This document shows positions 1 to 48,235 of a stretch of 48,235 bases of DNA, piece by piece (position 1 is the first letter of the stretch; each line of letters opens with the position of its first letter). The DNA is from Chiloscyllium plagiosum (taxonomy: Eukaryota). A program made the position numbers and the translations under genes. Location of the stretch: contig NC_057754.1 of the NCBI RefSeq assembly GCF_004010195.1, positions 12,102,760 through 12,150,994 on the forward strand. The letters run 5' to 3'. The notes under the pieces are model-generated. The model saw nothing but the letters and a program-made list of their open reading frames with translations, had not been told where the DNA came from and made no database searches.

Positions 1-170
1 AGTGGTGTTCCATTTAAGATGTTTCTGGAAAGGAACATGAATGGGCAGGGAGCAAAGTGACACAGACCCTTCGAAAATAGGCGACAGGTTTAGATAGAGG
101 ATCTGGATCAGCGCAGGCTTGAAGGGCTGAAGGGCCTTCTCCAGTGCTGGAAAGTTATTTGTTCTATATC
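1..170 (+). mobile_element. CR1/HER1-type LINE 3' end
   Basis: The gggctgaagggcc...gtgctg...gttctat tail matches the 3' end of the CR1 copy at 14680-14722. Confidence 0.7.
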
Positions 171-171
171 T

Positions 172-470
172 AACATTACAAAAGATCCATCACACCCCAG
201 TAATTATCTCCTACAAGCTCTTCAGCCTGGAAGATACAAAAGCTTTAAAACACAGAGCAGCCGGTTCAGGAACAGCTTCTGCCCGGCTGTTAATAGACGA
301 TGAATGAAATCTCTAACCTCAGATAATGCTGATCTTGTTCATGTTGAACTTGCCCAGTGCACACCTTGTACAGCGTAACTGACATGCCTCTCGGACATAT
401 TTTACAGCCATTGTTCTGTACATCCTTGCTTACGACGATCTGCTTGTACATCTTTGTAAGGTAACAATAG
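172..470 (+). mobile_element. Rex1/Babar LINE 3' fragment
   Basis: Translates to ITKDPSHP...RYKSFKTQSSRFRNSFCPAV, the typical Rex1/Babar C-terminus. Confidence 0.75.
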
Positions 471-479
471 ATCCTCAGC

Positions 480-835
480 TCGCCCCGCCCCCAGTTCCCT
501 CCAGTGCTCACTCACAGCTATCTACGGTCCTCACCCCTGCTCCTCCCATTCCCACCCCAGTTCCCTGTGACCCCATCCCCAGTTCCCCGTGTCCTTTGTC
601 TCTCACTGTTTCTCTCACTCTATCTGTTTCCCTGTGTTTTCATTTTCTCTGTCTTATGATTCTTTCCCTGAATTTGCTATCCCCCTTCACCCTGTCCATT
701 TGACAGTTTGTTTCCTTGTTTTGTTTCCTTTCTCTATTTGACTGACTGTCCATTTATTTCTCTCACTGTGTTCTCTCTCTCGTTCCCTTCTTGTCTGTCT
801 CTTTCTCCCTCTTTGTGATGGTGATGGCTTCTCTA
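480..835. repeat. CT-rich low-complexity tract
   Basis: Strongly pyrimidine-biased, decayed (CT)n/(CTGT)n sequence. Confidence 0.8.
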
Positions 836-1039
836 TTCGTTTGAAGCAGGTGATGGCTCATTGGTTCGATGTTGGCAATACAATAACCTCAGTTGCGTTT
901 TGGCATCGTGGACATAATTTAAATTTATTGGTGAAATTTCAGTTGGTCTCACAACATCAACCAGAACGTGGGTATTCATTTGACACCCAATGGTTACATC
1001 TAAATATTTTGGGACTGCCCGTCTCCCAGTGCTCTGTAT

Positions 1040-1527
1040 ACTGGAAACTGAATGCATTCGATTTGAGTGCATAATGGCGTGACATGGGAACTGCCCTGCC
1101 CAGGAGGGTAAGAAACTACAGACGGTTGTGTCCACAGCTCAAGCTATCACGAAAGACAACCTCCAATCCATTTATACTTCTCATTGTCACAGAAAAGCTG
1201 GTAACATCAAAGATCTCTCCCAAACAGGTAATGATCTCCTACAACCTCTTCCAATAGGCAGATGATATAGAGGCTTGAAAACATGGAGCAGCATGCTCAG
1301 GAATACCTTCCTCCCTACTTTAATTAGACTGATGTATTGACATCTCTAACTTTTCAAATAAGATTGATCTTGCTTTGCTCACCTCCAGTGTAGCTGTAAC
1401 CTTGTATGCCTCACTCTGTCTCAGTACCCTGTGATCTGTGTTTTCTTGTTTATAATGATGTGCCTGCACTATTCGCAAAACAAAGCTTTCCACAGTACAT
1501 TTTACTAACATAAATCAAATCAAATCA
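1040..1527 (+). mobile_element. Rex1/Babar LINE 3' fragment
   Basis: Translates to CIMA*HGNCPAQEGKKLQTVVSTAQ (family pattern CITAWYGNC..DRKKLQRVV) and ends in an (aaatc)n tail. Confidence 0.75.
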
Positions 1528-1544
1528 TGTCAAACAATTGGACT

Positions 1545-1630
1545 ACGGTGGCTCAAGGTCTTCTCAAGGGCAACTAGAAATGTGAAATAATGCTGGCCCA
1601 GCCAGAGATACCCATATCTCATTAATGACT
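1545..1630 (+). mobile_element. 3' tail of a second CR1-like LINE family (family B)
   Basis: ttctcaagggcaactag...aatgctggcccagcc matches the tails at about 22340-22380 and 34990-35030 (reverse strand). Confidence 0.6.
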
Positions 1631-1708
1631 ACAAGAAGATGACCACACACAGGAAAGACAGACAGGGGATCAAATCGCCTTCAACATGGTTTTGGATATA
1701 TGCAGACT

Positions 1709-1920
1709 GAAAATGTGTTGCTGGAAAAGCGCAGCAGGTCAGGCAGCATCCAGAGAACAGGAGAATCGACGTTTCGGGCACAAGCCCTTCTTCAGGAAGG
1801 GCTTATGCCCGAAAAGTCGAATCTCCTGTTCCTTGGATGCTGCCTGACCTGCTGCGCTTTTCCAGCAACACATTTTCAGCTCTGATCTCAAGCATCTGCA
1901 GATCTCACTTTCTCCTCAAA
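1709..1920. mobile_element. Penelope-like pLTR mini-insertion forming a hairpin, with 14-bp TSD
   Basis: Inverted arms at about 1707-1790 and 1796-1879, then a 3' tail. Flanked by the direct repeat gatatatgcagact at 1695-1708 and 1921-1934. Confidence 0.85.
1765..1798 (-). ncRNA. Minimal type I hammerhead ribozyme motif (Penelope pLTR)
   Basis: Reverse strand reads ttc-CTGAAGA-a-gggc-ttgt-gccc-GAAA-cg-TC-gat. The core is intact but helix I has only 2 bp. Confidence 0.6.
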
Positions 1921-1928
1921 GATATATG

Positions 1929-2153
1929 CAGACTCCCTCGTTATCCGAAAGTAGAGTGTTCCAATAAAACCTTTAGTAAGCTGATATAGCGTAAAGTGAA
2001 GACACATTAATTTATATGGGAAGAAACTCGGCTTTCTTTGTAAAAGGGAAAATCCTCTTCGGATTTCTTTTGCTTAGCGAAAACAGGTATGAATGTAAGT
2101 CATTCGGAAAGGGAAGTGGCGAAAAACGAACATTTGAAAAGTGGTTGTACCTG
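1929..2153. mobile_element. Tigger/pogo-derived MITE (Tigger6/MER97-like from memory)
   Basis: CAG...CTG termini with imperfect ~24-bp TIRs. Internal ttatccgaaagtagag, cattaatttatatggg and aaaatcctcttcggatttc resemble Tigger6-type ends. Flanking TA dinucleotides are mutated. Confidence 0.6.
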
Positions 2154-2640
2154 TTTCTATGTGGGCATGATACTCAGCAAGATGGGAAAGGCAAAAAGTA
2201 AATGAGGTAAAAAAATAAAAGTGAATCTCACATTTGATTTCCATCCAAGCTGATCATTATTCCCTTCATTTGCTTTTTCTCTTCTATCTCTCTCTTTCTC
2301 TATCGATTCAACTCACTCCTCCTCCCCTTCAAAGCAGACTTTCCTGTCACCAGCATTACTCATATTATTTTCCAGCTGCTTTCAGTTCTAAAAGGTTCCC
2401 CAGCATTTTTTGTTGTTTTCTTTCCATTGATAATATAATTTCAGATCTCCAGTTCTTCATTTGATTTAACCTTTAAGTTTGTTATTTAATGGGACGTTGG
2501 AATCTCTGCCACTAATTGACCTGACTCTGAGGCCATTCCACAAGCTAATATAAAGTCAAGCACATTCAAAGTTTGTGAGAAGATTTGTAGCTCGGGTGCT
2601 CGATGCTGTGGTTCTGTTCGCCGAGCTGGAAGTTTTTGTT

Positions 2641-2680
2641 GCAAACGTTTCGTCCCCTCTCCAGGTGGCATCCTCAGTGC
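2641..2680 (-). ncRNA. Minimal type I hammerhead ribozyme motif (Poseidon pLTR)
   Basis: Reverse strand reads gca-CTGAGGA-t-gccacc-tggaga-ggggac-GAAA-cg-TT-tgc. Helix I is GCA/UGC and helix II is imperfect. Confidence 0.65.
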
Positions 2681-3219
2681 TTGGGAGCCTCCTGTGAAGC
2701 GCTTCTGTGGTGTTTCCTCCGGCATTTATAGTGGCCTGTCCCCGCCGCTTCTGGTTGTCAGTTTCAGCTGTCCGCTGTAGTGGCCGGTATATTGGGTCCA
2801 GGTCTATGTGTTTGTTGGTGGAGTTTGTGCATGAGTGCCATGCTTCTAGGAATTCCCTGGCTGTTCTTTGTTTCGCTTGCCCTATAATGGTAGTGTTGTC
2901 CCAGTCAAATTCATGTTGCTTGTCGTCTGCGTGTGTGGCTACTAGGGATAGCTGGTCGTGTCATTTCGTGGCTAGTTGATGTTCGTGGATGCGGATCGTT
3001 AGCTGTCTTCCTGTTTGTCCTACATAGTGTTTTGTGCAGTCCTTGCATGGGATTTTGTACACTACATTAGACAACGGAACGAGGACATGCCGCAACCCAA
3101 AGGACTAGCCACACTACCATACATCAAGAACATATCTGAAATGACAGCCAGACTACTGCGACCAACCAACAGCCACTCTCAGACAACAACCCACCAAGAC
3201 TAAGGACCCGTTACCCAGC

Positions 3220-3563
3220 ATGAGCAAAACTAACGTAGTGTACAAAATCCCATGCAAGGACTGCACAAAACACTACATAGGACAAACAGGAAGACAGCTA
3301 ACGATCCACATCCACGAACATCAACTAGCCACGAAACGACACAACCAGCTATCCTTAGTAGCCACACACGCAGACAACAAGCAACATGAATTCGACTGGG
3401 ACAACACTACCATTATAGGACAAGCCAAACAAAGAACAGCCAGGGAATTCCTAGAAGCATGGCACCCATCCACAAACTCCATCAACAAACACACCGACCT
3501 GGACCCAATATACCGGCCACCACAGCGGACAGCTGAAACTGACAACCGGAAACGGCAGGGACA
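3220..3563 (+). pseudogene. GIY-YIG endonuclease domain of Penelope ORF (fragment)
   Basis: NVVYKIPCKDCTKHYIGQTGRQLTIHIHEH...REFLEAWH...SIN contains the GIY-YIG motifs. The upstream part is frameshifted or deleted. Confidence 0.85.
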
Positions 3564-4152
3564 NNNNNNNNNNNNNNNNNNNNNNNNNNNNNNNNNNNNN
3601 NNNNNNNNNNNNNNNNNNNNNNNNNNNNNNNNNNNNNNNNNNNNNNNNNNNNNNNNNNNNNNNNNNNNNNNNNNNNNNNNNNNNNNNNNNNNNNNNNNNN
3701 NNNNNNNNNNNNNNNNNNNNNNNNNNNNNNNNNNNNNNNNNNNNNNNNNNNNNNNNNNNNNNNNNNNNNNNNNNNNNNNNNNNNNNNNNNNNNNNNNNNN
3801 NNNNNNNNNNNNNNNNNNNNNNNNNNNNNNNNNNNNNNNNNNNNNNNNNNNNNNNNNNNNNNNNNNNNNNNNNNNNNNNNNNNNNNNNNNNNNNNNNNNN
3901 NNNNNNNNNNNNNNNNNNNNNNNNNNNNNNNNNNNNNNNNNNNNNNNNNNNNNNNNNNNNNNNNNNNNNNNNNNNNNNNNNNNNNNNNNNNNNNNNNNNN
4001 NNNNNNNNNNNNNNNNNNNNNNNNNNNNNNNNNNNNNNNNNNNNNNNNNNNNNNNNNNNNNNNNNNNNNNNNNNNNNNNNNNNNNNNNNNNNNNNNNNNN
4101 NNNNNNNNNNNNNNNNNNNNNNNNNNNNNNNNNNNNNNNNNNNNNNNNNNNN
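3564..4152. other. Assembly gap (589 N)
   Basis: Run of n. Confidence 1.
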
Positions 4153-5609
4153 TTCAGGCTGAGATTACCGCGATCATTCAAATTAGCAATTATCAGGTAT
4201 TTACAGTGGGGTGTTGAATGGGAAGTCTTTGTTTTCATTATGGGATAGTTCATCTGAAAAGTAAATTGATTTTTATATTGTAGTGTTCGTACTAAGAAAA
4301 AAATTGATGAAATTTAAATGCGAATAGAAAGACTAACTCTAATAATTGTGCAACTATTGTATTGGCAGTGACTGGAAAATTAACGTTGTAATCTGAACAA
4401 ATAAATTGATTCAATATTTTAAAAACACTTTGCTATGATGATGATTGGATATTAATTAAGATCGCTACACTGAGGAATATAATATAGCACCTAGGTCTGT
4501 GGATTCTCAATAATGATACATTCAGTGATTATTCAGCAGAATTATTTTTGGCTCAAAATGCAGGATTAAGAAAATGACATGTTTCCTTCCATTGATTTGC
4601 GTATTGAGACGTACTTTTAATTTATATACCTTTTTACATGACCAATGTTTAGACATTCATGTGAGGAATAGGAAGCCAATATGAAGATTATAACAGTGTG
4701 TATTATAATGAATATAAGATACAGGGAACTTCCATAATCTTGTGATTTTTGCACATTGATAAACGACTTTAGTGTAAAAATGTTTAGAAATCAACATGTT
4801 CAAAACAGTTATAACAAATTGAAACTTTGATAAAATCCTTATGCAGTGCACATGATTTGAATACACATCAGTCACAGAACACCAGTCACAAAAAACATCG
4901 GCTCAAGACAATAAGACCATTAGAAAGAGTATTCTACTCAACAGTAATTAGAGGCCATTGAACATCTTCATATTGTTCCTGCAGAGAACATTCATTTAGT
5001 ATTCATAAAGTTTTATTATGATAAATATTTAGACATTTGTATCAGAACTAGGAAGAAAATGAGAAGCAATTCATGAATATTTTTCTAAATGAAAGTCAAA
5101 ATAAACTAAATCTACCGTTCTACCTTTCAGTATTTTCTCTGAATAAGCAGATGAAGATTCTTAATGCACGAGCTCAAAATGTTTTTACTTAAAGTTGTTC
5201 AAAGCCAAAATTAAATTATTTTATTTTGTGATTCTTCAACCAGAAACCTGATTGGAAAGCTGCTACGTATGCTGTGTTAGTATCCTCGGCCATTTGTAAT
5301 AAAGTATGGTCATTGGTTTTAGCAAAATATTACATGTGCAATTACTTAACTGAGATTTAAGAAATCAAGTGCATTTATTGGATGGAACTGCTCACCAAAT
5401 GTTTACTGTGGTTCTTGCTCTCAGGAACTCTAAGATACGTACTCAGGTTTTTCTCCTGAGCAGCAATTAGATGACCAGGAAGGCATTTGTATGGCGGTAT
5501 GTGCAGTGTTCTCTGAGCATTGAATTCAATGACATTGAGATATTTTACTAATCTAAGAAGAGATTAATAATTGGGTGTTAAAGATATTAATTAAGATCAT
5601 TTTTATAAA

Positions 5610-6109
5610 NNNNNNNNNNNNNNNNNNNNNNNNNNNNNNNNNNNNNNNNNNNNNNNNNNNNNNNNNNNNNNNNNNNNNNNNNNNNNNNNNNNNNNNNNNN
5701 NNNNNNNNNNNNNNNNNNNNNNNNNNNNNNNNNNNNNNNNNNNNNNNNNNNNNNNNNNNNNNNNNNNNNNNNNNNNNNNNNNNNNNNNNNNNNNNNNNNN
5801 NNNNNNNNNNNNNNNNNNNNNNNNNNNNNNNNNNNNNNNNNNNNNNNNNNNNNNNNNNNNNNNNNNNNNNNNNNNNNNNNNNNNNNNNNNNNNNNNNNNN
5901 NNNNNNNNNNNNNNNNNNNNNNNNNNNNNNNNNNNNNNNNNNNNNNNNNNNNNNNNNNNNNNNNNNNNNNNNNNNNNNNNNNNNNNNNNNNNNNNNNNNN
6001 NNNNNNNNNNNNNNNNNNNNNNNNNNNNNNNNNNNNNNNNNNNNNNNNNNNNNNNNNNNNNNNNNNNNNNNNNNNNNNNNNNNNNNNNNNNNNNNNNNNN
6101 NNNNNNNNN
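5610..6109. other. Assembly gap (500 N)
   Basis: Run of n. Confidence 1.
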
Positions 6110-9100
6110 TTGTGTTTAATTCCTAAATTTTGTAAATAGGTTCTGTTTGTTTAAAACTTGGCAGTCGGACCAGCTAATTCACTCTGGGAATATGCAAAGA
6201 TTACCATGACCCCCCTACCTAAAACAAAGAGCAAAATTATGGTCACAGCTTCCTGTTCAAGAGTATTTTCAGGGGTCGGGCCTGGTCCATAATAGATTGC
6301 AGAATTTGAACAGCGAGTGCTAGGTTTAGCATCTTTTATTTCTGGTGTTAATTTGGTTAGTTTAAAAAGCGTTCGGATGACAATGACCCTTTCAGTCTCC
6401 AACTAGGTTTTTGGAGTGGAAACGGTGACTCTGAGGGTTTTGCAAAACGTGATTAAGGCCAAGCTGCGGGAATTAGCAGAAAAGCAGGAGTTGGAGGTAC
6501 GTCCTATTGTAAGGAAAAATGAGGTGGCTCCAGTAATAACTCAGCACTTAGATTTGCTGGGAACACCATCAGGATCTGTGGAGATGGTTACATTCAACAG
6601 CAAATGAAGCAGCTTGAGTTGAGGTAAGGGAAAAGGAAAGGGCAGCAGAAATGAGTTACGAATTAAAGTAGAAGAGGAAGAAAAAACAACGAAGGGCTTT
6701 AACGGCACAAAAAGAAAAATAAAGAGAGAATTTGAACTTCAGAAAATGACATTTAGAAAGGCAAGTCAGTTTAAAAGGACGGAAATGAAGGCTGAAGGTA
6801 GACTTAGTGAGGAAGAGACTGAATATAAGCAATCCCCTAGTAGTCAAAAGCCTTGTAAGAAACTGTTTAAGTCTGTTCAATCATTGCCTAGATTTGATGA
6901 GAAGGATGTTGAACCCTTTTTCATCTCATTTGAAAAATTGGCTAAACAAATGGAGTGACCAGTGACGTGTGGTTTTCTTGATCCTGATCAAACTTGTGGA
7001 TAGAGCTGGTGAAGTATTCACATTACTTTTAGAGGAGGTATCTCCGGAGTATGGGAAGGTCAAAAAAATCTATCTTAAGTTCAAATGAGCTTGTACCAGG
7101 AGCCGACAGATAACGTTTCATGAATCTAAGGAGCGGCCCTGACCAAATCTATATTGAATTTGAAAGGATCAAACAAAGTAATTTTGATAGGTGGATAAGA
7201 TCTTTTAAAAGTGAGCAAACCCACGACGATCTCAGAGAGACAATTATTTTGGAGGAATTGGAGGTCATGTAGAAGAGCAGAGAGTTAAAAGAGCAAGGTT
7301 AGCAGCTGAAGTGACTGATGGTTATGAGTTGGTCCATAAAACACGGTTACGATTCCAGAATCAAATTCACTCCATGAGTGAGAGAACTGGGGGGAAAGAG
7401 AAATCGTCACATGAAAAGAGAAAGGTAGATTTCGGATAAGACCAGAACGATAATTTACCACAGAGTCAAAAGGAAGCACTTGAAAGGGACAACAAAGTAA
7501 AAAGGTCCAGTGATTTCATTGCAATAAAGTAGACACGGTGTATCACGATGTTGGTGGGCTAGGGAAATGTCAGATGTAGGAAAACAGGACAAGCCTGGGA
7601 GCTTTGTTGGAATGGTAACAGAAAGCATAGCGGAAGCTATAAAGCTGCATCAGAGTTGTCAAGCTGATCAGAGGTTGATTCAGGAGGAAGTGCTGGATCT
7701 GCTTAGCAAATATATCAGCAAAGGTAAAGCTTATTCACATAAGCCAGGAGTTGCAGGTAAAGGGGTTACAATATTAAGGGATGCAGGAGAATCTCCGGCT
7801 GTGATGCTGAAGGATAAGGAGATAGTTACTCCTTAAAGTCTACTGCCAGAAATGGTACTGGTAATAGGAATTCATGGTGAGTCAAAAAACGCGCAGTTAT
7901 GTAAAATGAGGACAGACTGTGGTTAAAAAGCCAGCGGAGACTCAGGGAACAGAAGCAATGGAATTTTTATGCTGAAACCTTTTCTGATTGTGTAGTAACA
8001 AAGTCACAGATTCATGGTTTGAAGCAAGAGAGATCAAATGGCATGTTTAAGAAAGCTGAAGGGGCATTCGCAGAGACTGTGTTCAATCAGATAGTTGAAG
8101 CAAAACAGGAGCAAATAAATATTAATACAAATATTTTTAACTCTGCAAAATCGTGGAATTGAAGCAGAAACATGAACATTTAAAGCAGTTGCACAAAAAA
8201 GGCATATAGAGAGTTGGAATCTGAACGTATGCCTGAATGTTATTACCTGAAAAATGATGTCTTGATGAGGAAATGGAGACGGTCACGTATTCAGGCAGAT
8301 GAGAATTGGGCATAAATTCATTAAATTGTCTTGCCAGTGGAGTTTAGAAAGAATGTATTGCGAGTGGCGCATGAGCTACCACTTGCATGTCACTTCGGAG
8401 TGAGGAAAACCCAGGATGAAATACACACACAGTTCTATTAGACTGCTGTGCACAAGGGTGTAGTTGAATTTTTCCGGACGTGTCATACATGGCAGGTACA
8501 CGGAAAACCACAGACAGTAATAAAACCTGCACTTTAATACCTATTCCAGCATTTGAGGGACACTTTATAAGCGTATTAATTGGTTGCACTGGTCTCCTAC
8601 CTCAAAGAAAACATGGGAATCGGTCTTTGTTAGCAATAATGAATACATTGACAAGATTTCCAGAGACTGTCCCATTATGTTACATCACAGCTAAAAGAAT
8701 AATATAAAAGAATTAATTATGAAAGAAATACTCATTTTCTTTCAACTAGATACGGACTACCAATCGAGATACAGTTAAATCAAGGGTAAAATTTCACATC
8801 CAAGCTATTCAAGGAAATTATGGATAGATTTGGAATAAAACAATTCTTCTGTGTATGATCAAGAGCCTCAGGGATCACTAGGAAAGTCACATCAAGCATT
8901 ACATTTCTTTGTTGGACTTGCTCAGAAAGTGCAACGGCAATTTCGGCTGTTTTAATGCCAAATGGACTGTATCAGTTTAAAGTTATGTCATTTGGTATGT
9001 AAAATGCTCCAGCAATATTTCAGAGACTAACAAATATGTTTGTTGCTAGGTTACTCAACTATGTTGTGGACATCACTGACATGGTGATTTTTAGTCACTC

Positions 9101-9298
9101 ATAGAAGAAACATATACTACATTTTTCGGACTTGTTCGATCGACTTTGGAAGGCAAGCCTGGCGATACACCTAGCTAAAGTTGAATTTACCCAAGAACAA
9201 GTCACCTTCCTGGGCCATATTATTGGACATGGAGAAATGGCCTCGCGGGATGTGAAAACAAATGTAATTGGGGGAATTCTCTATCACATTGACAAAAG

Positions 9299-9601
9299 TA
9301 GATTAGATTACTTACAGTGTGGAAACAGGCCCTTCGGCCCAACAAATCCACACCGCCCCGCCAAAGCGCAACCCACCCATACCCCTACATTTACCCCTTA
9401 CCTAACACTACGGGCAACTTTAGCATAGCCAATTCACCTGACCTGCACATCTTTGGACTGTGGGAGGAAACCGGAGCACCCGGAGGAAACCCACGCAGAC
9501 ACGGGGAGAACGTGCAAACTCCACGCAGTCAGTCGCCTGAGGCGGGAATTGAACCCGGGTCTCTGGCGCTGTGAGGCAGCAGTGCTAACCACTGTGCCGC
9601 C
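9299..9601 (-). mobile_element. HE1-type tRNA-derived SINE
   Basis: Reverse strand has an A box (ggcacagtggtt), a B box (ggttcaattcc), a conserved core and a CR1-like tail ending in (taatc)n. Confidence 0.9.
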
Positions 9602-9966
9602 AAGGCTATAGTTGCTGGGATTGAAGAGATTTCATCGGACATTTGTGACAAATGTTTGCAATGTGGCTTCTCCACTCTGTTATTAACTGATGGCAAGAAG
9701 TTTTTCTGTGAGAAGACGTTTGACTGTGCTAACCAATGACTAGGTATTAGCCACACCTGATTACAGAAAAACTAGTAAGGTGGTTATTGATGCGAGTGGT
9801 GTGGGTGTCGGTGCTGTGCTCCTGCAGGAAAACAATCAAAATTTAGTAAAACCTATCGGGTATTTCTCCAGAAAGTTGAACTATCGTCAGCAAAAATATT
9901 CGACTTTAAACTTGGTGCTGGCAATGCAACACTTCATTTTTATATGACGAGTAACGCATCTTTTTT

Positions 9967-10264
9967 TTAGATGACTTACAGTGTGGAAACAGGCCCTTCG
10001 GCCCAACAAGTCCACACCGCCCCGCCGAAGCGCAACCCGCCCATACCCCTACATTTACCCCTTACCTAACACTATGGGCAATTTAGCATGGCCAATTAAC
10101 TTAACCTGCACATCTTTGGACTGTGGGAGGGAACCGGAGCAAACCCACGCAGACACGGGGAGAACGTACAAACTCCACACAGTCAGTCGCATGAGGTGGG
10201 AATTGAACCCGGTTCTCTGGTACTGTGAGGCTGCAGTGCTAACCACTGTGCCACCATGCCGACC
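9967..10264 (-). mobile_element. HE1-type SINE
   Basis: Same family as 9299-9601, inserted in the Gypsy RNase H region. Confidence 0.9.
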
Positions 10265-11140
10265 ACAAATATCTGAGACAACTATACCCATTGAATCACA
10301 ACACATTGAAGTTTGTGTGAAAACCTAAGGACAAAAGTGTCAGACTATTGTAATGGAGCTTGTTATTACAGACATTCAGCTTGAAAATTGTACATGTGGT
10401 AGGTTGAGAAGACAGGATTGCCAACACATTGTCGAGACTCAAATGAGAGACAGATGCATTCGGTGGCGGAAGACCCATAGAAAGAATCCGATTGTGATCC
10501 TGCATGTTTGCATGTTGAAAGTCAGTATATGTGCATTTTACGTAACTTACCAATACTTTTCGAAATTTTGAAAATCTATTGGATGTTCATGATTCATTTT
10601 TTTAAGTAGGGAGGTCGAACGAACCTGTGCCTTTTACAAGATTACTATGCCCTTGAATTTTTCTTTCTAATAGTGGATAATTAGCCAGGGTCTAACTAGG
10701 CTGGGTTTGAAAGGTTTATTGGGGCCATTTTCGTTTATACCTAGCAGGTAATCCCCCCAGCCTAAGACTTTGAAGTCTTAAAAATCGAGTATTATCAAGG
10801 GGACGTGGCCTGCTCTCGAGCTGCGCACTTCAGTTCAGGATATTAGTTGAGTCTGGGTCACCGTTCAAACTGGATATTCTTCCTCCTCCTGCCCTTCTGA
10901 CTTTGCAACCTGTAAGTTTTTTTTTGTGTCATTTTTACTTTTTGTACTAAGGGGTCTATTTATCAGGAGGTTGCAATTATTGTCGGAAAAAACATCATTA
11001 AATCGGGATTGCATGTTGGGTTTTACATAGCATAAGTTATCCAGTCTGCTCTATTCTGTTCATTGTGTTGAATTTTGTGATTCTTTAAACACGTTCTGTT
11101 TGTTTAAAACCTGGCAGCTGGACCAACTAATTTACTCTGG

Positions 11141-11480
11141 GAACATAGAACATAGAACATAGAAGTTATAGTGCAGTACAGGCCCTTCGGCCCTCGATGA
11201 TGCGCCGACCAGTCATAGCAATCTGAAGCCCATCGGATCTACACTATTCTATGTACGTCCATATGTTTATCCAATGACGACTTAAATGCACTTAAAGTCG
11301 GCGAATCTACTACAGTTGCGGTCAAAGAATTCCATACCCTTACTACTCTCTGAGTAAAGAAACTACTTCTGACCTCTGTCCTATATCAATCACCCCTTAA
11401 TTTAAAGCTATGCCCCCTCGTGCTGGCCGTCAACATACTTGGAAAAAGGCTCTCTGTCCACCCTATCTAACCCTTGACAT
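11141..11480 (-). mobile_element. CR1/HER1 LINE 3' fragment truncating the Gypsy 3' LTR
   Basis: (gaacata)n tail and acaggcccttcggccc, which is the reverse complement of the CR1 3'UTR. Confidence 0.85.
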
Positions 11481-12123
11481 GTTTCAGATTGTCATGGAGC
11501 AGAACGTGAGTCGCATGTCCTCGTTATACTTAACAACAGACCCAAACATGACTGAGTCCATTGCAAAATACTGAGAACGAAATTTGCCAAATATATGATG
11601 ATTTCTCTTAATTTTCTTTCACCTCCGCGACATGGAAAAGGATTGCTGATACAGAAGAGGTTATTATATTTATCACGCAAACTCAGAGCCAATGAGTTTA
11701 AACTCAGTTCAAAAAGGATGACTTCGGAGGACTGGAGGAAAAAGCGACGATCCATGAGGGTAATGCTGTTAAAATTGTGTCTAAATGGAAACTGATATTG
11801 TGAAAAAGAACGCCTGAAAAAAATGTGTGATATGAGACTTGCCAGCAGCTGAATTCACCAACATCGTTCTTATGACTTCTGTGTTTCATAAACATTGCTA
11901 CTCAGAGCACTGTCTCAAAACATGACCATGGTGGGAGAAACTAATAGCATGTGGATTGCCTGGAGGTATATATTTTATTTGGACAAAAGAGAAATCAAAC
12001 AAACATAAAAGCTTATATGTCCAGAGAATATTTGGGTTGGTATGATAGATTGAGACTCCAGCTCATAAAGCATCCAAAACAATCGGTCTTTAACAAAATG
12101 AATGCAGAATGCTAAATTTATCG

Positions 12124-12424
12124 AGATTAGATTACTTACAGTGTGGAAACAGGTCCTTCCGCCCAACAAGTCCACACCGACCCGCCGAAGCGCAACCCAC
12201 CCATATCCTTACACTTACCCCTTCACCTAACACTACGGGCAATTTAGCATGGCCAATTCACCTGACCTGCACATCTTTGGACTGTGGGAGGAAACCGGAG
12301 CACCCGGAGGAAACACACGCAGACACGGGGAGAATGTGCAAACTCCACACAGTCAGTCGCCTGAGGCGGGAAATGAACCCGGGTCTCTGGCACTGTGAGG
12401 CAGCAGTGCTAACCACAGTGCCAT
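12124..12424 (-). mobile_element. HE1-type SINE
   Basis: Near-complete copy of the same family. Confidence 0.9.
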
Positions 12425-12551
12425 CAAGCTTGGTAGTTACAAATCATATCTGTTTTAATCACACTGGACTTTGTTTGCATTTCCGTTTAGGTGTTTTTAG
12501 AAGATAGCAAAATCAGTAAACTTTTAAAGAAATACATAATGTTATGCCTTC

Positions 12552-12875
12552 ATTGGTTAACACGTCTGCCTGAGAGTGCCAAGGATCCGGGTTCAATTCC
12601 AGCCTTCCAGTGACTGTCTCTGTGGAGTTTGAAAATTTTCCCTGTACAGGCTTGAGCTTCCTCCTGGTACTCCTGTTTTCTCCCACAGCTCAAAGATGTG
12701 CAATTTAGGTGGACTGAACATGCTAAATTGCCATATTCTGTAGGAATGTGTAGGTTACCCAAGGGAAAAGTAGGATTAGAGTAGAGGGGTTAGTCTGGCT
12801 AGATGCTCTGGAGGGTTGGTGTGCAATTGTTGGCCTGAAAAAGCTATTTCCATAATGTAAGAATTCCGCGATTCT
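12552..12875 (+). mobile_element. Older, diverged HE1-type SINE
   Basis: tggttaacac...gggttcaattcc head, then the core gtggagtttg and tgctaaattgcc. Confidence 0.8.
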
Positions 12876-13149
12876 GGGTTGGAAAGCTTGAATTATAAAT
12901 AGCGAAAATGTCCCCGTTTAGAGCAGTAGAGGGTGTGAATTTAAAATGATTGACAGAAATGATGATAAAATTATTTATCGTGGAAGGACAGGATATGATG
13001 TCACACGCCTACCGGGAAGTGTACCCATTGTAGTTTAAATGAAAGTAAGTGAAAGAAAACTCATTTACTGTATAAAATGTACAGACTTGTGGAGATAACA
13101 AAAAAAAACAACAATGAGGAATTCTTTCAGGTGAATTATCCCGTACAAG

Positions 13150-14722
13150 TCTTTAGTCTTTACGAAAGAAACGAACTTTGTAGTGAATGAAATCTTTGAA
13201 GAGCAGGTGTGCATGCTGAAATGGATAGAGATAGAGGAAGGTGATGTGCTGAAAATTTTGTCAAACATTAAGATTGACAAGTCGCCAGGCCCGGACCAGA
13301 TTTGTCCTCGGCTGCTTTGGGAAACGGCAAATGTAATTCCTCTCTTCAAGAAAGGAAATAGGTAAATCCCCGGCAATTACAGACCAGTAAGTCTCACGTC
13401 GGTCGTCTGCAAGGTGCTGGAAAGGATTCTGAGGGATAGAATTTATGACCATTTGGAAGAGCATGGCTTGATTAAATACAGTCAGCACTGCATTGTGAGG
13501 GGCAGGTCATGCCTCACAAATCTTATCGAGTTCTTTGAGGATGTGACTAGAAAGGTTGATGAGGGTCGAGCTGTAGATGTGGTGTATATGGACTTCAGCA
13601 AGGCATTTGATAAGATTCCCCATGGTAGGCTCATTCAGAAGGTCAGGAGGAATGGGATTCAGGGGAGCGTAGCTGTCTGGATACAGAATTGGCTGGCCAA
13701 CAGAAGACAGCGAGTGGTAGTAGAAGGAAAATATTCTGCCTGGAAGTCTGTGGTGAGTAGTGTTCCACAGGGCTCTGTCCTTGCGCTTCTATTGTTTGTA
13801 ATTTTTATTAATGACTTGGCTGAGGGGATTGAAGTATGGGTCAGCAAGTTTGCAGATGACACAAAGGTTGGAGGTGTCGTTGACAATATATAGGGCTGTT
13901 GTAGGCTGCAGCGGGACATTGGCAGGATGCAGAGATGAGCTGAGAGGTGGCAGATGGAGTTAAATCTGGATAAATGAGAAGCGATGCATTTGGGAAGTTC
14001 GAATTTGAAAGCTGAGTAGAGGATTCTTGGCAGTGTTGAGGAACAGAGGGATCTTGGTGTGCAGGTACATCAATCCCTTAAAATGGCCACCCAAGTGGAC
14101 AGGATTGTTAAGAAAGCATATGGTGTTTTGGCTTTCATTAACAGGGATAATGAATTTCAGAGTCGTGAGATCTTGTTGCAGCTCTATAAACCTTTGGTTA
14201 GACCGCACTTGGAATACTGCGTCCAGTTCTGGTCACCCTATTATAAGAAAGATGTGGATACTTTGGAGCGGGTTCAGAGGAGGTTTACCAGGATGCTGCC
14301 TGGACTGGAGGGCTTATCTTCTGAGGAGTGGTTGACTGAGCTCGGACTTTTTTCATTGGAGAAAAGGAGGAGAAGAGTGGACCTAATTGAGGTATACAAG
14401 ATAATGAGAGGCATAGATAGAGTCGATCGCCAGAGACTATTTCCCAGGGCAGAAATGACTAACACGAGGGGTCATAGTTTTAAGCTGGTTGGAGGAGAGT
14501 ATAGAGGGGATATCATAGGCGGGTTCTTTACACAGAGAGTTGTGAGAGCATGGAATGCGTTGCCAGCAGCATTTGTGGAGGCAGGGTCATTGGAGACATT
14601 TAAGAGACTCCTGGACATGCATATGGTCACAGAAATTTGAGGGTGCATACATGAGGATCAGTGGTCAGCACAACATCGTGGGCTGAAGGGCCTGTTCTGT
14701 GCTGTACTGTTCTATGTTCTAT
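13150..14722 (+). mobile_element. 5'-truncated CR1/HER1 LINE (RT and C-terminus, disrupted)
   Basis: KSPGPDQI, NYRPVSLTS, YMDFSKAFDKIPH, VPQGSVL, KFADDTK, RPHLEYCVQFWSP. Several stops and deletions. Ends in gttctatgttctat. Confidence 0.95.
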
Positions 14723-14892
14723 CAAGATCTGTATATGTTTAACAGACTGAATCAAATCCTTTGAGGTTATAGCTGCGTGAATCTATATTCATATTTGCTT
14801 ATGGAGAAAGGTCTTCGAGTACATTTGCTTCACCACGGCAACCTCCAACGCAATGTCACACAATGTGAAATGTGAAATCTCCAATTTTTCAG

Positions 14893-15800
14893 TTATTTAG
14901 ATCGTTGAATAAAATATAAACATGTCGAAAATGGATACATAAGCATATTCTTCAAATGTCCTCTGAATTTTGATTGAATAACAGTATAAACACAAGCGTT
15001 TGTGCAGCAGGCCGATGTTTGCAGAATGAAGCTTAGTTCAAGTACAACGTAAGGTATAAGTATGATGTTATAATCCAACTTTTCTATTCGTTTCCACAAA
15101 CAAAACAGCGTCATCAAAGCCCGTGACAGAACGAAAGTTCCTGAGATAACAAACAGGAAAATAATAGATTTCCTTCGACTCTCTCCCTCTAAATCTCCAT
15201 GACCCTCCCAAATTCTATGAGCATGGAGCCTTCTGCAGTTTTGTCTGCTCATTAAAACCTGCCTGATAATGAAAGTATTGAGCAGAACAATAAGCACGAA
15301 TGGAACTGCCAGTGATAGAACGTGATGCATGAACTCTATTGCTGCCCAAACGAGAGAAAGTTGCACTTCTTTTGCCATGATACAGAACCATGGTGTATTC
15401 CACTTTTTGTAGGAACCTGTTAGCATGAAATACCAGCTGACATTTTTTAAACAGCATAATACTCCAAGTGTTCCAAGAACGAAATCTGCTGTCTTTACAT
15501 TGCAATATTTACTTCTCCACTTCTTAGAAGAGATGGTCACAAATCGGTCAAAAGTAAATGCAACGGTGAACCAGACAGATGCATCTGTGACAGCATTTAT
15601 CAATGCAGCATGAATATTACACATAGGGATGTTCTCTAGGAAACGGAAAAGTTTATTATAGACAAGTACAATGTGTCTTAGTACCAGGTCCAAGATAATA
15701 ACGAGGAGGTCCGCCACTGCCATGGCCACCATGTATCGTGTGGTACATTTGGAAAGACCACATTTTCGCCGACTCAGTATCACAACCGTCAATATATTAA
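14893..15800 (-). CDS. GPR139-like class A orphan GPCR, coding exon 2 (end of TM1 to C-terminus); spliced product 369 aa
   Basis: Acceptor ttctctttctcctctaacAG at 15802-15801, then an uninterrupted frame to TAA. Motifs: TM2 AMAVADLL, TM3 SVWFTVAFTFDRF, Cys pair (IPMCN and PWFC), TM5 VPF...LLN, TM7 CTNACVY, helix 8 SKFR. It resembles the GPR139/GPR142-related receptors; orthology to GPR139 is not claimed. Confidence 0.92.
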
Positions 15801-17044
15801 CTGTTAGAGGAGAAAGAGAAATTGTACATCAGGTTGCATTAATTTTGATTCAATGTTTCTTGAGATCGCTACATTTGATCCTGTGCGATAAAATAATTTA
15901 GTCTGAGACTGTTTTTATGATGTAATATGTTGGTATGTAAAATAGAACCGAGGCATAGTGAAATTTGTGAAACGCATATAGCGTCATTTAGAATTATTCC
16001 CTCTTCCAGAGCATGGCTCAGTCACAGCCGAACTCTTAACATTCCGAATTGAATGCATCACAATACTTGGTGTTGGGGATCATGCAATTAATTTAAAATA
16101 TTATAATGGAGGCAACGATTTCGTGAGCATTACTTTATTTCAGGTGGAATATGTGGATCATATGGCAGACAGTGTAGTACCTCAGATAATAACGGACCAG
16201 AATAATTTACTGCTATCTTATAGTCATCATGACAAGAAGAACAACTGAAAAGAAAACGTCCTTTGGCTAATTGTATCTACACCGAGCAGAAACATCCCAC
16301 TTCGACATGTTGAACCCCTGAAGTTTACAATAACATTCGAGGATAATTTCATACATTTACCTGATACCATCAGCGTAGAATGTAGGGCAATATTTTGAGT
16401 ACCACACACGGATGTTGATTTCTTTCGAGGTGAAACAAAATTTTTGCATGGGCGTCAATTTGCATTTACTGGGACTGATACCAACTTTACTGACCAGATA
16501 CATCAACTGTGGCAAAATAACCTAATTGATTTGCATAATTAATCCTGGATTAAATTATGAGTTTCACGCCTGCATGCATCAACCAACTTCCAACAAGTCT
16601 GACCTGTTCGTGGAAACCAAGAACCGAGTCCTGTCCAGCCTGAATGCGAGAACTGATCCCTTAGTGACCGACAACAAGAAGGCTGACCGGACGATGGCAA
16701 GAACCCCTTGAACGAGAGTCACTCCTGGGACCCCATCAGATGTTACAGAAGGTGGATGGACAAACCCAGAAGTCTACCAGTCTCTCCGAGGCCAGAAGTC
16801 GTCTAAACCACAACCGAGGCACAACAAATGTTGGCAAACGAAACACTGTAACCCGACATCGAGGAAGCTTAAATGTACATGTTGCAGAATGCTTAAGGAC
16901 ACGAATAGTGCACATGGCACTTCAGGGGATCACGTGTATCTCTTGAAGCAGCAGCCCTCTCTTATTGGCATCCGGGGTCCAAAAAGAACAGACACCAGAC
17001 CAGGAAGCTTGAGAGACAAGTTGGATTTCCGGTAACACTTCAAC

Positions 17045-17135
17045 AGAGACTCACTGATGATGTTATATAGTATTGTACCTATACGTCAGAAAACAAACCT
17101 TCCAGTTCAGCGAACAAACTTACATCCAGAATCTA
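17045..17135 (+). mobile_element. Decayed Penelope (Poseidon-type) pLTR fragment
   Basis: cactgatgatgtta...acgtcagaaaacaaaccttccagttcagcgaacaaac resembles the pLTRs at 2600-2680 and 19900-20060. The hammerhead GAAA box is lost. Confidence 0.6.
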
Positions 17136-18264
17136 ATCAGAAATTCAAATCCTCCCGCCGAAACATACTCCTGGCAAATGTCCCAGTTGTTGAACACTAG
17201 ATGGATAACCTTAAATCTAAATGCATCCTCCACAGCGAATTGAGAAATTGCTATGAACTCTACTTTCCAGAATCACGGCTCACTCAAGCTGCACCCGACT
17301 AAGGCTTATAATGTGAGGATTTCTCAGTTCACTAAATGGACCGATCGGCGTCCTTTGAAAAGCAAGTGGCCATGATTTCTGCCTTCTAATGATCTTGGTG
17401 CTTAGATGAGACCATGCTGGCGAATTACTGCTCTATGGACTGAGAATATCCTATGTAAAATTCTGTCCCTACTATATGTTGCACGAGTTCAATTCCACTA
17501 TCCTGACGGCCGTTTACATACCACTCCATGTGAAATTGAAGAGTGCATTTGATGAAACATACAACGCTGCAAGCAATGTTGAGACAGAATACCTGGAGGT
17601 TTTCTAGTCTGTGACTTTAACCAGGCCAACTTGAATAATGTGCTGCCAATATGTCTCCTGTTCCACTAGAAGTCCAAACGTCCCTGACCATTGATGTACC
17701 TCTATCAAAAGTACGTACAGTTCCTTTCACCATTTGCGTTTTGAAATATCAGATCACTAGGCTGTTCTCCTCCGCACATCCACGCCCCCCACCCGCTCCA
17801 CTCCCTCGCTGACATGTAGAAATGTAAACATGAGGACCGAGTACAGAAAGTGGTGCGGTATTTTTCTGGAACAAAAGAAAAGCTTTTAAAGAACTGCCTA
17901 CAGTCCATGGACTGGGCCCTAATCAAGAACTCTGTGTCCAATTTGAACGAATTTCACTGACATCATTAGTGTATACAATATTATGTGCTGTAGAAGTCCA
18001 TCCAAATGCTCTCCATGTGGAAAACATGAATGAAACGGAAGGCACATTCCCTCCTAAATTTCAAATCTGATGCGAACAGATCGAGCAACTTCGATCTATA
18101 TAAGAAATCCAAGTACGACCTTCATACGGCCAATGGAGATGACAAGCAGCAACACCAAATGAAGCTTGAGACAAAGACCAACCACGTGAACAACGTCATT
18201 TATGGCACAACTTTTACACGCAACAGGCTACAAAGAGAAGTTGAACAGAATCACGAGGAACACG

Positions 18265-18545
18265 TGTGATGATGCTACTCCTTTAACAAGTTGATGTAAT
18301 TCTTCTTTTGCTTTTTCTTCAAAGGGGTTGTAAAGACAGAGGTTCCATTATATCTGGCTTTATCTATTTGAAGAAGCTTTTAACTATTTTTAAAACAATT
18401 GTAAATTGAGAGGGGTGTAGCCAATTCTCCGACTTCAGGGTTTGGTTTGTTTAATAAAGCTGTTTTGTTTGTAGTTGCTGGTCAAGTTTTAACTGGGAAA
18501 CCAGATAAGCTGCTGGGAACCCAAGGCACCGGCTTCATGCAAATC

Positions 18546-18577
<32 letters not shown>

Positions 18578-18915
18578 GTCTCTCTCTCTCTCTCTCTGAC
18601 ATCTTTACTGAAATAATGTGCCTGTGAATTTACCTTTTGCCAAAGGGTCTTTCTGGGATGTTGCAGGTAATTGGAAAAGAATCATTAAGCTGCGTTTTCG
18701 TGATGGTCGGATTTTCCAATAGATTTTTTAAAAATTCCCAATTCGTTTTTTTTTTGTTCAAGCGTCACTTAATTATGTTTTGTTTAAAACAGAGTGTGTT
18801 TTTTTTTTACCGCTGCAACACTCCTAGAATATACATCTGCTTAAAATAACTAGAACACTTAGTTTCTGGGCTAGTTTTTGACCTGTTTTGAGGCCGTCTG
18901 GTCTGGTCTGTCACA
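18265..18915 (+). mobile_element. Gypsy-type solo LTR inside the Rex/Babar element
   Basis: TGTGA...TCACA termini, with a 5' end similar to the LTR at 26922-26322. Contains (TC)n at 18545-18598. The TSD is imperfect (cacg/caga). Confidence 0.7.
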
Positions 18916-19861
18916 CAGAGCAGACCCGCTCAGTTCGCTGCATTCTACGCTTGTTATCACAGTAACCTTGGATGTATCACCATTGCAGCTGCTAGATTCG
19001 CCTTTTTACGAATGAGTCCATGGAAAATGTCTCACCTGAATGGAGTCTGTAGCCTTTCACTCAGACGCTGTGTGGACCAGTTGGTAGCACTATTCACAGA
19101 CCTCCTTAACTTCAACTTTGTATGATCTGATGTTCCCAACAGCTTCCAGAAAACGAATATCATCCTGTTGCCAAAGAAATATCATTCAGTTTGCCTCTAT
19201 ACTAACTCCCGGTGGTGCTGACTTCCATATTTATAAAGTACTTCGAAAAGTTAACCATGTTTCAGATCACTTTCAGCCTCCTAAATGTTCTTTGTTCTTT
19301 GCCGTTCACTTACCAGCACTACAGGTTCACAGCATACGCCATCTTCCTGGCCCTACATTAATCGCTGGAACATATGAATGACAAGGATACCAAATTCAGC
19401 TTCTTACTCATGAACTCAATGTCCGCCTTCAACACAATTATTCGAAACAAATGCATCCTTAAATTCTGTGACGCAGGTCTCTGCTGCCATTTTTGTAACT
19501 GGATCCTCGAATTTCTGGCCAGTCGTCCACAGTATGAATTGGCAGCAACATCTCTTCCACTGTAATCCTTACAACAGTGTCGTGCAACCCCGTGAACCTA
19601 GTTTCTAACTACATTCATTATACACTCATGACTATTAATTCCTAATAAGTCCATTTACAAGTTTGCTCGTAACACAACCACTGTAGGTCAGATGTCAAGC
19701 CACGCAGAAACAGATATTGAGTGTTTAGCGGCATGGTGTCAATGCAACAATCTCTCCACCAATAGCAGCAAAACGACGAAGTTTGCCATTGACTTCAGGA
19801 AGCGGACTGGAGGGCACACCAATGTCGGTATCAATGATGCTCTGGTAGAGATAGTCGAGAG

Positions 19862-20065
19862 CTAGCGAGTTTTGTGAAGATTTGTAGCTCCGGTTGAAGC
19901 TCTGGTTGCAGTTTTGCTCGCTGAGCTGAAGGTTTCGTTTTCAGACGTTTTGTCACCATAAGAGGTAACATGATCAGTGAGGTTAACTGGTGGTATTAAC
20001 TCGTATGGTAATAAAACATCTGAAAAAGAACTTTCCAGATCAGCGAGCAAACCTACATCCATAGT
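19862..20065. mobile_element. Old Penelope pLTR inverted-repeat insertion with degenerate hammerhead
   Basis: Arms ttgctcgctgagctgaagg...cagacgttttgtcaccata and tatggtaataaaacatctg...cagcgagcaa. Reverse strand reads tca-CTGATCA-tgttacc..ggtgac-AAAA-cgtc-tga, with two core mutations. Confidence 0.7.
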
Positions 20066-21214
20066 CAAGAACGACACGTCCCTGGAAGTGATGATCATTA
20101 AAAAGCTGTCCTGGTTCACCAATGTCAGTGTGACATTTGAGAATGCTGAACATGGTTCCTACTTCCTCAGGAGGCTCAGGAAATCCATTGACTCTAGCCT
20201 TTTTTTATAAAATACAGGCAGCATGGAAATCATCTTATCACAATGCTTCACAATGTGGATTGGAAACTGGTCTTGCCAAGACAACAAGTAACTTCAGAGA
20301 GTTATGACAACAGCCAAGTTCATCACGCAAAATGATCTTCACTTATACTTCTGGTTGCTTCTGGAAGAGAAGAAATAAATTGAAAGACCGCTCCAATCCC
20401 GGTTATATCCTCTTCTATTCACTGCTTTCGGGCAGATGACATAAAAGTAGAATACACGTATGGGCAGTTTTAAGAGGAACTTTTTCCTCGCTGAATTCAT
20501 ACTTCGAAATACATACAAACTACCCAACACATCCCTACCCTGCTTCCCATGCTAATTATGATCTCACTCTCTGTATGCCTCTCTGCCACTGGAATACTGT
20601 ATTCTGTACACTGTTTTGGTACCTCGATTCACCTCGTATAACATCTGCCTGTATGACTTGAAAAGCCAGACTTTCCCTTGTATTTTGGTATATGTGACAG
20701 CAATAAATCAATGAAACAATCAGTCAAATATGTCAGTCATCATGCACTAAACCATGTCCAAATGCACCTAAACCTGGTAAGTGCCTGCACTCTGTCTTAT
20801 AATTTACAAACAACTAATTTGCAACACAATTGTCTGGGCATGATTAACTCCAGCAGGAGACAATCTAACCATTGCTCCTTATGGTCCCTGGTGTTACCAT
20901 TGCTGGATTCCACGCTACCACCATCCTGCAGATTATTATAACTAACTGAATGACCTATATGCATTGCAATGGCTGCAGAAGCAGGTCAGGCACAAGGAAA
21001 CCTGCAGCTCGTAACTCACTGTCTGTCTTCCTATGACGATATCAACCTTAGTTAAGGCACAAATCAGCAGTATGATTAAACCATGTAATTCGTTTTGAAT
21101 AAAGGTCACTGAACTAGAAATGTGGTATTTTTTTCTGCCATTTTTTCCAGCATTATTTGTCTTTGCTTCAAAACTCCACCATCCATATTTGTTCATCCTA
21201 CATTATGAAATAAC

Positions 21215-22400
21215 TCCAACATATCCGAATGAGTGCAGCTCCAAAAGTATTCAAGAAATTTGACACTATCTCGATCAAAGCATCCTGTTTGATTGCAAGC
21301 AAGTACACGGAAATGCACTCCCGAGAACACCAATGTTCAATGGCAGCAATGTGTATAGTCTATATGATGAACTGCAGACATTCAGAGGGATAGGTCCACA
21401 GATCACTGAAAATGACAGCGCAGGTAGATAAGGAAATAGAAAAAGGCCTATGATTTGCTTGCCTTCATTTGATTGGGCATTGATGTGAAGGATAGACAAG
21501 TTATGCTGCAGCTTTATAGAACTTTAGTTCGGCCATACATCGAACATTGCGGTCACTACACCACCAGAAAGATACGGATGCCTTGAAGAGGGGAATAATA
21601 AAATACCAGGTTGCTACCTTTCATGCAGGATTTTATCTCTGAAGAAGGTCGGATAAATTGTGCTTTCTTTCTTTAGAACGCATGAGTTTCAGAGGTGACC
21701 TAGTAGAAGTTTATAGATTGTCAATGGCAGTGATAGAGTGCAAAGGACGAGGCTTTTTCCTAGGGTGGAGGGGTCAATTACTAGGGGTCACTGGTTCAAG
21801 GTGCAGTGGCGAAGGCAAGTGTGAAGGACATGTGTGAGGTACGTTTTTTACACAAATGGTGGTGAGTGCCTAGAACGCGATGCCAGAGGAGTGGGTAGAA
21901 GCAGACACAACAGCAGTATTCAATAAGCACCTGGTTGAAAGCATGAATTGCAATGGAATAAAGGGATATACAATCTGTAATTGAAGGCAATTTCAACATG
22001 GAAGTGCACAAGATGTCAGCGCAGCCTTGGAAGTCTAAAGGGGATATTCCTGTGCTGTATTCTTCTTTGTTGCCGGATCTGTGTTCTGTGTTCTTATTTT
22101 GGAAACACCTTGGCTCAAAACCTTCTAAACCTACAATTTGTAAGAGCAAGAGCAGGAAACAATTGAAAAACTAACATTATTATAATCCCCTCCAAGGTGA
22201 CACCATCCTGACTTGGAAATATATCAACAACACTTCAACATTTTAATTCAATGATCTATAAATTCTTCCGTGATTGTAGTGTGGATATACCTGTGACACA
22301 CAAACTGCACCGCATAAGAAGGCAAGTCATTAACACCTTCTCAAGGGGAACTGGACATGGACAAGAAATACTGACCAAGCCACCAAAATGCTGAGATTAT
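21215..22400 (+). mobile_element. CR1-like family B LINE 3' part, split by a CR1/HER1 insertion
   Basis: MSAAPKVFKKFDTI..KASCLI at 21230-21300 resumes at ~22100 with ccatcctgacttggaaatatatc and the ttctcaagggg tail. Confidence 0.65.
21378..22097 (+). mobile_element. Decayed CR1/HER1 LINE 3' fragment
   Basis: MLQLYRTLVRPYIEHC, RGDLVEVY and TRGHWFKV, followed by a 3'UTR ending gttctgtgttct. Confidence 0.8.
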
Positions 22401-22656
22401 GTGACTAAACTAGAATGAAATAATTGTTGTAACAAGGTTTCAACTTTAATTGGACTATTCTTCCATTCTCCTAAGTATATGGACACCCAAGAACATTTTG
22501 TGTGAGCATTTGTATAATTACATAGAAAAAGTTTAAATAAAATAAACAAAATTGACAGGATTGAATCGCGCTGTTCACTGCAGAACAACATCTGTGGCAG
22601 TGGCTGCCAGCACAACCAGGAACATCTCCTATTTTCTGACGTTAATAGTACAACAC

Positions 22657-22745
22657 TTCCTGATGAACGGCTTATGCCCGAAAAGTTGATTATTCTGCTC
22701 CTCGAATACTGCTTGAGCTGCTGTGCTTTTTTACCAACAGCATAT
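22657..22745 (+). mobile_element. Decayed Penelope pLTR fragment with hammerhead remnant
   Basis: ttc-CTGATGA-acggc-ttat-gccc-GAAA-agtt followed by sequence homologous to 1800-1870. Confidence 0.7.
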
Positions 22746-23604
22746 TCCTAGTATTTCATACAGTACCTGTTGCACTGACTTGAAGTCGTGGTCAGCACGA
22801 ACTATAGAGAACTTGAAAAAGACTTTAAGCAGCACTATTTAGGGGCATAGGGAAATATGGGCCCGGGCACGACATGTTAGAGGACTGAATATACTGGGAG
22901 AGCTAGGAGATGGATTGAAAGTAGAAGATTTCACATATTATCAGACTAACAACGCTACGACTCGTTGGGCACAATAAAGTTGGGAGAGATAGATGTGTCA
23001 TGTAGCAGATTGTGATCAACACTTTCAGATGAGCTGAAATATTGTAATTGCGTGTGTACATTATTATACATTAATTATTCACAATACTTTTTTTTCTTCT
23101 CTTTTAACTCTTTTCACCGAATAGGTTGATGAATTTTTTGTAAACCTTGTGAACCAAATTTCCAATGCGTTGTGATCAGGACAGTGTAGAGATTGTACGT
23201 TAAAACTGAATAAAACTCTATGTCTCCTTTCATATATTATTGCTGATACTTTACATACATTCCTTTTTTTAAAAAAGCATGGTAATGTCATAAGCTAGGG
23301 AGAGATGAGTAGCAGGTTTGTGGAGCCTACTGGGGACTTGGAAAGCAAATAAAAACATGATAGAATAGCTGAAGTACTGTGAGATGTAAATTGGTTTATT
23401 TCTGAATGTTACAGTGGAGAGAAACAACATGCATTGAATGGTCAGATTTTAAATTGAGAACTCGAATGGGGAACGCTGTGGTTAAAAACACTTATTATTT
23501 TATATTGCTTTGCACAAACGTTGGAATAAATTAAATGTGAGGATGAATAATACTACTAGGTCATTAATGGGCGGGGTTGTTGAGGGAATGGATATGGGTT
23601 CAGT

Positions 23605-23716
23605 GTTCCTGTGGTGTGCACTTAGAGTCCCACACTCGGAGCCAGAACATCTGTGTTCAGTTTCCACCGCCTCCAGAGATGGGGAATGACATATGTACGC
23701 AGGCTGGCTAGAAATA
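23605..23716 (+). mobile_element. Possible ancient tRNA-derived SINE remnant
   Basis: gtggtgtgc...gagccagaacatctgtgttcagtttcc resembles a degenerate A/B-box head. Confidence 0.35.
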
Positions 23717-23905
23717 ACTGGATAAGCACGTCAAATAGATTGTGGGTTTATCTTGAATACTGATTCAAGAGGAGATTTCCGTGTGTGAATGGCAAAGACG
23801 TTTTTAAAAAGGATGGAACACATTGGATTTGGGCTGCACAGATTTCAAATATTTTGCACGTACCACAGACTTAAATAATAAAAGAAAATGGACAAATTGA
23901 CTTAC

Positions 23906-24107
23906 CAGGGACACCAATAAGTGCCAGCATTGGGTAATATCCTGCTTGCATAATCCGAAGACTGTAATAGATTCGCCATTTTGTTGCTAGTTTTTCATAA
24001 CGTGTGGAAAACGTGTAAAGTGCATGGTACAAGTTCCTGTCAATGGCTGTCATATTCCGACTTAATGTTGTCACGTTGAGATCCATTGTGATCATCTTCC
24101 AATTCAT
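23906..24107 (-). CDS. GPR139-like class A orphan GPCR, coding exon 1 (N-terminus and most of TM1)
   Basis: ATG at 24107 gives MNWKMITMDLNVTT...YYPMLALIGVP (67 aa) plus 1 nt, then a canonical donor CTG|GTAAGT at 23905. It joins exon 2 in frame to give GVP-V-NILTVVILSR, restoring the TM1 Asn motif. N-glycosylation sequons NVT and NMT are present. Confidence 0.88.
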
Positions 24108-24887
24108 TGTTCTTGATGTATGATCGAATTGTGTTGCATTCGAAAGTCACTTCTGTTTATTGTGAAAATATTTAAATCAATTGCAATAAAATTCGTTCTG
24201 TGGATGTTGTATTCATTTTTCTCTCTCAGGTACTAACCTCCCGTCTTCCTCTCTCTCGAGTCGCAGTTTTCCCGAAGTGCCAATTCATTTGGAGAAATCG
24301 GTTTTTAATAGAAGTTGCAAAGCCTCCGGGGTGCCAATTAACATTCTTGGAAGTTGACGATAAAGCCATAAGTGAGACAATAAGCATTCCTTTAAGCTGA
24401 CGATCGTTAGTATTCGAACAAACAGATTCAGTTAACCGTTCGCACTCCAATGCTTACTGTAACACGATGCCTTGGGCATTTTAGAAATGATACAACTGAT
24501 TTGAATAACAGCCACGAAATTTATGTAGAAAGGAATGACATTAAAACTGAAGTATTGGGCATAGAATTCGAGATTTCTAAAGCATTGGCTGGTGACAGAT
24601 TTGGAAATGTTCATCAATGACAAGTGCAGCCAAAAGAAGGTTAAGGGATAAAATATACCACTGAATCATAGGGACATGTGTAAAAGTACTTCATCGGGTA
24701 AAATCATTTAATTGTTTGGAATAGCTTTGAATAATTTAAGGTATTACATGGAATCTGTCAACAGGAATATATGAATGTGAGATTGTGATTCAGTGAAAAG
24801 GTTTGAGGAAGGTGCAAAGAATGAAGGTAGATATAATGACTGCCACTTCTCTCTTGATGCTCTTGAATGGCATAGGTCAGTGCTACT

Positions 24888-25189
24888 CATGGTGGCTCAG
24901 TGGTTAGCACTGCTGCCTCACAGCACCAGGGTCCCAGGTTCGATTCCAGCATCGGGTGTGGAGTTTGCACATTCTCCCCGTGTCTGCGTGGGTTTCCTCT
25001 GGGTACTCCAGTTTCCTCCCACAGTCCAAAGCTGTGCAGGTTAGGTGAATTGGCCATGCTAAATTGCCCATAGAGTTAGGTGCATTAGTCAGGGGGAAAT
25101 GGGTCTGGGTGGGTTACTCTTCGGAGGGTCGGTGTGGAGTTGTTGGGCCGAAGGGCCTCTTTCCATACTGTCGGGAATCTAATCTAATC
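24888..25189 (+). mobile_element. HE1-type SINE
   Basis: ggtggctcagtggttagc A box, ggttcgattcc B box and a (ctaat)n tail. Confidence 0.9.
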
Positions 25190-25199
25190 AACATTGAAT

Positions 25200-26922
25200 T
25201 AATTCAATAATGTAGCAGTTGCATTTCATCTTGCTGTTGTAACTCAGTTAATTTATCTGAGCTATAGATGAATGCATTGTCATCTGTCTGCTCCTGGTTT
25301 GTGCTAAATATCTTAACAAACAGGGTCTGTGCTAATTCCGGTTGAGCATTCCTATCTGGACCCTTTGGTCTCTCCTGTTTCACCTGGTGACTTTGTAACT
25401 TCCTTACCACACAGTCTGTAGGTTTCGGGCAAAAGCTCACTTGCACTCAAGATGGTTCTCTTCACTTCCTGATACGTGCCAGAAACCTCCCGTCATGGTG
25501 ATGAGAATATCTCACGAGCCCTATTTTTAAGCTTTGTTGGATCATCGAAAACCATATGGTCACTGGTCACCGAATTTGTTCAGCCACCATTTCAAATGAG
25601 ATGAAAAAGGCTTCCACGTCCTTATCATCAAATTTAGGCAATGCTTGAATACATTTAGACATATTTGCACTAGGCCTTTGGCTACCATGGATTGCTCATC
25701 CTCACTGTCTTCCTCACCATGCTTACCTTCAAATTTCATCTTCATCCATTTAAGCTGACTTTCCTACCCAAGTGCCAATTTCTGAAGTTCAAATTCCCTA
25801 TTTCAACTTTTCATCTCTCTCCTTTTCCCTCTCATCTCTCTCTTTCTCATCTTTTTACTTTTGTTCCACTGAAGTATTTTTTCTCTCATTCCTCTGCGTT
25901 TTATCATAATTCAAACAGTTTTATTTCATTTAGAATGTCAATGTCTTTTTCCTCTACCTCAAGCTGCTTCATTTGCAACTGAATTTTAGCTATCTCTAAA
26001 CATTTTGATGACGTTTCCAGCAAATTTAAGTACTGAGTTATTGTCACAATCTCTCCTTTCCTCATAGAAGGAGACAGCTCCTATTCCAGCTTGTCTGCTA
26101 ATTCCAGCAACTTGGCATTAATCACCTTTTGTAAAACCTCCAAAGTCACTTCATCAACCCCCTGAAAACTGAAAGTGGCATGACTATCCCAAGCGATGTT
26201 TAAACCAACCAAATTAAACACTCGGCACAGAAGACATGAACAACTATCACTCTCTGCCTTCAAGTGTACCAATCCTAATCCAGATCGGAACTATAGCACA
26301 AATCCAGATGAACCCCTAACTTGTTATGCACCAGACCATACCCCTCAAAACTTTTCAGTAAATTATCCTGGACCTTAACTTTGCTAATTGTCTTAAGCAG
26401 TTTAGACTGAATACTCCAAGATTGATGCAACTGGCTCAACGACTTCTAAATAAATCAGAATTGGTTCCCAAGATTACGGAATGAAACACAAACGAAAGAG
26501 AACAGTATATAAAATAACAACCTATCCGAAAACCCAAAAGATGATACCAACTTAATGATGCTGTTCCAAACAATTGCAACGATCTCCATAAACACTGCTT
26601 GGCAAAAAAGTAGAAATCCAACATAGTTTCTGACAGGACATACGTCAGAGAGAGCGAAAGGATCAGCATGGAGCTGCTTCTTTGGGTCCAGCAACTTCAT
26701 CACAGACTGCTTGCTGAGACCAAACCAAACCCAATCTGAGTGTGAATCTGAGCCGAGATAACTGGCCACTCCCCTTCGATTGTACAAGTGTTTTTTTTTA
26801 TTTAAACTCAAAAGATTCTTCAAGTAGATCAACCCCAGAAATGTCAGAACGTATATTTTTACCTCATTCTGAAAAAAGAAACAAGGGTAACACAACCATT
26901 TTAAAAGAGCAACATCATCACA
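25200..26922 (-). mobile_element. Gypsy 5' fragment: LTR 26922-26322, PBS, gag, deleted pol remnant
   Basis: LTR TGTGA...TAACA; PBS-like ttaggggttcatctggat (degenerate tRNA-Pro type); gag VTLEVLQKVINAKLLELADKLE and LPKFDDKDVEAFFISFE, homologous to 6416-6958. Confidence 0.85.
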
Positions 26923-27352
26923 CCCATCCACATGCCTTTCAGATACTGTAATATTACTAACCTCCACCACTTCGTCTGGCAGCTCATTCCATATGTGTAC
27001 CACCCTCTTTGTGAAAAAGATGTTCCTTATATTACTTTCAAATCTCTCACCTTCAACATATACCCACTTGATTTAGATTCCCATCACCGTGAGAAACCGT
27101 GTCGATTTAGCCTATCCATGACCCTCATGATTTTTGAAAACCTCTATAAGGTCACCTTCAGTCTCTTACACTCAAGGGAAAGTAGTCCCAGTCTATTCAA
27201 CCTCTCTCTGTAACTGAAACCCCCCAACCCTAGCAATATCCTTTAAATATTTTTGAATCCTTTCACAACAACATTCTTATAGCAGCGAGAGCTGAATTAC
27301 ATGCAGCATCCCAATAGTGGCCTGGTCAATGTCCTGTACAGCCGCAACATGA
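26923..27352 (-). mobile_element. Decayed CR1/HER1 LINE fragment
   Basis: Reverse strand gives MLRLYRTLTRPLLGCCM and VHIWNELPDEVVE. Confidence 0.8.
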
Positions 27353-27357
27353 GCTTA

Positions 27358-27560
27358 TAAGACGTGCTCGCGTTTCTACATTCAGTAGGTGAACAAGGAG
27401 AGTTCTATTCTGAGCAGCCTGAAGGAAGATGATGACTCAGTAACGTCATCTCAGTCTAACGTCCTGAGGACCAACAAATCCTTGTATGCCACTCTATTAT
27501 ACGAAGCCCTCAAACACAGAAACCTCCCAGTCGTTTCTGTCTTCTATCATGGAGCTGTAT
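27358..27560 (+). mobile_element. Tx1-type (L1 clade) LINE ORF2 fragment
   Basis: TCSRF...VNKESSILSSLKEDDDSVTSSQSNVLRTNKSLYATL resembles the Tx1 endonuclease-RT linker. Confidence 0.6.
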
Positions 27561-27599
27561 CATACAGAAACAGAAGACTGGAGCCCGCCCTGTTGGGAG

Positions 27600-30410
27600 T
27601 TTTCTGTAGGCCTTTGAAAAGTTACAGAGATGTAGAGGAGCGAGAGTAAAAGGGTCGCAGTTCTGGAGGATATTGACTGGAAACGCTACAATTCGAGTAT
27701 TTTAAGTGGTCAGTTTTTGTCCACTGTGTGCAGGAGGGTTTCGTGACACCATAGGTAGATAGGACAAGAAGAGACGAGGCTGTACTGGGTTTGGTACAGG
27801 GTAATGAACCAGACCAGTTGTTTGATTTGGTGGTAGATAAGCACTTTGGTGATAGTGACCAGAAATTCGATCTGTTTACTTGAGCAATGGGAAGGCATAG
27901 GTACATACCACAGGGCAAGAGTTACAGCTAGGGGGAAGGCAATAATGATGTGATAAGCGAGAAGTGAAGTCGGATGATGGGAAAGGAAACTGCAGTGGAT
28001 GAGCACAGTTGAAATGTGGAGACTGATCAAGAAACAGCTACAGCGTATTCTTGATTCATCTATATCTGTCTGGCAGGGAGGAAGTGGTCGAGCGAGCGAA
28101 CTAAATATGTTGAATCTCTTGTCAAGAGGAAAAATGAGGTTTATGGAAAGCTGAGACGTGAAAGCTCAGTTAGGGCGCTTGTGAGTTACAAGTTTGCAGG
28201 AAGGACCGAAAGAGAGAACTAAGAAGAATCAGGAGTGGACATGAGATGCTTTTGGTAGATAGCATCAAGGAAAACAACAATGCTTTCTACTGCTATGTCA
28301 GGAATAAAATGATTACGGGAGTAACATTAGAACCAGTCAATCACAGTAATGGGAAGTTGTGCATGTAGTCCAAAGAGATAGGTGAGGAGCTAAATGAAAA
28401 TCTGTCGTCAGTATTCACACAGGGAAAAGAGAATATTGTCGAGAAGAATCATGAGATATAGACTATTAGATAGAAGGTATTGGGGTACTTAAGGAGGGGG
28501 TGATTTCAGTTTTGGAAAGTGTGAAAATAGATAAATCGACTGGGCCGGATGGGATTTATCCTAGGGTTCCCTGGGAAGGTAGGGAGGACATTGCAGAGCT
28601 TTGGCTTTAATCTTTATATCATCATTGTCTACACGAATACTGCCAGAAGACTGGACAGTAGCAAATGCTGTTTTCTTGTTCAAGAAGGGCAGTAGACACA
28701 ACCCTGGTAATAACAGACCAATGAGCCTTATCTCTGTTGTTGGCAACGTTTTCGAAAGGATTATATGAGATAGGATTTATAATCATCTAGAAAGTAATAA
28801 TTTGACAAGGGATACTCAACACGGTTTTGTGAAGGATGAAGTCGTACCTCACAAGCTTTATTGTGATCTTTGAGAAGGTGACTAAACAAGTGGATGGGGG
28901 TAAAGCAGTTGATCTCGTCCATATGGATTTCAGAAAAACGTTTGACAAGTTTCGCCATGGTAGAATATTGCAGAATTTGAGGTGGCATAGGATTGAGCGT
29001 GTTTTAGTGGTTGGGATCTGAAATTGGCTAGCTGTAAGAAGACAGAGGATGGTAATTGATGGGAAACGTTAATCCTGGAGTTCAGTTTTTAGTGGTGCAT
29101 CGCAAAAATCTGAAGTTTGTCATTTTTGGCAGAGAAGGATGGGTTAGCGAAATTGCGGATGACGTCAAAGTCGGTGGAGTTCCTGGACTATGCAGAAGGA
29201 TGCAACAGGTTACAGAGGGTCATTGATAAGCTGCAGAACTGTGCTGAGAGGTGGCAAATGTAGTGCACCAGTAGGATCTATTTTGTGGTCACTGCTGTTA
29301 GTCATTTTCATAAATAACCTAGATAAGGGCGTAGAAGAATTGGTCAGCAAATTAGCAGATGACATTAAAGTCGGTAGAGTCGTGGACTGTGCAGAAGCAT
29401 ATTGCAGGTTACAGAGGCACATGGATAAGATGCAGAACTGGACTGGGAGGTGGCAAATGTAGTGCACTGCAAGGATTTGTTTTGTAGTCACTACTGTTGT
29501 CATTTTCATAATTGACCTAGATGAGGGCATAGAAGGATGGGTTAGCAAATTTACAGAAGACATTAAAGTCGGTGGAGTCGTGGACTGTGTGCAAGGATGT
29601 GGCAGGTTACAGGGGGTCATAGATACGTTGCAGAACTGAGCTGAGAGGTGGCAAATTTAGTTTAATGCAGAAAAGTGTGCAGGTAATTCACTTTGCAAGG
29701 AGTAACGGGAATGCGGAGTACTGGGCCAATGGTTGGATTCGTTGTAATGTGGATGTGCAGAGAGATCTCAGTGTCCATGTGCATAGCTCCCTGAAAGTTG
29801 CCACCCAGTTTAATAGGTTTGTTAAGAACTTATACGGTATGTTACCTTTATTTGGGAGCGGCATTGAGTTTGGGAGCCATGAGTTCATGTTGCAGCTCTC
29901 CAAACTCTTGCGTGGCCACACTTGGAGTATTGCCTATCGTTCTGGTCACCACATTATAGGAAGGATGTGGAAGTATTGGAAAGGATGCAGATAAGGTGAG
30001 GGAAGGTCTTATGAAGATCGGCAGAAGGACTTGAGGCTGTTTTCGTTACAGACAAGAAGGTTAAGTGGTGGCTTAATCGAGGCATACAAGATGTTCAGAT
30101 GATTAGATACAACGGATGGTGAGAATCTTTCTCCTCAGATGGTGATGGCTATCACGCGGAGACATGCCATTAAGTTGAGTGGTGATAGACATAGGACAGA
30201 TATCTGAGGTAGATTCTTTACTCAAAGAGTAGTGAGGGTTTAGAATCTCCTGCCCGCAACAGTGGCAGACTCGCCAATTTGAATGGCATTTAAATGGTCA
30301 TTGGATAAATGTATGTATGATAATTGCATAGTATAGGTTCTACAGGTTTTAGAGGGGTTTTCACAGGTCTTCACAACATCTAGATCCGCTGTAATATTCT
30401 ATGTTCTATT
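27600..30410 (+). mobile_element. Long decayed CR1/HER1 LINE ORF2 with internal triplication
   Basis: APE end (HFGDSDQKF), KSTGPDGIYPR, HMDFRKTFDK, three ADD-type motifs at 29090-29660, and the tail attctatgttctat. Confidence 0.9.
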
Positions 30411-30414
30411 TGTA

Positions 30415-31238
30415 TTACGTGATCAGGACGTAGAGTCCTCGACACCTTGAGGGAAAAGGCGAGGGTGTATCCTGTCATATGGTTCCCTGAGCAAGCTATC
30501 AAAGTCATTTGGTAGAATGCCTCATCACCAGAAATTTCTAACAATTACCATAATATCGCAAGGCTGTTGGTGAGAAGAGCAGTACCTCTGTGATCCTTTA
30601 TGTACCACTGCACGCTGTACTTGGATTGGCTGCATGGGATTGTAGAGAGTGTCACACATCTCCAGCTGCAACGTGCATTTTTAAAGGAAGTGTGGAGGAA
30701 GATGCAATGGTTTTTGTGAAGGTTCGTCCCGTGCAGTTCCGTAACGTGGAACATTGTGCTTTATGGTCTCTTCCCCAGGACACACACTGAGACTAACATA
30801 AACTGCGCCTGGAGGATCATCAACTCAGTGAAAGATGCCCTTTCTTCTGCCCAGAAATCTTTGTTCTTCCAGAAGAAGGCGATAAACCTGACCAAGTGTT
30901 GCATACTGACATATTCCAAAGTCAGGACTACGTGTAGGGGGATGCACTAAGATTTGGGCAGCTGCCACCAAGACATGGTGGGGAAAGACCACTGTCTGAG
31001 ATCTTCCTGCGGTAGGTAAATGCGGGTCGTTCAGTTATCAGATGCTCGCAGTGTTTAAATATATATAATTATTAGTATTATATGTGCAAGAAAGGTCTTT
31101 GTTGTTTGGGATAGCATCAAAGTACAATGTTTTGTTTGTTCACTTGATGTGCAATTGTACAGAATTGAACTGCTTTTGTGACAATGTACATAAACAAAGA
31201 GATTTTTTTAAAATGAAATATATTTTCGAAATAAAGAA
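30415..31238 (+). mobile_element. Tx1-type LINE 3' end
   Basis: WFPEQAIKVIW*NASSPE, a Zn-finger remnant ESVTHL..C.F..VW and INCAWRIINSVKDAL, followed by an AT-rich 3'UTR with an A-rich end. Confidence 0.75.
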
Positions 31239-31439
31239 ACTTTAATGGGAGGTATGTAGATGGAGCGGGCTCATTGTGAGTCAGTTCGCAGTTTCCCTAC
31301 AGTTACTGGGAGGTATGTAAATGAGGCCACACTCACTTTTGGAATGCATAAAGTCACCGGATAGTTACTGAGAGATGTGTATATGAGTCCAGGAGCTCTG
31401 TTAGACTGTTTCCACTCACCATATTGTTGTTTGAAGAAC

Positions 31440-34400
31440 AAAGATCAAAGACAATTACAGCATAGGAACAGGCCATTCAACCCTCCAAGCCTGTGCCAAT
31501 CCAGATCCTCTATTGAATTCTGCCACCTATTTTCTAAAGAGCTGTATCCCTTTGCTCCCTGCCCATTTATGTATCTGCTTGATAAATCTTAAATGACGCC
31601 ATCGTTCTCGTCTCTACCACTTCCACTGGCAATGTGTTCCAGCCACCCCCCCCCCCCCACCCCCTCCCCCGTGTAAAGAACTTTCCGTGCACATCTCCCG
31701 AAATATTTCTCCTTATGACCCCTAGTAATTGTATTCCGCACTATGGGACAAAGCCTCTTGCTATCCATCCTGTTTATACCTCTCATGACTTTTTAGACCT
31801 CAGTCAGGTCCTCCATTAACCTCTTTCCAATATCTTTCCTTCTCATGAAAATATTCACAATATATTAAGCCTCTCTTCATAACGCTACACTCCATATCAA
31901 GCAACATCCTGGTGGACCTTCTCTGCACCCTCTACACAGCCTTTTGAAAATGTGGTGACCAGAGCTATACACAGTATTTCAAATGGGCCAAACCAAAGTT
32001 CTGTGCAATTGTAATATGACCTGCCAACTCTTGTACTCAATGCTTAGTCCATGAAGGAAAGCATGCCATATGCCTTCTTGATCACTCTACTGACCTGCGT
32101 TGCCACCTTGAGGGATTAATGGACCTGAACACCCAGATCTCTCTGTGTGTCAATTTTCCCCCGGGCTTTTACAATTACTGTATAGTTTACTCTTAAATTG
32201 GATCTTTCAAAATGCATCACCCTGCATTTGCCAAGATTGAACTCCAACTGCCATTTCTCTGCCCATCTCTCCAATCTATCTATATTCTGCTGTACTCTCT
32301 GACAGTCCCCTTCACTATCTACTACACAATCTTGGTGTCATCTGCAAACTTGCTAATCAGGCAACTGAAACCTTCCTCCAAATCATTCATTTATACCTCA
32401 AACAACAGTGGTCCCAGCACAGGCCTCTGCGGAACTCTACTGGTCACTGGTCTCCATTTTGAGGAACACCCTTCCACTACTCCTTTCTGTATCCTGTTGC
32501 CCAGCTAATTTTCTACCAATCTAGCTCGGAAACCCAGGCCCCCATGAGGCTGTGCCTTCTTCATCAGCCTATTATGGGGAACCTTATCAAATGCCTCGCT
32601 AAAGCCCGTGTATATGATATCTACAGACCTTCCCCCATCAATCAACTTTGTCACATTCGCAAAGAATTATATTAGGTTTGGAAGACATGACCTTGCCCGC
32701 ACAAAACTATGTTGCCCATTATTGATAATCCAATTTTCTTCTAAATGGGAATAGATCCAATCCCTCAGTATCCTCTCCAGCAGCTTCCCTACCACTGATG
32801 TCAGGCTAACCAGTCTGTATTTACCTGAGTATCCCATCTACCCTTCTTAAACAAAGGGAGAACATTAGGCATTCTCCAGTCCTCCAGGACCTCACCTGTA
32901 TTCAAAGATAAAGCTGCAGCTATTTCTTCTCTCGATTCCCTCAGCAATCTGGGGTGGATCCCACCCGGACCTGTGGACTTGTCTATCTTAATGCCTTTTA
33001 TAAAACACAAGACCTCCTCCCTCCTTCTGTCGATTTATCCGAGAGTACTCAAAGATATATCGTTTACATCAATATCCGTCATATCCCTCTCCTCGGTGAA
33101 TACTGATGCAAAGTACTCGTTAAGAATCTGACCCATTTTCTCTGACTCCACGCATAACTTTCCTCCTTTGTCTGTAACTGGGTCAACCCTATCTCTAGTT
33201 TCCCTCTTGCTCCTTATATATGAAAAAAAACGGCATTGGGAATTTTCTTAACCCTGTTTGCTAAAGATATCTCAAGACCCCTGTTAGCCCTTTTTAATTC
33301 CTTGTTTCAAATTGGACCTACTTTTCTGATATTCTTCAAAAGCTTTGTCTGTCTTCCATCAGTGGGTGGCACGGTGGCACAGTGGTTAGCACTGCTGCCT
33401 CACAGCGCTAGAGACCCGGGTTCAATTCCCGACTCAGGCGACTGACTGTGTGGAGTTTGCACATTCTCCCCGTGTCTGCGTGGGTTTCCTCCGGGTGCTC
33501 CGGTTTCCTCCCACAGTCCAAAGATGTGCAGGTCAGGTGAATTGACCATGCTAAATTGCCCATAGTGTTAGGTAAGGGGTAAATGTATGGGTGGGTTGCG
33601 CTTTGGCGGGTCGGTGTGGATTGTTGGGCCGAAGGGCCTGTTTCCACATTGTAATGTAATCTAATCACCTACACCTTTTGTACACATTCTTTTTCTTCTT
33701 TGCCAGTCTCGCAATTTCACCTGTTATCCATGGTTCCCTAACCTTGCCATTTTGCTCCCTCATTTTCACAGGAACATACATCTTCTTAACTCTGATCGAC
33801 CTCTCTTTACAAGACTCCCAAATATGGAACATGGATTTACCTTCAAACAGCTGCTCCCAATCTACACTCCCCAGCTCCTGCCGAATTTTGGTACAGTTGG
33901 CCTTTCCAGAATTTAGCCCTCTTCCTCTAGGAACACTCTCATCTTTGTCCAGAGTATTCCACAACTTCTGGAATTGTGATCACTATTGCCAAATTAATCC
34001 CCGACTGAAGCATCAACCACCCGGCAGGGCTCATTTCCCAAAACCAGCTCCAGTATAGCCCCTTTCCCGAGTTGGACTATTTACATACTGCTCTATAAAA
34101 TACTCCTGGATACACCTTACAAATTCTGCTGAAACTAGACCTCTAACAAGAAGTGAATCCCAGTCAATGTTGGGAAAATGAAAATCTCCTCTTGACACCA
34201 CCTTGTTGCTCCCACATCTTTCGATGATTTGTTTACATATTTGCACTTTTCCCTCACTTTAGCTGTTGGAAAGCCTGTAGTAAAGCTCCAAAATTATTAC
34301 TGCACCCTTTCTATTTCTGAGCTCTGCCCATATCGCCTCGGTACTCGAGTCTTCCATAGTGCCCTCCTTCAACACAGCTGTGATATTTTCTTTGACCATA

Positions 34401-34890
34401 ATGCAATTCCTCCACCCCTTTTACCTCCCACTCTATTTCGCTTTTAAGCATCGATATCCTGGGATGTTTAGTAGCAAATCATGTCCTTTCCTCTATCAAG
34501 TCTTAGTAACAGCACTAACATCGTGCTCCCAAAACTAAGTTCATCTTCCTTATCTGGTATACTTGTTGCATTGAAACAAAATGCACCACAGACAACCAGT
34601 ACCTTTGCATTCATCATCTGTTCCCTGGCTCCTCTTCCCCTTCGTCACACTGACGTTCCTTACAGGCTTTCGTTACTACTTCCTTACTGTCCGATAACCT
34701 CATGTGGTTAGCAACCCCCGTCACATTAGTATAAACCCTGTTCAACAGCGTTAGCAAAAGCAATTTTCCCACCTCCCGAGAACCAGTCCAAATGTCTGAA
34801 AAATCTCAGCCTCTCCCTCCTGCACCATCTCTCAAGGCACGCATTCATCCTGCTTATTCAATCATTCCTACTCTGACTGGTGCGTGAAGG
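31440..34890 (-). mobile_element. Long decayed CR1/HER1 LINE (ORF1 esterase remnant, EN, RT, 3' tail)
   Basis: Reverse strand gives MNACLERWCRRE (ORF1), RGDFHFPNIDW, KSTGPGGIHPRLL, VPQRPVLGPLL and KFADDT. The 3' tail lies near 31440. Confidence 0.9.
33364..33666 (+). mobile_element. Young full-length HE1-type SINE inserted in CR1
   Basis: gggtggcacggtggcacagtggttagc head, B box and (taatc)n tail. Confidence 0.92.
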
Positions 34891-34974
34891 TGTGCAGATG
34901 AGGCATGGCTAACTGTGAGACTTTAAAATCATCATCCAGTTACTGGGACATCGTTTTCCTGATTGTCTGTGCGA

Positions 34975-35900
34975 TGTGGGCCTCGATATTTGGTTAGCAT
35001 TTATTGTCTGTCCATAGTTGCCCTTGAGAAGGTGGTGGTGACCTGCCTTCTTGATCTACTGCTGTTCACTTGCTGTGTGTTAACCCACAATTCACTTCGG
35101 GAGAGATTTCCATAATTTTGGCGCAGCGACTGTGAAGGAACTGCGATATATTTCCAAGTAGTTTCATGAGTGGCTTTGAAGGTGGTGTTCCCATGCATTG
35201 GCTGCCCTTGCCCTTCCAGATGTGAGTGGTCATGGGTTTGGAAGGTGATATCTGAGGATCCTTGATGGATTTCTGCAGTGTATCTTTCTAAATGGAACAC
35301 TCTGCTGCCACTAAGTGTTAGTGAAGGGGGGAGCTGTACTTATCCAGGCAAGTGGGGAGTATTATGTCACATTCCTGACTTGTAGATGGTGGACAGGACA
35401 GTCTTTAGGGAGTCAGGAGGTGAATTAGTCACTGCGGTTTTCTTAACCTCAGATCTGCTCTTCAGTCACTGGGTTTATGTTGTGAATCCAATTAAGTTTC
35501 TGGTCAATGCTCATTGCTAGGATGTTGATAGTGGGGGTCAGTGATGATAACACCATTGCATGTCAAGGGGTGGTTGTTAGATTGCCTCTTATTAGTGATG
35601 CCATAGCCGGTTCTTTGTGTGGTATGAATGTTACTTACCATTTGTCAGCCCAAACCTGTACATTGTCCAGATCCTGTTGCATTTGAACATGGACTGAGTC
35701 AGTACTTGTGGAGTGGCGAAAATTACTGAACATTGTGCAATCATCGGTGAACATCCACACTTTTTACCTTATGTTGGAGGGAAGGTTAGTCATGATGCAG
35801 CTGAAAATGGTTAGGTTCAGGACACTTCTCTGATGAATTCCTGCAGAGATGTCCTGGAGCTGAGATGACTGATCCTTAACAACCGCGGTCATTTTGCTGT
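34975..35900 (-). mobile_element. CR1-like family B LINE fragment (RT part and 3' end)
   Basis: Reverse strand gives SVLNLTIFSCIMTNLPS...VDVHR (RT core region), TTWKYIAVPS and the tail ctcaagggcaactatgg...aataaatgc. Confidence 0.75.
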
Positions 35901-38900
35901 CTGGCTAACTCTCAAAAATGCTGGCTTCTTTTAACCAGAAAAATTAAATCATCTTACTGGTTGATGTTATCAAAACACTAAATTCAAATTCGATTGGGCT
36001 TTAGTGTCCTGGGGCATAATTTAAACTAATTGGTTAAAATTCAAACTGTGTGAACATAGCAGCCAAATGTTACGTACTTTAAATTTTCCAGTAAAGTCTG
36101 AGACTGTTAGTCAATCACATGACTAGTGCCTGCAAACTCTCAGTTCTAAACAGTTTTCATTCTCTCTCAAACGTTCAATATGCGCCTTAAACATCAAAAC
36201 ACCTCCCCACTTAAGAAAGAAATGAACTATCATAATGAAAAGATGGCTTCATTTTATTCTAATTCTTCAGCCCCTTAACATTGGTATCTGTTCAATCTGT
36301 CTATACTTTATATGTTCCATCTGCAATAACCCATCTGATTTTACATTCTTACAACCTGCAAAATGCATGATTTTAAATTAAAGGTTGTATCACAAGACAC
36401 CAATGGAATCGTCTCGTATTCTTATCTTTAAATCGTTCTAAGAATGTAAGATTATTGTGATCCGGATCCACAACTGTCTCCCACGCATTCGTGACATAAA
36501 CACTAAAATATTGCAAGGCCAGTATCAACCTAAAAAAATTCCTTTTCGTTGGTAGAGTAGTTTCCCTGGTGGGTGTTGAGTTCCTTTGAAAAGTAACCAG
36601 CAAGCCGTATAATTCCATCATCATCACACTTTATCAGCCCAGCACCAACTTCTATGTCACTCGCATTGATCTTTGGTGTTGCTAAAACCGGTGTGGTGGT
36701 TAATACTGATTTCACATGGTCAAATGCCTCCTGACATGGTTCTGTCCAGGGATTTTTTTGTGTCCTTCTTCAGCAAACCTGTTAGCGATGCCACTATACT
36801 GTTGAAATTTGGAGCATTCTTTCTGGAGAACCCCCTCAGTCCCAAAAATTGAAGCATCTCTTTCTTCGAGGTTGGTCATGGAAATTCCTTGATGACCTGC
36901 CTTTGCGTTCCTTGGGGGTCAACCTTCCATGACCAATGTTATGCCCCAAGGAAGTCACCTCTGCTCTCGCAAATTCTGTTTTCTTTATGCTGAACTGACA
37001 GTTATGCTTCTCTTAATCCCTCAAAGAACATTGCCAACTGTACCATGTAATTTTTCCACGACTCACGAAAGATGACTGCATCATCCAGATAGACTGCATA
37101 AATTGTTAACCCAACCCCAACTCTGTACATGAATCTTTGGAATGTGGTCGGCACGTTTATTATTCCAAAGAGCATCACTTTAAATTGAGGTTGCAAAATC
37201 AGAAATTTATTTCCTTGTCTGTGATAAAGGTACCTATCAATAATCACGCAATTAGTCGAACTTTGTGTTGGAATTAGTTTGTCCAACTTTCTCTATACAG
37301 TCCCTCCAATCATGACATTAGGCACGAGTCCAATCAGTTATGGTGTTGACTTTCTGATAGTCCACAGAAAATCGTTGACTCGCGTCAGGTTTGGCAACGA
37401 ACACAATCGGTGAACTCCACTCATTCTGACTCAGGTCGACGATGTCTTCATTCAGCATTGCCTTCACGTCCTTTTGGACCTGTGAGGCTTTGAAAGGATA
37501 GAGTCTGTCGGGGTGCTGCTTTATTGGAACGGCATTCCCTACTACTACCTCATGCACAATAGCATTCGTCCACTGAACGTTTTCCTGCATATGTCGTCAT
37601 ACTGTGGAACAAATCTTTCAACTGCGTTCTTTGCTCCTGAGACAGATAGTTTACAAATCTATCCCACTCCTGAAGGACATCCTCATTGTTTAACATATTT
37701 TGAGACACATTGAACTTCACAACTTCTGGACTGGATTCCTCACTCTGCGGGACAATAGCTACTACCAGTTTTCTCTAGTTCCCTCAGTCGATTAAAATAC
37801 GATTTCAATACATTCACAAGACATACCCGACACAGAGTTTTTACTGTGCAGCAGCTTGACCAGATATTTTGCTTGACTCAACTTTTTTTTCTAAATTTCA
37901 TGTGGAATACTAAACCAGGCCTTGGAGCGAACTGCTGCCACTGGAAACAATACTAATACTTCATCCTCACGGGAAAACGCCTGAATGTCAGAGATTTTAC
38001 CTGTCACCTGCTTCACTCAATGCTATGCCATCTTCAGGTGCTGGTTAGCTCATTCACCTACATGTTTTAATGTCTTCCTCAAATTGATACATAATCCAAA
38101 CATGAGATCTCTGAATTTCACTAAATTTCAAAGGCACTCTCACTTCGTATCCGAATATTAACTCCAGTAGAATAAACTGAGTAGATTTGTTTGGGGCTAC
38201 TGTAATGGCAAAGAATCATAATGTGATACATTTATCCCAAACGTTCGTGCAATCCTGGAAGTGAGCTCTTAATATGGTCTTCTGGGTCTGATGTCATCTT
38301 TCTAAAGCTCCTTGGATTCAGGACGATTCTCACGTTATTTAAATTGCTCTAGCCTTAGTTATCCATGACTTCCTTGAACAGCCAGGCAATAAAATTAGAC
38401 CCTTGGTCTGACTGAATCTCTCTGGGTAGCACATATCGCGTGCAAAAAGCTATTAACCCCTCTACCATCCTTTTTTTCCTTAATACTCTGGAATGGAATT
38501 GCCTTCAGAAACCTAGTAGACACATCGGGTTATGGTTGGCAAGAACTGGTTCCCATTTCTAGTTTTTGGGAGGGGAACTATATAATCAATCATATCCGGT
38601 GTGAAAGGTTCTTCAAATGTGGGAATTGACAATAAACATGTTGGTTTTATTACTGCCTATGGCTTACCTCCATTCGGCATGTACTACAAAAGTCAACCAA
38701 TCCTTATGCATTGCAGGTGAACAGAAATTATTTTGTACCTTATCCTGAGTCTTCTATACATCTTGGTGACGTCCTGCTGGTAGTTCATTTGTTACTTGTC
38801 TGTGTGCTACCAGCAACACTTCTGCCCATTTCTCCTCTGCAGCCACCTGACTTGGTTTCCATTTTCTTCTTAAGGTTCTATCTTTAAGATAATAAGACTC

Positions 38901-39144
38901 AGGAATACTCTCTGCCTCCTTTTCTGAGTATGCATAAACATCAGGGCTAAACGCTTCTGCCTGACCCCCTGCCTGTTCAGGTACTTCTTGCACCATTACG
39001 TCAAACATGGTCTCTGCCAACTAAACGTCAGCTTGGATGTTGCTTCTTACGGGAGAAAGTGAGGTCTGCAGATGCTGGAGATCAAAGTTGAAACTTTATT
39101 GCTGGAACAGCACAGCAGGTCAGGCAGCATCCAGGGAACAGGAG

Positions 39145-39180
39145 ATTCGACGTTTCGGGCACAGGCCCTTCCTCAGGAAT
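39145..39180 (-). ncRNA. Minimal type I hammerhead ribozyme motif
   Basis: Reverse strand reads attc-CTGAGGA-a-gggc-ctgt-gccc-GAAA-cg-TC-gaat, with 4-bp helices I and II and a GUC site. Confidence 0.75.
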
Positions 39181-39395
39181 GAGCAGAGAGTGTTCAGCAG
39201 GAGAAGATAAAAGGTAGGGAGGAGGGACTTGGAGGAGGGGAGTTGGAAATGTCTTCTTCTTGACCTCTCCGCCTCCATCCTACTCCCACCTATCACCCTC
39301 ACCTTGACCTCTTTCCACCTATCACATTTCCAACGCCCCTCCTCCAAGTCCCTCCTCCCTACCTTTTATCTTCTCCTGCTGAACACTCTCTGCTC

Positions 39396-39431
39396 ATTCC
39401 TGAAGAAGGGCCTGTGCCCGAAACGTCGAAT
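39396..39431 (+). ncRNA. Minimal type I hammerhead ribozyme motif
   Basis: attc-CTGAAGA-a-gggc-ctgt-gccc-GAAA-cg-TC-gaat. Predicted cleavage after 39427. Confidence 0.75.
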
Positions 39432-40544
39432 CTCCTGTTCCCTGGATGCTGCCTGACCTGCTGTGCTGTTCCAGCAATAAAGTTTCAACTTTGATATCCA
39501 AATGAATCCAACAAGAACTGGACCAAGCATATGTGGTACTCATAATCTTCTTCATCCTAAGTATACGCATGATTTTACTACAACTGCTAAGTATTTCATC
39601 AGTAATATTTTCAGCAACATAACACAAAACATCGCAGATAAGAAAAACTGCAGCATATTAACATGCCAAATTTCCCCTAAAGTAAATGCATTAAAATTCC
39701 ATCAAATTTGACAATATTGTTATGTATTTGGCTTTAAGGGGTTAACACGTAGGGGGTTCCATACAACAGCCAAGCAGGGTGAGATCAATAGTTGTGATGT
39801 TGAGAAGATATGCTCTTCTTCATTAGGGTAAATAAAACCACAGAAAGTAGACAAAATCAAACACAAAATATTGCTGAGGAAAGGAGTGAACAAAGACAGA
39901 AATGGGAACTATTTAAATGTAAATCTATGATTCGCTCCAGTAATAATATCTAACAATATTCAATATCTAGGATCATACCAAAAGAGTACTTTGAAGTATT
40001 AAAGGGATTTTCTGCTATCTAGTGATCTCTGAGGCATGAAGTTTCCCTTTCTTGATATGTGCAAGATCAAGACAAACACTAGGCATACAGTAACAGTGAT
40101 ATCACCGCAGGGAGTTGGCAGCCAATTACACTGAAGTATTCTCAAACAGCAAATCAGAAAGTAAAATGCAGTAAAATCTTCTACTCAATTAAAATTTCCA
40201 CAGAGTAAATACAAATCATCAGTGATACACATGGGATTAAAGTAGCTGAAATATCATAACTTTTTTTTAAATTTGAAAAAAACATTATTGCCATAATAAT
40301 GGCAAAAAAGCATCCCAGTGATATAACATTAGATTTCTATGAGTAACTATTGAGTTATTAAAATTAAATTGCATTTATATAGTAACTGTTATGGCTGCAG
40401 TCTTCTTCTTGACCTCTCCGCCTCCATCCTACTCCGACCTATCACCCTCACCTTGACCTCTTTCCACCTATCACATTTCCAACGCCCCTCCTCCAAGTCC
40501 CTCCTCCCTACCTTTTATCTTCTCCTGCTGAACACTCTCTGCTC

Positions 40545-40580
40545 ATTCCTGAGGAAGGGCCTGTGCCCGAAACGTCGAAT
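40545..40580 (+). ncRNA. Minimal type I hammerhead ribozyme motif
   Basis: attc-CTGAGGA-a-gggc-ctgt-gccc-GAAA-cg-TC-gaat. Predicted cleavage after 40576. Confidence 0.75.
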
Positions 40581-41739
40581 CTCCTGTTCCCTGGATGCTG
40601 CCTGACCTGCTGTGCTGTTCCAGCAATAAAGTTTCAACTGTTGCTTCTTACACCATTACTTCAAACATGGTCTCCGCCAACTAAACGCCAGTTCAGATTT
40701 TGCTTTGTGCTGTGATTTATGATCGTGATGTAGTGTTTCTACACAGTATGGGAAAATTGCATTGTATTTTTCTTTTAACTCCTCTGTTCCCTGTTCTTCC
40801 TTGGACTTTTCCACAACAAAGAGTGTCACTCCGACTTGGATCTTGCTAAATCGTTCCTAATTGTATTCCTAGAACTGACACTCTGTTAATCACTCCCACT
40901 GTTACTTGCCCAGTCTTGAGTTGGCAATCAAACTTGATGTTACATAGGGGAATGGTAACTTTCTGTCACTCTGTCCCCAAAATTACCACTATCGGATAAC
41001 AAGTAAGAAAGAGTACGATTAGAGACTGGTTTGATTCTGTACCTCTCAAAATTATAACTTCTTTGGCTCCCCCGCCCTGTTCTTCCTGCGTAAACTTTAG
41101 CCACAGAGGCAAATCATTTATGCAGATCAGACACTAATTCCATACCCAGCACCTGCCTCGGCTATGCACTCTTCTGCAGCTCGTCCAATTTTTTTTCTTC
41201 AGGTTTCCTTTACTACTTTCGCTAATACCACTGGCTTAGCATCTTTTACCTCACCTTTTCCCAAAGTACCTTTCTTTAACAAACAGCACTGTGATTTATC
41301 TGTACCACTTTACCACATTGAAAACATCTGAAGCCTTTCACCTCCTCTTCTATTCTCTTGGGCTTTTGTTAGAACCTAGGGTAAAAATTAACAATTTTCT
41401 TTACTCTTTGTTTCATGGTGTAGGATCTCCCCTTCTCCAAATTTCTATCCCTCACAAGAAGAAATTCTTGCCGGAAGCTATGCGTTGCCTAATGCACTAA
41501 TTTTTACTCATCTGCCATGTCCGCTGATCTTCTTGAGCTTTCTGTTCATTCCACATGAATTCTTATCATCACTGGACGTGAGTATTTAAATTCTCCAGCA
41601 GAATAAGAGCTCTTAGATCCCCATATGTCTTATCTATTTGTAAGGCCCTCACCTATCTGTCAAAGTCAATTCTTTCAAACACAACTTAAGTCTGACCTGG
41701 TTCTTTCTTTGTGTTTTGAATCGCTGTCTACTCGCTTCT

Positions 41740-42060
41740 GCTGGTATGCCAAATAGCATAAACAGCAAGTGATAGATAGAGCTAGGCGATCCCACAGCCA
41801 ACAGATCTAAGCTCTGCAATCTTGCCACATCTCGTCATGAATGGGGGTGATTGATTAAAAAGAAGGCTGCACAAATATCCCTATCCTCAATGATGGAAGA
41901 GCCCAGCACACCAATGCAAAATATAAGGTTAAAGCTTTCTCAGCAAGCTTCAGCCAGATGTGCCGATTGGGTGATCCATCTCAGCCTTCTCCAGTGATCC
42001 CCAGCATCATAGATACCAATATTCAGGCTTTTTAATTGACTCCGCGTGACATCAAGAAAA
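41740..42060 (+). mobile_element. CR1-like LINE ORF2 internal fragment (EN-RT linker)
   Basis: NIPILNDGRAQHTNAKYKVKAFSASFSQMCRLGDPS resembles the CR1-type K.KAE.F...F linker. Confidence 0.6.
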
Positions 42061-42297
42061 TGCAGAGAGAGAAAGCGAGACAGAGAAAGAAACAGAGAGA
42101 GAGAGAGAGAGACAGGGACAGAGTGCAACAAAGAGACAGAGCAACAGGAAAGAGAGAGAGAGGGGCAGACAGGGAGGGAGAGACACAGAAAAGGAGAATG
42201 TGTGTGTGCAAAAGTGGGAGTCAGTAACTGAGAAAGAGAGAGTGAGAGCCATTGATAAAGAACGAGTGAGAGAGACCCATAGATAGGGAAAGGGACC
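42061..42297. repeat. AG-rich decayed microsatellite
   Basis: (GA)n/(GACA)n tract. Confidence 0.85.
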
Positions 42298-42540
42298 TTA
42301 GATTACTTACAGTGTGGAAACGGACCCATTCCCCTACATTTACCCCTTTGTGTAACACTACGGGCAATTTAGCATGGCCAATTCACCTGAATTGCACATC
42401 TTCGAACCGTGGGAGAAAACCCACGCAGACACGGGGAGAATGTGCAAACGCCACACAGTCAGTCGCCTGAGGCGGGAATTGAACCCGGGTTTCTGGCGCT
42501 GGGAGACAGCAGGACTAACCACTGTACCACCGTGCCGCCC
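42298..42540 (-). mobile_element. HE1-type SINE with internal deletions
   Basis: Same head, core and tail as the other copies. Confidence 0.88.
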
Positions 42541-42549
42541 ACTCATAAG

Positions 42550-43320
42550 TGGAAAGGATAGTAAAGAAGGCATTTGGTATGCTTGCCTTTATTGGTCTGT
42601 GCAATAAGTATAGGAGTTGGGAGGTCATGTTGCAGCTCTATAGGACATTGGTTAGGCCACTTTTGTAATACTGCACTCAGTTCTGGTCACCCTACGTTTG
42701 GAACGATATTGTGCAACTTGAAAGGATTCAGAAAAGATTTACAAGACTGTTGCCGAGATTGGAGGATTTGAGCATTAGGGAGAGGCTGAATAGGCTAGGG
42801 CTATTTTCCCTGGAGCATCAAAGACTGACAGGTGACTGTACAGATGTTTATAAGATCATGAGAAGCATGCATAGGGTAAGAAACAAGATGGTGGAGTCCA
42901 AACTAGAAGGTAGAGGTTTAAGGTGAGAGGCAAAAAATTTGAAGGGGATGTATGGTGCAACATTTTCATGCAAACGGTCGTGCGTGTATGGAATGAACTG
43001 TTCGAGGAAATGAGAGCTTTTGCCCGAAAAATTGATTTTCCTGCTCCGCGGATGCGGCCTGACCTGCTGTGCTTTTCCAGCACCACTCTAATCTAGACTC
43101 TGGTCTCCAGCATTTCCAGACCTCACTTTCGCCTGTTCGACTAAATTGTGGATTCTGGTACATTCACAACACTTGAAAGGCTTCCGGATGTGTACATGTT
43201 TAGGGGGATATGGGCCAAGTGCTGACAAGTTGGATTTGATTAATTTAGGATATCTGATCAGCAAGGACGAGTTTAGACCGAAGGGTCTGTTTCTGAACTC
43301 AACAGTTTTATGATTATGTG
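42550..43320 (+). mobile_element. Decayed CR1/HER1 LINE 3' fragment
   Basis: LERIQKRFTRLLPRLEDLSIRERLNRLGLFSLE and a 3'UTR ccgaagggtctgtttc. Confidence 0.85.
43010..43135 (+). mobile_element. Penelope pLTR fragment inserted in CR1
   Basis: ttttgcccgaaa...cctgacctgctgtgcttttccagc...cagacctcactttc is homologous to 1800-1915. Confidence 0.75.
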
Positions 43321-43329
43321 ACTTTAATT

Positions 43330-44600
43330 GGAGTATTGCATGGCAGTGTGGCCAGTCCCATCCTTCCCAACACCGGGGAGCAGTAGAACCTCAGTACATA
43401 GTGACACTTGAGATTTTGTGTACCGAGGGTTTACAGGTGGCCATCAGGGTGAGGGCCATGTTGGGTAATTTCCTTCTCCTTCTTATCCAGAGTTTTGTAC
43501 ATGGACTCCATGTGGACATGGTATATCTTGGCCTTCCAGATGAAGTGGAAGATGGCTCGGGTGACTGAAACAGCACAAGTTTGGGGGATGGCCCAAGCCT
43601 GTGCCAGGTCCAACAACAGCGACAGTGCATCACACCTGGTGACCAGATTTTTACCCACACTGGGGAGGGGGTGGTGCTCTCAAAAGACCAGTGTCTGCTG
43701 TCTGTGTCACTATCATGATGTGCTCGTCCGTGGATTTTATGCACACCCTGGTGACTTTGGACCAATATCCCAGCACCGACAGGTAGTCTGCCCTGATGGG
43801 GAAGGGAATGAAGGATCGATCGGCCCAGTTCCTAAACAACATGGCCTTGCTCTTGCCTGGATTTACCTTGGCTGCTGAGGCCAGTTGGAACTGGTCGCAG
43901 ATGCTCATGAATCTGCGCACTGACAGCGGATCCCAACAGAAAACAGCGACATCATGCATTTATGGGGAGGCTTTCACCTGTCAGCCTCTCTGCCTGGAAT
44001 AGTCACCCCTCTCCGTGTCAAATCCTTCCTGATGGACTTAGTAAAGGGCTCTATAGAACACACAAACAAGGCAGGAGAGAGTGGGCAGCCTTGCCTGACT
44101 GCGAATCTGATTGGAAAGCTTTCTGATTCGCACCCCTTGAATGAGACTTGCCAATGATGTTAGTGGAGAGCAGTCAGATCCAATTTCAGATTCCCTTCCC
44201 AAAGCCGATTTTGAAGAGCACGTCCCACATGTAGGTTTGTGATATCCTGTGAAAGGCCTTCTCCTGGTCCAGGCCGATGAAGCAGGCGCATATTCCCCTA
44301 TCCTCTCTGAAGGTGATCATATCCCTGAGGATTGTGACGCTCTCTGAGACGGTCCTGCCTGGTACAGCACAGATTTGGTTAGGGTGAATCACTGACCCTA
44401 GAACAGATCTGAACCAGTTGCCAGTAACCTTAGACAGGATTTTTTAGTCTGCATTCAGCAATAATATTGGTCACCAAATTTGAATTTCCTCCCTCTCCTC
44501 CTTCTGCTTGCAGATGATACCTTTTCTCATGGATTCCCTCATGGTACCTGCCAGAATCAAACTGCCATACACCTCTAGCAGGCCCTGGCCAATCAAGTCC
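43330..44600 (-). mobile_element. Tx1-type LINE RT fragment
   Basis: LLNAD*KILSKV, IHPNQICAVPGR, LDQEKAFHRI, VRQGCPLSPALFV and ASAAKVNPGKSKAM. Confidence 0.88.
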
Positions 44601-44659
44601 TTCAAACCCTAATACAACTCGATAGACAGCATGACTTTGTGCGGGGGCGGTCGTGCCTC

Positions 44660-46772
44660 AGTAATGTTTTGAAGCTGAACGTGTGTACTGTAACTTTGAG
44701 AGGTGAAAAGCTAACAAGGACTGACTGAAAGCACTCTGTCCTGAACACGGTAAAAATGGAACACTTGGTCAAAACAAATAGCTGGAGTTGTGTTGCCATG
44801 GAACAAAAACAAATTCATGTCTGGCCAATCAGTTTAAATTATGCCCAAATACCAAAATCCAATCAAATTTAAATGTTACTGTTTGGGATGACATCAAACC
44901 AATGAAGTAATCCGATGTTTTTAGGGTATAAAACCAGATATTTTGAGCAGTTAGGAGGAGCACCGCCAAGCACCAAAAAGTATAGATTGCTAGATGACTA
45001 GCTCTCTGAAAGGTACCTGTTCATATGAAAGACCCGTGAAGCAGAATACCGAAGAAAAGATGACAGAGGAAAATCTGGAGAGGAATATACAAAGCGAAGA
45101 TTCAATAGCTGGCTGGTTTTGAATGTTGTTTTTTTTAATAAGTCTTAACATTTTTCTAACAGACCAGTGTTGTAGAGTGGGAGGTAAAAGATAGATTTAA
45201 GAGAAAGGAGTTGTAAATCGTTTTTAATGTTCTCTTTTGGAATTAAAAAATAAAACTATGATTTTTTTTACTTTAAAATAGTGATGTCTGGTGTAATTCT
45301 TTGTCTCTAGAAATTAAACCAATTACGGCAGAGGGTGAGCTTCTCTGTGTGTCGAGTTTAAATTAGCGGAGTTATTTATCCCCTGCTATAACAGTTTGGG
45401 GACTTTTGTCCATGATTTGAACCATTTTGACAGATCCAGCCTGAGATTTGAATAGATTTGGGGTATGAAAAATCCCAGTAAATTTAAACACTTGCCGGTT
45501 AGTGTCCTCGATCTTTAAATAAAACGTAGGTGAGACAAATTGTTTAATTTCGGTTGGTTAAATTAAAAGTGAGGGAAATAACTCTTAAAATTGCTAAAGA
45601 GGTTCTGGGGTTTGAACACAAATTCTCAAGTTTGACAAGAATGTTATGAAGGAAAGAAATTGTCCATACATTTAGAAATCAGAAAGAAGTTAGATTTGGG
45701 TTTAACCAAGGACAAAAGTAAAGCTGAAATTGTAAGGAAATTACTCAAACAGTGAGGTGTGTCAGAGAAACAGACAAGTACAGTAGAGTTAGAAAAACTT
45801 AAATTACAATTGAGGAAAATGGAGCTAGAAGAAAAACAACGAGAGAGAGGAAGAGAGAAAAGAGAGACGGAGAGAGAATGGAGAAAGAGCGAGCAAAAGA
45901 AAAAAGCGAGGGAGAGAGAAAGAAAGAGAGGAGAAAGCAAGAGAGAGAGGTAAAAGAGAGAGAAGGTTCTTAGCTGAGCGAAGAAAGGAAGAGAGAAGTG
46001 AGAGAGACAGAGGAAAAAGACAGAGAAGGTTCTTATCTGAGTGAAAAGAGGGAATTTGAAATTGAGAAATTGTGTCTTAGCAAACTCACGTTCACAGGTT
46101 GGAGGTGAAAAGAGAAGGTAGTGATATATACAAATATATCAAAACTCTGCCACATTCTGATGAGGAAGATGTTGAAGCTTTCTTTATTTCATTTGAAAAA
46201 TTAGCTTGGCACATGGAGTGGTCGAGGATTTATGAGATATGCTAGTTCAGATGAAACTGGCAGGCAAAGTGAATGCGGTATTCGCTGTGCTGTCAGATGA
46301 GCGTTGAAGAAGTCAAACAGACTATTTTAAGTGGTTATGAATTGGTATCAGAAGCATATAGACAGCGGTTCGGAAACATGAAGAAGGAAACAGTTCAGAC
46401 TTGTGCTGAATTTGAAGGAATTAAACATAGTCATTTTGAGAGATGGGGACGGACCTTAAAGATGGAGAAGACCTATAAGGCTCTGAGGCAGATTATTCTG
46501 CTGGAGGTGTTTAAAAACTCACACCCAGAGATGATAAGAATTTACGTGGAGGAACAGAACATTCCGGAAGTGAGAAGGGCAGCAGAATTAGCGGATAAAT
46601 GCATGTTGGTGCATAAGAGAGGCTTCCAGCCAGAATTTTGTCCTATGAGGGATACAAGTTGGGAGAAGGGGAGATACTACACTATGAAAGAAAGAATAGA
46701 GAACACTGGTAAGATTTTATCACAGGTTAAAGAAGCCCAAGAGGGTGGAAAGGCCTCAGGTGTTTCCACTGT
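44660..46772 (+). mobile_element. Gypsy 5' LTR (about 44660-45393), PBS remnant and decayed gag
   Basis: LTR ends ctataaca; PBS-like tttggggacttttgtcc; gag with a charged coiled coil, LPHSDEEDVEAFFISFEKLA and ELVSEAYRQRF..IILLEVFKNS (SCAN-related capsid). It breaks at the zinc knuckle CFHC. Confidence 0.85.
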
Positions 46773-46884
46773 TTAGATTAGATTACTTACAGTGTAGAAA
46801 CAGGCCCTTCGGCCCAACAAGTCCACACCACCCCGCCAAAGCGCAACCCACCCATACCCCTACATTTACCCCTTACCTAACACT
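46773..46884 (-). mobile_element. 3' part of HE1-type SINE, cut by the CR1 insertion
   Basis: Matches 9299-9410 and stops abruptly at cctaacact. Confidence 0.88.
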
Positions 46885-48235
46885 TTGAGTGCGAGCAGCA
46901 ACTAAGGTAAGACAGCTTGTTTTAAAATTACTTACCGGTAGCGGGCAGCGGTGTTTTTTTCTCTCTTTACAGAAAGAGCGGGAGCAGCAGGGGGAAGTGA
47001 CGAAGACCAGAGGGGCAGCCGGGTAGGTTTTTTTTCCCTTTAAAAGCGCGCAGGAGAAGAACCCGAGGCACTACAGAGGTAGTGTCTCCCACCCGCCCTC
47101 CTCCTCTAACCTAAATAATAAGACCCGTTGTGGTAAGTAGGTAAGTGCTGCATTTTGCTTGTTGTATTCTTTAGACCCAGTTTTTTTTTTAAAAGGTTAC
47201 TTTCAGAGGGATGGCAGTGAAGGCAGCGCAATGTTCCTCTTGCAACATGTTTGAGGTGAGGGATGCCATGGACGTCCCTGCTGAAAACACTTGCAGGGAG
47301 TGCACCCATCTCCAGCTCCTCCAAGACCGTGTTAGGGAACTGGAGCTGGAATTGGATGAACTTAGGATCATTCGGGAGGCAGAGGGGGTCATAGATCGGA
47401 GCTTGAGGGAAGTAGTAACTCCAAAGATGGCAGATAGATGGGTGACAGTGAGGGGGACTGGGAGGAAGCAACCAGTGCAGGGACCCCCTGCAGCCGTTCC
47501 CCTCAAGAACAAGTATACCGTTTTGGATACTTGTGGGGGGGACGACTTACCAGGGGCAAGTAACGGGGCTCAGGCCTCTGGCACGCAGCCTGTCCCCGTT
47601 ACTCAGAAGGGAAGGGTGAAGAAGAGCAGAGCAGTAGTAATTGGGGACTCGAAAGTTCGGGGCACAGATAGGCGGTTTTGTGGGAACGAGAGAGACTCAC
47701 GTTTGGTATGTTGCCCCCCAGGTGCAAGGGTACGTGATGTCTCTGATCGTCTTTTCCGGGTCCTTAAGTGGGAGGGAGATCAGCCCGAAGTCGTGGTCCA
47801 CGTTGGCACCAATGACATAGGTAGGAGGAGCGCTGAGGATGTAAGGCAGACCTTCAGGGAGCTAGGTTGGAAGCTCAAGGCTAGAACGAACAGAGTTATT
47901 GTCTCTGGTTTGTTATCCGTGCCACGTGATAGAGAGTCGAGGAATAGGGAGAGAGAACAGTTAAATGCGTGGCTACAGGGATGGTGCAGGAGGGAGGGAA
48001 TCCGGCTTTTGGATAACTGGGGTTCTTTCTGGGGAAGGTGGGACCTCTATAAACAGGATGGTCTACACCTGAACCTAAGGGGCACCAGTATCCTTGTTGG
48101 GAGGTTTGCTAGTGCTCTTGGGGGGGGTTAAATTAACTCTGTAGGGGCATGGGAACCCAGACTGTAGCTTTAGGGTGCAGGACCTGGAATGTAGGGAGGT
48201 GAGGAACATGGCATCAATTTCCAAGGAGGGTGCCT
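46885..48235 (+). mobile_element. 5' end of a young, possibly full-length CR1 LINE (5'UTR and ORF1; continues beyond the window)
   Basis: GC/CpG-rich 5'UTR followed by an uninterrupted ORF1. Confidence 0.88.
47211..48131 (+). CDS. CR1 LINE ORF1 protein: C4 zinc finger, coiled coil and SGNH/GDSL esterase domain
   Basis: CSSC...CREC; heptads LQLLQDRVRELELELDELRII; SGNH blocks VIGDS, PGA, HVGTND and DGLHL. Open for 306 aa. Confidence 0.92.
   Translation: MAVKAAQCSSCNMFEVRDAMDVPAENTCRECTHLQLLQDRVRELELELDELRIIREAEGVIDRSLREVVTPKMADRWVTVRGTGRKQPVQGPPAAVPLKNKYTVLDTCGGDDLPGASNGAQASGTQPVPVTQKGRVKKSRAVVIGDSKVRGTDRRFCGNERDSRLVCCPPGARVRDVSDRLFRVLKWEGDQPEVVVHVGTNDIGRRSAEDVRQTFRELGWKLKARTNRVIVSGLLSVPRDRESRNREREQLNAWLQGWCRREGIRLLDNWGSFWGRWDLYKQDGLHLNLRGTSILVGRFASALGGG

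What the first reader, a model, noticed from the sequence alone, without database searches (positions are those of the whole stretch)
14893..24107. Intact two-exon GPR139-like orphan receptor, candidate member of an expanded cartilaginous-fish GPCR family
Seen: the ORF track lists two unrelated ORFs, but they splice exactly (GVP/G|TT) into a 369-aa 7TM protein with no stops, while nearly all surrounding transposon ORFs are ruined. Recalled, not verified: shark annotations contain many divergent paralogues labelled probable GPR139, mammalian GPR139/GPR142 sense aromatic amino acids, and sharks have very few OR genes. Inference: this may belong to an uncharacterised, rapidly evolving chemosensory or metabolite-sensing repertoire.
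Basis: partly seen in the sequence, partly recalled or inferred. Interest (0 to 1): 0.7.

Follow-up and report, generated by a model that had tools for sequence, protein, structure and literature searches.

The report
Divergent copy, shark orphan-receptor family
This is a real, unbroken two-exon receptor gene from a very large, little-studied family of GPR139-related receptors in sharks, rays and chimaeras that may be a hidden set of chemical sensors, but this copy has drifted unusually far and neither its expression nor a sensory role is shown.

Summary
Observation confirmed: exons 24107-23906 and 15800-14893 (- strand) splice GT-AG into a 369-aa, stop-free class A GPCR. It is not the GPR139 orthologue (E 0.0034 to human GPR139). 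It belongs to a large family: 1221 of 2053 candidates hit; 119 of the top 120 are named cartilaginous-fish proteins, 58 from Heterodontus, 46 from Heptranchias. The family's sister is an apparently single-copy amphibian/sturgeon gene (SH-aLRT 99). Pocket positions are near-invariant in that gene, conserved within a subfamily, but varied between subfamilies (only one of two tests significant), as in ligand-diversified repertoires. This copy is an outlier: 41 of 156 conserved sites changed (relatives' median 4.5), including W6.48 to Arg, though pure neutrality is unlikely. No spliced reads were found in one uninformative single-cell sample. No paper describing the expansion was found in ten searches. 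The scan noted this family twice before on other genomes (e1-7813824, e1-7939187). A chemosensory role is inferred, not shown.

The parts
23906..24107 (-). Coding exon 1: extracellular N-terminus and first half of TM1 (aa 1-67 plus one base of Val68)
   Evidence: matches 81 of 120 nearest homologues
24030..24107 (-). Degenerate N-terminal repeat region (aa 1-26) with N-glycosylation sequons at N11 and N18; subfamily relatives carry a variable number of such 7/14-residue units
   Evidence: sequons; 47 of the 88 top-120 proteins that could be scored have 1-8 motif copies, 0 of 49 members of other subfamilies
15801..23905 (-). Phase-1 GT-AG intron, 8105 nt, just before N1.50; several relatives' gene models switch to unrelated first exons at this point, suggesting a family-wide intron position (inference)
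14893..15800 (-). Coding exon 2: rest of TM1 to TM7, helix 8 and TAA stop
   Evidence: Pfam 7tm_1 E 3.6e-16; model
15541..15549 (-). D3.49-R3.50-F3.51 motif, intact. D2.50, C3.25 and the ECL2 Cys, P5.50, N5.58, N7.49, Y7.53 and the helix-8 Phe are also kept
15121..15123 (-). Position 6.48 is Arg (CGG); Trp in 126 of 126 subfamily members and 22 of 22 amphibian orthologues
15310..15312 (-). Position 5.47 is Leu; Pro in 126 of 126 subfamily members
24303..24310 (-). TATA-like element 203 nt upstream of the ATG (candidate promoter, untested)
24153..24237 (-). Possible 85-nt 5'-UTR intron (GT...AG) that would remove a 14-codon upstream ORF; unverified

Best explanation
A genuine gene of a cartilaginous fish for a rhodopsin-class GPCR. 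It is one of many paralogues of a family that arose from one GPR139-related orphan receptor, still a conserved and apparently single-copy gene in amphibians and sturgeon, and that expanded by birth-and-death duplication in chondrichthyans (shown; about 0.95). Most likely mechanism (inferred): each subfamily carries its own extracellular pocket, descended from a GPR139-like site for aromatic amino acids or peptides. Ligand binding signals through the intact DRF / D2.50 / N7.49-Y7.53 core to a G protein, so the family works as a repertoire for varied external amino-acid or peptide cues in sensory or barrier epithelia. This copy is a fast-evolving member under weakened but not absent purifying selection. 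It has lost the 3.33 aromatic and W6.48, so it probably no longer responds as its subfamily does (about 0.55 still a working receptor with shifted ligand or activation, about 0.45 decaying).
For: Size: 1221 of 2053 candidates at E<=1e-5, as 90%-identity clusters; 119 of the top 120 named chondrichthyan, 58 Heterodontus and 46 Heptranchias. 92 clusters at 50% identity reach E<=1e-30. Of 21 such representatives looked up, 19 are named sharks, skates, rays or Callorhinchus and 2 carry no organism. Tree: 44 family rows SH-aLRT 90, with the amphibian+sturgeon clade 99. 20 amphibian clusters, each under a different species name. Pocket entropy vs same-depth control positions: amphibian orthologues 0.08 vs 0.43 bits (p=0.001), own subfamily 0.59 vs 0.83 (p=0.023), 49 other-subfamily rows 2.36 vs 1.86 (p=0.030). 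Of four GPR139 agonist residues (F109, H187, W241, N271; PMC5430874 abstract, mapped through the alignment), the subfamily keeps three (Y/F 121, H 121, W 126 of 126) and amphibians three. Residual selection on this copy: neutral simulation gives P(no stop)=0.0055, and the observed changes are milder than neutral (BLOSUM 0.10 vs -0.56+-0.27, P=0.0095); the three exon-2 differences listed in contigs are all synonymous.
Against: No expression evidence of any kind: zero depth on the exon-only bins in the single-cell run X5, about 2% read, tissue unknown. Pocket excess between subfamilies is not significant by tree-based site rates (1.33 vs 0.92, p=0.18), and a varied pocket means different ligands, not necessarily external ones. 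Within the subfamily dozens of copies share nearly the same pocket, which fits a fine odour code poorly. This copy's changes are not enriched in the pocket (15 of 29 vs 13 of 31, p=0.6), which looks more like relaxation than adaptation. Catshark olfaction is reported as V2R-based, and no GPCR is among the top-50 specific genes of the brain and olfactory library (PMC11979771 passages). Human GPR139 and GPR142 were not in the tree (one search did not retrieve them).
Confidence: 0.45

Rival explanations
1. Immune or defence sensor repertoire: the family detects microbial or damage-derived peptides on leukocytes or barrier cells, as formyl-peptide receptors or MRGPRs do in mammals (comparison recalled).
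For: Within the subfamily variation lies in the extracellular loops (ECL1 1.61, ECL2 1.93, ECL3 1.94 bits vs TM3 0.26) and in a variable-copy glycosylated N-terminal repeat, which suits large or peptide ligands. Species-specific expansions are typical of immune families too.
Against: The names 'receptor 139', 'GPR139', 'GP139' occur in none of the 4 supplementary files of a shark immune single-cell atlas (PMC11372145). This is weak, because gene labels may differ.
Confidence: 0.2
2. This copy is an incipient pseudogene that has not yet acquired a stop, and much of the expansion is neutral or dosage-driven turnover of near-redundant genes.
For: 41 of 156 conserved sites changed vs median 4.5, maximum 23, among the 120 nearest. 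12 of 64 family-wide conserved sites changed vs subfamily median 1, maximum 6. Terminal branch 0.67 vs median 0.11. Faster than 5 of 7 relatives in relative-rate tests with both outgroups. A charged residue at 6.48. No paralogue elsewhere in the 48-kb window and no 26-bp upstream array.
Against: An ORF this diverged would stay open in only 0.55% of 2000 neutral simulations even without indels, and substitutions are milder than neutral. Splice sites and core motifs are intact. No CDS indel is listed in contigs of two conspecific samples. Two other subfamily members (P0125, P0127) are about as fast. The 120 comparators are top hits, so biased toward slowly evolving sequences. Coelacanth and teleost relatives have Ser at 6.48.
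Confidence: 0.25
3. Receptors for endogenous neuropeptides or hormones (neural, endocrine or reproductive), with the expansion tracking an unrecognised peptide family.
For: GPR139/142 share an origin with the protostome MIP/sex-peptide, FMRFamide, proctolin and myosuppressin receptors (PMC8514136 passages). After GPR139 the family profile's best solved matches are peptide receptors such as NTSR1 and PrRP receptor. The amphibian sister gene has an almost invariant pocket, as expected for one endogenous ligand.
Against: Dozens of copies per genome in species-specific clades and 92 clusters at 50% identity far exceed endocrine receptor families (established knowledge).
Confidence: 0.09
4. The true GPR139 (or GPR142) orthologue.
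For: Database names of relatives read 'probable G-protein coupled receptor 139'; GPR139 is the best PDB match of the family profile.
Against: Exon 2 matches human GPR139 only at E 0.0034 over 181 residues, no better than the neuromedin-U receptor. It nests among more than a hundred paralogues and keeps 1 of 4 agonist residues.
Confidence: 0.01

Closest known systems
Human GPR139 (PDB 7vug, 9m42) and GPR142
   Same: Class A 7TM; best solved match of the family profile (E 3.7e-34); N at 5.58 and no Pro at 7.50 in both; the subfamily keeps equivalents of F109, H187 and W241.
   Different: Only E 0.0034 to this copy. GPR139 is a brain-expressed gene (PMC5430874 abstract), single-copy and conserved (recalled), whereas this family has dozens of copies per genome. 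This copy keeps only the H187 equivalent.
Amphibian and sturgeon 'probable GPR139' orphan (P0261 Pleurodeles, P0284 Xenopus tropicalis, P0300 Acipenser)
   Same: Sister clade of the chondrichthyan family (SH-aLRT 99); shares the invariant Asp before TM6 and the ICL2 cysteines.
   Different: Apparently one gene per species, 77% mean identity, near-invariant pocket; 21% identical to this protein.
GPR139/142-related fish orphans named GPR210A/B (PMC6504862) and 'Orphan 139-like' (table in PMC5207463)
   Same: Non-mammalian orphans of the same wider clade. Coelacanth P0238, silverside P0247 and anchovy P0259 are the next relatives in the trees.
   Different: These lie outside the shark+amphibian clade; I did not verify which of my rows correspond to GPR210A/B. 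PMC6504862 has 0 occurrences of 'shark' and describes no expansion in the passages seen.
Vertebrate chemosensory GPCR repertoires (OR, TAAR, V1R/ORA, V2R) and, by analogy, nematode srw receptors
   Same: Large copy number, species-specific clades, short coding region, pocket variation between subfamilies. Some Atlas look-alike clusters carry PF10324 Srw on 16-42% of members (a lead only).
   Different: The only Pfam family hit by exon 2 is 7tm_1. No sensory expression shown. The srw analogy (derived from peptide receptors) is recalled; the one search on it found no paper.

Membership tests
Class A (rhodopsin-like) GPCR | 7tm_1 profile above the curated cutoff | tested here: met
   59.9 bits vs 30.5
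Class A (rhodopsin-like) GPCR | Seven-helix bundle plus helix 8 | tested here: met
   AlphaFold2 model of exon 2, pLDDT 84.4; the 50 Foldseek matches listed are class A GPCRs, TM-scores about 0.56-0.71
Class A (rhodopsin-like) GPCR | Core motifs N1.50, D2.50, C3.25-ECL2 Cys, D/E-R3.50, P5.50, N7.49, Y7.53 | tested here: met
   All present
Class A (rhodopsin-like) GPCR | W6.48 / P6.50 activation motif (common, not universal) | tested here: not met
   Arg at 6.48; P6.50 is absent in most of the subfamily too
Chondrichthyan GPR139-like family | Nests inside the family clade with support | tested here: met
   Inside a 17-row subfamily clade, SH-aLRT 100; 52-58% identity to all but one of the top 120
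Chondrichthyan GPR139-like family | Family-specific motifs (ICL1 basic-Cys-Gly-Leu-Ser, invariant Asp and basic cluster before TM6, N-terminal glycosylated repeat) | tested here: met
Chondrichthyan GPR139-like family | Many paralogues in the window's own genome | tested here: inconclusive
   No genome held. Short contigs at depth 165-209 over TM2 vs about 10-30 for unique contigs suggest paralogues, but the tool states that depth is no copy number
GPR139 orthologue | High identity to human GPR139 | tested here: not met
   E 0.0034
GPR139 orthologue | Agonist residues F109, H187, W241, N271 | tested here: not met
   N136, H226, R294, F325: 1 of 4
GPR139 orthologue | Conserved synteny | not testable with these tools
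   No other host gene found in the window; no genome
Chemosensory receptor repertoire | Large, lineage-specifically expanded family | tested here: met
Chemosensory receptor repertoire | Hypervariable ligand pocket | tested here: inconclusive
   Between subfamilies p=0.030 by entropy, p=0.18 by site rates; conserved within the subfamily
Chemosensory receptor repertoire | Sparse expression in sensory neurons or cells | tested here: inconclusive
   No exon reads in about 2% of one single-cell run of unknown tissue; catshark tissue tables unreadable
Chemosensory receptor repertoire | Activation by environmental ligands | not testable with these tools
   Needs a cell assay

The most novel reading that the evidence does not exclude
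Cartilaginous fishes have a large, undescribed vertebrate chemoreceptor family, recruited from the GPR139 / MIP-type peptide-receptor clade and larger than their OR, TAAR, V1R and V2R repertoires together. It reads amino acids or peptides in water, while bony vertebrates kept the ancestral gene single-copy or lost it. This copy would be a member shifting to a new ligand or activation mode.
Probability: 0.3. Interest if true: 0.9.

Novelty: new variant of a known kind. Interest (0 to 1): 0.6.

Why it matters
Published work describes a paucity of GPCRs in cartilaginous fishes (PMC8455134 passages) and only 5-8 receptors in each of the OR, ORA and TAAR families of catshark (PMC6368271 abstract). 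A family with at least 58 and 46 distinct annotated members in one subfamily of two shark species, filed under one misleading database name, does not fit that picture. If sensory, it bears on how sharks smell with so few classical receptors. If immune, it is an overlooked part of their defence. The conserved amphibian sister gene (Xenopus tropicalis) offers a tractable way to find the ancestral ligand. This particular copy matters less than the family and is a poor choice for ligand screens.

Tried and rejected
Own genome: none held, so paralogue count, clustering and synteny in this species were not measured. Run search: no RNA holder listed. Reads laid on 13600-24500: X5 gave 483 reads, concentrated on repeat bins, with zero depth in bins 15056-16147 and 23792-24155 and no joint across the intron; X6 laid none (no test). 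Tissue is unknown and about 2% and 6% of the runs were read, so this is no evidence of silence. dN/dS: no homologue DNA obtainable; three synonymous differences are all I have, and 106 difference rows were not shown. True GPR139/GPR142: a search with an amphioxus protein returned only 10 amphioxus-type proteins, so they are missing from both trees. The outgroup rows P0264, P0266, P0268, P0270, P0278, P0279 are unnamed and were labelled invertebrate by resemblance. One search is treekit's quick tree (SH-aLRT only), 56 of 222 rows; the 222 rows were those of all fetched proteins covering most of the HMM. The first count of family-wide conserved sites (11 of 41) rested on a partly misaligned set and was redone (12 of 64). 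I first labelled P231 as P5.50; alignment to GPR139 shows that P234 is 5.50 and is kept. The apparent pocket enrichment of this copy's changes (15 of 29 vs 52 of 160) vanished with a same-depth control, so positive selection on its pocket is not claimed. Foldseek does not single out GPR139 (ranks 24 and 30). Literature searches; two searches were too loose to inform. None of the listings or passages seen describes the expansion. Supplement searches for the GPR139 name were blank in PMC11372145 (4 files), PMC8455134 (12 of 24 files searched), PMC7677710 (3 files) and PMC10115646 (one file unreadable). The catshark multi-tissue supplement of PMC11979771 could not be read and may hold the expression answer. 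The library lacks most subscription journals, so absence from print is not established.
Full report
1. Observation. The two ORFs on the minus strand splice as described. Exon 1 (24107-23906), an 8105-nt GT-AG intron and exon 2 (15800-14893) give 369 aa with no internal stop; the join falls in the Val68 codon. Exon 2 hits Pfam 7tm_1 at E 3.6e-16. Exon 1 independently matches 81 of the 120 nearest homologues, and this junction is the best of 4 in-frame alternatives. The model of exon 2 is a helical bundle (pLDDT 84.4) whose 50 listed structural matches are class A GPCRs. Contigs from two samples of the same species cover much of exon 2 with 0-1 differences, and none of the 7 listed indels is coding. 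No second copy lies in the window. The rest of the window appears to be repeats.

2. What it belongs to. A search with exon 2 found 1221 proteins among 2053 candidates; only the top 120 were shown. 119 of these are named cartilaginous-fish proteins, nearly all called 'probable GPR139': 58 Heterodontus, 46 Heptranchias, the rest catsharks, carpet sharks, sawshark, white shark and smooth-hound. In the library clustered at 50% identity, 379 proteins hit and 92 reach E<=1e-30. Of 21 strong representatives looked up, 19 are named sharks, skates, rays or the chimaera Callorhinchus, and 2 carry no organism, so several subfamilies probably predate the chimaera split (inference). In a 222-row FastTree tree, 49 Heterodontus and 24 Heptranchias sequences form single-species clades. 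Fourteen Heptranchias hits share one contig length, which suggests clustering but does not show it. It is not the GPR139 orthologue: exon 2 matches human GPR139 only at E 0.0034, although a family profile has GPR139 as its best solved match (E 3.7e-34, next 1.2e-25).

3. Origin. The nearest non-chondrichthyan relative is a gene found as 20 clusters in amphibians, each under a different species name, and once in sturgeon. It groups with the 44 family rows at SH-aLRT 99 in a 56-row quick IQ-TREE tree; the family itself has 90. Coelacanth, teleost and amphioxus orphans lie further out. PMC6504862 (passages) names such fish orphans GPR210A/B and does not mention sharks. PMC5207463 (passages) lists an 'Orphan 139-like' group as unclear. 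True GPR139 and GPR142 could not be fetched, so the root is not settled.

4. Pocket pattern. At 29 standard pocket positions, chosen from general class A knowledge before looking, entropy against 31 same-depth control positions was 0.08 vs 0.43 bits in 22 amphibian orthologues (p=0.001), 0.59 vs 0.83 in 126 subfamily members (p=0.023) and 2.36 vs 1.86 in 49 members of other subfamilies (p=0.030). Tree-based site rates for the last set point the same way but are not significant (1.33 vs 0.92, p=0.18). So the single gene looks tied to one ligand, each subfamily keeps its own pocket, and subfamilies differ. Within the subfamily variation lies in the extracellular loops and in a glycosylated N-terminal repeat of variable copy number. 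Mutagenesis names F109, H187, W241 and N271 as the GPR139 residues needed for agonists including Trp and Phe (PMC5430874 abstract). Mapped through the alignment, the subfamily keeps three (Y/F, H, W), amphibians keep three (F, W, N), and this copy keeps only the His.

5. This copy. It is 54% identical on average to its 120 nearest relatives, which are 74% identical to each other. It departs at 41 of 156 conserved sites (relatives' median 4.5, maximum 23) and at 12 of 64 sites conserved family-wide (subfamily median 1, maximum 6). Its branch is 0.67 against a median of 0.11. It is significantly faster than 5 of 7 relatives tested with both outgroups, but not faster than P0125 or P0127. Changes include W6.48 to Arg, P5.47 to Leu, both ICL2 cysteines and the 3.33 aromatic; the signalling core is kept. 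The changes are not concentrated in the pocket. Against plain decay: in 2000 neutral simulations to the same divergence the frame stayed open in 0.55%, and the observed changes are milder than neutral (P=0.0095). A history of function followed by recent relaxation is not excluded, and the comparators are biased toward slow sequences.

6. Mechanism. Shown: an intact gene, family membership, expansion, a conserved sister gene, and acceleration of this copy. Inferred: ligand binding in the extracellular pocket and G-protein signalling as in other class A receptors; ancestral ligand chemistry like GPR139's, whose clade includes protostome MIP, FMRFamide, proctolin and myosuppressin receptors (PMC8514136 passages); and use of the family as a repertoire for varied external amino-acid or peptide cues (0.45). 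Rivals are decay or neutral turnover (0.25), immune or defence sensing (0.2), endogenous peptide signalling (0.09) and orthology to GPR139 (0.01). Expression is untested in effect: no exon reads in about 2% of one single-cell run of unknown tissue, and nothing laid from the second.

7. Literature and novelty. Ten searches (two too loose to inform) found no description of the expansion. Term searches in the main texts of the catshark sensory genome paper (PMC11979771), the shark nose paper (PMC10116579) and the zebra shark preprint (10.1101/2022.10.17.512540) found no mention of GPR139; PMC12294341 cites it only in a reference. The whale shark paper states a relative paucity of GPCRs in cartilaginous fishes (PMC8455134 passages), and catshark OR, ORA and TAAR families hold 5-8 genes each (PMC6368271 abstract). 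Supplement searches were blank or incomplete, and the unread catshark tissue tables may bear on expression. The genes are annotated in RefSeq under a misleading name, and most subscription journals were not searched. Two earlier notes of this scan describe the same family in other genomes. My family-level results were obtained before reading them. My tree adds a bony-vertebrate sister gene, and the upstream 26-bp satellite of the second note is not seen here.

8. Verdict. Lineage-specific GPCR repertoires are a known kind of system; one built from the GPR139 clade in cartilaginous fishes appears undescribed. Novelty: new variant of a known kind. Interest 0.6.

Noticed in passing
window 47193-48131 (+): A frame open for 312 codons with a GDSL/SGNH esterase domain (Lipase_GDSL_2, E 4.9e-12), resembling the ORF1 of CR1-type LINEs (family assignment recalled); an exception to the ruined transposon ORFs.
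   Followed up: partly
window 46273-46776 (+): 167-codon ORF with a SCAN domain (E 4.2e-08), probably a Gypsy-type gag remnant (recalled); the stretch resembles 41315-41740.
   Followed up: partly
window 13366-14640 (+): CR1-type LINE fragment (RVT_1, E 3.2e-24) split across frames, ending about 250 nt past the receptor's stop on the opposite strand. The only AATAAA/ATTAAA within 1.4 kb downstream of the stop lies inside it.
   Followed up: partly
window 24153-24310 (-): TATA-like element, three upstream ATGs (20, 14 and 11 codons) and a possible 85-nt 5'-UTR intron; the gene may have a non-coding first exon.
   Followed up: partly
window 39076-40639: Near-identical (98-99%) direct and inverted repeats of 167-240 bp (39251-39490 vs 40400-40639; 39076-39252 vs 39500-39324), a young repeat or an assembly duplication.
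   Followed up: no
window 9300-9604, 9967-10266, 12124-12428, 24888-25190, 33370-33666, 42324-42546, 46774-46887: Seven copies of a roughly 300-bp interspersed repeat, 77-97% alike, SINE-like.
   Followed up: no
window 2737-3070 and 3230-3563: Inverted 334-bp pair (94%) next to an assembly gap, with ORF text resembling the GIY-YIG end of Penelope elements (recalled; no Pfam hit).
   Followed up: partly
P0261, P0271-P0274, P0281-P0300 (amphibians, sturgeon): The conserved sister gene has Asn at 2.50 and Ser at 1.50 in amphibians, unusual for class A, and an almost invariant pocket; an orphan worth deorphanising in Xenopus.
   Followed up: partly
P0086, P0099, P0120, P0084, P0030, P0105: Several database models of this family have N-termini that match LINE fragments in the window, so their first exons are probably mis-annotated.
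   Followed up: no

Follow-up and report, generated by a model that had tools for sequence, protein, structure and literature searches.

What is a 1588-bp insert, bounded by an exact duplication and carrying three pLTR copies with hammerhead motifs, doing inside a decayed retroelement of a shark, and how was it put together? The window, meaning the whole stretch of DNA analysed here, comprises 48,235 nucleotides of Chiloscyllium plagiosum (C45:12102760-12150994 in a genome of 3.56 Gb and 101,977 contigs). A first-pass annotation, made from the letters of the window, took the insert for a retrozyme-like element. On sequence grounds we conclude that it is a real feature, and that it is one shortened member of a non-autonomous, Penelope-mobilised family of ~300 copies. 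The parts to which the text refers are as follows.

36530..37292, minus strand: RT and RNase H of the host element, a decayed LTR retroelement
39038..39050: left target-site duplication (TSD), 13 bp, TGTTGCTTCTTAC
39051..39500: hairpin head, made up of arm, loop and left repeat
39051..39252, minus strand: inverted pLTR arm, subfamily PLE-A, ending in a tail of ~35 nt
39149..39176, minus strand: minimal hammerhead motif of the arm, CUGAGGA variant
39251..39495, plus strand: left direct repeat, a pLTR and part of the inherited head
39400..39427, plus strand: minimal hammerhead motif of the left repeat, CUGAAGA
39494..40395, plus strand: captured host DNA, the first 0.9 kb of a 2.9-kb cargo, from the donor on contig C10
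39494..39505: the C10 donor's own TSD, inside the captured DNA
40395..40639, plus strand: right direct repeat, the cap pLTR, ending at the tail-less site
40549..40576, plus strand: minimal hammerhead motif of the cap, CUGAGGA
40639..40651: right TSD, 13 bp, TGTTGCTTCTTAC, its first T common to the cap

The insert and its family

Much of the first description of the insert holds. The 13-bp duplication around the 1588 bp is exact, the inverted pLTR with its tail is present, and the three hammerhead cores (CUGAnGA...GAAAC-GUC) are found as motifs at 39400 and 40549 on the plus strand and at 39176 on the minus strand. The two sense cleavage sites, 39427 and 40576, follow from these positions and lie 1149 nt apart. 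The two 240-bp direct repeats (39251-39490 and 40400-40639) align with two differences, at 39287/40436 and 39404/40553; the CUGAGGA variant, common to the arm and the right repeat, is private to the window's copy. The core is AT-rich (GC 0.33) and has no recognisable ORF, the longest ATG ORFs of the whole 2912-bp cargo being 76 and 69 aa. Other details had to be changed. The captured host DNA runs from 39494 to 40395 instead of 39501-40399, and the cap is joined to it with 1 nt of microhomology. The repeats had been given the same 5′ breakpoint; the right one aligns to the native pLTR from -153/-154 and the left from -149, the right thus reaching 4-5 nt deeper. Since the left repeat starts at an inherited fold-back junction found at 192 loci, the near match of the two 5′ ends is due to chance. 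The second repeat is the far end of the window's copy, made separately.

The core had also been called unique. The pLTR/core junction has 302 exact matches in the genome (control, 0), and a search with the core gave 321 candidates, all 40 of those scored being 100% identical. A family with different TSDs had been foreseen and is present; the repeat-core-repeat spacing is private to the window's copy. We read 131 copies and the donor among the 302 junctions. Length was one ground for choosing the copies, save on contigs C1 and C2, where all 31 were taken (cargo 59 to 2912 bp, median 717). Every copy among the 131 has a pLTR head, then cargo from the same base, and then its own cut point: cargo lengths span 59-2912 bp and none is repeated save 2912, which is shared by 27 full-length copies. 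One hundred copies extend to cargo 1410. Copies drop out at a rate per base of 0.00078 in the interval 0-1410 and of 0.00073 in 1410-2910, with a mean of about 1.3 kb. All 10 gap-free long copies end at 2910-2912 with unlike sequence after that point, and no two gap-free full-length copies have the same sequence beyond 2912. It should be noted that 18 of 28 long copies run into N gaps with their true ends unseen, which counts against the explanation that we prefer. A direct repeat of the cargo start, as tandem units would have, was absent from all loci read up to the 60-locus set, and no tandem array was found in the window.

TSDs of 10-18 bp were found at 47 of the 60 loci of the first set, and TSDs at 35 of 52 and 12 of 20 loci (one mis-assigned) of the others. 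That 36 of 132 loci had none in the scans is also counted against the preferred explanation. At 17 of 60 loci there is a TSD and no pLTR at the right end, and the second repeat is often replaced in other copies by other PLE pieces. In many copies the closing piece is, in place of a pLTR, an antisense stretch of the PLE ORF that abuts the TSD (L030, L034, L035, L050, L149, L152-L154 and others).

The daughters show no cargo mismatch in about 255 kb (82,838 + 58,238 + 114,479 bp). The first of these comparisons took L049 as reference, with L055 cut by hand at 1548, where PLE-A sequence begins; the single mismatch in the 114,479-bp comparison belongs to the donor. Private variants do occur in arms (17 in 9061 bp), caps (23 in 5549 bp) and left repeats (1 in 7906 bp), two loci having been left out. 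Either mixed templates or collapse of repeats in the assembly would account for variable arms and caps beside an identical cargo, and collapse may be the cause of the perfect identity; it would also blur the pattern of variants among arm, cap and left repeat. Given these two possibilities, the age of the family is recent and can be put no finer. The first-pass annotation was right in seeing a young, non-autonomous element that carries captured host DNA and is mobilised by Penelope, as the family and its TSDs bear out.

Donor loci and a chimeric cargo

Long copies hold an older PLE-B arm with its tail at cargo 1401-1745. Seven of 30 distal loci begin at this inner PLE-B head, without cargo 1-1400, and constitute family B, whose head junction occurs 125 times in the genome. 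The family B donor was found by its TSD pattern at C7:22,329,050, as an inverted PLE-B insertion with a 14-bp TSD. It supplies cargo 1746-2912. Its flank does not end at 2912: CA/CT repeats come next, followed by single-copy DNA. The insertion has plus-strand exons on both sides, one of laminin G on its left and several of EPTP on its right, which places it in an intron of a laminin-G/EPTP gene that we take to be TSPEAR-like. Between the assembled C7 donor and the daughters there are 8 substitutions and a 14-bp indel, and between the donor of a third family (family C) and its daughters there are differences at 4 positions, so that the direct templates were other alleles or intermediates, which we count against the preferred explanation.

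Cargo 1-1400 has its donor on contig C10 near 63,560,937, minus strand, which came to light on reading 52 further loci and not by pattern. There, a short PLE-A stub with a 12-bp TSD is followed by 1.4 kb of host DNA and by an inverted PLE-B insertion with a 16-bp TSD. The stub has neither an arm nor a CUGAnGA core. Hits of the A-donor pattern (L112, L113, L167, L168, L209-L213, L218) proved to be unrelated or ordinary PLE insertions. No gene was recognised among the top exon candidates in 60 kb at the C10 donor; a C-terminal fragment of an endogenous-retrovirus integrase (L278:8197-8873, minus strand) lies about 22 kb from it.

The cargo of the window's family, family A, agrees with C10 up to a point within the PLE-B arm, and the two have a private variant at cargo 1473 in common; from 1596 it matches the B daughters. 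Judged by these matches, family A combines DNA of two chromosomes, with the joint inside pLTR sequence common to both; its intact heads, which the C10 donor lacks, were gained likewise. We considered growth by a family-B copy landing beside cargo 1-1400 and rejected it in favour of a template switch, since the C10 donor has its own TSD-flanked PLE-B insertion. The variant at 1473 (L049, L250; donor and all daughters read) changes a C-G to a U-G pair in stem II of the inner PLE-B hammerhead.

Family C has a third cargo, with 7 junctions and nested lengths of about 180 to 2760 bp. Its donor, on contig C12 with a long right pLTR, escaped the search by pattern and was located by reading loci. It lacks the B-type head junction that the daughters carry; of the remaining six loci shown, five either have a B-type head or were found by means of one. 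The family C cargo (L202-L208, L214-L217) includes a stretch led by a splice acceptor, which to us resembles, presumably, a Harbinger Myb-type exon.

Heads, ends and a probable route of synthesis

The heads are shared among cargos. The two commonest PLE-A head junctions occur at 192 loci (the window's head, with its fold-back near 39251) and at 310 loci. Thirty loci with the window's head comprised 18 with cargo A, 10 with the head alone and 2 others, and 30 with a head of 225-nt loop comprised 10 with cargo A, 7 with another cargo, 2 alone and 11 other or unresolved. A fourth cargo stands behind the 225-nt-loop head (L314, L316, L318, L331, L336, L338, L339), mostly visible for 44 bases before an N gap interrupts it. 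Flip-flop of hairpin ends as in parvoviruses was discarded, since neither of the two main head loops mirrors the other.

The ends follow a simple rule. Where a pLTR is present at both ends, one is tailed and the other stops at an internal site, in 71 of 71 typed copies: 22+8 of 60 (Fisher 1.7e-7), 21+9 of 52 and 10+1 of 20 (read from the output), with none alike; the remaining loci had no right-end pLTR or no TSD. Four of 90 tail ends continue 6-10 nt past the tail into native PLE sequence. At one locus (L195/L074), two head-and-cargo units lie back to back within one TSD, from which it follows that both ends can be primed on separate templates. That arm and cap come, as a rule, from one RNA molecule was rejected: one shared private variant (the window's copy, 2 of 185 motifs) speaks for it, about seven other copies have unshared private variants, and one polymorphic site is concordant in about 11 copies and discordant in 8 (read from the output). 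Four of 20 directly joined caps (L023, L028, L040, L043) begin 28-35 nt upstream of the hammerhead core, possibly at a PLE-A transcript start.

The enzymology of a related element offers a frame for these data. According to the excerpted report on the Poseidon PLE PAc (Frangieh et al., 2024), its RT in vitro cuts and extends both strands and has two start sites flanking the tail; hammerhead cleavage is unnecessary and a dimer is predicted (PMC11167929). The choice of start site is without strand bias in vitro in the same excerpt, which we count against our explanation (PMC11167929). PLEs often have the tail at one end only (Craig et al., 2021, PMC8557442), and the available portion of that paper describes the origin of their tandem and inverted ends as undefined (PMC8557442). 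In the shark, pieces of a partner PLE are found in the form of a GIY-YIG match at the cut-off, in frame upstream of the same pLTR, and an RT fragment below the cut-off (E 0.00019), for which an atlas look-up gave no match. None of 25 loci, many with gaps, had an intact full-length partner ORF, again a point against the preferred explanation.

The family was probably built by Penelope RT: pLTR RNAs would serve it as templates when it primes at the two ends of a staggered cut, and it would pass from one template to another by way of the pLTR sequence that they have in common. The scheme would begin with what the donor loci record: the flank of the C7 PLE-B insertion, up to the (CA)n tract, copied into family B, and cargo 1-1400 carried at C10 between the PLE-A stub and the inverted PLE-B insertion, each with its own TSD. 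Family A then follows C10 into the PLE-B arm and leaves it by 1596 for the C7 lineage, presumably through a switch. By analogy with the start site in the excerpt of PMC11167929, the inverted arm (39051..39252) would be the start of the strand that copies the cargo. Synthesis would set out from the head, cross the loop and the left repeat and enter the cargo, its template being antisense to the written cargo. It would break off either at a random point (after about 1.3 kb on average) or where the template has its 5′ end, at 2912. A start site within the inner PLE-B arm was dropped, the ends showing no pile-up there. The other end of the target would be primed separately, at the other pLTR start site, to give the cap, with near-blunt joining. 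Finally, and this is the weakest step, the template RNA might arise from a promoter inside the 2912 end, so that full-length copies could become new sources.

The direction of synthesis comes from the heads. The head junction stands at the start of 20 of 20 full-length copies and of 51 of 51 non-donor loci in the 52-locus set, and no headless cargo copy was seen among the long copies and non-donor loci read. Because every long copy reaches the head and a headless class is lacking among the copies read, the direction is most likely fixed as starting from the head, and this needs a template antisense to the cargo. Such an RNA would be antisense to the C7 host gene, which we count against the explanation, and no promoter for it was identified. 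We take the stop at 2912 to mark, putatively, where an RNA made from an internal promoter begins; alternatively, (UG)n may block RT.

The same direction and the same switches could also arise if the cargo were copied from genomic DNA, the cDNA invading a homologous pLTR and extending on the chromosome. The switch points do lie within pLTR homology, and PLE capture retains introns in the part of PMC3846280 available. Such invasion would, however, have had to use one lineage 302 times among at least thousands of PLE loci (there are 2173 candidates for the GIY-YIG stretch alone), to stop hard at 2912 where the donor continues, and to be followed beyond 2912 by something different in all gap-free full-length copies. 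We regard copying from DNA as unlikely.

Already disfavoured, and quite improbable in our estimate, is reverse transcription in the opposite sense, from the cap towards the head through random 3′ ends, on a sense read-through RNA from the left pLTR or on host pre-mRNA. The left repeat is sense on the window's strand, the orientation of the C7 host gene agrees with such transcription, and all 20 cargo/cap joints scored have microhomology of 0-2 nt. Yet every cDNA, up to 3.4 kb, would have to be finished, and headless copies were not seen; PLE copies are usually 5′-truncated, as the excerpt of PMC8557442 has it.

Beyond the switching RT that we prefer for this family, a wider picture may be sketched, to which we give an even chance. 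Penelope RT would be a two-template machine whose tail site primes one target end and whose internal site primes the other, and which hops between RNAs that share pLTRs, sense or antisense. Old insertions would become joints that stitch unlinked host transcripts, and self-promoting non-autonomous elements would snowball, taking up first the C7 cargo, next the C10 cargo and last the interchangeable hairpin heads, to hundreds of copies in the genome of a vertebrate.

Hammerheads and known systems

The motifs have the features of minimal type I hammerheads: a short stem I, a 4-bp stem II with an unpaired 5′ nucleotide and a palindromic minimal helix III. A scan with Rfam found no hammerhead at E<=1; what it did match were miRNAs, driven by the hairpin and below the gathering score. 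The call is made from the pattern and from the min-HHR description in the excerpt of PMC4209133. For the G variant, carried by arm and cap, a different fold is predicted. In the prediction for the head, a 177-bp hairpin forms (-374.7 kcal/mol, z -30.8), which would bury the left and the inverted hammerheads on either strand.

According to the first-pass annotation, cleavage at the two sense sites could free a monomer or circle of ~1149 nt, and one may ask whether such an RNA is the unit of spread. Two intact sense motifs do stand at this distance, the left one can form stems I and II unaided in a folding prediction (-7.7 kcal/mol, z +1.4), and min-HHRs may act as dimers (PMC4209133, excerpt). 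Against such a unit, the spacing is private to the window's copy, tandem cargo is absent, and none of the copies has its end at cargo 1456, the cleavage site of the inner PLE-B arm (the nearest ends are 1438, 1445 and 1451). Moreover, none of 20 directly joined sense caps starts at the cleavage site, the hairpin is predicted to bury the motifs and the cap variant to misfold. We consider spread by such a circle very improbable. Since ends at cleavage sites and tandem cargo are lacking and the hairpin would bury the motifs, the 1149-nt circle is at most a by-product of the window's copy; the insert is likely not a circular ribozyme RNA element, and hammerhead cleavage likely lies outside its cycle. 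Sequencing runs of organism A contained 0.63-0.89 of the words and those of organism B 0.36, with no RNA run among those listed; our reading draws no evidence from them. Least probable of all is a collapsed repeat pasted by the assembly into many gaps, which 101,977 contigs, gaps starting at the same base in 18 copies and zero cargo mismatches might suggest, but cut point, cap and TSD (10-18 bp, found in 47 of 60) differ from copy to copy, and the donors have their own TSDs and differ in sequence.

The nearest known relatives of the family are captures in Adineta vaga, where pLTRs mediate the capture of host DNA by Penelope elements (Arkhipova et al., 2013, PMC3846280). In the excerpt of that paper, as here, host DNA, including non-coding DNA, lies between two direct pLTRs and one inverted one inside a TSD and is moved in trans. 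The shark family likewise has an inverted 5′-truncated pLTR with a 30-40-bp tail at one end, a TSD round the whole unit and host donors. Two direct pLTRs and an inverted one within a TSD are a layout with a precedent in this rotifer (PMC3846280). The captures described in that excerpt are single events, whereas in the shark one cargo has ~300 copies nested from one end, is chimeric from two unlinked donors and has heads in common with several cargos (PMC3846280). With EN+ PLE units and Poseidon the family shares an inverted 5′-truncated copy, an often one-sided tail, two RT starts and the cutting and extension of both strands (PMC8557442, PMC11167929). It differs from what these excerpts describe in the one-tail rule (71 of 71, whichever side the cargo head is on) and in two ends made mostly from different templates; switching by homology onto antisense host RNA is absent from the portions of PMC8557442 and PMC11167929 available. 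The comparison also drew on excerpts of PMC4209133 and PMC6431247.

Non-LTR retrozymes resemble the family in being non-coding and pLTR-related, in having type I hammerheads and in depending on a PLE enzyme (Cervera and de la Pena, 2020, PMC7229834; Li et al., 2026, 10.64898/2026.07.22.740005; both as excerpted). These retrozymes are tandem 170-400-nt units expressed as circles, whereas the shark family is dispersed, of variable length and without tandem cargo (PMC7229834; 10.64898/2026.07.22.740005): neither tandem hammerhead units nor a fixed monomer of about 170-400 nt was found, the cargo being 59-2912 bp. The window's copy also resembles the LTR retrozymes of plants, in which two hammerhead-bearing direct repeats enclose a non-coding stretch of 600-1000 bp (Cervera et al., 2016, PMC4918200, excerpt). 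The latter have a type III hammerhead, Gypsy PBS/PPT and a 4-bp TSD (10.64898/2026.07.22.740005, excerpt), and we found the minimal type I motif and TSDs of 13 bp in the window's copy and 10-18 bp in the family. Unlike in LTR retrozymes, the repeat pair is no fixed feature of the shark family.

Carriage of upstream host sequence by a non-autonomous element, followed by re-amplification, is familiar from the 5′ transduction groups of SVA, and inverted ends from a second priming event are familiar from L1 twin priming. The shark family differs from both in its enzyme, in drawing its second end from a second RNA and a defined internal start, and in joining cargos by homology.

Our searches of a literature that was mostly open-access, with Repbase outside its scope, turned up neither a PLE cargo family that is amplified and chimeric and swaps heads nor, within the same scope, PLE hammerheads in cartilaginous fish. 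The family amounts to a natural tracing experiment for PLE end formation, with known donors, switch windows, drop-off, a one-tail rule and a sharp template end, and these features make direct predictions for the existing in vitro system (PMC11167929, as excerpted). It is also a route by which a vertebrate genome could copy and fuse host DNA of different chromosomes, and such cargos would escape repeat annotation or be mislabelled in it.

Lastly, some features of the window itself may be recorded. The insert had been placed inside a Gypsy pol. RT and RNase H of a decayed LTR retroelement are indeed found there on the minus strand, and a weak integrase zinc-finger match (E 0.027, below the cut-off) lies between these domains and the insert. 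Across 36530-41400 (minus strand), the integrase of the host element apparently lies upstream of RT and RNase H (a weak H2C2 match, motifs by eye), and an integrase ahead of RT/RNase H is the order of Gmr1-type Gypsy elements. A zinc-knuckle-like motif lies near 41300. An older tandem duplication of ~59 bp, 87% identical, straddles the insertion site (38984-39045 and 40644-40705). Further PLE pLTR remnants with hammerhead-like motifs occur at 1708-1915, 22660, 43013-43133 and 2677 (minus strand), one of them as an inverted pair.
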